A program made the position numbers and the translations under genes. DNA of 61,503 nt, counting the filler, from Dugesia japonica (Eukaryota), in assembly GCA_001938525.1 (NCBI GenBank). It is 5 parts of 5 records of this genome, joined end to end, with 100 filler letters (N's around TTAATTAATTAA, not from the genome) between each part and the next. Parts side by side here need not be neighbours in the genome. Positions count along the whole stretch, not along the records: positions 1 to 22,411 come from MQRL01633926.1; 4 more parts are not named here. The stretch is one strand, 5' to 3'. The notes beneath the pieces were generated by a model. The model made no database searches. It had not been told where the DNA came from and saw only the letters and a list, made by a program, of their open reading frames with translations. This document shows, in pieces, positions 1-61,503 of this stretch. How positions within the stretch are numbered: position 1 is the first letter of the stretch; the number at the start of each line of letters is the position of its first letter.

Positions 1-60
1 AATAAGACAATTAAATAAACACGAAATTTTAAATTAACTACAATTACAACACGGTGGAAA

Positions 61-477
61 TCACAAGTCTCCCCCGGTAACATTCTCGTCATTGGCGTTA
101 CCCAGGGACTTACGCACACTCCATAAGTTATTTTGTACAAAGGACGAAAGGTATTCGTAGGAGGGTAGTTGAGTGGTGGCAAACCCGCACACCGTGGGGC
201 TCTCCGACCATACTCGTTCGATTCGAGGCAACGGCGAGGAAGCAGTGTCAATGCGAGGAGATGGAGGATAGTATGGTCGATCTGGTATGGGGCCACGCCA
301 TTGATAGTATGCTTCTCGCTCGTCCGCATCCCAGCTGCGATATTCAGCGGCTAGTTNNNNNNNNNNNNNNNNNNNGTCTACCAACACCCCTGCATTTCGA
401 TTATGAGGATTGCGGTACTTTCGGAAGGTGGATAACCCGGTTCGAACATCAGTGGTTACAGTCCAGATATGATCCAT
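61..477 (-). CDS. LTR-borne small ORF family A (second tandem paralog), 138 aa, unknown function
   Basis: FRKYRNPHNRNAGVL...WDADEREAYYQWRGP...FVQNNLW aligns with 670-1074, 8119-8484 and 20682-21110. Acceptor ttcgttgtag lies 11 nt upstream of the ATG. Confidence 0.7.
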   Translation of the reverse strand: MDHIWTVTTDVRTGLSTFRKYRNPHNRNAGVLVDXXXXXXXLAAEYRSWDADEREAYYQWRGPIPDRPYYPPSPRIDTASSPLPRIERVWSESPTVCGFATTQLPSYEYLSSFVQNNLWSVRKSLGNANDENVTGGDL

Positions 478-669
478 GAGGACAAAATCTACAACGAAGA
501 TATGATAAATTCATTTTTATTTAAAAGGCAGTTCGTTGGAGATATAGGACTAACAAATCCCGAAAACAATCAGAATAACTTATAGAAACAAGTTTTTTAT
601 TAAATACTATAAACACAATTATGTTATGAGAACACACAGGTATCTAAGTCCATGAAGGTGGAAGAATAA

Positions 670-1074
670 TCATGCCAGAGGTTCAACATATTCAGCCGAA
701 CCACCACTTGTTCGTTTCGGGAGTTCCCACACATGATTGCCGACGTCGATTACGAAGGCGGTACTCCGTGACATGTGACCAGGTGGACATGGGATCAAGG
801 AGGGACCCTCTTGCCAATAGACAGTAACCTGACTTGTTACTAGATCGACTGTCGTGACGCGATGTAACACTTCGCGCCTCCTATCGGGACCGTCCCATTC
901 AAGATAAGCTCGACGTTCAGCAGTCGCCCACTCTCTCTCGTTTTCTGCGTCTACTGGAGATAGATTGGAATAGTCCTCCATGAGGCCGGCATTGCGGTCA
1001 TGGGGGTTACAATAACGCTTGAAAACGGTGCGTTGGCTAACTCGATCCCACAGTACTTCCCATTTGTAGTCCAT
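670..1074 (-). CDS. LTR-borne small ORF family A, 134 aa, unknown function
   Basis: Intact ORF MDYKWEV...FKRYCNPHDRNAGL...WATAERRAYLEWDGP. Acceptor tttttatag upstream, AATAAA at 596-601. Confidence 0.75.
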   Translation of the reverse strand: MDYKWEVLWDRVSQRTVFKRYCNPHDRNAGLMEDYSNLSPVDAENEREWATAERRAYLEWDGPDRRREVLHRVTTVDLVTSQVTVYWQEGPSLIPCPPGHMSRSTAFVIDVGNHVWELPKRTSGGSAEYVEPLA

Positions 1075-1280
1075 TATCTAATGCTATAAAAATAAAATAT
1101 AACTGATTAAAACGAATCACTTAACAACAGCAGTAAATGACAAAAAGAAAATAGGCAAGTAACACCCGAATGGCTTTATTTAAAAAAAAAGCATTTAAAC
1201 ATGATTGTCCGAAAATAGGATAAATGATTAGAGCCATTGATGATATTCGCGTGACTGGGGATTTGATCTAGAAAATGGAG

Positions 1281-1463
1281 CTATTCTTCATCTAAGTCTA
1301 CTTTATGTTCCAGGGGGAACATCTCGACGAAACACTGTAGGTCCGTTTCGTCGGGGTGTTCCACAGCCCCATTTGTCAGAAGATGTGCGATCAATTGTTT
1401 AGTCCTGGCCGACTGGCGTTGTTTCTTGATCCATCTCAGCATATTTCTTAGCCGGGCAGTCAT
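1281..1463 (-). CDS. LTR-borne small ORF family B, 60 aa, basic N-terminus and acidic tail
   Basis: KQLIAH...HPDETDLQCFVE...VDLDEE conserved in 4 copies. Acceptor ttcatttag 2 nt before the ATG, AATAAA at 1175-1180. Confidence 0.75.
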   Translation of the reverse strand: MTARLRNMLRWIKKQRQSARTKQLIAHLLTNGAVEHPDETDLQCFVEMFPLEHKVDLDEE

Positions 1464-3625
1464 GACTAAATGAAAATTGTATCAAGGAATTGTGACTCGA
1501 ATTTATAGGGCCTAGGTTGGGGTCTTACCGTTAGCGACTCTATTGGCTGTAACCTTAGGAAGAGGACGTTATTTGTGCAATATGTATAGCAATACTCATA
1601 GTGGCCCACAATACCACGCTACAATAAGAGCAGTACGGTTCATAATAATAATAACTACTTATACTAAGGATAGGCATTGAATTAAGAATCATAATGGTAC
1701 AGACACAAAAGTGGATGAACCCTTTATTCCCTTTGATTTGTTAATAATTCCACTGAATGCCAAACCCCATAGTTTCATTCAATTACTATAGGTACCAAAA
1801 GGAAGCATTTCAGCCGATGGTACAACTGTATTCACTATTATCACTAAGGAACCTATTTTAATGGATTATTTGGCGAGTCCAGATTCCGAAATGGTCGGGC
1901 TTTTATTTCGAGGAGATAATCAGTCGTATCTATTGCACTCGCCAATGAATCTTTATAATACAAAAAATATAGCAATTATTATAATAAAACCCAAAAGAAA
2001 ATTTAAAAGGAACAAGTTATTGGTTGCATTACCATGCCTACTACTCAAGGCCATGGCTAAATTACCAGTAAATCTATATTCATTAACTTCGCTAGTTGTT
2101 AGTGTGTTTAAGACAGTGTGTGTGGCTAAACTATCATGCCCGTTGACGTTGTTAACACACACCAGCAATATACAGCAATTCAGCTTATGATACTTCTAAT
2201 TTAAGTAAGAGAGGAAAATAAATTTTCTATCTTATGAAGTTATTTATTAAACGAGGCATTATCATCGAATTTCTATTTAAACTTAATGCAAAATAGGAAC
2301 ATCATTTAAAGTGTGCTGCTGATGGAATAATTAATCATATTGGATAAAATTGTTATTACCGTCCAAAAATTGGAAATTTCAAACAGCCTAAAAATGCCAG
2401 CGTTACTCATCAATATTGCAATGGACTTTATTTTATCGGATCGAATTTAATTGTCATGAGAGGCATTTATTATCGTGAGTTTTCTATTGAATTAAGATTA
2501 TCGTAAATGCCGTATAAATTTTAGGTCGGTTAATGTTTTTTACATCAAAATAAGTCCACGACCATTTTTAATTTGGCTGTCATTACCAGTAAGTTATTTG
2601 GTCTGGTCATTTCATTGGTAATTATTATGATAATGAAATAGAGTTACCTGGGTTGTTTGAAGTAAATTCTTTTCCGTTGGTAAATCTCGTTTAAAATTCT
2701 ATCGTCTTATCAGATAGGTGGTAGCAGTGGCTCAATATATGTTATATGAATATATTTGTAATGATTCCATACGAGTGTTTTCTTTTATATGCAAATTAAT
2801 CATTTAGTGGTATTAGATCAAATATCAGTGCTATACAATTACACGAATGATTTTAGTTAGTATTATTTAGATACCTATTTGATGTTTTATTAGACTAAAA
2901 TTCAAGGCGTCGTTTGTTAAAGATAGGAGAGTAATTGCTAAATTTCTTAAAGCATAATTCATAAACATAGAATTAGGTAATTGCATATGAGTGGTTCTGA
3001 TTAGAATTATGTATTCACATGTTCAAAGATTGCATCAACTAATATTGAATGTTGAATTTATGAAAGAGATAATTATAATTACTACATATATTTAAACGTA
3101 TTCCATAAACGGAGAAATAAATTATTATATATGAATAGTTTTGTTTAGAATTATCTATACACATAATAAAAATTTCATTGACCAAACTTAAAAGTTTATT
3201 TTATTAAATAGAGAATTATAATTATTAAATTCATTTAAGCATATTCCACACATATAGAAATAAATAATTACTTATTTTTATTTCCTCAAACGCAATTAAG
3301 TCGAGATGGATGAACTTGCCTCTTTTCTCTGCAACGGGTACTAATCAAATATGTTTCGTGAGGTTTCGAATGGAACACTTCCTGAGTTGAACTTCTTTAC
3401 TTATGGTTCTAAAAAATTAATTAATTCGTTTTCTTCAGCGATTATCCCACTTGTTGTGATTTTTCAATCAGTTGGCAACTTGTTGCGCGATAATTGATAA
3501 CCTAATAACTTTCTTCTCCTTAAACTGAACTAACAAAGTGTTTATAGATTTCCGTTAATTGTACGTAGGTTTGACGATTATAGTTTTGGTAATTGTTAAG
3601 TTTTTTCGTCTAAAACCGGGGTTCC

Positions 3626-3830
3626 TTATATATGATTTTCTGGACACCCCAACTAGGTTTAGATTTGCCGGTATTTTTAGAACGGCTCTTTTCTGATTCT
3701 ATTGGTGCTAGCACCGATTTTAATAATTTTTCTATGAATTTTAGTGCCATGATTGGCAGTTATTTTTAGGGGAGCACCTGACATCGGTGTCTTTGTTTTA
3801 TTTTTATTTTCTGACCACTGATTGGTAGAA
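3626..3830 (-). promoter_or_regulatory. Pol II promoter of LTR copy a (CCAAT boxes + TATATAA)
   Basis: AAAATCATATATAA preceded by three CCAAT boxes; same architecture at 10732-10930 and 17729-17936. Confidence 0.65.
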
Positions 3831-4655
3831 TCTTAGAATCCCTATCATACCCCTCTGGAAGGTGGTATGTTTTTTCTTTTTTGGGTCTGAATTGCACTCG
3901 GCCATTTTCTGCTCAATTTTTCTTATTTGCAAGCTTTCTGACGACCTGGTCCAGAGTTATCTGTAAAAAACAGATTTTCATCCAATTTTCATTGATTTTT
4001 TGCTTAAAATTAATTAATTTTTTTGTAGTAATTAATTATTTCTTATTATTGTTTTTCTGGTTGCTTCTTTTAAAATTATTAATAATTTTAATTGTTGATC
4101 AATAATGGGTTCCTTTCTTCTACACCTTCCTCACTGCATGTTCATTTCTTTTTATTACCACTTTAATGTACTTTATTTCTTTTCTTGATCTATTTTCTAC
4201 TTTATTGGGTGTTCCACCCCAACAGAATTATCGAGTTTCAGGGCTTTACTAATTAACTTTTTTGAATCCTGATTATCTTTTTCGCTTTCATCTTTGTCGT
4301 TTGCGATGCAATTACAACTCCTTCTTTTCTCCAGCTCAGCGTGTCTTTGTGGTAACCCATCTTCAGATTCTAATGCAATAAAGAAACGATAAAATTGCAT
4401 AATTAGAACTGTTGGGGTACCAACTGAGTTGGTGTTAGAAAAATGGTGGCCGGGGTAAAATCAGTCCTCAGAAGTCCCCTTCAAGAATTTACCTAATGTC
4501 CTTTATTAGTTTTTCGGTATAGAGCGGTTGACTTCCATCATTTATTTGAAGTACACACTTGTATACCTTTAATTTCGGGTTCATTATTTTTCCCTTGTTC
4601 TACTTATTAAATAAATTAACAATAAGTTAGACTTAGTTTTATTTTTCTTTATTAA

Positions 4656-5017
4656 CTACATGTATTTCAGAGCACCCGGGTCTAACCACTGGGTAGGCTC
4701 TACAGACTTAAAGTTAAAGGTGGCCTCGTCCTCCTCACTGTTCTAGCAAGTTCAAGTTTCCTGTTCAAGGCGGTTGGCCAAATCGGCAATGTATTGCTGA
4801 AGGAATTCGATTTTGTGTGTAAGAATTTGTTTGGTGTGTTCCCCAACTCGCTTTGCTTTTTAACGATGAGATCTAATTTTTTAATTAATCGGTTGCGCTG
4901 GGTGAGGTGGCGTAGAAGCGCTCGTTTTTTCCATCGTTTGATATGGCACTCAAGTAACAATTTCTGGCTAAGCCAGTGACAACTGCAAAGGCTGGTAGGA
5001 CAACAAATTCTAAGCAT
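4656..5017 (-). pseudogene. LTR ORF family C (coiled-coil plus W-rich C-terminus), frameshifted
   Basis: LIKKLDLIVKKQ.. then, after a frameshift, QYIADLANRLEQET*TC*NSEEDEATFNF..PTQWLDPGALKYM. AATAAA at 4648-4653. Confidence 0.75.
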
Positions 5018-5856
5018 TGCAAAGAAATAATCGAGAAATAAAATTACTTTAATTTTAATTTAGGCAAAATAACAGACGAAAATACACCAAGGTAAACAAA
5101 CACGAAAGATTCATCATAACAGAACACTTTATTTACATCAACAGGATTGTTGGGCTAGAACACATACGCCCGGCAACAAAGCATATAAAAAGAGTGAAAG
5201 TAAATAAGAAAAAAATGAAAATTGAGAAAAATATGTAGAGAAATAAGCAATGCTGGGCCAGAGAATTAATTATTATTATTTGTATTATTCTTATTGTCTT
5301 CATTATATAATTATTATAATAAAAAGAAAATTGGGCATAGAGGATCTATATTTGAAATGCAAAAATTTTGTAATTTATTTATGAGATGAATATTATTAAN
5401 AAATATATACTAAGAATAATAATACTATACTATAATATAAATAAAGAGGTCTCTACGACCTTATTTTATTACTATAATAAAGAGAAAATTTTCTTTTAAT
5501 ATTATTTTTATTATAATTTTTGTTGTTATTTTGTTAATTAACGAAAATTTATCTACTGGTTTTTCCAAATGCTGAATCAGCAAAATTCAGCTGAATTCAG
5601 ACAAAACAGATAAAGCTATTTTTACTTGATGACCTGAATTTGGANNNTCCNAATTCAGTNTCAATCANTCCTGCATACAGACACAAAACGAAGATGTNCA
5701 GAGAAGAGANAGCNCNCGTAACGAGAATAAAGTAACTCCTAATCAAAACGCTAGATTTTAAAATTCTCGACGAGATATAATCAAAATGAAAGGAAATAAT
5801 CGACACTTCTTTTTTTACGAAACCACTTTAATCACAAAAACTTGTATTAGTTCGAT

Positions 5857-6138
5857 TTGTTCAACAGAATTAGTACAGCAGGAAAAGTTTCGGCAGAGCT
5901 AAAAGAAAATTTTTACATCATCAAACAATTTACCGGAGAAAAACCAAATTTGAGATTTAGAGTAATTTTAAATTTTTTAGCTTTTAATAACCTATTAATC
6001 CGAGTGACATCCTCCAAAAAGAACGACCGTGGTCCTGATGGAACACGTACAACTTATTACAGAGACTTAAATGAAAAATATCATTGTACTGACGATCGTG
6101 TTCCAACAGCATCAACTTTAAAACAGATCGAGAAATAA
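5857..6138 (+). CDS. Small unknown ORF (family F) inside the nested LTR; true start uncertain
   Basis: C-terminal DG..YHCTD..TLKQI resembles a paralog at 7252-7452. Confidence 0.4.
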   Translation: MFNRISTAGKVSAELKENFYIIKQFTGEKPNLRFRVILNFLAFNNLLIRVTSSKKNDRGPDGTRTTYYRDLNEKYHCTDDRVPTASTLKQIEK

Positions 6139-6149
6139 AATGTGCCGAG

Positions 6150-6760
6150 TTTAAAACTTAGAGTGTATGAAAGTTTAAACCGATTGAAAATTAAAATGAA
6201 GTAACTTTGAATCTGACCAAGAGTTAAAAAGTGCTGATGTTAGAGCAATCGAGAGTAAGAATTATTGAAGTTGAAATGCCGGTCAAATCAACGAGAATAA
6301 AACGCAGTAATATAGTTGAAATGATCTTAATTAAAATACTATTATAGATAATAAAATTGAAATGATCCAAATTAGAAGGATGTTTGAGATCATAAAGTTG
6401 AAATGTTAATCGAAATACTAAACTCAAACGGCTAGTCGAAATATGTTACGTGAAAATGTGGTTCGAGAAATGAAGTGGTAATGATTAAAGATAAAATGTC
6501 ATCCGAGCTAAAAAAATGAAATAATCAAAGTTAAAATATTGTTCGAGATGAAGAAGTTGAAATGTTTGAAGTTCAAATGCTATTCGAGATAAAACAGTGA
6601 AATGATTAAAGTTAAAATGACGTACGAGAGAAGATCGTCAAATGTTCGAAGTTAAAGGTTGATCGAGATTAAAGTTGACCTGTTATGCGGGTTAATAAAG
6701 TTAGAATGTTAGTTGAGATTAATAACATATCTGGTAATAAAATGTTGTGGGACATTGAGA
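6150..6760 (+). repeat. Degenerate ~40-bp tandem repeat inside the nested LTR
   Basis: Recurring GTTAAAATG..TCGAGA..GAAATG units with 40-41 bp period. Confidence 0.7.
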
Positions 6761-7251
6761 AAATATCTAAACGGAGAATGTGGTAAGTGAGATAATTACA
6801 TGTCGGGAGCTTGAATATGATTCTCGGAAATTAAATAATGAGGAGAGATCTGTTTTAATGTTCCTCAGTAACATGTTCCTTTCTTGGTTNNNNNNNNNNN
6901 NNNNNNNNNNNNNNNNNNNNNNNNNNNNNNNNNNNNNNNAAATCTGATAATAAACTTATTAAGATCATATGATATTTTAATTAATTTTGTTTATTGAAGT
7001 AAATAATCATTAACCAACTAATCAATTCAGTTTAATTTTATCGTAAAGTAAAAGTCGTTAAGATCTCAGTGAAATAGAGACGTCATGTTGTACAACTTTC
7101 ATATGATCATTACATCTAAGTTGTATTCGGAAAGCTATCATCGAACATGTAGATATAAATAAATAGTTATTGCTGTTGAGAGAGTATTATTGTGTTTTAG
7201 TTTTGTATTATCAATTTCATTGTTTGTATAAGCTGTGATAATAAGAATTGA

Positions 7252-7452
7252 GATGGTAGAAGTACTGAGCAGAGTATAAAAATCAAGTATCAGGATAGAG
7301 AATTTCATTGTAAAGACGCGATGCCACATAGTCGCACAAGAACTCTGAAACAGATAGGCATGGTACAGAGGTACCATCAACGCTTGTGGTTTTTCGGTAT
7401 GCCCCTGGACATCGTAGTGAGAAATATAAATTATGAGTACAAGAACAACTAA
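7252..7452 (+). pseudogene. Family F paralog fragment inside the nested LTR
   Basis: DGRSTEQ..EFHCKDAMPHSRTRTLKQIG..; open 66 codons after an in-frame TGA. Confidence 0.4.
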
Positions 7453-7535
7453 TGATAAAATCAATTCAAACAACAAAATAAAATTTAAACTGTCATTTAA
7501 AAATTCCTAAAAACCCAACAGGATGTTACGTCAGG

Positions 7536-7891
7536 TTAAGGACAAGAAGTCTGCTTTGATTTATTAGTCATCAACGGCTCTAAAGGCATTCTCCTTAATT
7601 CGAGGAGATCGTTGACTAGTTTATTCTCACGGTCATGAAGGGACCGGATGATCTATTTAAATGATTCTATTTGACTTTTCCACAGTCTTTTCTGTGCATG
7701 GGACGCTTCGGCTTCCTTATGAAACGCGATGCATTTATTTTTATATCGCTTGACCTTACTTTCAGCAGCGACTGTATCGGCCTCCCAACGACGTTTAGCG
7801 AGACTGTAGACATCTTATGTCATGTTTATATTCTCGCTGTTTTCTCGCACCTGTTTCGTTGGTGCATTAGAGTGATGGAGTGAGAAGTGCA
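7536..7891 (-). pseudogene. LTR ORF family D (helical, ~118 aa), begins TG directly after the acceptor
   Basis: ttctctttgtag|TG CAC.. HFSLHHSNAP..YSLAKRRWEAD..ENKLV..NKSKQTSCP; homologous to 21259-21616; two internal stops. Confidence 0.75.
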
Positions 7892-8118
7892 CTACAAAGA
7901 GAAATTAATTTAATATTACTTTTATCTACTAGAATTATTAATAGATAACAGGGTTCAAATGAAATCTATTACACGTGATCAAGAACGAGTATAGGACTAG
8001 CATATAGCCTAGTAAACTGATACATAGTTGAGAAGAAAATGAACACTCAATTCAGAATGAATGTGATTTATTAACATCAAAATAAAAGAAAATAATCAGT
8101 GAAAAACAGCAATTACAC

Positions 8119-8484
8119 TCAGATTTCATGATAAACAGAAGAGTCAGTGTTTTCCGAGCCACCTCCACTTTCCATATTCCGGACATTCCATAACGTATTA
8201 CTTATGAATTCGCTTAGCCCTGAGAAGGAAGGTAGATGAGATGTAGTAATTGGAATGATGCAAGGGCCTTCCCATCACTCACTAGGGGTACGAAAATCAG
8301 CATTATTGACTGGGTGCTCCGTTGTAGTGGTATGGTATGTTTCACGGGCTCGATTGGAGCCGGTCCAATCATAATAAGCCTGGCGCTCGGTGGCGTCCCA
8401 ATGCCTTTTTTTATGGGTTTTTGTACTGTTTAAAGATCATATTTCTGGTCCTACGGTCCAGTAACATCTCCCATTTATATTCCA
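8119..8484 (-). pseudogene. LTR ORF family A, begins TG after the acceptor; internal deletion and stops
   Basis: tttgcag|TG GAA TAT AAA TGG = (M)EYKW; WDATERQAYYDWTG..*WEGP..FISNTLW; AATAAA at 8067-8072. Confidence 0.75.
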
Positions 8485-8640
8485 CTGCAAACTATAAATA
8501 GAAATATAAGCATATAATAAGAAACAATTTGATTTGAAGAATTTATTCTACCCATAATAAAATCTGTAAGGTATGACAATGAAATTAACAGAAATAGGAT
8601 ATAAATAAATAACAATGAGATTGGTCATAGAATTTATTGT

Positions 8641-8847
8641 TTAAAAGAGAAAACAACGGTAGTACGAGGTGTCGTCCAAATCCACTGATCATGGAATAGG
8701 GTATAATTCCACGAAACATTGGAGATCCGTTTCATCCGGACGTAGGATAAGAGTTCGGGCTAAAATGTGCCCAATTAGCTGTTTCCCATGAACCCTTTTT
8801 CTCTCGTGTCGATTTAGCCTTAAGATCCTCGGTAAAATGTCGGACAT
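8641..8847 (-). pseudogene. LTR ORF family B with one internal TGA
   Basis: MSDILPRILR..KQLIGHIL..RPDETDLQCFVELYPIP*SVDLDD; AATAAA at 8633-8638. Confidence 0.75.
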
Positions 8848-10384
8848 TTACAATAATGAGTCAAAGTTCTAGTTATAATAACCTTTTAATTTCCCAGAAC
8901 CTGTATTACCATAAAAATAATACTGTTGATACTGATTTTGTAATGAGAACTGATGTAATTATTTTAACCTTCGAGGGATCAAAGAAGAAATTTATCAATT
9001 TTGGATAATGGTACCGTTTCAGGCAATAATAACAAAATCAATCACGAGTACAGATGATTTTAATAGTGATACAAACATTAATCCCCTTGACAATACTACC
9101 GTCATCATTAGGCTATCAATGGTCCTCGAGATTTTATTAATAATAATTTTGCTTAATATTTCAACCATTTTAGCTGATGAGTAACGGAAGTGGAAACACA
9201 TTTTGGTGCTTGTGCTATTATTAAAACTGATTTTAATATTAATTATCGTGCTTGTGATGGAGTAATGTCGGGAATTATAATCATAGTTTATGCCAAAAAT
9301 AGTGACACCGTTACTAGTTCCGTAATGAACTAAGAATGGTAGTTCCAATGATAACAGGTGCGGGGATAGTCACCATAAAACTAGTCACCGACATTAACTG
9401 GCCATGATAATGATAGGGAAATGGTTCCACTCCATTTTCGCAAGAAAATTTGGCGACTCAATCAATGTTACAATTGTTGCCGTCTATAATAATCCAATCA
9501 CTATTACTCACAACCATAATGATAATAAAATAACAACGCTAATAACATAATTAAAATACATAATTAAAATATTTTGATGTTAATAAATCACATTCATTCT
9601 TAATTGAGTGTTCATTTTCTTCTCAACTATGTATCAGTTAACGTGGATATCCTTTCAGTATTAATGCTACTAGTAGTTATGAGATAGTGGCAGTCACAAA
9701 ATCACCAATAATGATAATCAAACTAATCATGTCGACTCTAAAAACATGTTTTAATTGTGCCTACTCCGTGCTAAAATATATCGATGATGAGATGGCTTAG
9801 TGTAGTAATGTTGAAATAACTCCATATTATGCGGTCAACCTGAGTTACTCTGCTGAGGTGAACTTAATCATTAATGTACCAGTTATGAGCCAATATAACT
9901 AAATAAGCAGTAAATTGGAGAAAACGCTCATTTAATGAATTACACTAAGATTATTAATTTGCTACTATATGTGACTGACCAAATAAAACATAATTGAATT
10001 CTAATTGATGAGTGGGTGTGTTCATACGTGGCCTGAAATAATAAGACAGCTGTTAATCATTCATCAATCGCGAAAACTCGTGGAACTAGACATCGCAATT
10101 TTATTCAAGCGTAATGCGTTCTGATGGGCAATGTGAATTATGGCTATTATTGTCAGATTCTACACTTATAATGGTTCGATAACATCATGAATGTGATAAA
10201 TTTGACTAATATTTGGTCATCGCTTTATTCACGGAAAATGGCAGTGTATATGGCATTTAGTTACTAAAAATAGAAAACATTTTATAAATCTTTTTCAGAA
10301 ATAAATTTTATGGATTAAATAATTTATTAATTATTAACTTGAATTTCAACATATAACATACATAATTGAAAAATAAAAATTCTT

Positions 10385-10930
10385 ACTCACTATTAAAATA
10401 AAACTGAAGTAGCTGCAACGGGTTTTCTGGATAATTTCCTAGTTAGAAACAAGTATCCGAATTAAATGATATTGAGAATTGCTTCCTTGAATTTAAAAGT
10501 AAATTTTGATTAAGTTGTAGGGAGTATTACTTTATTTTTCTGTTTCCCAACTATTGTTGTGATTTCACTCGTAGATATGCCGTAAATCCGTAATTAATAT
10601 CTATGAAATTTGTGCTTGAATGGTGGCGCTCGCAATGACAATTTTAATAGTCAATTTTTTTTAAAATAGTAATAGCTGTGATAGCCAAATTTAATTCAAA
10701 ATTGAGGTAATTTCATCTAAAATTTGGTGGGTTTATATATGATTTTTCCAACCCGATTTTTTTCGTATTGCTTGCCTATTTTTGTTTCTAATTTCTTGAT
10801 TTACATTGGTTCTGGTGCCAAATTTTTGATTTTTTCTAAGAATTTTTGATCTACTATTGGTGCCTATTTTTGGAGCACCTTGTGATTCTTGTTTCTTTAT
10901 TTCACGTTTCTTTTCTGGCCTCTGATTGGC
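10385..10930 (-). promoter_or_regulatory. Promoter, leader exon and splice donor of LTR copy b
   Basis: CCAAT boxes, TATATAAA 10732-10739, CCGTTGCAG 10413-10421, exon-final A then GTGAGT 10390-10385. Confidence 0.65.
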
Positions 10931-12419
10931 CCATTCTTCAAAACATTTTATAGACCCTCCTGATAATGGTAGGGCATTCTTGTTGGAAAATTGTAACATT
11001 TCTTCTTCAAATTTTCTTTCTAGGGTCTTTTGTGATCTTCCAGTACAAAAAATGATTTTCTCTTAATTTTAATTCTTTTTCCTTAATAAATTAATTAATT
11101 TTCCATGATGATTTTTCCATTATATTTTATTACTTTTTTCTGATTTCAGGCAATAAATTATAATTATTCGCCACTGGCTTATTATAATATTCTTCTTCCA
11201 TGATTTCTTCCGGACCCTTTTCTGATTATTAATTAGTCAAATATTGATAAATTGGTGGTAGTTATATTAATCTTTCAAATCCTATTTCTTCTTGGCACCC
11301 CAATTTCGGCACCTAGAGATATTATCCTTACTATCGGGTGTTTCACCCCAACAAAACCTAACATTTCAATAATTTTTTTTTATCAAAGGTTTCCTTCGCC
11401 AATATCTTTGTGTCTTTGTACGCTATGTCAGTGTTACTCTGTTCTTTTGTCTGCAACTCAAACCCTCTTCACAGAATTATCACGTTTACGAGCAAAACTG
11501 CTCTTCGATCTACATAAACATTTATGATATTTGCTATCACCGGTTGTTTTTGATTCGGGTTAGTTCTCTCTCTTGTAGACACCATTTCGGTTTTTGCCTG
11601 AAATAAAAGCTTTTTTGTCTATACTATCTTATCTTTAATACTTGTTGTTTAGCTTTCATTTCCACTGCATACCAATCAATACCTTCCATGATAGCATTTA
11701 CTTTGAACTATTGATCTCTGAATAATCAAAGCCTTATATAAAGTTACAAACAATGATAACAATAAATTCAACACAACGAAAATATTAAAATACTTCCAGC
11801 CGTACGGAGCTTTTCATTGGTCAAATTATAACACTCATACACTCAACACAACTACGAGAGAGTTGTAGGATTTCATACTTTATGCGCATAATGAATATAT
11901 TTGCAAAATTTGCAAAATATAAAATATTTAAAAAATTATAAAATTGATTGAATATTTAAACCTTTCAGGAAAATAAATTTTCAATTTCCATAAAACTTCA
12001 AAAATTGTTTTAAATAAATGGATATGAATAATGAAGTTTTTCTTGCTAACAATAATCCGTTATTTAAATAAATTGCACATTTTTGCTTTTAATTTCTTGG
12101 CAACTTTTGCCAGTGCAACATCCAAAAGTTTTCATGTTCTTCTGCTTGTTAGACCTCTCTTTCATCTACCTTAGGTTATTAGATGCTGCCAACAAATGTT
12201 GAGATCTACGATGTATTTCCATCAAATTATCAATTTATTTCCCTAATCATTGAAGCCACTTTCATACACTAGGTTATTACACTGTGATAAACAAATCACT
12301 CGATACTTCTAAATATTCATAAATACGTAAACACTTTCAGGGACATATTTAAATAAAACAACAGTTAATAAATCCAAACCAAAATTTTCATCATTTTATT
12401 TAAATAAAAATATTTTTAC

Positions 12420-12800
12420 AATTGAAACTATTGCGAGAATAATTGTTGGACATAACCTCTGATCGTTTTACAAAATTCATTTAAAATAAAAGCTTCGATC
12501 AAAATTTTTGTTTTTTATTGATATTTGATAACAATTCGATATTTCGACTTAGTCTTCTTCAGGAATTGACTTTTCCTTAATGTTTAATTGCTGTTTCAGT
12601 AGTCTTACTCAAATATTTAGCTCATCTTTTATCTGCATTCTTATCACTTGTACTGTTTCTAGTTTCTTTTCTTGTTTTGCTATAAACTTTTCAGCGCACT
12701 GTCGTGGGATCTAATAGTTTCCTTCATCATAACTTGACAGCAATATAGAAGTTTTAGGATGGAAATATTAAGAGATCTAATAACAAAAAAAATGATCTTT
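12420..12800 (-). mobile_element. Penelope-like element 3' remnant
   Basis: Decayed ORF tail (..LLKQQLNIKEKSIP) immediately followed by a minimal hammerhead and a dispersed repeat also seen at ~31130, ~42020, ~52200 and ~60650. Confidence 0.5.
12532..12568 (-). ncRNA. Minimal type I hammerhead ribozyme
   Basis: caattc CTGAAGA a gac-taa-gtc GAAA taTC gaattg: both core boxes, stem II, and 6-bp stem I. Confidence 0.7.
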
Positions 12801-13084
12801 TGGTACATTAGTAATTCATAAATTTAAATCATTTATCATATGCCACCTTTTAGTTATCTCAAATCTTTTGAATGGGTGAAGGTCAAAGTTTCCATTCATA
12901 ATTATCAACTTTCTTTTCTCATTCGTTTTGAAGACCCAAGTATGTACATTTTTCATTCATTACTTTTTAATGTTGCTGATAATTTAAATTAAACATGTGT
13001 TAGGTTCTGAGAGCTGAGAACTAACACTAAAGCTTTCTGACTCCAGTTATTAAATTTATTTGGTGTGCAGGTGATTTACACTGA

Positions 13085-13320
13085 GGTGAGTCCAACGATT
13101 ATTCTACCATTCAAGATTTTTCAAATTTTTGTCTTTAAATCTTCACCATCCTAATTACGTCTGATCTAGCTTTTTTGTAAGCCGTGGGTACGGGCTTGGT
13201 AGTGTTTGATGAGAACTCTAGGAATAATAATGGAGTTTATTATTAATTCTCCTGCAAAATTTAATACTTTTGCCACTACTACTGTGGATTCCAGGCTTTC
13301 TCGAACAGTAGCATAATGGG
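13085..13320 (-). pseudogene. DEDDh (REX4/ISG20-like) exonuclease fragment within a longer decayed ORF (~13085-14880)
   Basis: VAKVLNFAGELIINSIIIPRVLIKHYQARTHGL..DGEDLKTKI*KILNGRIIVG follows the REX4-family pattern; intronless, three stops. Confidence 0.55.
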
Positions 13321-16300
13321 ACTATACGAAACAGGTTAAATTATCTTTTTGTTGTCTTGTTAATCGTAGTCACATGAAAGATTTTGCCAATCTCCTGTCA
13401 TTAGCGTTAACATTATATGTCCATCTGACTCGTTTGCTACAAAATTTACTTCACGTTTTTTATTTACAGTACCTCTACTGCTACAAGCGGGGCATCTTTT
13501 CAGTATTGGAAAATAATCTTCAGTTCATGACCACCCGAGTTCCGAATTTACAAAGTCTTGTGTTTTCCAAATACATTAGAGTGGGTACTCCTAATAAATG
13601 TATGGTACATGGTTGATTTATCGCATGGATCCAAAGATTCGATGTCCGAGTTTCCTTCTTTATGTCTGGAAACACATTAAATAAGCTAGCCATTTGCCGA
13701 CTGTTAATAGTTGAGAGGTACATCATTCTCTAGGAGCTTTAAAAACTTGAATTGATTCGAGATTTCTATTATTTTATAATTCTGTTAATACTTAATTTCC
13801 GAAAAGAAATTTTTTTCGATTTGCCCATAAGTGTATTTGCCGAGATCTCTGATTTTGACAACAGACTCTGATTTGTTTGATTCTACTTTGTGGTATTTGA
13901 TAAATAAGTTGTTAGCCATTTCTGAAAATAAAATAATTAATTTTTTATCACATATCATGATATGTCAATCTTGGAAAATTCTATCTTGCATAAATCTAAT
14001 ACTTAGATTTTCTATGGTAATTAGTTTGAGTATAAATATAGATATGATAAATAAATATATACTACTTTTAAATTTAATTTAGGAGCGGCTTATTCATGCT
14101 TCCATTTTATTTACGTTTTCTGAGATGAAGCTAAGTCGCAAGTTTTTAAACTTGTATTGTGCTCAAAGCTATACGACAATCACACTCATAAAGCTAATTG
14201 CTGCTATCAGTAATGTTATCATCAACTGCATGCGTCTTTGTATTTTATCCTCTGTTTTTAACTGTAGTATTGAGCTAAGGTCACCATCGGAAATACTTTA
14301 TCATTGATAATGTTATTCTGATATGATTTAATTTTATTCTAGAAATCCGCATTTAGTCGTCTTAGAATAGGTTTCTTCTCTGTTGGAGTACTTGTAGTTG
14401 TACTAGTTATCTAACTAACTGTAGCACTGCTAGACATTGCTCTTTTTGTAGTTATTTTCGAATCTAATTTCCTTCTTTTAGAAAACACTATATATTGACT
14501 GAATATTTTCTCTGGTTGCCAATAATAATAAACATTTATTGCAGTAATTAACCCTTTACCCTAACTTTCAACGGGGAATCTCTAATTTAAACAAATTACT
14601 TGATTTAGTAGTATGTTTGATAACTCATCTGTTACTAGCTTATCCAAATTCACAGGTAATCCATGATTTTGCTGAGGTATATTCATTTCTTTCTCCTAGA
14701 CTACTTGTGCTTCTTAATTCTGTTGATTTAAATCATCAGTTACTTCTATCGCTATCAAAAGTATTAAGTTGACTTGGTGGTCAATAGATTATTATTACAC
14801 TGATATCTTCTGATTTTGCTGTTGGAAAGGAAAATTATCTAATACTCCATAACAAGCTATCCACATACTACTTTCAAAAGGAACTTCTCGATTTATTTGG
14901 AGAATATTAAAGTAAAATTATCGTTGAATCAGTCGGGATTAATTTTTAGTTAAAGAAGGAATCAGAGAAAGGAATTTATTATCCCTATCGATGTGAACCC
15001 GTATTTATTAGCAGAAAAACGAAAGAAAACCGTTGCAGAAACCCCGCATCTTGATATAGAAAGTAATTATGTTGTTATTATTTTATGTATTAAGAAATAT
15101 TAAATTCGATAATAAATGTCTTTATTCTAATTTATTATATGTTTAATATTATTATTTTTACTTAATAGGTACATAAAATAAGCAATGATTTTAAAAAACA
15201 ACTTTTATTTAAAAAAAAAATAAAATTATTTTTGCATTACCCATTTATGACAAATTCAAATGTTCCCGATCATCTTTTGTTTCATCATAAAGAATTGACA
15301 TATACAAAGATAAAATCCATCCAATAAGTTCCCAGAAAAGTCAATAGCATGATCATCATAAGATGGAATCATCAGGAAAATAACAGTTGTGTAAGTAGGT
15401 ATGTTGGTAATATTGTCAGTAACTGAGTCACTAGAGTCTTCACATTTTAGCGGTGTGTATATAAAAAAAAGAAATCGGTGGATTTGCTAGCAACACTGAT
15501 ATGATCTATTCCATTTCTTCATGAATGATACTTACTGTAGTACACACACACTTGCGACTTACACATTCATGATGATGACTAGTCAACTTCTTAGTAATAC
15601 TATCAGTAACTTGTTATGTCAGAGTTGTGGGTTTACCCCAGTGTGTATGGATTTTTCTGTTAACCGATCCGAATCTGATCAATTATTGAGATATCGTTGG
15701 TAATGATATGTGTAACGGAATATTTTGTTGCATGGGTAGTCACAGTTCTGACGGTTACGGTAACATTCACCACTGCCATGCTAGATCATAGATACCTCAC
15801 ATTACTCATTTCATTAACTTTAAAATTGAATCTTCCTATTGATAATAACATTGAATAATTACTAATTCTAACTCCATCATTCAGATTACTATTGTTAATA
15901 GCATATTTAAAGCGGGGACTCATAACTTAATGTTTTCTTAATCGGATGTAGACTGTGAATGTTTTCTTCTTTACACTATGGATTCCCCCTTTTCTTTCCC
16001 AACAGTTGATAAGAGACTTATGAATGTCACTAATTAATCACTACAGTCGTTATTGCCACACGAATTTATATTATTATTATACGAAAGTTAAAATATTCAT
16101 GACTTGGAATGTTTTAATTTTAATATTAATTCTATTATAAATTTTATTAATCATAAAATTCCGGTTACTATGATTGACATAGGTTTTTTTTCATTAATAG
16201 GTTGGGATAAGCCCCTTTTGGGCTGATATTACTATTAAGGGTCGATTCAATGTAAGGATAGCTTACCCTCTCTAGCACCCCGTCAGTTTTTTGATATTTA

Positions 16301-16364
16301 AAAAATTCGCGTTATTATGCTAATACTGAATTTATATTTTTTAGAAACTGAATTCTCCACACTA

Positions 16365-16549
16365 ATGAATGACATTTTAATAAAAACTCTTCTGTTGATC
16401 AAAAGAGAACGAGAGCGGTCTCGTAAGAAACAGTTAATCGGGCAAATTTTGGCTCCCACTCTAATCTTACATCTGAATTAAACGGATCTCTAGTGTTTTG
16501 AGGAGTTGTATCCTCTACCCTGGACGTGGATTTAGATAAGGAAATCTGA
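16365..16549 (+). pseudogene. LTR ORF family B
   Basis: MNDILIKTLLLIKRERERSRKKQLIGQIL..TDL*CFEELYPLPW..VDLDKEI; stops and a frameshift. Confidence 0.75.
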
Positions 16550-16583
16550 TGTTTGGTTTTGAATATATAATTTTATGATCAAG

Positions 16584-16832
16584 TCGCAACGAAATCGCTA
16601 AATTAAAAATCTTGACATCATCGTCCAAAAACCGGGAGATCTGGCAGAGCAGACAAAACAGTTACTCGCCCATAAGGTTGAATTCCTCGAGCAATACATT
16701 GCTGACCTTTCTAGTTGACTCGAGCAAGAAACATGGACTCACTGGAATAGCAAGGATGATGAAGCCATTTTTGGTTTCATGTCAGTAAAGCCAACCCAGT
16801 GGTTAGATCGGGGTGCTCTAAACTTCATGTAA
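16584..16832 (+). pseudogene. LTR ORF family C, 3' part
   Basis: LDIIVQK..QYIADLSS*LEQETWTHWNSKDDEAIFGF..PTQWLDRGALNFM; AATAAA at 16841. Confidence 0.75.
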
Positions 16833-17073
16833 TTGAAAAGAAATAAATCTTCATGATAATTTATTATTAACTTGCTTGTTTAAATTAGAATATAGGGAAA
16901 ATAATCAACCCGAATTAAAGGTATACGAGTGAGCACTCCAAGTAAGCGGTGGGAGTCAACCGCTCTATGCCGATAATCTAATTAGGGACATTAGATAAAT
17001 TCTTGAAAGGGTTCCCTGAGGGCTGTTTTTCCCCAGCCACATTCTTTCTCAATCCAAACTCAGATGGGACCCC

Positions 17074-17128
<55 letters not shown>
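17074..17128 (+). repeat. (AAT)n microsatellite between two LTR copies
   Basis: Pure AAT run into an N gap. Confidence 0.95.
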
Positions 17129-17728
17129 NNNNNNNNNNNNNNNNNNNNNNNNNNNNNNNNNNNNNNNNNNNNNNNNNNNNNNNNNNNNNNNNNNNNNNNN
17201 NNNNNNNNNNNNNNNNNNNNNNNNNNNNNNNNNNNNNNNNNNNNNNNNNNNNNNNGGGTGAAACACCCGTTAAAAAAGGAAAATAAGGCCAAAGGCCCAA
17301 ATCAGCAAAGAAGAACAGCAGGGCCATTACATTTACCAATAATGGAATTCAAAAGGAAAAGCAATTAAGATCTGGGGTAGGATATAACGAAAATAATCAT
17401 TAGAAAAGAATAAAATAAAATTGGAGATGGATATGAAGAACCGGGTGAATAAAACTAGCATTCATCAAAGATGGGAATTAAAAGGTATTATTAAATTAAT
17501 AATAAAAGTCAAGAAAATCATTATGGGAAAATAATTAATTAACAGAAAAATATTAACTAATTCTGAAATACAACGAAGTAAAATTAGTCAAAAATCCGTT
17601 TTATACGAATAATTCTGCTCAGGAAAATAGCAGAGGCTTTTATTAAGAAAAACTGAAAAGGAAAAGTACCCGAGCATTAGGATTTTGCAACCAGAAAATT
17701 ATATCACCATTAGGAGGGGGTCTGCAAA

Positions 17729-18256
17729 GATTGGGCCAATAAGGTGTTAAGAAAAGAAAATGTAACAAAGACCCGATCATCACATGTTGATTTAAAAATA
17801 GAGGCCAATAGAAGTCCAAGAAAGCCATGAAAAATCTGAAAAATCAACACTAGAACCAATGAAAAGAAAGAAATTCGAATTAAAAATAGTAACCAATGAC
17901 AATGATGCCGAGTTGCATCAGAAAATCGTATATAAACCTCCAAAATTTTAGATGAATTACCTCAAAAAAAATTTGTGTGTAATCTGTTAGTTAATACAAC
18001 GATATACTATAAACTCAAGAAAAACAATTTTTGGAGAGAACACTTTTGACCATTGTTATCACGATTAAAGTGTAAGGCAGAATTATACTTCAATTAATTT
18101 ACTAATTTGAATTTACCCCAAAATTATAGTAGACGAATACTCTAGTGGTAAAAGAAGAAAGTATAATAGGAAGACAGAAATTCACGTGTATTCAGGCCAG
18201 AAAGGAATCCCACCATTATCTAACCGTTGCAGAAAAAAATTTAAGAAAGAGTGAGT
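17729..18256 (+). promoter_or_regulatory. Promoter, leader exon and splice donor of LTR copy c
   Basis: Several CCAAT boxes, TATATAAA 17929-17936, CCGTTGCAG 18224-18232, A(18250)|GTGAGT. Confidence 0.65.
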
Positions 18257-20294
18257 AATAATTTCTATTTTCAATTTGGTGTAATATATGAAGAAATGTG
18301 TTAATAAGATTCAATAAATAATTTGCTATAATTTAACTTTCGTTTAATGATTTGTAAAATGCTAAAGAAAAAAAAAATATTTTTTTTCCAGACAACATTT
18401 AGATACCGCATGCCAGACCGCCGTCGGTGATCATACGATCAATAATGATAACACCAAAATTTTGACGATATCATGAAGCTATGCTGCATGTAAGAAAGCA
18501 AAAACAAATTGTCTGATAATAGCCGTTAAAATTGCTCATAGAAATTCTCTGGATCCGAGCGTAATGTCTACTTTCCTCACGTTAGACGAAAATCAATTAA
18601 ATAACAACTGGCACACTCTCTTTATAGTCGTGGATATGGCAACATCACAATCCAGATACACTTAGGTTTCTCACACACACGCGTAAGCAATCAAGATTGA
18701 TCATTGTAAACTTAATGCAACCGCTCAGCAAAAGTGTGTGTCCTGACCTGGGCAGAGGAATTACCATATGTTCTCAGATATTTTTTGCCAATATCACGTT
18801 ATCGTCGTATTTTCTTGTTTAGTTGGATATGATTTAACTGTTACGAATGACAGATGTAGAAACTCTCAGTTATCAGTATTAACTAATCATGTGACTGTTT
18901 TAATTACCGCTAAAAGTGTCAATCTATTATCAGTCTTATCTTCAACCTATAGATGACAATCGAGAACGGTCTGAAAAACATTGTTAATTTTATCAGACAC
19001 TCGTTCCGTCACTTCATCAGAAATGTAACTGTTAGGGTCATCACAGCTTGTTGATAAAATGCATCAGACGTTGGTAAGAATATAAATCTCGACATGATGA
19101 TTCGCAAATCACACGATATCGACTGTTAATCACGCCATGAAATCATTGTTATTATTATCTTGAATCGCTGTTAGTCCTCAACGTTAGTGATAACGTAAAT
19201 AGTCAAAATTAATGTCCTTACCACAAATTTGCTATTATAAATCATGGTCATAAGTGTTATAGGTATTATTATTCTTCTGACCATTATTAATTACCATTAT
19301 TATTGTTGTCTCATTGATTCAATTATTAAAAGTTCCCTCAATAATATATAGTTATCATGATTATTATCTCATAATGTTATCGGTATTAATATTGTTATTA
19401 TCGTATTATCATTATTATTACTAGTATTATTAACATTATTATTATCAATATTATTATTATTATTATTNNNNNNNNNNNNNNNNNNNNNNNNNNNNNNNNN
19501 NNNNNNNNNNNNNNNNNNNNNNNNNNNNNNNNNNNNNNNNNNNNNNNNNNNNNNNNNNNNNNNNNNNNNNNNNNNNNNNNNNNNNNNNNNNNNNNNNNNN
19601 NNNNNNNNNNNNNNNNNNNNNNNNNNNNNNNNNNNNNNNNNNNNNNNNNNNNNNNNNNNNNNNNNNNNNNNNNNNNNNNNNNNNNNNNNNNNNNNNNNNT
19701 CCTAGCGTCATTATTATTATTACTATTCGTGTCATCATTATTATTATGGTTCCTATTAGCGTTATTATTATCAACATCCTTAAAATTATTAATATTATTC
19801 GTATTATTATTGCTATTATTATTAATATGCCCATTATTATTATCACCCTTCTTAGTATATTATCATTATAATGCGTAGTGTTACTATTATTATTTCTTTA
19901 CGGTTATAGTTATTATGGTTATAATCATTGATACTATTAATATTAATTTTCTTATTAGCCTGGTGCATGGAGTTAGTAGGTTAATGTTATCGACCTTAAC
20001 GTTAGAGTTCCCTCATTACTACTGATAATGTTGATACTATCATTGTAAGTAGTANNNNNNNNNNGTTAAATGATATTGTAAATAATTCTATGGTTTTACT
20101 AGCGTTAGTCACCTCACTTTTAACTCCATGACTACATGCTCCTGATTCCACGGACAGAGCTAATAGAAATACACCTAGATCTCGCCCATATTTTAATAAC
20201 GAGAGATGTCATCAGTGGTAACCACTTCATTTAAGACGGTTCAGGAGAACTGAATCATGAATTTAATTTATAAATATTTGTTTTACTCTAGTTG

Positions 20295-20477
20295 ATGCCG
20301 GCAGTATTACGAGACACTCTTCGTCTAATAAGGAAGCAACGTCAAACTACTCGCCTGAAGCAGTTGATAGCACACTATTTAACGAGTGGTAAAGTTGAAC
20401 ATTCCTACAAGACTGATCTCCAGTGTTTCGTTGAGATGTTCCTACTCGAATATAAAGTGGACATGGATGAGGAATAA
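20295..20477 (+). CDS. LTR ORF family B, intact 60 aa
   Basis: MPAVLRDTLRLIRKQRQ..KQLIAH..TDLQCFVE..VDMDEE; acceptor at 20290-20291; stop overlaps AATAAA. Confidence 0.75.
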   Translation: MPAVLRDTLRLIRKQRQTTRLKQLIAHYLTSGKVEHSYKTDLQCFVEMFLLEYKVDMDEE

Positions 20478-20681
20478 AAGATCGGTCTTATTTATTTGCG
20501 GATACTTCGCATGAAATAAACCTTAATTAATGTGTTTGATTATGTGCAATTCTTATAAAATAAACCCTAAATATTGTTTTAATTGCGAATAATTCTTATG
20601 AAATCTATAAAATATTATTATTTTATAGATTGTAGTCTTTAAAAAAAACCTTACCAGTTATCATTCTAGGATCAGCATCAA

Positions 20682-21110
20682 ATGGAATATAAGTGAGAAG
20701 TAAACCTTGATATCCATTCAGGTAGAACGGTGTTTAAAAGGTATCAAAACCCGTATAATCACGACGCCGGAGTGCTGGTAGATCACTCCAACCTCTCTAC
20801 TGAACAAATGACAGACGAAAGGCGATGGGATGCGACTGAGAGAAGCGTTTATTACAGCTGGTGTGGTCCTAGAAGAGACAGAGTCGCGTTTCCCCCGGCT
20901 CCACTTTCTTTCGAGAGATCGGCTGAAGTACCGCAGATAGAGCGTATGTGGCATGATGGGCCTTCATTAGTCGGCATCACCACGAACCGCTTACCCTCAA
21001 CTTCCCAACTAACTTCTTTCGTCCAGAATTATTTATGGAGTGCTCAAAATGAAGCGTCTAGTAATAATGACGAAAATACCAAAGAAGAAATTTCGGAAGC
21101 TTCGGTGTAA
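20682..21110 (+). pseudogene. LTR ORF family A with W5>TGA
   Basis: MEYK*EVNLD..FKRYQNPYNHDAGVLVD..; acceptor at 20668-20669; AATAAA at 21124. Confidence 0.8.
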
Positions 21111-21258
21111 AGCTGTTGAATAGAATAAATATTTAATTAGGTGTTTGCGTTATCTGACTCGTTGTTACTGTTGTTAGCTATAAACCCAGTCTGTCTTCAT
21201 TTATTAAAATATAAATCTACTAATATCCTGTCCTTCTTTATTTGTATTTGTATTTCAG

Positions 21259-21616
21259 CGCATTTATCCTTGAATAGATCTCATGCCCCGAATAAAAAAT
21301 TACGTGAAACCAGTGAGGGCATAGAGCTCACGTGGGATTTGTATCGGCTCGCTAAGCGGGGTGGAAAGCCGAGACTTCAGCAGCGGAAGCTAAAGTTAAT
21401 CGCTATAATCGGAAATGTTTAACGTTTAAATCCGAAGTAGACGCGACTCAGAACCAAGAGAGGGTTTGGAAGTTGCAAGTCTAAACCTTCACCGAAATAA
21501 TCAAGTCTTATCAGGAGTGTGAAAATAAACTAATGGAAAATATATTGAAATTGAGGACAGCCATACCTTTGACCCCACTCTTGATAGACAAAGGTACCCA
21601 GACTAGCCGTTCCTGA
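21259..21616 (+). pseudogene. LTR ORF family D, ends DKGTQTSRS
   Basis: tatttcag|CG CAT..; YRLAKR/WKAETSAAEAKV..ENKLM..; one frameshift, one stop; AATAAA at 21646. Confidence 0.75.
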
Positions 21617-21735
21617 GTTTTCGTGTTTAAATTTTTATTAACCCTAATAAATTGTTTACTATTTGTATTTTTTCTAATCTACTTCTCCGATTTTAGTTAT
21701 GGAGGTTGTCTACGTGAACTATAATTTTTCTTTAG

Positions 21736-22118
21736 TGCCTTGAATTGTATTCCCGACTAGTTTGCGGAGATATCACCGGATCATGCGCCGTCTGTTGCTG
21801 GAACGTCACCTAAAGCGTAAAGCAGACCGGGCCTTTCTTAAACATCTGGCCCGGTGAGACCAATTAATAAAAAAGTTGGATTTGATAGTTAAGAAACAAA
21901 ATGAGTTGGCGGCCCAAACAAAGGCCCTTGAAGCAGAAACAAAACAACTGCTACACAGAAAGAGATATTTTCTAAAACAATATATAGCGGACCTTTCTTG
22001 CCAGATTGGTAATCCAGCTTGGGTTCAATGGAACGACGATGATGATGTCGCGGCGTTCAATTTTTTGACCACCGACCCAGACCAGTGGTTAGACCAAGGT
22101 GCTTTGGATCTCATCTAA
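21736..22118 (+). pseudogene. LTR ORF family C, begins TG after the acceptor
   Basis: tttttctttag|TG CCT..FPTSL..LLLERHLKR..LIKKLDLIVKKQ..QYIADL..WVQWNDDDD..DQWLDQGAL; two TGA at Arg positions; AATAAA at 22130. Confidence 0.8.
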
Positions 22119-22208
22119 TTTTCAATTAAAATAAAGTTTTATTGTTCAATTCGTTTTAATCTTTGATAAAGCCGTGTGAATAGTGAAAAGAGTGAACCCA
22201 AATTCAAA

Positions 22209-22366
22209 GGCCTATGGATGCGCACCTCCTATCAAGAGAGAGGTCAACCTCCATAGACTGAATACCTAACCTAGGGGCGTTAGGTTAAATTCTTGAAAGG
22301 GTCCCCTGAGGGCTGTTTTTCCCCAGCCACCTTTTTCTTCATTTCGACTCAGGTAAAACCCCAACA
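22209..22366 (+). other. Conserved multi-hairpin domain at the LTR 3' end (also 16920-17077, 4410-4567 minus, partial 30725-30762)
   Basis: Compensatory base changes between copies in three stems. Confidence 0.7.
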
Positions 22367-22455
22367 ATAATAATAACAAAAATAATAATAATAATAATAA
22401 CAATAATAACANNNNNNNNNNNNNNNNNNNNNNNNNNNNNNNNNNNNNNNNNNNN

Positions 22456-22467
22456 TTAATTAATTAA
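22456..22467. other. Artificial contig linker TTAATTAATTAA (also 30990-31001, 39345-39356, 48873-48884)
   Basis: Identical six-frame-stop 12-mer embedded in Ns four times. Confidence 0.95.
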
Positions 22468-22511
22468 NNNNNNNNNNNNNNNNNNNNNNNNNNNNNNNNN
22501 NNNNNNNNNNN

Positions 22512-22574
22512 TTTTTGAATTTCGTGTTTACCTACGCCATTATATTTGCCTTAATCCGGTGTTTCACCCCAACA
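22512..22574 (-). mobile_element. 5' tip of another giant LTR copy at a contig edge
   Basis: TGTTGGGGTGAAACACCGG on the minus strand, abutting TTATTATT. Confidence 0.7.
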
Positions 22575-22616
22575 TTATTATTAATTTTTTTATTAATATC
22601 ATTAAAATAGTTGTAT

Positions 22617-23115
22617 AGGTGTGTATTTTTACACCTAATTGTAAACAATAATTTTTTATCAGCGTGTAAATTTTCACACATTATGTTTTATTAATTATTA
22701 TTATTAAAATGTTTTTTTATGGGTGTGAATTTTCACACTTTTGGCTTGAACTTTCACACCTTAATTATTTCCATTGATGTATGAATATTAAAAAACATAT
22801 CATTGTTGTTATTTAAATGTACTTTTTTTAAAAGTGTGACTTTTCACACCTTAGTGTAAACTGTGAACTTTCACACATTTGGCGCTAACTTTAACTTTGA
22901 AAACCATAACTTTAAAATTTTTTCCATAAAAATATGAGGAGCCTCAAATATTTTTTTTATATCAAATTATTTTTTATTGTTTCAAATAACATAAAAAATA
23001 TTTTACACATTTTTTTATTAAACAATTAAAGTGCTAAATAAAAACAATAATTTTTTATTGGCGTGTAAAACTTCACGTATTATTTATTATTTAAATGTTT
23101 TTATAAGTGTGCACA
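22617..23115. repeat. Cluster of ~8 imperfect palindromes GTGTGAA(N)TTTCACAC, probable MITE or subterminal repeats
   Basis: Motifs near 22617, 22662, 22721, 22747, 22833, 22855, 23061, 23107. Confidence 0.6.
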
Positions 23116-23580
23116 TTATTCTAATTCATTGAGTATTACTATATAAAGAAACAATATTATTTAAACGATTATTTTTAATTTTTAAATTATAACATCGTCG
23201 ACAACTGATTCTAGAATTTATACCTGGAATTATGATATTTTTTCTTTCAATGAATCTTTCAGCATTATGATGAGTAAAAATCATGTTGTCATTAACAAAT
23301 TAACCATAGTGATTTGTTTCCTTTTTTATTTTAACAAAGATAGTGTCCCTGACATTAATGTGAGTAGCAATAAATATCTTGAATACTACAATTGTTAATT
23401 GTTATTAAAATTTGTTATTAATCGATTTTAATTTTTATGATAACTAATAGGGTCATCAAAATTACTATTACTATCACCATTATTAACATCACCATTATTA
23501 ACATCACCATGTATATTCCGATTATTATCATTTTCATTATTATTATTTCCCCAGCACCACTATTATTACGGTTATGATAA

Positions 23581-24131
23581 CACTAGTAAAATGGTTTACC
23601 TTATTACTAATGCTATTCGTGTTCATACCGTTATGTTCGAAGATCACGGTCCCTATATATCATTTTTGATAGTTAAAATTTAGCCTGTCAAATTCCACCA
23701 CGCTAGTCATGGGAATTTGGGCAATATTATTCTTACAAGTAGCATTACTACTTAACATGGATATTATTAGTATTGTCGCTGATAATTTTATTCTCATTAT
23801 TACCCTTAGCGTTATGATTATGATTAGCATANNNNNNNNNNNNNNNNNNNNNNNNNNNNNNNNNNNNNNNNNNNNNNNNNNCACTAGTAAAATGGTTTAC
23901 CTTATTATTAATGCTATTCGTGTTCATACCGTTATGTTCGAAGATCATGGTCCCTATATATCATTTTTGATAGTTAAAATTTAGCCTGTCAAATCCCACC
24001 ACGCTAGTCATGAGAATTTGGGCAATATTATTCTTACAAGTAGCATTACTACTTAACGTGGATATTATTAGTATTGTCGCTGATAATTTTATTCTCATTA
24101 TTACCCTTAGCGTTATGATTATGATTAGCAT
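23581..24131 (+). repeat. ~250-bp direct duplication across an N gap
   Basis: 23581-23831 vs 23882-24131, about 5 substitutions. Confidence 0.85.
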
Positions 24132-24651
24132 ACCTTTTATTATCGTTATTACAGTTATTCTCCTCATTATCATTAATATTCATATTAATATTGTTAATAA
24201 AAGTCTTATTATTTCTATAGTTGGGTTGATAATCTCCACACAGTAACTGGTAATTTCGTTATCAATTACCATTAGTATTAGAATAAGTTTTACCAATCCT
24301 AAGAGATATCACTCTTTTCACTAATAAGTTAAGGAATATTGCCATGCTAAACTTTAATAACTAGAAAATCATTCGACGAGTTATATCATAATCTAGAAGA
24401 AACATTCTTAAAGGAAATAATTCCCATCCAGTCTCACAAATACCAGAAACAATGACTCAATGAAGTGAGATTGATGGACTATCAAGACAAAGAACAAAAA
24501 GAAGCATCACGATTATCATTAGCCCGAATCGATGAGAAACTAACAGCCGCCCAGAAACTCCACTATACAATTAAGAAGGAAATATATCTAAAGCTAACTA
24601 ATCGATTGGTAGAGTTATTGGAAGTTATACAATTGGTTACCAATTTCGAAA

Positions 24652-26040
24652 GTGAATGGACATAGTGGTTGCCAGTTAACTATGACTGCGTTAAATCAAA
24701 CATGGGTTAATCACACTACCAAGTATTGTTGGATAACTCGGAAGGAAATGAAACTAACATTCGCGGGATTAATGGTAGAAGTCCTGGAATCGGCACTCAG
24801 TCGAGCAGGATATCAATGCTTAACAGATAAATTTGTATGCACTCTCAGCGCTCTAGTGAATTTTAAGGCCAGAAAAAGCTATTTATACGATTTTGGGCTA
24901 AAACCAGGAGAGGAAATTGAACTCATAATATTCGATAAACACCCTGGTATAGATTATGATGTGTGGGTAACGAAAACCGGGAGATCAGCTCTAGAAATCA
25001 TGGAAGAATAGGTAAATCCTATTAAAATTAAGATACTCTCCATAGTATTAAGAAAGAAAGACCATCTGACAAAGCAGNNNNNNNNNNNNNNNNNNNNNNN
25101 NNNNNNNNNNNNNNNNNNNNNNNNNNNNNNNNNNNNNNNNNNNNNNNNNNNNNNNNNNNNNNNNNNNNNNNNNNNNNNNNNNNNNNNNNNNNNNNNNNNN
25201 NNNNNNNNNNNNNNNNNNACAAAGTACAAGCTGAGAAAGAAAAGTTACCCCGAGAAACTTATTGGATTATAATGAATAGAATTTACGACATATACGATGA
25301 GATTTAAATACCGGAAGAAATCGAAGATCAATAGCTCACAATTAGACAGAAATATGCAGTAATTTACCTGTACAAAAGTAAGGCCATAGATGCTGAATTT
25401 TAATCCAATCCTAAACATTGTTATTATGAGATAGAGATTATCCATAACAATGAGAAACGTTATGTAAAACCAATTACTCGAAAAATATCACCACTAGTGT
25501 ATAAACCGAATATCATAAACTGCTCCAATGTATTTGGACCTCAATATGTAATGTCAGACGGGTCGTGGATAAAATTCCGTCAACGAATGGTAGTGGGGGT
25601 TGAGCCCCGGAAATTCTCAATGTTACAATTAAACGGAGGAATTCAATTCACCCCAATTGATGTAAACAAAAGAGGTATTTACTGCAAGAAAAAGCCAGGG
25701 AATATATGTTATTTCCCGTCTGAAGAATGCAGATTTTGTCAAATATAGTGCAATTAACCAGTGGAACAAACATAGACGGACGTTTTAATTATGATGCACT
25801 ATTGTCAGCCGATCATTTCTAGAAAGCTACCGAAAATGTCATGCGGAAAATGCGGGGAAGATTCATAATATTTCGTCAAGCTATGGCAGGGTTGTTAGGA
25901 GTTATGTTAATAATTTTAGTAACACGAGTGGTGATTACGCAGTTGTTTGCTTGTTTCGAAATCTACAAGAGAGAACAGAAAGTGAATTGGAAAATGATAA
26001 CTGGATTATTTCCATTTTTAGNCAAAATTATGTTGCTCAA
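24652..26040 (+). pseudogene. env-like class III fusion glycoprotein remnant (chuvirus-G / herpes-gB type)
   Basis: 25350-25683: VIYLYK..HCYYEIEIIHNNEKRYVKPITRKI..IINCSNVFGPQYVMSDGSW..GIY, then TM block FIIFRQAMAGLLGVMLIILV..WKMITGLF. Recognised by eye only. Confidence 0.65.
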
Positions 26041-26643
26041 CAGCCACTCAAAGTATTTCGACAGAGATAAACGTTTCATTTACAAACTCGGACAAATAAG
26101 AAGATTGAATAAGAAGGTTGTAATGCAACTCCGGTTGTTGTGTGAGGAAATGAGCAATAGTAAAAAGAAAATATCATATTTCAACCAATTTAAGGAAAGG
26201 TTTAAGAATAAAAGTGAAAGTAGTAGTAGTAGCGATGATGTCAGGAGGAGAGCAGTGGAATGCCACATGCACCAAGTTATAAAACCGCCATGGAGTATGA
26301 TGCAGAAATTTAAAAACAGCAATATATAAAAACCAGTAAAATGTAACGATTGAAAAATGCACTGAGATTTGGAGGAAATGAAAATACACCAGCACCTGCA
26401 CAGATGTATTATAACGCATATCCGCAGCATGGTTGGCAACCCATGAATCAACAGCCACAACAAGTACGGGCACAAGGTCCAATGTACAACGATCCTTATA
26501 TGAGGTCACCACAAGCACCTAGTATGGCATTGTTAACATAAAGTAACCTATCAGCTATTGACAGAAGAATTACTGACAAAAATTTGCGTTCTCCAAATAA
26601 CCAAATTACTAGCGATGACAAACTGGAAACTCAAACCGTATGT

Positions 26644-28800
26644 ATGATGATCTCCCAAGGATAAAAGTGAACGGAAGATGGGTTATAGCCATCATTGAAA
26701 CGGGAGCAAGTATGACTCTAATTCAGAAGAGAATATTAGAAGAATACAGATTTTTCAGAATAAAAATTACTAAAGGAGTTATCATTACTACATTTGGAGA
26801 ATAAATATCACCATTAGGAGAAACAATCTGTGAAATGGATAGCAATAGAATCTGACTATGGCATAAAATGCAGATAATGAATGAACCTCCAAATTGTGTG
26901 CTCAAAATACAACAGTTTTTAGGCCTCGCAAACTACTATCTTAAATTCATCAAGGATTTCGCAATAATCGCGAAATCTTTGCAAGAGTTGGTCAAGCAAG
27001 ATACCGTATTCATTTGGGGACCCGAAGAACAGCAATCCTTTGAAACATTACGCGATAAATTAATTACCGCACAAATTCTGATTCATTTGGATTTCAAAAA
27101 ACCATTTATACTAGCTACAGATGCTAATGGATTTACAATGGGAGCAGTACTGAGTCAATTGGACGAACAAAGGAGAGAAAGGGGGATTGCTTATTTTAGA
27201 AAAAAAATCTAAGGAGCAGAACTAACTAAATAAACTAAATTACAGTACAACGGAACGGGAGATCATGGCAATTGTGAAGGCCACCAAGCATTTTTGATCA
27301 CTTATACATGGTCATGAAGTCTTAATATAAACCGATCACCTTCCTATCTCATTTATGACCCAAAAGCCGTTACTTTGGAATAGAATGGCTAAATGGCAAT
27401 GCAGGATTATTGAACACTATTGAAATTCAAAAATGATAAAGCAAATTCAAATGCCGACTGTCTATCAAGAATTGGCTGACACGAGGAGCCCGAAAATTCC
27501 ACGAATGACTCAGAAACGTTCACTTTACGAGAATTACTTGAAAAGAAAGTAGGAATGGTTTATTTTATATTAGCCGAGGATCAAAATTTTGATGTGTTAA
27601 AACAAGCGCAAGCAACTGACGAATAAATAAAGATCATTACGAAATATATGGAAGATTACAACCTAGAGAAACTGGAATGCGAACCTAGGATGAAGGAGCA
27701 TTTCACGCCTTCACTAAAAACTGGTTAACAGCTCAGGATGGTAAAATACTGTGGTCGTTATCCCAAAATCCAGTCGGGACAAATTATTGGGAAAATATCA
27801 CAATGGAGTGTTGGGAAGACATGTCTCAAAAGAAAACATAGTCGAAATTAAGGCAGAAATATTACTGGCCACACATGACAGAATCAATAAAGGAATGAAT
27901 TGCCAAATGTCAAATATGCGCTGCCAGAAAAGTAACAGAAAAACGAGTAAAAGCAATATTAAAGCCAATCGCTGTTCTCGCGGCACCTATGGAAATAATA
28001 GCTATGGATGTAGTCGGACAATTACCGCCAACACTGAGTGGAAACATATATTAATATATATATACTAACAATCATGGACTACTTGTCAAAATTTCCTGAT
28101 GCATTTCCGATTAAGAATCAAAAAGCAACCACTATCGTAGATATACTGGTACAAAAAGTTTTCAGTAGATATGGTACACCAAAGAAAATCGTAACTGATA
28201 AAGGAAAGAATTTCATGAGCAACATATTAGCAGAAATATTGATCTTCCTCAAAATACACCAATTTAGAACATCACCTTATCATCCACAAACAGATGGGCT
28301 AACGGAACGTTTCAATAAAACATTGATTAATATGTTATCTAGTTATGCACAAAAGTAACAGAATAACTGGGATATACACAGCCCTCAACATGGAAATGTC
28401 CATCCATCAACAAAGTATACTCCATTTGGACTTATGTATGGTAGATAATGCAACATGCCAATTAATTTGGCATTTCAACCGCCTATAACTCATATTAAGA
28501 TAAAACAGACTTCGCTGCCAATTTCAAAGAAACCATGCAGAAAATATGGAAACAAGCCAAGGAAAATGTAGGGTTTTACCAAGAAAGTTACAAAGATTTG
28601 CATGATAAAACAGCAGCTCAACATGCATTCAAGAAAGGTGACATTGTATTAATCAATTTACCGGATATTTGTGTTGGTACTACGTCAAAGTAAGCCCGTG
28701 GCAAGGTCCATATGAAGTAATTGAAGTAACCAAAACTAACCTCCAAGTTCGGAAAAAAGGAACTTATTAGAGAAACCTAAAATTTATCACGCCAATCTGT
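26644..28800 (+). pseudogene. Ty3/gypsy pol remnant: protease, RT thumb/RNase H, integrase with GPY/F motif (RT core deleted)
   Basis: AIIETGAS; QFLGLANYY..TDANGFTMGAVLSQ; NYSTTERE; YYWPHM..CQIC; MDVVG..TDKGKNF..YHPQTDGLTERFN; WQGPYEV. Confidence 0.92.
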
Positions 28801-29711
28801 GTAAACAGACAGCCGTGACAGATGAAATTACNNNNNNNNNNNNNNNNNNNNNNNNNNNNNNNNNNNNNNNNNNNNNNNNNNNNNNNNNNNNNNNNNNNNN
28901 NNNNNNNNNNNNNNNNNNNNNNNNNNNNNNNNNNNNNNNNNNNNNNNNNNNNNNNNNNNNNNNNNNNNNNNNNNNNNNNNNNNNNNNNNNNNGCTAATTA
29001 AGTCAGCGGGTTAAGGCATTGGGTACTACAACACTGTACCCTATAATACCACAAGGAACACATATGCCAGTAGCAGAAAATAGCTGTGCTCACTTCTCAC
29101 AATTAACATTAAAACAGAATTATAGAAGATAACTAGATTTTTGAAAAATGGTGTTTTTAAAATATGCCGACAAACAAAGGAAGGCCAAGAAAGTAAAGGA
29201 TAGTCAGATTTTGAATCAGTATACTCATACCAAAGCCGAAAAGAAAAACATAGAAGCCAAGGAAAACACTAAAACACTAAATACCTCCTTATCTACCAAG
29301 GAACTAAAGCACTCGAGTAAAATATGCATACTTAAAATAACAAATACACCAAATAATAATCATCCTCTTTAATCACAACAGACTATATCTATAACTAATA
29401 ATAGATCAATTATTGAACTACAAAATATTAAAACGTTATTTTTTAGTTCAGATAATAAAATGCATCGATCACTTATAATCGAAGCCATGAAGTATCCTCT
29501 ATCCAATCATGTGCCAAAGAAACCAAACACCAAGGCATGAAGAAATATGTATCCATATTATACGAATAACATGTCCNNNNTCCGCAATACAACTGGAGGA
29601 GAGTTGTCTTCAATGCATCAAGAAAACACAAATTATATTTAAAAATGCACTAAAGGCCATTTACGATCAACCAGCATGGGTGTCCAGACCAGAAAATTGG
29701 TTTAGAAAAGA

Positions 29712-30419
29712 TTGGATGGATCGCGAATTAAAGCACCAATTCAAGCACCTATTCATCAATCTATCATTAAAAAATTATATCTGCCATGCACAGATATCTA
29801 CAGTGATGAATTATTAGCGTCCATTCACGTTTTTCACAGTGCATTGGTACAATGGAACTGGGTAAGAGTTTATGAACCTCCAAATGTCCAATTACTATGG
29901 GGAATGGTTGGACCACCCATTCACATAAAGTACGAATTAAAAGATGTAGCTGAATTACACATAAAATCAGATAAACTAACCCCCAGAGAATCGGTGTCAG
30001 ACAATATCGAGAATACTAGCAAAGAAATACAACAGTTTATGAAAATAATGGAAAAGTCATTTAGTGGCCAAGTGAATCAAATGGAAGAGGAAGAGAAACA
30101 ATTAGCTAGCGTAGCCTTAGGAGGGATGGAAAGGATGAAAATGACAATAATATATGATGAGATAGATCAAGCAGAGAAAGAAAAACCAGAAAATGAGATA
30201 TCACAGAAAAACACGAGTATAATTACAATGGAAGTAATAATTATAATGGCTTTGTTATTATGGGCAATAATCAACAGTTGGTATTATGGCATATTAATTT
30301 GGTTGACCATGAAACTAGACAAAAATATGGGAAAAGGATACCCAACATCAATCGTAATTTATGGAGTCGTGGGAATAATCTTACTATGGCTAGCATTACC
30401 AGCACTGGCAACTCATTAA
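29712..30419 (+). CDS. Unknown post-integrase ORF remnant with two C-terminal hydrophobic segments
   Basis: 235 open codons downstream of IN on the same strand; truncated at the junction with an LTR fragment. Confidence 0.5.
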   Translation: MDGSRIKAPIQAPIHQSIIKKLYLPCTDIYSDELLASIHVFHSALVQWNWVRVYEPPNVQLLWGMVGPPIHIKYELKDVAELHIKSDKLTPRESVSDNIENTSKEIQQFMKIMEKSFSGQVNQMEEEEKQLASVALGGMERMKMTIIYDEIDQAEKEKPENEISQKNTSIITMEVIIIMALLLWAIINSWYYGILIWLTMKLDKNMGKGYPTSIVIYGVVGIILLWLALPALATH

Positions 30420-30420
30420 A

Positions 30421-30762
30421 TACAACCTGGCGGCACAGACAAAAGCCTTATAGAATGAAAATAAATTGTTATTGCAAAGAAAAATAGATTTCCTCTAGCA
30501 ATACATACCCGACCTCTCTCGTCAGTTAGGTAACCCCACCTGGATCCAATGGGACGACAACGACGATGTTGCCGCCTTCAGTCTTTCCATAACTGATCCA
30601 GACCAGTGGTTAGACCCTGGCGTGTTATATGAGTTATAAATATTATATTAATAAATGTTTTCGCGTATCGTTAGTTGAATTTTATGTGTAACTTAAGGGA
30701 AAATAGTAAACCCAAATAAAAAAACCTATGGGCACGCACCTCCCATTAAGAGAGAGGTCTAC
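30421..30762 (+). mobile_element. 3' fragment of giant LTR (family C tail, polyA signal, start of hairpin domain)
   Basis: NLAAQTKAL..QYIPDLSRQLGNPTWIQWDDNDDVAAF..DQWLDPG (stop 30639), then ACCTC..GAGGT stem. Confidence 0.8.
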
Positions 30763-30945
30763 CACAGTAGGATGATAGTGGCACACCCGCCCACTTGCAT
30801 AGCGCTGGGCGGAACCCCCCCGGGGGGGACTCGGAAACACATTACGCTTGTGCTATGATTTTTGGGCTGGTTATTTTTTTTCTAAGATTTTTGGGATCAA
30901 AAAATTTTTGATCGGATCAAATTTTTTTTTGATCGGATCAGTTTT
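30763..30945 (+). mobile_element. Terminus of a different element interrupting the LTR end
   Basis: LTR homology stops at CACAGTAGG; GC-rich hairpins follow, then GATC-spaced subterminal repeats. Confidence 0.45.
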
Positions 30946-32406
30946 NNNNNNNNNNNNNNNNNNNNNNNNNNNNNNNNNNNNNNNNNNNNTTAATTAATTA
31001 ANNNNNNNNNNNNNNNNNNNNNNNNNNNNNNNNNNNNNNNNNNNNTTTGAATTAAAATTTTAAAACTCACGCATTGTTGACTTATCTTGGCCAAATCCCC
31101 CAAGGTATCTCAACAAAATGAATTATATAAAACGATCTATGGTTATGTCCAAAAATTATTCTCGCAATAATTGCAATTCTAAAATAAATGATGAACTTAA
31201 TAAATCTTGATAAAATAAACGATGGAACCTTCATAAACTAATACTGAAAGAAGTAAAGCAAACGTTAATAATTGATGAGCCAAATGAAGCTTTATCAGAA
31301 AATAATAAAAGGAATAAAACCACATAGCATAAATGCTGAAAGAAATATTTAAAAATTGTATAATGAAAGCAATATAACTTTAAAATATCCCTGTATTGAA
31401 TAAAAGTGGAAGGAATAAAATTTTGCAAACTAACAGATTGAATAATACACTTCGAGTGATTAAAATACAAATAATAAATCTTTCCTAACCAAAATGGAAA
31501 GAAAGAAAAGCTATTAAATAAAGATAATAATAATGAGTTTTATTTAAATATAAAAATATATATATAATAAGATTATTATATATATACTTATACATATATA
31601 TAATAAGATTATTATATATATAATACAATTAAACGGTTTTGACTATATAAAATAAAAATAGAACATTTGAGATTTATTATGATCAATTTTTTTTAAAAAA
31701 AAAATGAATGAATTAAGACATTTGCAAGGTAAAAAGGCTCAGCTTTATTTTCTCGTGTGTGTGGCATTGGCTTGTTTTTGGATGTGTTGAGAGTTTTTAA
31801 ATTGCCATGTTGGGTTGTTATGCGGTGCGGTTCTTCACGAGTTTGTAAAAATGAATGAAATCAGAAATTAATAACCGCTGTATTTTACATTTTTAACAAG
31901 AAAATTGAATAAATAAATGGAGCAGCGGATTAGAGTGATAATAATACATCAGATATCATAATTCGTCATAGATGTTAATTTGAATTTAAATTTATAAACA
32001 GATTAGTGGGTTGCGTACTTTTTATTTATTTACTTATTAATTAATTAATTATTTGTTTATTTTGTTTGGCGACGATGAAATGTTATTTATATTAAGCGAT
32101 AAGATCCTGCACAACAATTAAGTTAATCATCAAAACGTTCTCTGATAATTTCTAAAGTAAGAATAAAATGGCCGAGTTACAATGTGACTCAACAGAAATC
32201 ACAAAATCTTAAGACGGACTAACACTCTGGTCCGCTGGACCCGAACCACAGGGCGGTTACAGGATTCTCACAGAAGATAGTCACCGGAACCAAACCGAGA
32301 GCAGATAGGGGAGATCAGACGTAAAATGCTTGTGGTTTACACGAGCATGCCCCTATAGTAGAACTAAACATCAATAGGTTGTGGAAACCCAACTATATTA
32401 TTATTA

Positions 32407-32932
32407 GTTGATTTTCAGCAATATTAATATCATTTGATACTTGGCAATACTAATATTAATTGATACCTGGTAATACTAATATTAGTTGATACTCGGCAAT
32501 ACTAATATTAGTTGATACTTGGTAATACTAATATTAGATGATACTTGGCAATACTAATATTAGTTGATACTCGGCAATACTAATATTAGTTGATACTCGG
32601 CAATACTAATATTAGTTGATACTTGGTAATACTAATATTAGTTGATACCTGGTAATACTAATATTAGTTGATACTTGGCAATACTAATATTAGTTGATAC
32701 CTGGTAATACTAACATTAGTTGATACTTGGCAATACTAATATTAGTTGATACCTGGTAATACTAATATTAGTTGATACTTGGTAATACTAATATTAGTTG
32801 ATACTTGGCAATACTAATATTAGTTGATACTTGGCAATATTAATATTAGTTGATACTTGGCAATATTAATATTAGTTGATACTCGGCAATATTAAAATTA
32901 ATATAAGTTGATCCCCAGCAATATTAATATTA
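32407..32932 (+). repeat. 26-bp minisatellite, ~20 units (TAATATTAGTTGATACYYGGYAATAC)
   Basis: Contiguous tandem units; related degenerate units at ~43945-44000. Confidence 0.95.
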
Positions 32933-33031
32933 GAATTAAGTTACTCTCGAGGAACATCTTAAATTCTTCTTGAGGATATCAATATTTGAATTTTCCCCAG
33001 AGAACTTTTAATTAAACAACAAATTGCTTAC

Positions 33032-33271
33032 CAAATAAATTGGTATTGAATTCATCAATAATTTTCCAAATTCTTTCAATTAGTTTGTTAACTCGACGTT
33101 TACAAATTCCTTTGTCACATACTCCATGAGCGCACGGTCGGCCATCATTTAATGTCAATTTTGAATCTGCAATGTTTGTTAGAAAAGCAGATGCTGGTTG
33201 GCATTCTTTAACTTTGCTTTTATCAATCAAACTAGGAGGATTCTGGCAGCAAATAAGGCAAGATTCTTCAA
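33032..33271 (-). CDS. ADAM17: Internal exon of an ADAM17/TACE-like metalloprotease (membrane-proximal domain)
   Basis: SCLICC..LNDGRPCAHGVCDKGICKRRVNKLIERIWKIIDEFNTNLFG matches the ADAM17 GKPCTVGFCD..CEKRVQDVIERFW..INTFG segment; tttcag acceptor, gtaagc donor, 240 bp. Confidence 0.85.
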
Positions 33272-34599
33272 CTGAAATTGATAAAATTAAGAACTAAAAA
33301 ATCTTGTAAAGAATATTATAAATTTCATTTTTATGAAAAGAAGGTAATTATTTAATTGTTATCGATAATTATGCGATCAATTAGCACAGGGTGACAATTC
33401 TAAAGGTTATTATTTCTTATAAAAATAAATATTTAAATCTGAATCACTTTTAATGCGGATGTTTTAATGAGATTTTGAAGTAATGCAGTTCCTATTTATT
33501 CTAAATATATTTTTATTATGTAATATTTCCTAAATTTTTCACGGTAATTGAAGTCTATTTTTGTGCGATTGTTTATGTTTTTGTCTCATAAAGAGACCCA
33601 GATGTAATTTGAAATGAAAACAGAACAAATGATGAATAATTAAGATATAGAATTTATTATTTTAAATTTATTCGAGCAGTTCAAAATCAATGTGATAACC
33701 ATCTGCGTCAATTAGAATAGTCAATCTTTTTTGTAATTTCAACAACATTAAGCTACATTTGATTGATGATTTCAGAGAACACTTAAGTTATTCTTTCCTC
33801 CAACCCCTTAGACATTATGCTAACTATGCATTCATAAAAAGAAATCATAGTTGACCAGAAAGATTTGGAGATCCACGATCCACTCATCTTTCTGACAGGG
33901 TTTCATCTAATCATTTTATGAAATCGTGGCTAAAATGAGGAAGTGCGTAAATATAATGTCCTTATCCATTTCCTTCTCAATAAATCTGGGCCAAAAATAT
34001 TTTTCAGCATTTCCAGTATTTGCTAAAAAATGTATTTTCATCTCATCAATTTTATCAGATGATATTGTGAATTTTGGTCGTTCTCTTGTTTTGTCCAGTA
34101 CACTCCCATGACATTTCTATATCGTTAAGCAAAAGTTGTTGTAGAATGAGCACCAATATTCTTTTCAAATACCTAACTAGATAATCATAAACTTAAATAT
34201 AATTTCGATTGCATTCATACCAGCTGGTACATTTGGCTATTGATGAATAGTATATGTCATAGCTATCTAAAAAGTAAATTTGTTTATTGATATAATTTGT
34301 GAGATGCCAGTGTGAATTATATAATACTCCTATATTTATCTTTGTATATTTAAAAGTGTAAATTGATATAGGTGATAAGAGGTAAATCTATGATAAAATA
34401 TGAGTTTGTGTATAACTTGAAGTTCTCGAAATTATTGAATAATCGTTTCCTCAAAAGCTGTATATATTTATTATTGTGTCATTTTTGTGTTATTAATAGA
34501 CATTTTACGCTTAATACAATTTCTAAGTCTAACATATGTATTTTATATATACTTAAAATCAGTATTCAAGATAAAACAAAATTCATGAACACATTTCAC

Positions 34600-36752
34600 T
34601 ATAGTTCCTCTATCATTAAAAACCTTTACCGTTACCCGTAAAAATATTCCAGATTACCGGTAATGCAGTAATTTCGAAAAAAATAAACAAGGCAAAAACA
34701 AAGGACTCATGTCAGAAAATGATAAATAAAAAAACTATAAAGCACAATAAATATAATACAAATATAACAGCTGATTTCAATTGTTCTGTTATCACATGAA
34801 TTTTAAAAACATTCGTTTTTAAAATTTATTTTAAAATTTAAAATATTTGTTTTTCATTTTTGAATTCGTGTTATAATTTTTCTATTTTTTCCATTTCTAC
34901 AATTCAAATTAGACTTAAAATTATCAATACAATAAGATACAATTTTTCGTAAATAATTTAAAANNNNNNNNNNNNNNNNNNNNNNNNNNNNTAAAATTAA
35001 TATATTAAACAAAACTAAAATATGGGTTCCTCGACTATCTGGGAGCATTTTAAAATGCGAAAGGACAACAATATATAAGTTATGCAAAAAATGTATTAAA
35101 TGTGATGGTGGTTCATTAAGTGGGAAGATTGTGCACCTTAAACTTGTACATAAGATTTTGACAAAAACAACTAAAGAACAGAAGATAATGATTACTACTT
35201 CGACACTCTTGCTTTTACATTAAAAAAATAAAACATTAATATCCATGTACTTACAACGAGAAACATGAGAAGAGATAGTGTTTCAACTAGTTGCTTTAAA
35301 TGATTTTTTTATTATAACATAACAAACTCATCTATTAATCAACAAAATATTAGTAAAGTTGGTTACACTCCTCCAAAAGATTCTGCGGGCACTATGGAAT
35401 TAGTAAAACAATATTACAATCAAATGAAAATTAGAACTCGATGATCATGCGAAAATTAAAAATATATATTCGGCCACTACAAATAATGAGCATTCATTTT
35501 TTTCGTAAGATTGTGAGCCTTGCAGACCGTCATTACATATTTTTTATTATCGTCATTGAAAAAAAGACTTTTTGTAAGAGTAAATAAAAAACCGATTTGG
35601 CAAAGAACTTGAACTCAATATTGATATAAAGTTATGTTGGAACTCTAAAGATCCAATGATAGACAGATATTTAATGTAAAGGAAGAAGTAAAGGAGGCCC
35701 TGGGCTATTTTAATTTCCTTCGTCTGTTAGACCAAATAAGTGAGGAATATTTGGAAAAATTCAAAACAGTTAATTGCCGGTTCGAATAGCTGAAGAAGCC
35801 GTAGCGAGAAATAATGCTACGCTATTCATCGCGGAAAGGGTAAAAAAATATTTGTGGAACCTTGAAAAGAAATAACGATTCGACAATTTCCTTTAATTTT
35901 TAGTTTATTTGAAGAAAGAAATTGAAAAAGACGCAATGTTGAGTTCGTACAATTTTGATTCCATAAATACAAAATAAAGATGGCAATATTTATTAAATTC
36001 AAATTTCTGCTTTTCTATTAAAATATATTATTTAAACAAAATGAATTAGTTTAAAGTATATTTTTAATTTAAAATGTAATATGATTAAAAGTCATATTAC
36101 TCGCAATATCAAATAATTCACTAATACAATATATGATTAGTCCAAAAAAATTAATGAAACACAATTTTCAATTTGATTACTGTTTTAAGAGCTCAACTCA
36201 GGAATTTAGAAAACAACTAATTGAAAGATTATTCCAACTAGCTAAGCAAGAAGAATGAGATTCAGAAAAAAATGATGAGCCTGAACTTTAAAATACAGAC
36301 TTGAAATCCCAGTGTCAAAACGCTATTTCGTCAGGTATTTCAATTTTCACTAATGCGGCGGGATTGTTATCATCAATACACAAAGAATTATTTTTTTAAG
36401 TATCCGAGGAAAAAAGATATTCTCCAAATATTATTCGAAGCTATTCTAACCACAAAGGTAACATCTACCGATAACGATATAACTTTTTTTCAATAGGAAG
36501 CCGAATTTACACTAAAATAAGAACTAAATTATCTGCACATCATCATTTTACGTAAAAAGTTTTTAAAATTTTCAATTCAAATTAATAGTAGAAACTAAAT
36601 TTATTTATTTGTTCTTTTTTATCTATTAAATACACATGTTAATTTTTTTTTAAATAAAAGCCTTAATTTATTTAACCTCCGAAAAACAAATTGTTATCGG
36701 AATTTGCCGGTTTACCCGGTAATGAAAAACAATTGGTAATCGAGGAACTATA
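34600..36752 (+). mobile_element. Decayed hAT DNA transposon
   Basis: TIR TATAGTTCCTC/GAGGAACTATA; 8-bp TSD CATTTCAC/CATATCAC; transposase relics (LELNIDIKLCWNS..MIDRYL; KVTSTD..TKIRTKLS). Confidence 0.85.
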
Positions 36753-36829
36753 CATATCACATAAATCATTGGATAAACTAATTGGAAATAATAACCTTTA
36801 GCTGTGTTACCCGGCATTCAACATAAATG

Positions 36830-37498
36830 AAAATAAACACCAATTGAATTACTAATACCAATAACAGATGCAAACCAGTAAGTAGAAGGTTCCAGTTCTT
36901 GGATAATTATTTTTTAAAACTGACTTGCGCAGTTTAATTTGATTTCGAAATACCGCCAATAACAATGAATAAGCAAATATTTCAATCAAAACGGAAATAT
37001 TAATAATTTAAAGGTAACCAAGAAAATTTTCAGATAACTACAGATTAATATGAACCTGGTTAATAAACAAAGATTTCAAGAACATTTCATAAAAATATGG
37101 AATCAATTCATAACTTGTTTAAACCCTTCAACTTCATACCTTTGTGAACTAGGGTTTTCCACGTTAACTAACATAAAAACTAAAAAAAGAGAATAATAAA
37201 TTTAGAAGAAGAGATGAGGGTGGCCTTGTCTTGCATACGTTCCAACATAGAAAANNNNNNNNNNNNNNNNNNNNNNNNNNNNNNNNNNNNNNNNNNNNNN
37301 NNNNNNNNNNNNNNNNNNNNCTGTAAAATGTCATTAATAAATATAAGAAAATATTGTTTTGAAATTTTATATTATTTTGCGATGTAAGTTGGGCGTAATA
37401 ATATGTTTACAAGGTGATGTCATAATGTCTATAGGTGTTCCGCAAAATTTTCCTGTAATCAAAAGTGTTTCGCGAATTCAGAATGGTTGGAAACACTG
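36830..37498 (+). mobile_element. hAT Buster/Charlie-type 3' remnant
   Basis: STSYLCELGFSTLTNIKTKKR..LEEEMRVALS; terminus GGTTGGAAACACTG. Confidence 0.8.
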
Positions 37499-38129
37499 TA
37501 CTAGGGTAATAGAGGAGGGTTTGTAAGTGAAATTTAAGTAGTTTAAAAATTCCATAATGGTCTGAAGAAAATATACTAAATTTATATTAACCTTTATAAC
37601 TCGAGCGTTCCGATAAATTCACATACAGACTAAGAAAATTATGTATTTATATTTTTTATTCTTTTGCTTCATTACTTCTGAAACGATTAAAGTTTCCAAC
37701 ATTTTTAATTTCTACATATTTGTAACAGAATAATATAAAATTCCATTCAATTTCAAATTTTACTAAATATGAAGTTTTATTTTATGCTCAACTTTAATTT
37801 CTTAAAGTAACTAAATAATATTTGCAATTGATAAATTTTAGAGATATTTCCATAAATACCACATAAAAAACTAAAATAATTCTAAAAACTCCACATTTTT
37901 AAAAAAAAGTTCCAAAAGTACCTTAAAAATATTAAAATAATTCCAAAATACTACATAATTTTCGTAACGCCATTTTTTATTAAAATAAATAAAACTAGAT
38001 ATTTTCCAGGCTCTGGAATCATTCATTAACTTTATTTCTCAGCATTTTCGTCAAAATAAAACATTTCGAAGAATATAATAAATATCTTCCAGTTAGAACA
38101 ACATTTAAGATAAATTNTTCATATGAATG

Positions 38130-38560
38130 ATGTAGTTATCTACAAGTTGTCCAATCACAATTTCAACTGAATATCAAGTAAAAGATTCTGCCGGATCTCC
38201 CCTAAGAAGAATTGTAAAGATATCCAAAAAATCATGTTCTTGCAATTATCCGAAAGAATTTAGTATTCCGTGTATGAATCAATGTAGTGTTCTTTTATTT
38301 TGAAAAGCGTCTCTGAGGATTTTTTTGTGGCGAGAAGCACTTATTTAGTCATACAAAAAGCAAATTTATCAGGGGTCATGTATTTGTTTGATATTTCAAC
38401 TCTTGAAGAAACAGAAACGCTTGAAACCCTTAAAGAAATTCGCCGTGGCAGACCAAAGAATAAAAGAATCTGGGATTCAGAAAAGTCTACAAAATTTGCA
38501 ATTAAATGCGAAAATTATGGACAAAATGGGCATAACAGATACAAAAAAAATTTTATTTTC
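38130..38560 (+). pseudogene. MULE/Mutator transposase C-terminal remnant
   Basis: SWIM-like SCSCNYPKEFSIPC, RRGRPKNKRI and knuckle-like KCENYGQNGHN. Confidence 0.7.
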
Positions 38561-40979
38561 TGAATTATTTCGGTATAAAGAACATTGCGAGGATTAAATT
38601 GTCTGGCATCATTTAGTAGCAGTGTTGTAATTCAAACCAAAAGCAGCCACAGTTAATCGGATCTACTTCTTCACCCAAAACTAATTCAAATATCTGTTAA
38701 CTGTTATAGTATGTTAGTTTGCTAATTCCAGCACAATTATACAAATTATTATTGACTTTTCTACTTCTAGACTTTTCTTTTCTAGATTATCTTAAATATA
38801 TCAACTTAAATATCAGCGTTCCGGAGTGAGTGAATTGAATTATTCGGCAAAATGGGATGTTTATTAACAATTTTTTCTTGATAAACACTCTAATGTTTTC
38901 ATGATTTCTACAGCGAGTAAGTGCAACGTGAACTATTTTGGCTATTTGCGAAAATTTCTTCAATCAAATACTCGCCAACTTTATCAAATGATTGGCTTTG
39001 GAACTTATTAATGGTCATAGAGAATGCCAAGACCAATGGAAAATTTAAAGCTTAAAATATTTTTCATTAAAATAAGGAAAAAGCTTCTATCAAATATAAA
39101 TTTTTTATCGAAGCTTTTTCTTTATTTTAATGAAGTCTCAAATGCGATCAATGGTTATGTCCAACAATTTTTTTTCGGGATAATTCTAATTGTAAAATAT
39201 TTTGTTTAACTGAAGCGTTCCAGAATGAGTCAGTGAGTGAATTGGGTAATTATTATATTATATTTTATTTTAAAATTTGAATTTCCAACCAAACTTGTAA
39301 NNNNNNNNNNNNNNNNNNNNNNNNNNNNNNNNNNNNNNNNNNNNTTAATTAATTAANNNNNNNNNNNNNNNNNNNNNNNNNNNNNNNNNNNNNNNNNNNN
39401 GAAAGGTTCTCATAAAATGCAGACACAATTTGGATTTTGTGAATTTTTAATAAAAATATTGTATAGATCGACACAAGTCTCTTAATAACTTTATTAGTCT
39501 TCTAATTCAAATTCATCCGATTCTTTGGAAACACCAATTGCTGGATCAGATAATTTCCTTAGTAAATATTTTTAATTAAAAATGCTCCGTACACATCATG
39601 CTTAATTTTAGTTGACATGATATTTTTGGATAAATCGAATCAAAATTATAGCCAAACATTCCTTTTGATCACCAGATCATTGGACCTAAAATATGGTTCA
39701 GATACACTTTTGCTTGAAACGACTATGTACATTGTGAGGATATTTTATATTTATTATAAATCATTATTAAAATTGCATGTTGCATAATTTATATTTGACC
39801 ATGAGTTAAAATATTCTGTATGTTGCATAGCAGGTCAATGTTGCTGATTGATGTATGTTGATTGATTAAATCATAATTACTTATATATTTATTCCTCCTT
39901 TTTAGATTGTCATTTAATAAATATTATGNNNNNNNNNNNNNNNNNNNNNNNNNNNNNNNNNNNNNNNNNNNNNNNNNNNNNNNNNNNNNNNNNNNNNNNN
40001 NNNNNNNNNNNNNNNNNNNNNNNNNNNNNNNNNNNNNNNNNNNNNNNNNNTTACAATGACTCAAGTTCCTGTTCAAAGAACATTTATAAAAGCATTTCTT
40101 TCCTCAGATGCTGTTCAAAGATATGAATCCGTATATAATTCAATTGGAGATTATGCCCAATGATGCAGAAAAGCTTTTGAAGAACCAGCAAATATCGCTA
40201 AATATTTATTATCCGCATTAAGTTATCGAAAAGGAAATGAATCCATAAATTGTTTTTTCAACAAAATTGATCGTCTTGCAGAGAATATAATCAGACATAA
40301 CTTGACAAAGGAAAATCTCGTCAGTTTTCTTGTGCAAAATGCTATTGAGTATATGGATGTTAAAAAACAAATAAAAATTTGAGAGTCAAGAACAAATGAA
40401 GAAATGAAAGACATTATTTCAAAAATGGACATTATCAAGAAGGAGCTTAATCTAGAAGTCAATGTTGCAATGCAACAACTGCCAAATTTAATGATTTTCA
40501 GCCTAATCGCCCAGTCACATTTAATAGGAATAATTTAGTGTAAAACAACAGAAACCGATATTTGAATTCCAGAAGATATGTAAATCCAAATGCATCTATT
40601 AATCGTTTTGACGGAAGAAAATTTAAGAGAACGAAAATTNNNNNNNNNNNNNNNNNNNNNNNNNNNNNNNNNNNNNNNNNNNNNNNNNNNNNNNNNNNNN
40701 NNNNNNNNNNNNNNNNNNNNNNNNNNNNNNNNNNNNNNNNNNNNNATCAATGCTACAAGACTCGGGATATGAAAAGAGATTATCGTCAACACAATGTTGC
40801 TGCATACGATAAACATTCAGCTGATTTAATGACAGGTTATGACAGAACTATGACAGATCAATTCCCAAAATGCCAAAGCCCTTCCAAGAGAAGAAGTTGT
40901 CGGGGTGATTCATTAAAAATGTAAGATTGGATTTGAGCAATAATTGTATGATTGATAATGATTGTAAATGAGCAATATT

Positions 40980-41460
40980 GAATATATTTCTTAAACTTGA
41001 AATGAACTACTTCAGCTGGAACAGTACTTGGATCTTTAGAGTAATAAATATCATTACCGGCATTTGATTTATATTCCAACTAAAATAACTTTCCTCATAC
41101 AAAACAAATTTTTCTCCTGAAATTTTTCGTCCTTCAACAACAGCTTCTTTTCAAGTGTAATATTTCCGATTTGGTGTATGCTGATGACTTATGCTTCTTC
41201 CTGACTTTAATGCCAACTTTTTTCAATGATTTAGAAATATATTGTTGTGTGCAATACAAACTTTTTATTGCATCATTTTGACTCATTCTGTCATCATTGT
41301 TAAGCTTTTTTTGTCATAATCTTTGGTATTTTGCCAGATCCTGGTTTGTGCTTAACTTGTGGACACTTTAAAATATTCACAGTGAACTTTTCAAAATGAG
41401 TATATTTCTGATTAAATTGTATAATACGATCTCTAAGTATTTCCTGCTTCGACGTCATTT
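40980..41460 (-). pseudogene. Tc1/mariner-superfamily transposase remnant
   Basis: KPGSGK..; FVLYEESYF..GNDIYYSKDPSTVPAEV..KFKK. Confidence 0.6.
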
Positions 41461-44400
41461 CTGAAAACATACATACCAGCCACTGATTGGTTTCAAACAT
41501 TATTGAATTTCGTTATTTTTTAGAAATTTCATTTACGTTCAAATGTATTTTCTAATGTACTTTAATGAGAATTTTTTGAAATTTTATTTAAAAACTATTC
41601 AAAGGACTTAATAAATTGAAAAATATGTTTTGCATATCTATCAATCAAGTTAAACGTAATTTCAATATGATATATTGTAAAAGCCCGTTTGTTTGAATTA
41701 TTTGTTTACTTTTTCAGGACCGTGATTATGAGAATACATGTATTAAAGATAGGGACATTTTAATTATCTTATAGATAATGCAAAATTGTCAGTTAGAATG
41801 GCTCAAGTTTATTTAAAAAAATATCTTATAAATAAACTTGAATGTTTGTTTTCGAAATTATATTGGGCGAGGATAAAACTGTTATCTAATGAAATATAAG
41901 AAGTGATGAGTCAAAATTAAACCATAATAAAAAGTTCATTAAAATAAAAGCTTCGATAAAAATTGGTTTTTTTTGGTTTTTGATAATAATTCGAATTATT
42001 ATCAAAAACCAAACAACAAATTTTGATCGAAGCTTGTATTTTTATGTATTCTGAAAAACGACCAATGGTTACGTCCAACAATTATTCTCGCAATAATTGC
42101 AATTGTAAAATAATAAAAAGTCATNNNNNNNNNNNNNNNNNNNNNNNNNNNNNNNNNNNNNNNNNNNNNNNNNNNNNNNNNNNNNNNNNNNNNNNNNNNN
42201 NNNNNNNNNNNNNNNNNNNNNNNNNNNNNNNNNNNNNNNNNNNNNNNNNNNNNNNNNNNNNNNNNNNNNNNNNNNNNNNNNNNNNNNNNNTATATGTGAC
42301 ACTTTAACAATCTTATTTATAATTGTGATATTTTTAATATTACTTAATCTTACCTCTCTGTCTCTCTTTGTTATTCTACCCTTTCTACGGGTTCGATGAC
42401 TGATCCCTCGTCATTATGTAAATTTATTGTGAAAAAAATATAATTTTGTTTATAGTTATGTGGGCATGTCTTATATATTAAGTGAGATCTCCGGGATTTT
42501 TCTATTTGCTAAATAAAGCTTGAATATACTTTATAATGGAGAAATAAACACCAAATGTTATGTTTAGTTGTCTTTCAATGAAAGGTTTTTTTTACTAATT
42601 TCTGTTTCTAAATGAATGTATTTGAATTGGTCAACTGTCATATAATTCTGAATTGAATCTGAAAAATTAATTAAATCATTTATCCAACAGAATTTAAAAA
42701 CAATCAAAAGAAGTCCATAAACTGAAATGTTAGTGAAGAATAATCAAAGGGAAATGAAAACACGCCGGGTATTTTAGCAAGTTATAAATAAAATAAAAAA
42801 TTTATAATAACATTTTTATTAAAATTTTGTTTTGGAAATTAATGATGGTTTTAACATATCTAATGACATTTAAATTATGCATTTTATTTTGGTATTTATA
42901 GTCAATAAATTGTATCTAACAAAATAAATAAACCATATCAGAAAATGACAATACACTACATACAAAATAATAAGTCAGTAGTTCTTAACCTTTTAATCTA
43001 AAATCACATTTTTGAACAGCGGAGTTCTCAAAATTTAAAGTTAATTTATATAAGGATAATATTAATCAATAAAAATTGTTTAAAAGCGTAATTTTAAATG
43101 TTGAACAAAATTTACATTTACATCTTACTAAATGAATATCGATTAATACGACATATGCTTTTAACACATTTTTACTAAATAATATCATCTGAGAATTCAA
43201 TGAGATTTTCGATACGTGTTATCATCGGACATTTCTGGTAATTAAGTAAACGTGATAAAATTCTACGGCATAAAGAATCACCCAAATGCTTATCAGCAAG
43301 TTGTGATTGATATTTTGATTTTATTATATAGGACCAGTTTTTTAAAAATTACGCGGAATTTTGATCAAAAAGGGGGTATTGATAGAAGGAAAAGTTGTTA
43401 AATATTTAAAGGCATCCAATAAAGGTCTTGAAACTTGTTACTTTCCGATATAGAACTTAAATTACCTTTTCAGCAATAAACTCTATTTCTGAAATACTTA
43501 CTTAATATGATAGTTAAAAAAAGTTTTTTTGCATTAACAAAATATGTCAAAAAGGGCATAGTTATCGAGAAATTACTTAATTTTCACAGGGGACATATAT
43601 TAATTGAAGTAGTGAAAATAGATATAATTAAGAGTGTAAGAATTAGAGCGGAGATACTAGCTTCAAATAAAGGAATGCAATTGATTTCTCACAAGTTGAT
43701 AAAAAATATTCCTAAATAAATATAATGAAATTATATCAAAATTTTTATTTTCAAATATAAAATTTAATTAAATCAAACTAAAAACAAACAGTGATAATAG
43801 TACATAGACGTTACTTTATAGTGAATTTTTGGTTTTAATTTTACTGATTTTTACAAAACGTTGTTTAAATTGACTTATTTTTATGAAATTTTTGTTTAAA
43901 TGAAGTGGAATTTATGTTGTCATATTTGACGTGGAATTTCCCTGAAGATATTAATATTAGTTGCTCCCCGGGCAATATTAATGTGAATATTAGTTGATCC
44001 ATCGTTAGACATTAATATTAAAATGTTCTAGAATAATAAAAACATATGCAGTAAATAACAAAACAGCTGTTATCTATACTATATACTGTGTTGTGTTATG
44101 CGGTGTACCGTACTTTACTATATTATATTATAACAGAATGGTACTTGTATATAGACTGTACTAGTATAATCACACATTACACAGGAATTTTATAGTTTAC
44201 ATTATACATGACATATTACACATCACAATAGACATTGCAAAGCAGAATGACACAGCACAGTAGAAACAATACATAATACAGCACATGACTCATCCTCAAA
44301 ATTCTATAGTGCTCTATAGTACTATTATNNNNNNNNNNNNNNNNNNNNNNNNNNNNNNNNNNNNNNNNNNNNNNNNNNNNNNNNNNNNNNNNNNNNNNNN

Positions 44401-45187
44401 NNNNNNNNNNNNNNNNNNNNNNNNNNNNNNNNNNNNNNNNNNNNNNNNNNNNNNNNNNNNNNNNNNNNNNNNNNNNNNNNNNNNNNNNNNNNNNNNGCTG
44501 ACGTTTACGTAATTTATGAGAATTTTTAATGACCTCTATGTAATTAAAAAACTATTTTATGTCTTGTAAATATTTGAAAACTTTTAGTTACTTCTTTGTA
44601 CTTTGAATTATTTTTTCTATTTTATTACGTGTGATTTTTAAAATTTTATCTACTTCTATGTAATTTTTAAAATTTTTTATGATTTCTATGTCATGTTTGA
44701 AAACTTTTATTTATTTTATGTACTTTACATGAATAGAATTAACTGCAATGAATCATTACTGTATTTTCAAAGAAGGCTTTCATAAGTCTGTTGTTTTAAT
44801 GAGTTTTAATAAGTGTACAGGATTTTTGACTGTACTGGGTTTCACGATTGCATAGGGTTTAATGTTTGTATTGGTTTAATAAGTGTACGGAGTTTAAAGA
44901 AAGTATTACTTTTTTCAAACTTTTATCAACTTCTAGTAAATTTTTGAAATATTTCATCAAGATCTATTAAATCTTTAAACTTATATGATGTTGACTTATA
45001 ATTTTTATCTATTGATTTACAATTCAGTGTGATGCAGAAACTCCAATTTCTCGACATCTCAAATACTTGAATATCGAGTAGTATGATTTTAAAATACTCG
45101 ATTACTCAAGTGATTTTAGATGTACCAAAATTGCTATCAATAATTAAAATTTTTCTGTATAAATACATGATAAATAAAAAACATTTA

Positions 45188-45423
45188 CAACTAGACCTCG
45201 CTTTGCGTCGATTCAGTTTGCGTTTTTTCTAACATGCGTCGTACTCGAATTAATACTAATTTTCACTCTGAACCGCTATATTTNCGAAGATGCGTCGTTA
45301 AATTTTTGATTTTCTTCATTATTTACATAGATTCTCCAATTAAATTCCAATTTGTTTTGTATTGTTTCAGTCTGCGTCACAAAATTTAGGAACGTATCTA
45401 CGACGCAATGTGGGATCTAGGTG
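45188..45423. mobile_element. MITE with ~23-bp imperfect TIRs and TA flanks
   Basis: CAACTAGACCTCGCTTTGCGTCG / CGACGCAATGTGGGATCTAGGTG. Confidence 0.65.
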
Positions 45424-46877
45424 TAAGCTTATTTAATTTCATTAATTTCTTTCATTTTAAAAATAATAGAGAATTTCAAATTGGTACGTAGTTTTGTTTT
45501 TATAACCCCCANNNNNNNNNNNNNNNNNNNNNNNNNNNNNNNNNNNNNNNNNNNNNNNNNNNNNNNNNNNNNNNNNNNNNNNNNNNNNNNNNNNNNNNNN
45601 NNNNNATTATAGCTTATTAAAATCTTTTAAATTTTGGCCACAATCATTTTTATGGGATGTATTTGGTTTCTGGCCTATCTATGAAATGGAAATTTCAACT
45701 CTTGTTTTATAGGATCAGGGTTTGATGCAATTAATATGCAATATGTGTCTTCCGATTCCTGCGATGCATATAAAGTAATTGATGCAACGTTGTGAAAAAA
45801 GTTTACGAGTATTATTATATTACTCGACTAGTATATTCGAATTAGAGTCTTTAGTGATCATATTTATATTTCAGCTGCATTTATTTTTTCGCTGATTTTT
45901 TTTAGATATAGTTCACTTAAATTTTTTAACACTAATTGAAATCCTAACTTATCAGCTATTTCAAAGTTTTTCATTTTAGGTTAGTTTTGTTTATTTTCAG
46001 TATGTTTACTGCAATATATTTTTGTGGTTTCAATTAATTGTTTGCGTCCAATTTTTATTTAGATATAATATTTGATTTTTGTGATTCTTTCAAATGTAAT
46101 TATATATTTTATAAGTCTAATAATGTATGTCTAAGTTTAAATCTGTAATGGCCCAATTTGGCCAATTATAAATAGGTGTTAAATCTATTAATTTGTAAGT
46201 TTAATAATGGGAGTAAAATTGAATGTTTACATAGTACTTTCGTGTTAAACTTACATGCATTTTTTACTAAAAAACTTATACGTTTAATATCACGCTGCGT
46301 TTTATTCTTTGAATTTAGTAATTGATTTCGTTCTTGACTCCCCAATTTGTTAATTTTCTAAGAATCTTTGAGAAACAATATCGTTTTTAAGCATGTTATG
46401 CTAATTTTTTAGATTATAATGTCTAGCTAAGTATTCTAATTGTTGATATTGAAATGTATAATTTCATTAATTTTTGTTGAATTTGAATTTAGATTATTTC
46501 AGTCAACTTATTCTCTTCAGTTCGAAATTTTCTAGTCCATTTTTTTTTATTTCTAACAGCGGTATTTAAGTTTGTTAATTTTCTGTCTGTTTAAAAAAAG
46601 TTAACAATTGTCATCATTGTTTTTTACTTATTTGTGTTCTTTTCTGGTTTTATGAAATTAATTAAACTTACTTCCAGTATTTGTGCTTCTGCTAAACGTT
46701 CTGTAAAATAATTCTTCGTGTCCTTGCATTGTGAGAATCGATCATATCATTTCAAAAGCTAAAAGTGATTTTTTAATTTTTTTCTAGAAACCGTTAGATA
46801 TAAAAAGAATTAATAATAAATAATTTAATTTTTTAATTATTTATAAATGCTTAGTCTTTAGGTATTATTTTTTGTAG

Positions 46878-47750
46878 GCGTGTTTGAATCCGAAGATGTC
46901 ATTCACGTTGAAGGTGATGTGAATCCTATTAGAGATCTTGACATAATCACTGAGGAATTGAGATTAAAAGATCAAGAATATATTTTGAAAGAAGTTGATA
47001 AAATGGAAAAGGCGTATTCCCGAGGTGGAGATAAAAAATTAAAACCAGAGTTGGACACAATGCTCAAAGTGCGAAAATTGGTATGTGAAGATAAACGACC
47101 AGTAAGATTTGGTGATTGGGTTCCCAATGATATTGAGGTTCTCAATCGCCATTTGTTTATTACTGCAAAGCCGAGTATCTATCTCATCAACATGTCTGAA
47201 ACCGGCTATGTAAAAAAGAAGAACAAATGGCTACCAAAAATCAAATCCTGGGTCGATGAGTTTGATCCGGGGTCTGCTATTATTCCATTTTCGGCAGACC
47301 TCGAATTGAAATTTCAAAATCTTAATCAAGAACAAATCGACCAATATGTTAAAGAAAATGGCACTGAATCTGCCTTGCCAAAAATTATTAAGATTGGTTA
47401 CAAAGCATTGCAGTTGCAATACTTTTTCACTTGTGGTAAAGATGAAGTGAAAGCTTGGACTATACAAAGTGGAACGAAAGCTCCCCAAGCTGCTGGGAAA
47501 ATACATACTGATATGGAAAAAGGTTTTATCATGGCCGAAGTAATGAATTATGAAGATTTCAAAACAGAAGGTTCGGAAAATGCCGTCAAGGTAGTATAAA
47601 AGAATATTTGGATTTATTCAAATTAACATTGTTTATTTATACTAGGCTGTGGGGAAATACAAACAAAGAGGTAGAGACTACATAGTTGAAGATGGTGACA
47701 TCATTTTCTTTAAGTTTAACGCTGGCGCTGGATTAACAAAGAAGAAATAA
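46878..47750 (+). CDS. OLA1: Obg-like ATPase 1 (YchF), last two exons 46878-47590 and 47646-47750
   Basis: [45 protein letters not shown] | [23 protein letters not shown]; 55-bp GT-AG intron; AATAAA at 47769; 5' exons not found. Confidence 0.97.
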
Positions 47751-48599
47751 TTATTTAATTAACTTTGAAATAAATGTTTATTATTTTGGAATTTTTTGCG
47801 TTTTGTTTTTTCTTTTTACAATATTTTATTTTGTCGTTTGTTAATGTTTACTACATTTATTTAGGATTTTTTTAAATTTAATTTATTAATTAAATTATTT
47901 ATTTATTAATTTTTCAAAGCACATTCTCGTTCATTGGTCGCCAATCTGTGGTTCGCAAGAAACTTTCGATAAAAATGTCATTTAAATCGTTTTGATCCAG
48001 TCTATATTTTTGAAAGATACTGTTATAATCGCGACAAAAAACTGTACTTTTCACTGGATAATTCTGTAAAGATTCCATAATTTCGGGTGCTTTCAATTAA
48101 ATAATTACTAATCAATTATCACCAAATATTATATCATTGGTCCGTTGAATTATAAATTATTATTTTAGAGATCCATGAAATCCCACTGCTCTACTCATTC
48201 ATTTTGTCGTAGTTTTAATGATTAAATTTCTGTTAAAAATCTTTGAACGTTTTCTAACAAAATTTTGATAAAAAGATTTTAGCAATAGAAACAAGAGATT
48301 CTGAATATCACAATTACAGATCTATTATAATATTTTATTCAAAAGCAACTTTAAAAACAAGATAGAAATTAGTCATCGATTAGTTAGTCTACTAGTGTTT
48401 TATTTGAACTGAGTAAGGGTTACCAACACGATCATTTTGACAAAATTTCAATCAATTATTCTTTTTTCATGAAAAATGATACAAAAAAGTTTTCTCGAAT
48501 CATTTCAACTACCCTACTAAATGTTTTGTTGCATTTATTGTCCAGCTACATAAAACAATATAAATACTCATCTAAAAGAATTCCCGATCAGAATTGTTT

Positions 48600-48828
48600 T
48601 TTGATACTAGGGGCAATAAACAAATGTGGCCCCTTTCCTTCACAGTGATGCTTAACCCCTTTCTTATCGCTCCGAATTGTCTTTCAATCTGTTCATTCGA
48701 ATTATGATGATGCAAACTCAAAGATACTAATGAAATACTCAAACACTCTGCAAACCGATTTATATACTCTTCCACGATTAATACGGATCACCTTAGACAA
48801 CCAAATCTTAAAATCCACTGTTCCAAAA
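48600..48828 (-). pseudogene. Gypsy integrase core fragment
   Basis: LEQWILRFG..HHHNSNEQIERQFGAIR. Confidence 0.6.
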
Positions 48829-49121
48829 NNNNNNNNNNNNNNNNNNNNNNNNNNNNNNNNNNNNNNNNNNNNTTAATTAATTAANNNNNNNNNNNNNNNN
48901 NNNNNNNNNNNNNNNNNNNNNNNNNNNNTAATAATAAAGTAAAATTTTTAAATAACTTTAAAAAAAATTTTAAATAATTTGAAAAGTGATCACCAATTAA
49001 AACACGAGATTTAAATTTGTTTGAATTAATAAATAGTGTTAGTTATAGTTTTGTTTTTGAATAAATTTTCTATGTAATTGAGTTTTGATATTGATGATCC
49101 AACGAGTACTTCAATCTCATC

Positions 49122-49177
<56 letters not shown>

Positions 49178-49300
49178 NNNNNNNNNNNNNNNNNNNNNNN
49201 NNNNNNNNNNNNNNNNNNNNNNNNNNNAATAATAATAATAATAATAATAACAATAATAATAATAATAATAAGAATAATAATAAATATTAATAATAATAAT
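49122..49300 (+). repeat. (AAT)n microsatellite (another (ATT)n at 50957-51022)
   Basis: Direct inspection. Confidence 0.95.
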
Positions 49301-49819
49301 AGTAAATTTCAAACTCCAGGTAGTATATTTTTTGCCTTACCAAAATCGGGAGCTTTCAATATCTTTGCTTGTCAACATAGCTTAAAAGAGTTTGAGTAAA
49401 TAACACTCAGAAAATATTGTAAAGAAAGTAAAATAATCGGCGAATAATGTTGTTAAGTATAAAGGGATATAATTTTAAATAAATCCGTCTTTTGTAAATA
49501 CATATAATTTTAAATAAAAGAAGATACAATTATCGGGTCCCACCATAACTTGTCCCACATCTGCTTGCCCGTGTCATTTCTAAAATCCTATTTTCCTACA
49601 AATTTACTTAAAGATTTTTCTTTGTTAAAAGTATTAATTTATTCTTCAACTTCAGCCAAATAAGTTATCTGGTCTCTGCTCTCGCATCGTGCGTTCAATA
49701 GCTCTATTTGATTGCAATCGACATCACGGTTTACTACAATAAACAAAGCATAGGTAATTCCTCGTTTATTAAAATATAATTTTTAAATCAATTTTTTACA
49801 AAATTATAGGCATGTTAAA

Positions 49820-49940
49820 ACGATCGGAAATCTGGATACATTTTTAAGAAAGAAAATAGTTCAACCGCATTGTGTAAGAAATGTGGAAAAATCAATTGGG
49901 TGCAAAGGATCTTCAACGACTCCAATATTTACATTATTTA
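49820..49940 (+). pseudogene. BED zinc-finger relic of a hAT transposase
   Basis: RSEIWIHF/KKENSSTALCKKCGK/IGCKGSSTT with frameshifts. Confidence 0.6.
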
Positions 49941-50956
49941 CTAAAGGGGGATGGTATTATTTAAATAATGTGAGGTGGCGAAAATTTAGGAATGTCGTGT
50001 TTGTTTAAAATTAAATCATCACTTACCTACGACAATTATTGTATTCATAAAATATTTCTTTCATTCAAGAGAAACAAATGCAGACATAAATCAATGGTGT
50101 ATTGTGCTAGCGCCTCCGCCTCGAACATCTCCAGATATAATACCCGATTGTTCCCGAAGCAAAGGAGCCTGTCTTACATAGGTATTCGAAGGTTTAAAAA
50201 TGACTCAAAATAGCCCGTAATTCTAGTAGCTCTTATTTAATTAGTTTATAATATTTTGTATCATACGGGCCAAACCATACAAAAAGAGAGTGCGGGGGAA
50301 ATTTGTAAAAACCTGACACAAAACCAGGTATGAAATGTTCTTGGTCAATTTGGGGATATAGATAGCCAGTACTTGCAAGCTTGCAAACCTGATTTTTGTT
50401 GGGTGCGCCGTGGTCTTTTACGACCTTCCATTGTAATTGCCATAATTGCAAAAATTATCTCACAGTGTGAGATAATTCAATGATATACAATAGAATAATA
50501 ATAATGATACCTTAGTTTTCAGTATTCGGAGATTTCCAACTTAGAAATGTAATTATCTTTTTCTACTATATAATTTGGAACACAAAGAAGCATTTAACAT
50601 GGTTACAAAAACAAAGACAATGGAAAAAACAAAAACACTTGGAATTACCCACTCCTGCTATAAAAAAATGCAATATTCCAAACTTTTTTCGATGTTTTCT
50701 AAGAACAATAAATATTTTAAAATATTCAAAACAGTTTATAAATCTTTTAAATTCTAAAAAATATTTTTAACAATTTAATTAATTTTCAAATTATTTTAAG
50801 TTAATTTATTTTAAAAAATGTTTAAATCTCAAAAAATNNNNNNNNNNNNNNNNNNNNNNNNNNNNNNNNNNNNNNNNNNNNNNNNNNNNNNNNNNNNNNN
50901 NNNNNNNNNNNNNNNNNNNNNNNNNNNNNNNNNNNNNNNNNNNNNNNNNNNNNNNN

Positions 50957-51023
<67 letters not shown>

Positions 51024-52142
51024 AAAATAACTAAATGAAAATGGAAGAATTATTTTTTTATTTATGTTGAAAAATAAACAGACGGAATTAATCGATAATG
51101 AGTTTCATTGAAAAACTATTTTGAAAATGATTCAGCAAAATTATTGTATTATAGAAAATTGAATTTAATTGNNNNATATAAAAAATTGAAGCGCCAAAGA
51201 TTTTCTGCAAAACTCATTATTAAGATCACGTGAATAACAGGACAAAATGTTAAATGAATTACATCAGATTTTACAATAAAGGTTAGATGAAGGTTTTTAA
51301 TAGAATATTTATTTATCAGCCTGTTTTAAGTACGCATAATTCGACAAAAGTTATAAATAATTAGGAAAAAATTCGAATTTATATTTATATTTATATTAAA
51401 ATTTATATTATTAAATTGACCCAAAATTTGAAGGTTTTATATTTTTATAAAGATATTAAACAATGAGTATCTCATTAATCTTAATTTTTAAAGAAACTAT
51501 CATTTCACAAAATTATCAAAATAATAATACAAAAGATTCATATCAAAAAGTTTGATAATCTTATAAAATTTGAAATTCAAATTTTAACTATTTTTTGTAA
51601 AAATCATTATATGGTTTTAATAGACATTTTATTATAATTTTTTCGAAACGACTACTTGACAGGAAATTATGATATCCAAAAAGAATAATCAAGATGTTCA
51701 AAGAAAGAAGATAATCAGCTAACAGAACAAAATTTACAAACTATTATTTTGGATGAAAGCTCTCTAAAATCTGATAAAATTTCGAATGCTACAGATTTAA
51801 CTGAAGTCATATAGAAGATCGTAGAACAATAATAATTTTTATATTATAATCATTAATAACAACACTTTAGGGGAATATGTGATTATCATTTAAAATTTTG
51901 TTCCTTGATAGTTTACTATTCACTATACAAATGCACTTTGATATTCAATATTCTTTCAGTGATTAAATTGTTAATTAATCTGAAAGTTAAGAAATTTTTT
52001 TTTAACAAATACTAATGTTTATTTTACTTAATAATGACGTTGGTTTATTATTTTTCCAATATGTAAATTCTATTTTCCTCAAGGAATAAATTTTACAATT
52101 ACACTTTCATAATTTTTTTATAATTCGATCTAAAACTTTATT

Positions 52143-52310
52143 GAATTCATTTAATATAAAAGCTTAGATCAAAATTTTGGTTTTATTTATTGATAATAAT
52201 AATAAATAAAACCGAAATTTTGATCTAAGCTTTTATATTCAATGAATTCTATAAAACGATCAATGGTTATGTCCAACAATTATTCTCGCAATAATTGCAA
52301 TTGTAAAAAA
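52143..52310. repeat. Fold-back (49-bp arms) of the Penelope-associated dispersed repeat
   Basis: 52143-52191 is the near-perfect reverse complement of 52201-52249. Confidence 0.8.
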
Positions 52311-52785
52311 ATAAAACTTTATTACATATTTTTAATTTAAATTTGATTTATTTTTGTGTCACTAAGACATTTTTACTCAGTAATATCTTTAAAATGTTTA
52401 ATTAAATTAATTTTTATATAAATTCAAATTTACACGAAATTAACAGTCATTCAAACTGTAAATTCGTCTCTTCATAACTATATTTTAAATTCCAATAAAA
52501 CATTAAAAGTAATTTTACTTTTAATATTAATATATTTGCTTAAATATTCAGGCTTTACCGACAAACACACAGATATATTAATACATATTAATACATACAT
52601 AAATACGTAGATAAAGACATACCTGTTTTGATTAATAATCTTTAGAATATTTAATCATGCACAAAATGCAAAATATAAATTAAATTAAAAAGTGATAATA
52701 TTAAAAAGTAGTAATATAATAAAAAGTAATGATAATAAAAGTAATAGTACAATTAAAAAGTTACAAATTAAAATAAATAAAAAGC

Positions 52786-52855
52786 TCTCTATATATTTAT
52801 AAGATGACTTGCGGACCCTGAGGCAAAAGCCACGGGCGACAAGGCGTCCGCTAAT
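52786..52855 (+). mobile_element. Helitron-like 3' terminus
   Basis: GC-rich hairpin GCGGAC..GTCCGC followed by CTAA|T (CTRR). Confidence 0.45.
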
Positions 52856-54553
52856 CTCTTGTTGCAGAACACTGCTCTAGAACATATATTATATAATTTC
52901 TCGAATAAAACTCAGTATAATTAAGTAAATAATTATTTCATCGAATTAATATACTTTACTAAAACAGAGGCAAAATATATTTTATCAAATAAAATTGATT
53001 GATATATTCTCGTTTTGATAGAAAAATTGAAAGCGGATTTATTATCTTCATTAATTAATAAATTATACAGCTTAATTTAAATGAATTGGAAAGTGAAACC
53101 GGGTCAAATATTTTATCGTAGAAGTAGGTAATATGGAATTTCAAATATTTTTCTACGTTATTTTCATTAAGTAAAAATAATTTATAACATTTTCAAGATA
53201 TTTTTCATTAAAAATAATTACATCAGTTTGATAATTTGTTTAAATGAAAATGTTATTTATAGTCTTGAGTTTTTGATGAATAAAGATCTGAACGTAACAT
53301 TTATTTCAGAACAGATTCGGTGTCCTATATTGTATTGAATCTGAAAAAAGAAACATGTCCATCAAATGAATTTGAATCTCAAAAAAATAAATAGTCCACG
53401 AAAATTTCAGTTCTGTAAAATGTGTCATTAATGAATATAAATAAAACATTTTGCTATTTTTCATTATTTGAACACGGGAATTGATTTATAAATTTTACCA
53501 TAGTTAATCATGCACAAACTAAAAAGTATGCATGCAATAATGGGCTCATTGAGAGAAATTAGTTAAAGGTAAATACGATATCAAACTTGTTTAATAGAAA
53601 TTTTATAAATTTACAAAAAGTGGATAACAAATATTTTGAGACATAAATTAAAATAAATTAAAAGTCTTCTAATTGACCTGATGTAATTTTCTCTAGAATA
53701 ATTATTGAGAACTAAATAAAGTTAAATGATTCAAAAACTGAATAGGAAAAGTGGCTGCTTATGCGTATTTTACTAAATTATAGTTCAAATTATACCTAAT
53801 ATAACAAATATAATAGCTAACAAAACAGTTTCAAACAATAAATATAGAAGCTTAGTGTTTAAAAAAAATCATAAAATATATTCGAAATTTCATTAAAATT
53901 AGAAATCATAACAGAGAACTTATTTAATGCATATTTCAGCATAAATTATTCAAGTTAAAATTCAAGTTGACCCATCTGAAAATCTAATTTTTCAAAAAAA
54001 TCTTAGTGCTAAAATCTAATTATAAAAACTGTCCTAATCCCAAGACGGTATAGCTTACATAGAATGACAGATTGAACATAACCAACACTGTCAGTTGTTG
54101 GCTAATAGTCTTACTGATCGTTAATAAACCTAGTCAACTCAATTTCAAAATCGAATTTCATTGGCCTTTCAATGAAAAAAGACATATATTATCACTTTTG
54201 ACGAGTTTGCTTGTATTGTTCGGAAAGCTGCTATGATCAAATTCTCTGATAATGATATTATCAAGTGTCAAATATTGATTATATTAAATTAATCTATATC
54301 TAATAGAAGAAAAGATAAATTTTTCCTAATTTTCAACATACTTTCATTACTTTTCAGAATAGTCTGTATTTTCAGTTTGTATACTACAACGAACTTAATA
54401 TTTAGTTTTTGAATAATAATGGCAAAATAACGGTAAAATTTAAATCGAAAAAAAAATATTTAAAACAAAAATTAAATATACTCATACTAACAAAGTATTA
54501 TTATTGTTATTATTAATATTATTATTATTACTAGTATTATTATTGTTATTATT

Positions 54554-54601
54554 AATAGCAACACGTTTCGACAGTATATCTGTCATCTTAAGCAAACTGT
54601 T
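54554..54601 (-). ncRNA. Degenerate minimal hammerhead ribozyme
   Basis: cTTAAGA t gacag-atata-ctgtc GAAAcgtgTT; first core box has a G>T change. Confidence 0.5.
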
Positions 54602-55579
54602 TTAAACTATGAATATATATATATATACTAAAATTTCTGATTATGCAATCGATACACATATATTCCTGGTGTCAGTACACACGAGAATGATCTAGAATGT
54701 AATGACAGCCATATTTTTATTTAACACAATTAAACAGAAAAAAATATTTTATATAATTTTATAATAATTGATTTCTAGCCATATTTTTTTATTTAATATG
54801 GTAAAACAAAAACTTATTATTATTATTGTTATTAATACAGTTATGGTCTTTTATTAATTACATTAAATAATTAATAATATTTTTTAAGTTATTTTTTTTA
54901 ATATTTAATAAATNTATATTCGTTATGTTTTTTTATTTACAAAATCAGACAAATATGATTGAAAAAATTTTGAAGAAGCAACAAAATGAATTAAAGATAT
55001 TAAGTAATGACTGTTATTAAAAAACCTGTCTTATTAGTGCTATAAGATTTGAATTTTTTGTATTTTAAAGCGGAATTTATTGAAATCAGATTTGTTAAAT
55101 ATTTAAATTTGTATCATAAAATAATTTATAAAATAAATTATCATTTTCATTATTTATAAAATAAGTAAATGTGTATTAATTTGGTTATAATTTCTTAAAT
55201 TTTCAAATTTCTTTTTGTCCAGAAAATAAATTTTTCAATGTATTTTTAATATTTTACATTATTAAAAGTTAAGATAAAATAAAATATAATTTTTAAATAA
55301 AATAGAATATAAAATATTGTCAATGAAATGTGTTTTTTACTGTTATTGTTTACTGGAAATTCTGATTTCGCCATAATAAAAATTTTTGAATTGGTAATGT
55401 TTATTTCAATCACAATATTTAAACAAATGAATTTATTTGTTTATTAGTATTAAAATATTAACACTACATTACTACGGCGTCTAATCTGGAGGCTTCTTGA
55501 GGACGAATGCTGACTGTGTTCTTTTTCTCATTATTTGTAGTACCTTACAATCACTGTCTCGATTCGTAATTACATAAGG

Positions 55580-56560
55580 TCATTCATATGTTGACTGAAG
55601 TGGTCTTTTGTTTTTACTTTTGATCCAAACAGTTTTGCTTTTTTCCATCTCTCCGGGCGTGAACACCTTCGTTAAACCATGTGGCCTTAACCAATTATTT
55701 CGGAATTCTTTGTCATCTTTATAGTAGATAAGGATGCAATCAATATAAGCAGAAGCAAAAGCTTGACAACTGTTTAGACACTTGTTCATGTGTCTTTGAA
55801 ATGTTTGTGATTATTTTTCAATCCAAATGGCATCTTTCTGTATTCAAATAAGCCAAACGGTGTGATTATTACTGTTTTGTGCCTGTCTGTTTCTTGGATT
55901 TGAATTTGGTAGAAGGTTTTCCTTAGATCCAGTGTGGAGAAATTATTACATCCATTAATTCTGTCTAGTATGTCACTCATTTTTGGAAGTGGATATCTGT
56001 CTGGCTTGGTTATTGAGTTTAACATTCGGTAATCGTCACATGATCGAAATGTCTCATCTTTCTTTATGACTACTACCATTGAAGATGCCCATTCACTACT
56101 GCTTAGTTGAAGGATGTCTTGTTTAATCAATTCTTCAAATTCAAGTTTGATTTGCTTCATAATTAATGGTCCCAATCTTCGATTACATTGATGAACTGGT
56201 GGGCCATTGGTATCTATTCGCAGCACCATTAAACATTCTGAGTTTAAAATTTCATTACTGTGCTGTCGTCTTTGAAAGATCCGATTGCTATGACAATCTA
56301 TTAAAGATTTTTGACAAAAAATCTGATCCCAATATTGGAAGCTTGAAAACGTTCATTGAAATGCGGCTGGAATATTTGGTATCAAAAGTGAGATTGCCTT
56401 TTCACCATAAACTATAATTTCGCTTTCCATTGAATTTAATAATGAATGTTTAACATTGTTGTTATCTGGGATAAACATTCGATATGGCAGGATGCTGATA
56501 TCTGCGCCTGAGTCAATTAGAAATTACTATTGATTATTGTTTGACCAACCTGAGACGGTG
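55580..56560 (-). pseudogene. Gypsy protease-RT remnant
   Basis: SSSEWASSMVVV..DYRMLN..DRYPLP..FSTLDL..TPFGLFEY..MPFGLKN; AYIDCIL. Confidence 0.9.
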
Positions 56561-56725
56561 AAAATGGATTGTACTTCTACCGACTGTATCACTATATCTT
56601 ATACCAACGTTATTTTATCTATTCTTTGTCCATTATATATCATCGTGATTTCGTCATGTTGATTTCCTAATTGCCTGTTGTCAGTAATTTCGGTATTTTG
56701 ATCATCCATCTCGAAAAGATACTCT

Positions 56726-57220
56726 TCAAGGCTTTTGTCTCTGATGAACTAAATGATGGCGCATNTATTTTGGTAGAAACTCCAAGAACTTCAGTCTCCA
56801 AATGTTGGAAGTTTCTGGATTTCCATGTGGTTCAATAATTCTGTAAAATTGGTTCATTTCTGACAGCTTTCTTGTTGGAGTCTTGTAAGAATCAGAAATG
56901 GGATTCATTAATTTATTCATGGCTTCCATTGTTGACATTGTGGTTCTGCGTAGTATTGCAATTTTCAATTTCTCGCATTGGGCTTCAACTTGCGGATCCA
57001 TTTCATGTGACACTGAGTCAAGTATATCTGGTGGCAGACTGGTAAATAAGTGGATATATTTTGTCCTTGAATTTCGGATATTTGATAGCTCAAAAGCTGC
57101 ATCCACTTGGGAAAACCAATTTGCTGAGTTTGGAAAGTAATTTGGCATTCTGATTTGGATGTGGGTTTCTATCCCACTTCTGACACTATTACTGTTAACT
57201 GGAAATTCTGATTTCGCCAT
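56726..57220 (-). pseudogene. Gypsy gag (N-terminal ~165 aa)
   Basis: RMPNYF..NWFSQVDAAF..I..TKY..LPP..LKIAIL gag pattern. Confidence 0.75.
57171..57186 (-). other. Primer-binding site complementary to tRNA-Leu 3' end
   Basis: GTGTCAGAAGTGGGAT immediately inside the 5' LTR. Confidence 0.75.
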
Positions 57221-57999
57221 AATAACAATTTTTGATTTGGTAATGTTTATTTCAATCACAATATTTAAACAAATGAATTCATTTGTTTATTAGTATTAAC
57301 ATATTAATACTACAACAGTATTTTTAAATTTGACATTAATAAAATTTTTAAGTAAAATATTTTACAAAATACTGATATTTGATATTTTCCGTTTTGAATA
57401 TAAATTTTTAAATTTNTTTGAAAAAAGAAAATTTATATTTATAGTTTTGTTTTGTGAATAAATCTTTTATGGAAATGAGTTTTGACATTAATTATCCGAT
57501 GAGCACTTTAAACTCATCTAACAAGTGCCTTCAATTTATTCCTTACTGACGAAGCTGCTATTTTATGGAATGATTTTAAAACAGATTACACAACAAAAGA
57601 CGAAGCAAAATCTGGATTTATTGATAATCTTTGGGTTTATTTTATAACAAAGAAATCTATTTCAGAAATGTTTGTTGAATTAACTGGAATTAAATAATAA
57701 TGAAAAATTTGCGACGTTCAAAATTAGAGTAAAACATCTATTTAGTTCAGGATAAAGTCGTGATAAAATAGTAAAATATTTTATTTCAAGACGGATTTCA
57801 AGATTTGAATGTAAGTTGATAATAGACAGTTAAATGCAGTTATAGAAAAAATTACTCGGATACATTTTCTGCTTGACTGNNNNNNNNNNNNNNNNNNNNN
57901 NNNNNNNNNNNNNNNNNNNNNNNNNNNNNNNNNNNNNNNNNNNNNNNNNNNNNNNNNNNNNNNNNNNNNNNNNNNNNNNNAGGTAAGTTTTGTTTTAAT

Positions 58000-58180
58000 C
58001 GTATCACTTTTGGTTCTAAGCAACTGGATCAGTCACTTTTCAAAAACTCATACATGAACTCCTGTATGGATTAATTTTTAAAGGTGTTAATGTTTATCTT
58101 GATGATATATTAGTCTACAAAGGGTCTATACAATAAAATGACTAAAATTTGAGAGAAATCTTAAATCTAGATTAAAAGTC
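58000..58180 (+). pseudogene. Gypsy RT core fragment
   Basis: TFQKLIHELLYGLIFKGVNVYLDDILVY. Confidence 0.8.
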
Positions 58181-59510
58181 AATCAATTTTAACAGGAGAA
58201 ATAATTTTGAAAGNAATTTTTAAAAAATAGAATGCTAAGCAGAATATAACACAGGAGTTGGCTTAACTTTATCAAAGGAATTAGTAGAACGAATGATATG
58301 AACTGTACAAGATATGATAACAACATCAATAAAGAATAAATGCGAATAAAGGAATTGGTTTGTATGACTACCAAGAATTGAATTCAGCATTATTGAATTC
58401 AACAGAATTCTTTAAAAATAGTTTTTTGCGGAAAAATCCATACAACCGAACCTCCGTATAAGTCTGGTTAACCAGACTATATAAATAATGTAACTGTAAG
58501 GAGAGTGTGATTTTACAGAGATCATTCAGAGAAATCTTTTAAAATAATCACATTCTATCAAATTCCTTTTTTTAATGTACTACATAATATTTTGAAGAAT
58601 TTATTTGGATCACACCTTATTTCGTTTTGAGAAAAATCTACTCTGGTTTAATCATGACAGCATAAAAAGTAAACTTTCTATGTTAAGCTTATACTATTAA
58701 TAAAAAATTTATTATTTGTAAATGTAGCTGTTTACATACAAATTGCCATAAATTAAATGGAAATGTTTTGGTCAGATGAATTCCAAAATAAAAAAATTGA
58801 AAATGTTTCATTATAAATTTCATAAAAAATAAATAAATTTTTCATTTAAAATTTGGTTTTTAAGTTTTTTTCCATAAATATTCAGGTTTATCTTAGCCTA
58901 TACTTTCGATGCTCTTGCTTTAACAATGGTGAAAATGTTGCTTTTAGAATTTTCACTATATTTATCATTTCAAGACGATTTTTGCGAGTTAATTATTTTT
59001 GCACTATTTNNNNNNNNNNNNNNNNNNNNNNNNNNNNNNNNNNNNNNNNNNNNNNNNNNNNNNNNNNNNNNNNNNNNNNNNNNNNNNNNNNNNNNNNNNN
59101 NNNNNNNNNNNNNNNNNNNNNNNNNNNNNNNNNNNNNNNNNNNNNNNNNNNNNNNNNNNNNNNNNNNNNNNNNNNNNNNNNNNNNNNNTTGAAATTTACT
59201 TGTTCAGTTCAGTTTTTTATGATTTGGACCACACACAGTTGGAAAATCCCAAATTTTATAATTATTATTAGAATATGTAATAGAATTGGTTCTTAAGAAA
59301 TAACTTGATTTTTCGGAAAACATTGTTTGATTAGTTATTAATATTGTAATCAAATTATTTTACGCTTTCAATAATGAACTATTTGAACCTGTATTAGTTC
59401 ATTCTACAACAAATATACAAATAAATATTTATTTGCAGACCTGACATATTGTTTTAAAAGTTTATTAACTGTAAATCTGAATAATCATCACAAATGTTAA
59501 AATTTAAGAT

Positions 59511-60060
59511 ATACACAGTGTGACAAATAAGTTTTAAAACTGGATCTGTAAAATCAAAAGAAAACAATATATAAAAATTTTATTGTTTTATTTATTCTGG
59601 CTTCAATACATCTGTTACACCGATTTAATAAAACTTGGAATCCCTATATCAGCTGATGGTAAGGTATTTCCTCTAAAACGCGCATGGAAGCTGTTTGTAT
59701 GGTTGTAACAATATTTAAATAATACCTTTTTAATTTTATTTTAAGTTTTGGGAATAAGGAGAAGTCGCAAAGTGCTAAGTCAGGCGAATACGGTGGATGA
59801 TTCAACATATAAAGATTATGTTTTGCCAAATATAGAGAAACAATGATTGATTTGTGGCGGGGTGCATTATCGTGCTACAAACACCCACTGTTTCCATAGC
59901 GAGATTCTGGACGAATACGATGAATTATGGTCATCAAACGTTTTACAACTTCTTAATAATATTTGGCCGTAATTGTTTGTCCAGGTAGTGCAAATTCTTT
60001 GTGGATAATACCCGTACTATTGAAGGAAACGATTAGCATTGTTTTGATTTTTGATTTCTT
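59511..60060 (-). mobile_element. mariner transposon remnant
   Basis: HDNAPRH..HPPYSPDLALCDFSLFPKLK. Confidence 0.85.
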
Positions 60061-60799
60061 ATTTAATTGGCTTAATTTGGGTTCTTCATATTTCTGGATG
60101 TTGATTATTTATTGATTTGAATTTTTTATTGTTAATAGCCAAAGATTCACGCTTGAATATTTATATTTGATTTCATATATATGTGCACTGGGAGCTTAGA
60201 TAAAGTGTCACTCTTAAANCTTAATTGTCACACTNTGTATTACATTGAATTCAACATTAATTCATTTCAACAAAATATAATCAGTAATTTCTTTATAAAT
60301 AAAAAGGAAATCTTACATATTCTTCTAGTAGTTCACAATCTAGTGGTTCAACAATCACTTCTAGAAATGTTTTTAAAAAATTTAGTTTTCATTAAATTAT
60401 AATTTAATGTTTTTCTATGAAATGATACAGATATAAATAAGTAAAAATTTTCTAATTTAATAGTCAGATACTTTCAAAAAGTGGAATAATTAATTTGTCA
60501 ATTTTCAGTTTTTTAGAGATTAATCATTTTCGATGATTTATTGTCATATAAGATTAATATATAAAATTATTAATTTACTAAAAAAATTATTTCCACTTGA
60601 TTAATCTCATAATACTTTTAAAAATACTTTTAATAAATCTCAAATACGATCAACAATTATTCTCGAAATAATTGTAATTGTGAAAATATCAATGAAATTT
60701 AGATTTTAACAATATACTTGTAAATAATAATTTTAAAATACAAAAATTTAAATTAATTTTAAAATTTTACTGCTACAACCAGTTAGCTTGAGAACCAAA

Positions 60800-61503
60800 G
60801 TTATATGAGGTGTAAAAATATGAATCCAGTTTTTTTAATAAAAAAGCCGACTTTTATTTAAGTCTTATTTAAAAACGTTAATTCAAAATAAGTTCCATTT
60901 GAAGCTACGATCTTCGCTTATCTTTCCGGCAACGACTGACTTCCACGAAAGAGGAATTCTGATATTTTTGAAGCAACCGGAACTGAACCGCTCCCCAGAA
61001 AGTGCTGATTGCATTGAGCAGACCAAATAATAATGCGAAGGATTAATATCCGGTGAATACAGTGGGTGACGTGAAATCTCCAAGTTTAATACGTTGAAAT
61101 AATTCGTAACAACCAAATGAACATGTGGCCTAGTGATATCATGTTACAAAATTATCTTAGCACGTCCATTCTCCCATTCTTATATTTATTTCGGCCAGAG
61201 CTCAGACGAATTAGTTGCAATCATAACATTGACCAGTTATGGTATTCTATAGTTTTAGCAGGTCATAATATATAACACTTTTCTGATTCCACCAGATACA
61301 CAGCATAACCTCCAAATCATGGATATCCGGTTTCGGCGTTGATAGACCGGATTCATCTGGCTTCACCCAAACTGCTTTTTGTTTTGGATTTTCATAATGA
61401 AACTACTTTTCGCTTCCCGTAGCAATTCGATGTAAAGAAAATTTTCTTTTCTGTCTCTGAAGAAGAACATCACAAATTGTCTCATTCCGGCAATATATAA
61501 TAC
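60800..61503 (-). mobile_element. Second mariner (Mos1-like) remnant
   Basis: WVKPDE..STPKPDIH..VMLCIWW; HPLYSPDINPSHYYL..SMQSALSGERF. Confidence 0.85.

Follow-up and report, generated by a model that had tools for sequence, protein, structure and literature searches.

The window, that is, the whole stretch of 61,503 nucleotides of Dugesia japonica DNA that was analysed, is AT-rich (G+C content of 20-45% per kb) and contains many gaps and pieces of animal-type genes. Its comparison with itself reveals a repeated TG...CA unit of about 5 kb, which starts with TGTTGGGG and ends with CCCCAA(C/T)A, and which is represented by copies A to E and by a start fragment (Table 1). The unit holds four small ORFs of approximately 60, 135, 105, and 110 amino acids. 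In all four copies that reach this part of the unit, an AATAAA lies 5' of the structured domain described here and is followed by a T-rich stretch.

Table 1. Repeat unit copies, parts of the structured domain, and neighboring features in the window
Feature	Position	Strand	Remark
Copy A, full unit plus extra sequence	4410..11353	-	domain at 4410-4594, more decayed
Copy B, internally deleted	ends 17077	+	carries the domain under study
Copy B ORF remnants, broken	ORF-a 16365-16523, ORF-d 16602-16832	+	intervening part missing
Copy C, most complete unit, about 5.1 kb	17256..22366	+	AATAAA at 22130; domain 22183-22366
Copy C ORFs	ORF-a 20295-20477, ORF-b 20682-21110, ORF-c 21283-21610, ORF-d 21783-22118	+	
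Copy D, 5' part of unit	1..4224	-	ORF-a once, ORF-b twice; 3' end beyond the window
Copy E, partial	30428..30775	+	ORF-d end, AATAAA, hairpin P2; stops after P2
Unit start fragment	22557-22574	-	
Small-ORF regions	20295-22118 (+), 64-1463 (-), 4659-8847 (-), 16365-16832 (+)		
AATAAA and T-rich spacer	16842..16894	+	putative poly(A) signal with its downstream element
Structured domain, copy B	16895..17077	+	starts GGGAAAA
Long hairpin P2	16920..16971	+	outer stem 16920-25/16966-71
P2 middle stem	16927-31/16961-65	+	register shifts between copies
P2 inner stem	16935-39/16952-56	+	
Hairpin P3	16977..16995	+	6 bp, G-rich loop
Core, 43 nt, near-invariant	16996..17038	+	includes P5 5' strand, 17016-20
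Hairpin P6	17021-25/17034-38	+	within the 43-nt core
Pyrimidine-rich bulge, variable	17039-58	+	
P5 3' strand, invariant	17059-63	+	
Terminal inverted repeat, integrase att-like end	17070..17077	+	CCC may pair with GGG 17009-11
Broken Ty3/gypsy internal region, 5' of copy E	25404..30416	+	PF24664 E 4e-9, PF17919 E 5e-18, PF00665 E 4e-12
Gypsy pieces	fusion glycoprotein 25404-25745, protease 26619-26801, RT/RNase H 26856-27209, integrase 28038-28355	+	
ORF after integrase, 237 codons	29706-30416	+	two hydrophobic C-terminal segments, no Pfam match
Host pieces, second gypsy, mariner-like, tandem array	46862-47596 (+), 33015-33293 (-), 55789-57286 (-), 59647-61143 (-), 32291-33004		

The unit is probably a long LTR that occurs mostly in solo form. 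LTRs of animal Metaviridae carry TGTTRNR...YNYAACA inverted repeats and an AATAAA with a T/GT-rich stretch, according to the accessible part of PMC3601003. This end motif fits all three readable unit starts and two of the three ends (copy B ends in AATA), and the AATAAA with its T-rich downstream stretch is present in 4/4 copies. In the window we found no intact LTR pair, no primer-binding site after the three unit ends, no polypurine tract before the three starts, and no clear target-site duplication; the missing binding site, purine tract, and duplication are expected of solo LTRs. The window contains no tRNA genes. A hairpin can be formed by the first 22 bases of the unit in three of the four starts (4207-4224 and 11336-11353 on the minus strand, 17256-17268 on the plus strand, and 22557-22574 on the minus strand).

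A broken Ty3/gypsy internal region precedes copy E, which lies 3' of the integrase in the same orientation, and the link between the unit and gypsy genes is made by this one partial copy. One more match in the region (PF13975, E 2e-4) fell below the family cut-off, and a search with the integrase gave 39 matches among 61 candidates, the best being 61% identical. Burro (GYPSM1) is a giant Ty3/gypsy element of planarians with a mononegavirus-like env 5' of the protease (PMC6431247). The element described here resembles it in having env 5' of PR-RT-RH-IN, multi-kb LTRs, and many copies, and differs from it in that Gag, BIR, MATH, and dUTPase are absent from the window. Burro elements exceed 30 kb and encode one polyprotein that includes Gag, BIR, MATH, and BCL2 domains, and the window lacks the corresponding 5' part. 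The account of Burro in PMC6431247 includes neither LTR genes nor an LTR fold, and the likeness is one of description, not of sequence. The unit is likely the LTR of a Burro-like Ty3/gypsy element.

As judged from their substitution patterns, the small LTR ORFs are under purifying selection. All 16 ORF comparisons gave pS of 0.72-1.03 and pN of 0.15-0.56, and dN/dS was 0.12-0.21 in three unsaturated ORF pairs, against 0.62-2.25 in eight off-frame controls. Stops or frameshifts break the ORFs in many copies, and ORF-b is duplicated in copy D. The N-termini of two of the four proteins are basic. An acceptor-like signal, with thresholds of our own choice, lies close 5' of 9/11 start codons versus 19-28% of other ATGs. 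Searches for relatives of ORF-b and ORF-d found none, ORF-b has no relative in the PDB and its predicted model has a pLDDT of 44, and profile searches recognized no RNA-binding family among the ORFs of the unit. These are four conserved LTR genes without detected relatives.

Two further observations concern the same coding part and the beginning of the unit. The last codons of ORF-d contain a 12-base stretch that is identical in 4/4 copies, silent positions included (16791-16816, 22081-22092, and 30602-30613), and coincides with a local peak of contig depth in public runs X1 and X8; it may be a promoter or R-region signal within the ORF. The first 700 bases of the unit are conserved and purine-rich (17256-17970, with copies at 10660-11353 and 3560-4224). 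Their opposite strand encodes hydrophobic protein-like pieces with an unclear codon-position signal, and an antisense ORF there is possible.

Within the structured domain of copy B, the hairpins P2 and P3 are followed by a 43-nt core and a nested set of 3' stems. An earlier note on this DNA, made by a model from the sequence alone, had delimited the domain as 16920..17077. Its end stands, while the start lies about 25 nt earlier, at 16895, immediately behind an unstructured T-rich spacer of 47 nt that directly follows AATAAA. The stem motifs that it had proposed were found where it placed them: the inner stem as ACTCC 16935/GGAGT 16952 in copy B, ACCTC 22224/GAGGT 22240 in copy C, and at 30738/30754 in copy E; the outer stem as GGTATA 16920/TATGCC 16966 and CTATGGA 22212/TCCATAG 22250; and the next stem as TCTAAT 16977/ATTAGA 16990 and CCTAAC 22265/GTTAGG 22279. 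Its nested stems span 17009-17072, and the copy that it called b is copy A (4410-4597, minus strand). The pair probabilities of P2 in copy B are 0.96-1.0. Profile searches of the window with the domain recovered the three full copies and the partial one; no other match had an E below 0.09. The most conserved 43-nt core, the earlier start of the domain, and the four LTR genes were absent from the earlier note.

Alternative pairings can be drawn around the core. The GGG at 17009-11 has two candidate partners, an upstream CCC (16909-11) and the terminal CCC; the two pairings lie within 1.5 kcal/mol of each other in 3/3 copies, none of which has a change in either CCC. A candidate pseudoknot between the P3 loop and 17013-17 has 5/5 pairs in copies B and C and 3/5 in copy A. 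Another, between 16895-901 and the P6 loop, has 7, 6, and 6 of 7 pairs in B, C, and A, copy A being misaligned by one. Except for one pair between B and C, neither pseudoknot shows covariation.

The copies are deeply diverged. Silent sites of the ORFs are near saturation, and the spacers between the ORFs and after AATAAA are at the level of shuffled sequences (post-AATAAA identity of 0.45-0.57 versus 0.47-0.53 shuffled). The P2 region of the domain has a constant length of 77-78 nt and retains 56-83% identity. In the core, B and C share 98% identity, and each of them shares 80-82% with A. Since the spacers are random and the silent sites nearly saturated while the domain is conserved, the constraint on the domain is far above that on neutral sites. 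In these alignments, the 43-nt core is conserved in sequence without covariation.

Statistical support for the fold comes from three full copies, and for P2 also from the partial copy E. The consensus fold of the three copies (last 180 columns) has 41 pairs, 7 of them with double-sided changes, and is better than 200/200 column shuffles (z of -4.2 on the plus strand and -4.7 on the minus strand), with z of -0.8 to +1.1 in control windows lying wholly within the upstream ORF. The folds of single copies do not rise above shuffles (z of -1.4, -1.1, +0.3, and -0.1). In the outer and inner stems of P2, double-sided changes occur in 5/11 pairs and 42/44 cells are paired, which was equaled by 1/500 shuffles; with slid partners 26-48% of cells are paired, versus 95% in the true register. 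The middle stem of P2 was left out of the covariation count because its register shifts between copies. In P3, double-sided changes occur in 2/6 pairs and 17/18 cells are paired, and 41/500 shuffles were as good with respect to double changes. Together P2 and P3 have double-sided changes in 7/17 pairs. Between copies B and C, all six changes on the 5' side are matched by a change on the 3' side at the same pair (permutation p = 0.0006) and 16/17 pairs are kept; in the remaining five comparisons of copies the coincidence of 5' and 3' changes has p of 0.002-0.34. Since the structure itself was obtained from these copies, the p-values of the fold err on the optimistic side.

The nested 3' stems behave differently, with double-sided changes in 0/17 pairs. 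In GGGTTCC/GGGACCC, only 3/7 pairs are unchanged across the three copies and the stem shrinks to GGG/CCC, where the CCC belongs to the terminal repeat of the LTR, fixed regardless of pairing. This 7-bp outermost stem was rejected as a feature of the family, being specific to copy B. P5 is invariant and P6 nearly so, and they therefore provide no evidence for or against pairing. The fold is partly confirmed: P2 and P3 covary and the nested 3' stems do not. The consensus fold, conservation, and covariation bear out the earlier claim that selection maintains a fold 3' of the last AATAAA, where the LTR-like unit ends; the compensatory changes that it cited hold for P2 and P3 and fail for the nested stems.

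Public contigs add many related sequences. In run X1, the summed contig depth over copy B is 66,789-109,023 at 16999-17037 versus 3,151-4,781 at 16908-16985; in run X8, which bears a different organism label, it is 3,569-4,945 versus 82-105 in the same intervals, contig depth not being copy number. Copy C has the same peak at the core. The core is clearly common to far more sequences than its flanks. Among the 40 variants listed of 114, eight, unphased, fall in the stems (P2 outer and inner, and P3). Those at 16938 and 16953 form a compensatory couple with shares of 38% and 33% in X1 and 55% and 52% in X8. Those at 16977 and 16995, likewise a compensatory couple, have shares of 54% and 54% in X1 and are unmatched in X8 (57% versus 30%). 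The other four listed stem variants keep pairing on the plus strand even when taken alone, and one listed variant, at 16915, breaks the weaker P1b pairing. Folding as such gives no choice of strand; the wobble variants favor the plus strand, as does the orientation of the ORFs, of AATAAA, and of pol, and we lean toward the domain acting as a plus-strand RNA.

In RNA runs, 32 and 10 reads align to copy B, on mixed strands and none of them at least 95% alike; related copies show low-level transcription. Among these 42 reads, there is neither a pile-up of read starts or ends nor a poly(A) tail behind the domain. Patterns of the core had no matches in viral contigs and prokaryote genomes, an atlas search for further copies returned nothing, and a core pattern had no matches in metagenomes, where its requirement of exactly four bases at the variable spot misses the common form that is one base longer.

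We propose, with a probability of roughly one half, that the fold is a U5 leader element of a gypsy LTR that sets up the priming of reverse transcription or packaging. The placement in U5 draws on the AATAAA and the T-rich spacer, which would direct cleavage 15-30 nt after AATAAA. With such cleavage, the full-length genomic RNA would carry the domain at its 5' end only, where it would form part of the leader directly 5' of the primer-binding site. P2 and P3 would form a scaffold, and the core, conserved at the sequence level, could be read by a partner such as the primer tRNA, Gag, or a host protein. GGG 17009-11 may switch between the upstream and terminal CCC, and annealing of the primer beside the LTR end would tip the balance.

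Known systems offer partial parallels for such a leader element. In retroviruses, priming is served by the U5/PBS segment, a conserved multi-helix element with a primer activation signal. So far as the accessible part of PMC11181671 goes, this segment shares with the present domain the multi-helix form, the position (predicted for our domain) at the 3' end of U5, the overlap with the att site, and alternative pairings; in contrast, there is no similarity in sequence or in Rfam, and the predicted U5 is here about 200 nt long. The 5' end of Ty1 RNA contains a pseudoknot, candidate packaging signals, and PAL motifs (PMC3592414, partial text), and, like the leader proposed here, it folds at the 5' end of the RNA of an LTR retrotransposon and may serve packaging and priming. 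However, the Ty1 structure as given in that partial text lies mostly in GAG after a 53-nt UTR, whereas the present one is inside the LTR and has no palindrome above chance. Of the functions named in the earlier note, priming, packaging, and poly(A) control are still candidates. Dimerisation, which it also suggested, is backed neither by motif nor by energy so far as it would use a palindrome: no 6-nt palindrome is common to the three copies; the core looks self-complementary, yet its duplex is no better than those of shuffled sequences (20-64% of which are as stable); and a dimer of the whole domain is also no better than shuffles. A tandem G-A hairpin was rejected at +1.8 to +4.1 kcal/mol.

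As the main alternative, the fold could be a processing or export element in R or in read-through RNA, similar to RexRE or TAR, that binds a protein encoded by the LTR or controls polyadenylation or a splice donor; we hold this to be possible but doubtful. The unit does encode four selected small proteins, two with basic N-termini, acceptor-like signals are in excess before their start codons (9/11 starts versus 19-28%), and the domain is covered by RNA reads. There are also precedents in the RexRE of HTLV-1 and the R stem-loop of HML4, each spanning the gap from AATAAA to a cleavage site far away; as in our unit, these LTR folds lie 3' of AATAAA, and long HML LTRs likewise contain ORFs (PMC2664473, in its accessible part). 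However, those folds, as that text presents them, span the distance to a remote cleavage site, whereas here a T-rich unstructured spacer of 47 nt directly follows AATAAA, the usual layout for nearby cleavage. Moreover, a poly(A) tail behind the domain was not seen among the few reads, a donor-like AG|GT occurs near the end in only one of three copies (C), and the ORFs match no RNA-binding family. A bolder picture, which we consider fairly unlikely, is that of a Ty3/gypsy element resembling complex retroviruses, whose LTR would carry four regulators, each spliced separately, and would end in an undescribed tertiary RNA motif, a target of one of these regulators or a new catalytic RNA, common to many distant subfamilies.

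Constraint at the DNA level is an unlikely explanation: hairpins in the minus-strand strong-stop DNA would aid strand transfer, and the core would be a promoter or an integrase-binding site. The minus strand indeed folds as well or better (z of -4.7 versus -4.2) and, with DNA parameters, has the lower energy in 2/3 copies; conservation of the core without covariation and the small hairpin at the 5' end of the unit (3/4 starts) conform to this explanation as well. However, DNA parameters lose the outer P2 stem of copy B on both strands, and three of the listed variants yield G-U pairs on the plus strand but would be mismatched on the minus strand, unless partners outside the listed variants changed as well.

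It is quite improbable that the core with P3, P5, and P6 constitutes an undescribed self-cleaving ribozyme or a tertiary motif that processes the element RNA. Invariant unpaired residues between covarying stems and the two possible pseudoknots are what such a motif could look like, but the pseudoknots have no covariation beyond the single B/C pair and read ends are not piled up. The suggestion of a catalytic element in the earlier note gained no support from motifs or from Rfam, in which the window has no match at the gathering score and three chance matches to snoRNAs (E of 3-10). Searched with rough core patterns, which distant variants could escape, both strands of the three copies lack the cores of the hammerhead, HDV-like, and pistol types. 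In particular, the hammerhead known from retrozyme LTRs was rejected, as the full CUGANGA and GAAA pattern is found on 0/6 strands and Rfam gives no match. HDV-like, twister, and pistol ribozymes were rejected on negative Rfam results and rough patterns unmatched in the domain; the exceptions are an isolated CUGANGA in copy A and, upstream in copy C, an isolated AAGCC of twister type. An ENE triple helix was also discarded, the bulge being one-sided and variable and without an Rfam match. Finally, chance pairing in a G+C-richer patch, shared by descent and devoid of function, is very improbable and already largely refuted: single copies do not exceed shuffles, the copies are few, and the structure was chosen from the same data, but against it stand the conservation of the domain amid saturated silent sites and random spacers, the covariation, the slid-partner control, and the matched variant shares under two organism labels.

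Priming and packaging signals have been located in a few retroviruses and in yeast elements; for animal Ty3/gypsy elements there is, to our knowledge, hardly any such mapping. Structured U5 regions as such are already known, and what stands out is the still unexplained invariance of the core, together with the presence of genes in the LTR. Our literature search found neither this fold nor any genes within Burro-type LTRs described, which is a weak absence, as the primary Burro papers or their supplements may describe the LTR; the fold and Burro-type LTR genes are not described in the accessible parts of PMC11410931, PMC8532177, PMC13465017, and PMC13238120. The Burro family is abundant and matters for planarian stem cells, according to a secondary citation in the accessible part of PMC13465017. 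If the unit is a Burro-type LTR, the fold would define a testable element of 180 nt in an abundant family, and the 43-nt core could mark its distant subfamilies.

Several minor observations concern the surroundings of the units. Pieces of host genes (a YchF/OLA1 GTPase and an ADAM17-like gene), a second gypsy-type element (DUF7041, RVT_1), and a 26-bp tandem array are present in the window, along with two transposase fragments that, from their motifs, we take to be mariner-like. The stretch at 30776-30945, which is G+C-rich and strongly folding and is followed by short palindromic repeats, cuts copy E after P2 and occurs once in the window; it is likely another inserted element. Ends and starts of units lie about 180 bases apart in two places (4224-4410 and 17077-17256), and AAT repeats adjoin four unit ends, one of them across an N gap (including 22366-22411 and 22575-22590). 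The units may be clustered, or AAT runs may be preferred as insertion sites.

Follow-up and report, generated by a model that had tools for sequence, protein, structure and literature searches.

Long terminal repeats (LTRs) are regarded as control regions that encode no protein, and a solo LTR as a promoter that has died. Can an LTR nevertheless be a multi-gene transcription unit? The question is raised by a repeat of about 5 kb (17256..22366, plus strand) in a stretch of 61,503 nt of Dugesia japonica DNA (GCA_001938525.1; parts joined with N filler), here called the window; all coordinates are positions in this whole stretch. We conclude that the focal repeat is probably a solo LTR, now decayed, from a Ty3/gypsy element of Burro type, and that it holds four selected genes for which one promoter and a shared leader are predicted to serve alternative last exons. 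More specifically, its predicted anatomy is that of one spliced transcription unit, a reading that is new relative to an earlier note on this DNA.

One repeat family accounts for six insertions (copies a, b/c, d, e, f and g) within 1-30.8 kb of the window. The array is laid out as promoter-leader-B-A-D-C-end, and the gene order B-A-(A')-D-C is constant wherever genes occur. Copy a (1..4224, minus strand) comprises the 5' end and promoter and runs off the window, with a TATA box at 3632, a donor at 3271 and genes B (1463-1281), A (1074-670) and A' (477-61), all three frames being open. Copy b/c (4410..11353, minus) holds B, A, D, 2.5 kb of other DNA, C and the end; it is the sole copy showing both ends and measures about 4.5 kb without the insert. 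Copy d (14900..17077, plus; start at about 14.9k) retains the leader motif (15030), the donor (15063), B (16365), a deletion into C and the end, while its promoter is not recognisable. The focal copy e has its initial 5 bases masked by an N gap and an AAT microsatellite on its flanks, and its length of 5.1 kb is an estimate because gaps of 232 N (19468-19699) and 10 N (20055-20064) lie inside it. Copy f (22512..22574, minus) is limited to 63 bp of the 5' end, bordering a gap, and copy g (30420..30775, plus) consists of the last ~71 codons of C, the polyA signal and the hairpin described below.

The earlier note had described six copies with 8-bp ends and conserved gene order. The six insertions and the order stand, but the exact terminal 8-mer occurs at five termini only (a5', c5', f5', b3' and e3'); d3' differs at one base, a 127-N gap interrupts e5', and g3' is truncated. 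The reported variation in gene copy number is likewise retained in part: gene A is duplicated in copy a, where A and A' are 28% identical with saturated synonymous sites and, judged by this divergence, form an ancient pair, but the absence of A and D from copy d is decay, as the same deletion takes the first ~39 codons of C.

All four genes of the focal copy lie on the plus strand. Gene B (20292..20478) follows an acceptor ending at 20291 and has a 60-codon open frame (20295-20477) with AATAAA at 20473; gene A (20670..21129; acceptor end 20669, AATAAA 21124) has its frame at 20682-21110 with a stop at codon 5. The conserved frame of gene D (21259..21651; AATAAA 21646) runs from two bases after an acceptor ending at 21258, has no ATG of its own and is broken by a stop and, near 21360, by a frameshift. 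Gene C (21736..22135) opens as AG|TG at an acceptor ending at 21735, carries two stops and has the last AATAAA at 22130. With A, D and C thus interrupted and only B open, the focal copy is a fossil. Structurally, B is predicted to form a basic long helix and a short helix (model pLDDT 64) and the N-terminal half of A a beta-hairpin and a helix; D is coiled-coil-like, and C has a basic N-terminus, a coiled coil and a Trp-rich tail. None of B, A, D and C matched a Pfam family, the database search returned no homolog of the ORFs other than one 94-aa unnamed protein, and the model of A had no Foldseek match at E<=0.001 (best VIA Z 2.9).

These proteins have remained alignable while the spacers diverged, as had been noted before: scored against 3-mer block shuffles, spacer alignments gave z<2 in 8/10 pairs, the others being c-e (z 3.6) and e-g (z 9.8, down to the level of the low-complexity control with stricter nulls). 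The comparison across copies that had been proposed to detect selection, run as pN/pS, yielded 0.18-0.63 rather than values near 1, with bootstrap intervals below 1 in 19/19 copy pairs. Pooled values were 0.36 for B, 0.58 for A, 0.41 for D and 0.33 for C, at saturated synonymous sites (pS 0.72-1.04); shifted sense frames, used as control, gave 1.02-2.93. All four protein families have therefore been under past purifying selection, which the earlier note had suspected.

The predicted promoter (17736..17934, plus) comprises CCAAT boxes at 17736, 17805, 17856 and 17893 and a TATA box at 17929, ~0.68 kb into the unit; this TATA box and the last AATAAA, 236 nt from the end, are where they had been placed before. 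Copies a and c have three CCAAT boxes and a TATA box at the aligned site, in a block 69-74% identical to the focal one, so the cluster and TATA box align in 3/3 copies having a 5' part. Downstream, a predicted non-coding leader exon (17959..18250, plus; TATA+30 to donor) lacks ATG, contains CCGTTGCAG at 18224 and ends in A. Leaders are ATG-free in 3/3 cases (331, 319 and 292 nt), compared with a fraction of 0.0086 among random 292-nt windows, even though alignment of the three with one another stays at shuffle level (0.48-0.53 vs 0.49-0.50); copy d is an exception, with an ATG 72 nt upstream of its donor. The motif CCGTTGCAG occurs four times in the window, once per copy, and is followed after 18-57 nt by a donor-like hexamer that an A precedes in 4/4 copies (background, 11/39 donor-like hexamers overall). 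The predicted first intron (18251..20291, plus) begins with the donor GTGAGT at 18251 and is an ATT-rich, fast-evolving spacer. The promoter-leader-gene array architecture originally described is borne out.

Counting as strong those acceptors that score in the 90th percentile or higher among 896 AG sites, 10/12 gene starts have one within 30 nt against a null of 0.148, for which the p-value of 2e-7 is overstated, since the score was designed after viewing the sequence and the copies share ancestry; in copy b/c, genes B and C lack one. The conserved frame starts at the acceptor for D in both copies and for C in the focal copy, and D/C homology extends upstream of the first Met. From these alignments, splicing appears to be the sole way in which D and C obtain a complete start codon; with AUG gained only at the junction, unspliced RNA would be unable to make either protein. 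At the other end of the genes, AATAAA occurs within 47 nt of the stop in 9/12 cases (null 0.126 within 40 nt), and gene D of copy c has none in 500 nt. No RNA read matched the focal copy at 99% identity and none contained a splice joint or lay at the acceptors; ORFs A and D of the focal copy had near-zero coverage, and what few reads fell on the B core and the unit ends were 80-95% alike and only partially aligned. The idea that solo LTRs are autonomous expression cassettes is consequently not supported for the focal copy, given its broken A, D and C and this absence of matching reads.

The end of the unit had been described as structured. As a whole it folds at shuffle level (z 0.05), but one conserved hairpin with an internal loop (22209..22259, plus; 51 nt), starting 74 nt behind the last AATAAA, is supported by covariation: 6/12 pairs are changed on both sides across four copies. 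Its 17-pair structure has 96.8% of cells paired and was equalled by 0/500 shuffles, the hairpin having been derived from the same four sequences used for this test. Folding z-scores are -2.1 to -2.6 in three copies, while copy g (z 0.49) is no better than shuffles. As an inverted repeat, the 3' terminus CCCCAACA (22359..22366, plus) matches the 5' end of the family over 9 bp.

The family termini are TG..CA, without a terminal direct repeat, and the putative promoter motifs (3/3 copies) lie upstream of the polyA signal (4/4 copies). Flanks of copy b/c agree at 3/4 bases, a possible 4-bp target site duplication (TSD); those of the focal copy are AAT repeats adjoining a gap. Neither PBS nor PPT was found at any of the six termini that can be read, which is what solo LTRs would show; among the matches listed (23 of 1195), none showed loose ends at a terminus, or a PBS or PPT in them, and no paired unit copies around pol were seen within the window. 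Because paired LTRs, PBS and PPT were not seen, we infer LTR status rather than observe it. The link to Burro comes from a decayed, internally deleted region (24300..30419, plus) with a fusion glycoprotein (env), protease, RNase H, integrase and a membrane-protein ORF. Pfam Monjiviricetes_fusion matches (E 1.7e-9 and 4.2e-7) lie upstream of protease, followed by RNase H and integrase, and env before protease is the Burro order (PMC6431247 section 7), a single Burro/GYPSM1 polyprotein having env between gag and protease. Burro/GYPSM1 is also marked by RT and by host-like domains (SUMO/Ubl, BCL2, MATH, BIR, dUTPase); RT was not found in this region, and positions 24682-25008 had no match in Pfam and PDB searches. 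Copy g stands directly behind it in the same orientation, the position of a 3' LTR, and its C and end have the focal copy as their nearest relative (pN 0.15). A search for a 5' LTR ahead of the region gave none, and chance adjacency is possible since the junction is a break in mid-C in a repeat-dense window. This sense-oriented neighbourhood strengthens the connection with Burro drawn earlier.

Were that adjacency due to chance, the unit could be a non-LTR, non-autonomous element carrying accessory genes and moved by a Gypsy-like integrase/transposase, Ginger-like or with short terminal inverted repeats (TIRs). Every readable copy stands alone, PBS and PPT are missing from the readable termini, and TGT ends are a feature in common with Ginger, as 4-bp TSDs would be (PMC2836005). 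However, the 9-bp inverted repeat compares with 40-270 bp described for Ginger1 and about 50-180 bp or more for Ginger2, no inverted repeats of at least 20 bp join the ends of copy b/c, and the flanks are other than CCGG/CCGT. The unit also has no transposase ORF or Pfam match, though non-autonomous copies would lack one too, and its layout is that of an LTR, with the promoter at one end and the polyA signal plus stem-loops at the opposite one. With copy g adjoining the Burro-type region in sense, we judge such an origin unlikely, in keeping with the secondary place that the earlier note gave to Ginger. It is very improbable, and largely refuted, that the ORFs are what is left of an internal polyprotein, or frames open by chance in a repeat without coding function: 3/4 focal genes are broken, RNA is scarce and the sole database homolog is unnamed, but pN/pS stays below 1 in every pair, with synonymous sites saturated, and separate starts, stops, acceptors and polyA signals recur at homologous places.

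An LTR might also carry the array in a 4.8-kb U3, with the CCAAT/TATA block driving the small genes only, much like the internal promoter of MMTV sag, and with genomic RNA starting near the 3' end. The hairpin would then span the stretch between the last AATAAA and a cleavage site farther on, in the manner of HTLV-1. No ~4.4-kb strong-stop DNA would be needed. For HTLV-1 and HML4, AATAAA is reported to be followed by a distance-shortening stem-loop ahead of the polyA site (PMC2664473), and the hairpin here lies 74 nt behind the last AATAAA. Yet the last 236 nt lack a TATA box or CCAAT cluster in the four-copy alignment, the sole conserved promoter block lies at 0.7 kb, and genomic RNA would still have to cross three polyA sites of the 3' LTR; we find this layout rather unlikely. 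Quite unlikely is an operon, in an LTR or other mobile unit, resolved by spliced-leader (SL) trans-splicing instead of cis-splicing. Flatworms including Schmidtea are reported to resolve polycistrons in this manner, with gaps of at most 300 bp in candidate operons (PMC12582326), and the intergenic gaps here (stop to next start or acceptor) are 204, 148 and 119 nt. The flatworm SLs described there, however, end in AUG, with which D and C would no longer be read in their conserved frames, whereas the conserved cis donor ending in A accounts for both.

In the cis-spliced LTR that we favour, the unit would quite likely be an LTR left behind by LTR-LTR recombination. It is likewise likely that Pol II would start ~30 nt past the TATA box and produce the ~300-nt ATG-free leader ending in A, which would be joined by splicing to one of the four gene acceptors (B, A, D or C), each mRNA ending at its own polyA signal. 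More tentatively, and with some doubt, full-element genomic RNA may arise unspliced from the same promoter and run past all polyA sites into the PBS, and the hairpin, exclusive to such read-through RNA, would mark it for export or packaging. The puzzle is that genomic RNA must get past one donor as well as four acceptors and as many polyA sites. HIV Rev/RRE combines a small basic protein from spliced RNA with a structured RNA element, and in HTLV-1 Rex/RxRE the structured element is near the LTR polyA signal (PMC2664473). By analogy, given a small basic protein and a hairpin near a polyA signal, one or both of B and C might favour genomic RNA over the spliced RNAs that end early; this is a tentative possibility, and searches of the small proteins gave no homolog, sequence similarity or fold support for a Rev/Rex role (fold search: A model). 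It is somewhat doubtful that everything holds jointly, namely that a giant-retrotransposon LTR is a complete alternatively spliced unit whose leader gives the start-codon A to several last exons, with its own hairpin-binding export or anti-termination factor, a ~4.4-kb strong-stop DNA that reverse transcription has to copy, and every young solo LTR as a self-contained four-gene cassette, dispersed across the host genome. The ~4-kb R region once thought to be implied is not required: a start at 0.7 kb needs only R and U5 together of ~4.4 kb, and R could stop at the first polyA site used.

The adenovirus major late unit has one promoter, a shared leader and alternative acceptors with separate polyA sites; unlike this DNA-virus unit, with which there is no homology, the array here sits within a retroelement end. 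Burro/GYPSM1, a giant Ty3/gypsy element of dugesiid planarians, is described as >30 kb in total, with an internal region of up to 25 kb and thousands of copies (PMC6431247 section 7), which leaves room for multi-kb LTRs. That section treats its terminal repeats as non-coding and its accessory ORFs as internal, in contrast to an array within the LTR-like unit. Supplement 1 of PMC13524379 gives no LTR or PBS for the six Schmidtea elements Smed_errantivirus_1-6, and neither that supplement nor the section mentions an LTR gene array. Coding capacity within a long LTR is otherwise reported for MMTV sag, lentiviral nef, a bovine foamy virus ORF and HML2/3/4/8, as a single ORF per LTR, or in HML4 as many as three untested ones, located in U3 or on the antisense strand of LTRs of at most ~1.3 kb (PMC2664473); here, four selected sense families lie downstream of the promoter in ~5 kb, each gene with its own acceptor and polyA signal. 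Drosophila MDG1-group sORF1 and sORF2, the latter membrane fusogen-like, are described as unspliced and between LTR and gag (PMC11952523). They share with our genes a small size, a 5'-proximal place in a Ty3/gypsy RNA and an early polyA site giving a short transcript, but B, A, D and C have no match to either. Springer-subclade errantiviruses are reported to split the env start codon, AU joining the env exon of one gene (bioRxiv 10.1101/2023.08.03.551782); here too a start codon is predicted to be assembled by splicing, except that one A would serve several alternative exons inside the LTR.

If the spliced-unit reading is true, a virus-like end that is normally non-coding becomes its own multi-gene unit. 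With a selected four-gene unit inside the LTR, recombination would leave complete transcription units, through which a very abundant repeat could supply the host with unannotated small proteins. Burro1 is reported to be derepressed on smedwi-2 knockdown (PMC8532177) and, as cited in PMC13465017, to support the survival of stem cells; accessory genes carried by elements of this kind may therefore bear on host biology.

Self-comparison located six insertions of the unit family (a ~5-kb repeat in the order promoter, leader, B, A, D, C and end, the letters denoting four small protein genes) within the first 31 kb of the window. These are copy a (4224 to the window edge, minus strand); copy b/c (11353-4410, minus strand; b and c being its 3' and 5' parts), in which 2.5 kb of other DNA separates D from C; copy d (~14.9k-17077); the focal copy e (17256-22366); copy f, a 63-bp 5' stub at 22574; and copy g (30420-30775). 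The terminal 8-mer is exact at five termini and has one mismatch at the 3' terminus of d, the 5' terminus of e is interrupted by a gap and the 3' terminus of g is truncated. Because copy e is free of gaps from 20065 onward across B, A, D, C and the end, and copy c from promoter through B, A and D, the gene order is independent of scaffolding. An earlier note had read the lack of A and D in copy d as copy-number variation; both genes are indeed absent, but this loss represents decay, since the same deletion removes the first ~39 codons of C. A and A', the second A of copy a, form an ancient pair, 28% identical.

Compared codon by codon, the full set of 19 copy pairs (six for B, six for A, one for D and six for C, none left out) gave pN/pS between 0.18 and 0.63, with every bootstrap interval below 1; pairs are non-independent, as copies recur among them, and were aligned as proteins. 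Pooled pN/pS is 0.36 for B, 0.58 for A, 0.41 for D and 0.33 for C, with synonymous sites saturated (pS 0.72-1.04 over the 19 pairs). In the control, the two shifted sense frames gave 1.02-2.93, and the antisense frame with common third positions gave 0.44-0.71, higher than the sense frame every time. The past selection on four protein families that had been proposed is thus borne out by values below 1 in 19 of 19 pairs, and the unit is real, selected and unusual. B alone is open in the focal copy, where A is interrupted at codon 5 by a stop, D by a frameshift plus a stop, and C by two stops; B, A and A' are all open in copy a.

Signals for expression recur at comparable places. At 0.6-0.7 kb in from the 5' end, copies a, c and e have three to four CCAAT boxes with a TATA box at aligned places, and the promoter block is 69-74% identical among copies. 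The window has four instances of motif CCGTTGCAG, one per copy having the leader region, and each is followed after 18-57 nt by a donor-like hexamer that is preceded by A in 4/4 cases, against a background of 11 in 39 donor-like hexamers within the copies. Between 30 nt past the TATA box and this donor no ATG is found in any of three copies (331, 319 and 292 nt), where about five each would be expected; the ATG-free fraction of random windows of equal length is 0.0086, and alignment of the three stretches with one another does not beat shuffles. In copy d, which has no recognisable promoter, an ATG lies 72 nt upstream of the donor. A strong acceptor, by a score defined after the sequence had been inspected, lies at most 30 nt from ten of the 12 gene starts (null 0.148); B and C of b/c lack one. 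At the other side, AATAAA follows within 47 nt of the stop at nine of 12 gene ends; two further ends have it at 69 and 101 nt, and D in copy c lacks it.

The first 23 codons of D are conserved without a Met, and in both copies the frame opens two bases past the acceptor. The frame of C in e likewise opens two bases past the acceptor, exactly where homology with b starts, 16 codons upstream of the first Met. An exon ending in A is predicted, from sequence, to complete the start codons of D and C; A in copy c is ambiguous regarding such a split start. A split start codon is known for env of springer-type errantiviruses (bioRxiv 10.1101/2023.08.03.551782). The flatworm spliced leader ends in AUG (PMC12582326) and would put D and C out of frame, so that cis-splicing is favoured.

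Three raw RNA runs, each sampled to 6-25%, were mapped to 14800-22411. Of the 592, 128 and 62 reads placed there, most fell on an ATT-rich patch, 98% continued unlike the stretch, depth over A and D did not exceed 0.15, and no read in these sampled runs reached 99% identity. On 376-5100, oligo-dT reads numbered 69 and 20, none of them reaching 95% identity; depth rose to 2.4 on the conserved core of B and to 4 on the end of b. Such reads fit transcripts of diverged relatives rather than of these copies. The joints listed (15 of 34 and 15 of 31) included no splice joint, and no RNA run was among the listed sequencing runs carrying the unit. Because Burro1 is held down by SMEDWI-2 (PMC8532177), silence in these runs says little on young copies. 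Contig depth, which is not a measure of copy number, is much higher on the promoter, B and the ends than on the intron; run X9 tracks the DNA profile, intron included, and was excluded as expression evidence.

In front of copy g, and in the same orientation, lies region g, a decayed Burro-type internal region. Spanning 24.3-30.4 kb, it contains, read in the sense direction, pieces of a fusion glycoprotein (Pfam Monjiviricetes_fusion, E 1.7e-9 and 4.2e-7), then a protease (E 1.9e-4, under the curated cut-off), RNase H, the zinc finger and core of an integrase, and an ORF for a membrane protein. It resembles Burro (PMC6431247) and flatworm errantiviruses (PMC13524379) in having env upstream of protease, the order described for both. 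Directly downstream of region g come the final 71 codons of C and the beginning of the unit end, and among the C genes this one is nearest to that of the focal copy; copy g would thus sit where a 3' LTR belongs, apparently joined through a deletion. No 5' LTR partner was found in front of region g; a candidate remnant at 23.2-24.3 kb (score 211) was rejected because controls reach similar scores (Markov up to 216, unrelated ATT-rich windows 202). Neither PBS nor PPT was seen at the six readable termini or among the contig loose ends listed; for the six Schmidtea elements in supplement 1 of PMC13524379, neither an LTR nor a PBS is given. A Ginger-like DNA element would have terminal inverted repeats of 40-270 bp (PMC2836005), unlike the unit, whose ends share a 9-bp inverted repeat; the two ends of b/c have no direct or inverted terminal repeat of at least 20 bp in common, and its flanks are alike at three of four bases. 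Taken together, we consider it likely that the unit is an LTR.

A start near 17960 would give an R plus U5 of ~4.4 kb. The polyA site used in the 3' LTR would set the end of R, so the 4-kb R region of the earlier note stands as one case and falls as a requirement. Alternatively, the array could lie in U3, with genomic RNA starting near the 3' end of the unit and an HTLV-like end, of which a description exists (PMC2664473). However U3, R and U5 are drawn, genomic RNA would once have to get past a donor, four acceptors and four polyA sites. PMC2664473 also describes single ORFs inside LTRs (sag, nef, foamy, HML), in contrast to the four-gene unit here, and PMC11952523 small accessory genes ahead of gag with an early polyA site. 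Our literature search found no four-gene spliced unit inside an LTR and no Burro LTR gene array, though an earlier description may exist; the accessible text of PMC11410931 names Burro merely in passing.

No homologs of near length were found for A, C or the B alignment, and nothing in Pfam scored above the curated cut-off for B, A, D or C, D being scanned against Pfam only, with weak coiled-coil matches below cut-off. HMMER with the A alignment against 1.84 billion representatives returned one match, on a 512-bp contig, to an unnamed protein of 94 aa, and the ESM Atlas gave no usable match for A or B. Relatives of the unit numbered zero in metagenome contigs (by end motif and by B) and zero in viral contigs. 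For A, a beta-hairpin and a helix are predicted at the start (model mean pLDDT 58; 76-89 over residues 1-60), and for B a long basic helix and a short helix (pLDDT 64). Foldseek with the A model against PDB and BFVD gave no match at E<=0.001; the best VIA Z, 2.9 for the A model, is evidence in neither direction. C combines a coiled coil with a basic N-terminus and a Trp-rich tail, and D looks like a coiled coil. A Rev/Rex-like role for the small proteins would be an analogy, drawn from the need of genomic RNA to get past these splice and polyA sites, from the basic helices and from the hairpin.

The hairpin lies at 22209-22259. Six of its 12 pairs are changed on both sides across four copies, the structure being derived from the same four rows used for this covariation, and 96.8% of cells are paired versus 24-41% in slid controls. 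Its stability reaches z -2.1 to -2.6 in e, d and b, and z 0.49 in g; unusual stability of the 3' end as a whole was rejected, the last 217 nt being no better than shuffles (z 0.05). Rfam gave no matches at E<=1 in 16800-22600. Because it is downstream of the last polyA signal, the hairpin would be missing from every small-gene mRNA.

Several minor features accompany the copies. AAT/ATT repeats adjoin three of six readable termini (d3', 17077-17128; e3', 22367-22411; f5', 22575-22590), and a target preference for this microsatellite is possible. In copy c, an 81-nt stretch over the polyA region of A recurs inverted (8004-8084 and 9570-9650, 94%), 1.5 kb off in the predicted intron, possibly by template switch. 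The D-C interval of b/c (5050-7500, 2.5 kb) is without conserved ORF and includes a degenerate tandem array of a ~40-41-nt unit (6306-6760), and the predicted intron of copy a starts with ~3 repeats of a ~145-nt unit (2840-3275). Within region g, the protease runs nearly straight into RNase H, the RT domain being missing (26640-26870), and the post-integrase ORF (29700-30419) has two hydrophobic segments, no Pfam match and a signal-peptide-like stretch ending exactly at the break to C; a ubiquitin-like reading of 24682-25008, made by eye only, found no database support.

The window as a whole is AT-rich eukaryotic DNA with assembly gaps, decayed retroelements and one host gene with introns, a YchF/OLA1-type GTPase (exons at 46862-47750, with a short intron near 47592-47645). 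The Burro-type region g, together with the earlier note, points to a planarian origin. An unrelated second LTR retroelement fragment lies at 55786-57220 (minus strand; DUF7041, gag-like, and RVT_1). A short MITE-like element occupies 22574-23104, with imperfect inverted repeats (22574-22704 and 22966-23104, 68%). A 251-bp duplication (98%) flanking a 50-N gap at 23581-24132 is probably an assembly overlap, and 32395-32933 is a tandem array of a ~26-nt unit with a higher period of 78 nt.

Follow-up and report, generated by a model that had tools for sequence, protein, structure and literature searches.

Four small genes behind one predicted promoter in a repeat unit of Dugesia japonica, likely the LTR of a Burro-like Gypsy element, and likely splice-built start codons for two of them

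The window analyzed here, a stretch of 61,503 nt from Dugesia japonica (GCA_001938525.1) composed of parts of five records joined by filler, contains four diverged copies of a unit of approximately 5 kb with TG...CA ends. These copies are mutually about 60% identical in DNA, and the order of four small ORFs, B-A-D-C, is kept across them. Copy 4 (17256..22366, plus strand, an LTR-like unit of approximately 5.1 kb) has its first bases inside an N gap, ends with ACCCCAACA, and is flanked on either side by an AAT microsatellite. Copy 2 (4410..11353, minus strand) has both ends present, is interrupted at approximately 5200-7500, and is damaged in every ORF; its sites are a TATA box at 10739, a donor at 10391, and the starts of B at 8847 (ATG), A at 8484 (AG|TG, ambiguous), D at 7891 (AG|TG), and C at 5017 (AA|TG). 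Copy 1 (1..4224, minus strand; TATA box 3632, donor 3272) is truncated by the window edge, and its ORFs B (1463-1281), A (1074-670), and A' (477-61) all have an ordinary ATG and open frames. The partial copy 3 (15030..17077, plus strand) retains the leader motif at 15030, a donor at 15062, B at 16365 (ATG), and the 3' end, with a deletion reaching into the middle of C. A further fragment on another scaffold (30427..30775, plus strand) comprises the second half of C and the sequence after it, and is situated downstream of an env-pol remnant on the same strand. The window also contains a host OLA1 exon; out of seven solved structures the human chain is closest to it, and a host search with OLA1 at a cut-off of E 1e-120, which was too strict, listed no match.

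In copy 4, a promoter is predicted at 17736..17935 (plus strand) from CCAAT boxes at 17736, 17805, 17856, and 17893 and a TATATAA at 17929. Copies 1 and 2 carry CCAAT and TATA motifs at like positions, with a distance of 321-360 nt to the donor downstream in each of the three complete copies. The predicted leader exon of copy 4 (17960..18250, plus strand), whose start is placed approximately 30 nt after the TATA box, lacks an ATG, contains CCGTTGCAG at 18224-18232, and has A as its last base before GTGAGT. For the three complete copies the ATG-free distance up to the donor is 299, 326, and 479 nt. An ATG-free distance of at least 290 nt is reached at only 0.8% of window positions, and one of at least 280 nt at only 4 out of 169 donor-like sites, three of which are the leader donors of the complete copies. 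An exception is given by copy 3, with an ATG 72 nt before the donor and no matching promoter upstream. Exact matches to CCGTTGCAG occur four times in the window (3337 and 10421, minus strand; 15030 and 18224, plus strand), and with one mismatch eight matches were found against 2.79 +/- 1.57 expected, a number reached in none of 100 shuffles. The motif, which may resemble a Myb-type site, was also considered as a splice acceptor and set aside for lack of a preceding pyrimidine tract. In all four copies it is followed by a donor with A as last exonic base, as the initial annotation had described (18250|GTGAGT, 10391|GTGAGT, 15062|GTAATT, 3272|GTAATT). Since the four copies are homologous and A also precedes 59 of the 169 donor-like hexamers in the window, this agreement alone is weak evidence.

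ORF B of copy 4 (20295..20477, plus strand; 60 aa) has an acceptor AG at 20290-20291, an ordinary ATG, and AATAAA at 20473 and 20515. ORF A (20682..21110, plus strand) comprises 142 codons with a premature stop at codon 5, an acceptor AG at 20668-20669, an ordinary ATG, and AATAAA at 21124. A contiguous ATG is present in all four copies of B and in three out of four copies of A, so a split start was rejected as the rule for A. Due to a second good acceptor 7 nt upstream, the AG|TG of copy 2 at 8484 is ambiguous and probably represents decay of an ordinary ATG.

ORFs D and C start differently. In copy 4, D (21259..21616, plus strand; AATAAA at 21646) begins right after an acceptor AG at 21257-21258 without an ATG, reads AG|CG instead of the AG|TG of the family, and contains a frameshift near 21359 and an internal stop. 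ORF C (21736..22118, plus strand; AATAAA at 22130) starts with AG|TG behind the AG at 21734-21735, has a coiled-coil-like middle, and is interrupted by two premature stops; indeed, all copies of D and C within the window are broken. No conserved in-frame ATG occurs near the start of D, and the in-frame ATG at codon 17 of C in copy 4 is absent from copy 2, in which C reads AA|TG, a contiguous ATG without acceptor. The junction coordinates given in the initial annotation (AG|TG at 21736, 8484, and 7891, AG|CG at 21259, AA|TG at 5017-5016) all agree with the DNA. Within the window, 8 out of 150 acceptor-like sites are followed by TG.

The state of these junctions in relatives was taken from public runs, in a comparison covering the window outside 1-5719, i.e., without copy 1 and ORF C of copy 2. 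Although runs X1, X2, and X4 bear the label "RNA?", their reads extend over introns and the upstream region, and we handled these runs as DNA-like. At 21259 the AG|TG form accounts for a depth of 2351.5 out of 2357.9 in X6 (37 contigs), 360.7 out of 360.7 in X2 (9 contigs), and 46 out of 46 in X4 (12 contigs), which amounts to 58 contigs over three runs and to near 100% of depth. Among the best 40 of 92 variant entries none falls on 21256-21258 or 21733-21737; for ORF C, the family-wide AG|TG is deduced from this missing entry. The summed depth at its acceptor is approximately 3000 in X6, and the neighboring position 21741 is listed with 62 contigs. These data support AG|TG as the family-wide form at D and, less directly, at C. 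Taken together, the elements of a splice-built start are written in the DNA: A at the last exonic position of the donor in four out of four copies, AG|TG at D throughout the relatives, and no listed majority change at C. The proposal that many ORFs have leader-gated split starts is supported at the DNA level for D and, less directly, for C, but is too wide for A and B.

Judged from their alignments, the ORFs show coding-type divergence from codon 2 on. Over 546 codons in eight out of ten pairs (two misframed pairs were dropped), 225, 156, and 351 differences fall on codon positions 1, 2, and 3, respectively; for the first 32 codons of D these are 11, 5, and 21, and for the first 55 aligned codons of C 18, 12, and 37. 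Of the 12 ORF copies examined, 10 have an AATAAA no more than 100 nt from their end, with the end of B in copy 2 placed by eye; the exceptions are D of copy 2 and A' of copy 1, itself located 60 nt from the window edge. In copy 4 it lies within 28 nt for all four ORFs, compared to 11-12% of positions by chance. Together with the conserved acceptors, these counts bear out the earlier observation that most ORFs possess their own acceptor and AATAAA.

We consider it likely that the unit represents a Burro-like Gypsy LTR in which a single predicted promoter precedes four small conserved genes, and that splicing to the shared leader provides D and C with the A of their start codon. The transcript would start approximately 30 nt after the TATA box and run for about 300 nt without AUG to the end of a first exon ending in A, the donor of which would be joined to one of four downstream acceptors. 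Cleavage at the AATAAA behind the chosen ORF would then yield a separate short mRNA for each gene. In B and A, translation would begin at an ordinary ATG located 2-20 nt into the exon, whereas in D and C A|UG would be formed at the junction, so that their proteins would arise only from correctly spliced RNA. A supposed benefit of this arrangement, that unspliced RNA is spared upstream AUGs, is contradicted by the 70 ATGs still present from the predicted start site up to the unit end. The true RNA runs X8 and X11 cover the leader and ORFs B, A, and D of copy 4 at a depth of about 0.1 or less, and X7 with 0 reads; at this near-zero coverage, which provides no real test, no splice junction was seen among the best 15 of 55 joints, nor in a second listing among 4 joints and the best 18 of 169 loose ends.

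The assignment of the unit to an LTR, which we regard as likely, draws on its ends and on a neighboring scaffold. LTR-type termini are present, with starts TGTTGGGGT at 4224, 11353, and 22574 (minus strand) and ends ACCCCAACA at 4410 (minus strand) and 22366 (plus strand). The motifs follow the order U3-R-U5, the predicted Pol II promoter being located upstream of the poly(A) signal AATAAA at 22130; CCAAT and TATA lie approximately 600-680 nt from the 5' end in all three complete unit starts, and the poly(A) signal lies 236 nt before the 3' end. A target-site duplication of 4-5 bp was sought: the flanks of copy 2 are GTTT and GTTC, with one mismatch, and copy 4 has AAT repeats around it and its 5' end inside the N gap. 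On the neighboring scaffold, a decayed Burro-like internal region (25404..28760, plus strand), interrupted by numerous stops and frameshifts, comprises pieces of a Monjiviricetes-type fusion glycoprotein followed by a protease-like motif (identified by visual inspection), RT-RNase H, and integrase. The PF24664 pieces (25404-26326; E 4e-9 and 9e-5; 35 and 21 bits at a cut-off of 27) are followed by RT_RNaseH and rve in the same orientation, and the window does not contain gag.

The most serious alternative retains the splicing model and concerns the carrier, not the start codons: the unit may be an independent non-autonomous element that relies for its movement on an integrase of the Gypsy or Ginger type. 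This would suit the lack of paired unit copies around gag-pol within the window, where the sole link to pol is the deleted same-strand fragment, the lack of a TGG-type primer binding site after the three unit ends examined, and the inverted repeat of only 9 nt at the unit ends. We regard it as unlikely, since the TG...CA ends, the promoter near the 5' end, and the position of the poly(A) signal suit an LTR, solo LTRs are without primer sites anyway, the unit fragment comes after a Burro-like pol on the same strand, and Burro LTRs measure several kb according to the sizes in the consulted part of PMC6431247.

Returning to the start codons, D and C might instead be last exons of longer proteins, with an upstream coding exon contributing one base to any N|TG codon. 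A phase-1 intron accounts for AG|TG equally, and copy 4 contains phase-1 donor-like sites inside B (20389), A (20944), and D (21313). None of them is kept in phase in the other window copies, each ORF ends with a separate stop and is in most cases followed by a separate AATAAA, an internal codon needs no TG fixed near 100%, and the leader itself lacks an ATG; such longer proteins are therefore quite improbable. Somewhat less probable still is a start of D and C at an in-frame near-cognate GUG, as spelled by AG|TG, on unspliced or separately started RNAs. GTG indeed stands exactly at codon 1, where C of copy 2 has a true ATG, but GUG initiation is weak in animals, unspliced RNA has many upstream ATGs, and no second CCAAT/TATA cluster was noticed before D or C. 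Like B and A, D and C also retain a pyrimidine tract (13-16 out of 20) and YAG at their acceptors, neither of which a GUG start needs.

Flatworms are known to use operons and trans-splicing (PMC12582326). [quoted passage not shown] The spacing suits (AATAAA at 20515, 21124, and 21646 before the acceptors at 20669, 21258, and 21735), yet the flatworm leader, as far as the available part of PMC9851317 describes it, supplies a whole AUG, which followed by TG puts D and C out of frame. Its AUG is in frame and open in only two out of six A and B copies with a clear acceptor and ATG, and the ATG-free exon with its conserved donor is left unexplained. Since D and C are not translatable behind an AUG-ended leader and lack a conserved ATG in the vicinity of their start, trans-splicing was rejected as very improbable. 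Decay of an ordinary ATG by A>G in dead copies, with the donors as chance hexamers, is hardly credible: it would fit the broken state of every D and C copy here and probably explains 8484, but with AG|TG at D near 100% of depth in relatives and no majority change listed at C it fails for D and is unlikely for C, and the same junction occurs in two lineages about 60% identical behind ATG-free leaders.

Burro and GYPSM1 exceed 30 kb and encode a giant ORF1 with BIR, BCL2, MATH, and dUTPase domains. In the consulted part of PMC6431247, both have a mononegavirus-like fusion glycoprotein before protease-RT-RNase H-integrase, and multi-kb terminal repeats and accessory ORFs as observed here, a comparison made by description; the same part describes no genes inside the LTR, in contrast to four in the present unit. 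For env of the gypsy/springer-subclade errantiviruses of Drosophila, splicing builds the start codon (parts of PMC2585583 and bioRxiv 10.1101/2023.08.03.551782 consulted), which limits the surprise of the present model. The likeness extends to a Gypsy-type element with a start codon built from a leader piece and the ORF exon. According to these parts, gypsy splits the codon as AU|G for one gene inside the element, whereas here A|UG is proposed, from DNA alone, for two out of four small genes which, unlike gypsy env, are located downstream of a promoter inside the terminal repeat, each with a poly(A) signal. The MDG1 group (412, Mdg1, Blood, Stalker) carries small accessory ORFs, sORF1 and sORF2, at the 5' end of Gypsy elements, where a short transcript arises by use of an alternative poly(A) site (PMC11952523, in part). 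These two sORFs are described there as unspliced, with sORF2 a membrane protein, in contrast to B, A, D, and C, which lack a Pfam family. In the literature searched, to which Grohme et al. 2018 with its supplements, which may bear on this, did not belong, neither spliced genes nor split starts were found described for a planarian LTR. Likewise, A|UG starts for two genes inside one LTR were not found in that literature.

In complex retroviruses and the adenovirus major late unit, a single promoter drives a leader that is joined to numerous acceptors. Several poly(A) sites are in use in adenovirus, and MMTV sag, HIV nef, and foamy virus accessory genes extend into U3. The present genes, for which no sequence relation to those of either system is claimed, lie instead downstream of the repeat's own TATA box, in the predicted R region. 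It is tempting to speculate, at somewhat less than even confidence, that the R region forms a self-contained, adenovirus-like unit with an AUG-free leader spliced to at least four terminal exons, each a new protein family, of which two would depend strictly on splicing by a split A|UG, and that lineages alternate between a whole and a split start (ORF A, 8484). Of the virus-like cassette initially proposed, the ATG-free leader behind CCAAT and TATA, the conserved acceptors, the poly(A) signals, and the coding-type divergence are found at the DNA level; the split start of A as a rule is not. By analogy to complex retroviruses, B, A, D, and C might perhaps be element-encoded accessory proteins expressed from any LTR, solo LTRs included.

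LTRs usually count as regulatory sequence without coding function, and solo LTRs as debris. In the present case, a many-copy repeat family, presumably of a planarian host to judge by its architecture, appears to keep four small proteins under selection inside its terminal repeat, with their own promoter and poly(A) signals. If the cassette reading is true, each solo LTR would amount to a mobile cassette of several genes, and the choice of splice site would decide between accessory-protein and genome-length RNA. Genes with A|TG starts are invisible to ORF finders, and such accessory genes would thus be missed in annotation. The four uncharacterized protein families may reveal how giant planarian elements control themselves or their host. 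Pfam gave no match above cut-off for B, A, D, or C, protein searches with A and with C nothing at near lengths, the ESM Atlas no usable match for A, and AlphaFold an unusable model of A (pLDDT 37); no related loci were found in the metagenome or viral contigs searched. A three-sequence profile of A retrieved a single protein out of 1.84 billion (P0002, E 1e-19), which comprises 94 aa, starts with M, and derives from one 512-nt ENA contig.

The window is composed of AT-rich eukaryotic DNA, and self-comparison yields four diverged copies (about 60-72% identity) of a roughly 5-kb unit which starts with TGTTGGGGT and ends with ACCCCAACA. Copies 1 and 2 are located at 1..4224 (-) and 4410..11353 (-), copy 3 at 15030..17077 (+), and copy 4, which bears the split-start finding described here, at 17256-22366 (+; about 5.1 kb). 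The scaffolds are linked by N runs carrying TTAATTAATTAA at 22456, 30990, 39345, and 48873, and thus the neighbourhood across 22456 is not genomic. On the next scaffold of the window, a Monjiviricetes-type fusion glycoprotein survives in decayed remnants, followed by RT-RNase H and integrase, with a protease-like motif spotted by eye in between. A tail fragment of the unit (30427-30775) is situated downstream of the integrase on the same strand as this env-pol remnant. An env region preceding pol, together with a mononegavirus-like glycoprotein, is an arrangement reported as exclusive to planarian Burro elements (PMC6431247). This makes it likely that a Burro-like LTR element is the carrier, with the unit as its likely LTR, and that a planarian is the host.

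CCGTTGCAG occurs in exactly four perfect matches in the window, one in each unit copy, and each match is followed after 18-57 nt by a splice donor with A at position -1, as described in the initial annotation. This A alone is not rare, as it is found at 59 of 169 donor-like hexamers. In copies 1, 2, and 4, three or four CCAAT boxes each and a TATA box are located at corresponding positions 321-360 nt upstream of the donor, and the nearest upstream ATG lies 479, 326, and 299 nt away. ATG-free distances of at least 290 nt are present at only 0.8% of the window positions, and distances of at least 280 nt at 4 out of 169 donor-like sites, three of which are the leader donors of these copies. Copy 3, with an ATG 72 nt upstream of the donor and without the promoter cluster, is the exception; its 5' side looks truncated. 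If the first AUG is to lie at or after a splice junction, a scanning ribosome requires an AUG-free first exon. The promoter cluster and the long ATG-free stretch are new evidence that the predicted leader exon is real. A short distance downstream of the leader donor, the acceptor-like sites at 18392, 10262 (-), and 15240 precede an ATG and may mark further, more decayed ORFs; no homology among these sites was found by tblastx. In copy 1, the intron start is tandemly duplicated, with about three diverged 144-nt units starting at the leader donor (2840-3275, -).

Downstream of the leader, four small ORFs recur among the unit copies in the order B, A, D, C. On the level of sequence these ORFs are genes: differences at codon positions 1/2/3 amount to 225/156/351 in 546 aligned codons of 8 out of 10 ORF pairs, two misframed pairs being left out. 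An AATAAA follows within 100 nt in 10 of the 12 ORF ends, in agreement with the previously noted signal behind nearly all ORFs, and within 28 nt in all four of copy 4, compared to a background of 11-12%. Searches with the B, A, D, and C proteins found no family, a single relative of A was present among 1.84 billion protein representatives, and the fold model of A was unusable. In copy 1, A is tandemly duplicated (61-477 and 670-1074, -; 28% amino-acid identity), each with an acceptor and ATG, indicating that the array is able to gain genes.

The acceptor contexts of the initial annotation were confirmed on re-reading, but its proposal that several starts are assembled by splicing is supported, at the DNA level, for D and C only. 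B starts with ATG in all four copies, and A in three out of four, counting the duplicate of copy 1. D starts with AG|TG at 7891 and AG|CG at 21259 (the bar denoting the splice boundary), and C with AG|TG at 21736 and AA|TG at 5017; the start of C is absent from copy 3 and the tail fragment. Differences at positions 1/2/3 number 11/5/21 in D (first 32 codons) and 18/12/37 in C (first 55 aligned codons); this third-position excess indicates that selection extends to the codons directly after AG|TG.

It is fairly probable from the DNA comparison that D and C are expressed by splicing. One predicted promoter would drive one AUG-free leader ending in A, which would be spliced to one of four alternative terminal exons, each with a poly(A) signal, and D and C would initiate at the A|UG created by the junction. 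The main rival, in which a phase-1 coding exon lies upstream of D and C, would draw on three phase-1 donor-like sites within the ORFs of copy 4, but these are not conserved in the other copies. Initiation at GUG is possible in frame, but leaves the pyrimidine tract and YAG unexplained. Spliced-leader trans-splicing, known from flatworms (PMC12582326), is compatible with the spacing of the array, but the flatworm leader is reported to end in AUG (PMC9851317), which would place D and C out of frame.

For comparison with 21190-21800 at 80% likeness, contigs were taken from three public runs (67, 781, and 52 records), which sample many related copies. At 21259, the relatives carry AG|TG in 2351.5 of 2357.9 (37 contigs), 360.7 of 360.7 (9 contigs), and 46 of 46 (12 contigs) depth; thus the AG|CG, already recognised as one base off the pattern, is private to copy 4. 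Among the best 40 of 92 variant rows, none concerns either acceptor AG or the TG of C, although the depths at C's acceptor sum to about 3000 in one run (X6) and position 21741, five bases past the C start, appears in them with 62 contigs. A steep rise in depth at each acceptor indicates that conservation starts there. The relatives compared lack the premature stops that copy 4 has in C (21741 and near 21855). Mere decay of an ordinary ATG, suggested beforehand as what would overturn the split starts, is therefore refuted for D and, by the variant rows, unlikely for C. Decay is still the simpler reading for the A start at 8484: in the three other A copies, an ATG follows an acceptor at a distance of 9-12 nt, and 7 nt upstream of this start copy 2 offers a second acceptor of good quality; relatives of this site are barely covered in the contigs.

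The suggestion that unspliced RNA is spared upstream AUGs fails, as the 4165 readable bases between the predicted start site and the unit end still contain 70 ATGs. More likely, the split start would restrict D and C protein to their own spliced mRNA. Genome-length RNA might pass the four poly(A) signals in a 5' LTR by donor-linked suppression or by skipping to the last exon.

None of the runs listed is recorded as RNA. Two oligo-dT runs cover the leader and ORFs B, A, and D of copy 4 at a depth of about 0.1 or less, and a third RNA-type run has 0 reads on D-C. At this near-zero RNA depth, leader joints were absent from the 15 of 55 joints shown in one set; in the other set, the 4 joints shown and the 18 loose ends shown (of 169) likewise included none. 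Those loose ends that lie upstream of acceptors start within the intron or are rich in pyrimidines, as in DNA. The low coverage would be explained by PIWI silencing, as reported for such elements in planarians (PMC8532177).

Splice-built start codons are already known: the env start of Drosophila gypsy is described as built from AT + G (PMC2585583), and junction mapping is reported to show the same in the springer subclade (bioRxiv 10.1101/2023.08.03.551782). The starts predicted here from DNA share this principle with gypsy env, but would be new in their A|UG phase, in serving two of four novel genes, and in lying within what is predicted to be the R region of a probable LTR. MDG1-group elements are described with small accessory ORFs and alternative polyadenylation without splicing (PMC11952523), whereas a spliced array is predicted for the unit. 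Literature listings and abstract openings, a set that does not include the original Burro paper and its supplements, mention neither an array of several spliced genes nor A|UG starts within the LTR of a planarian element.

An AAT microsatellite adjoins three unit ends in the same orientation (17074-17128, 22367-22411, and 22575-22590), and public-run contigs join the unit start to ATT-rich sequence; an insertion preference for (AAT)n is possible. A block of about 50 nt near the unit's 3' end (22286-22335 and 16996-17045) is far more conserved than the remainder, and its summed depth reaches thousands near 17013 and 22301; a similar stretch at 49032-49215 is largely N and AAT repeat. Copy 2 contains an 81-nt internal duplication (8004-8084 and 9570-9650, 94% identity). 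Following the integrase, a decayed ORF without Pfam match (29000-30416, +) shows a pair of hydrophobic segments close to its end and runs straight into the C fragment. Where the tail fragment's match to the unit stops, a GC-rich hairpin-like stretch (30790-30845) is followed by short repeated motifs. Elsewhere, the window holds a host OLA1/YchF GTPase exon (46862-47599, +), DUF7041 and reverse-transcriptase fragments of another retrotransposon (55789-57286, -), a tandem array of about 27 units of 26 bp (32291-33004), and a short AT-rich MITE-like repeat at 12367-12585, 31117, 39129, 42044, 52241, and 60616 with a summed depth of 22,000-84,000.
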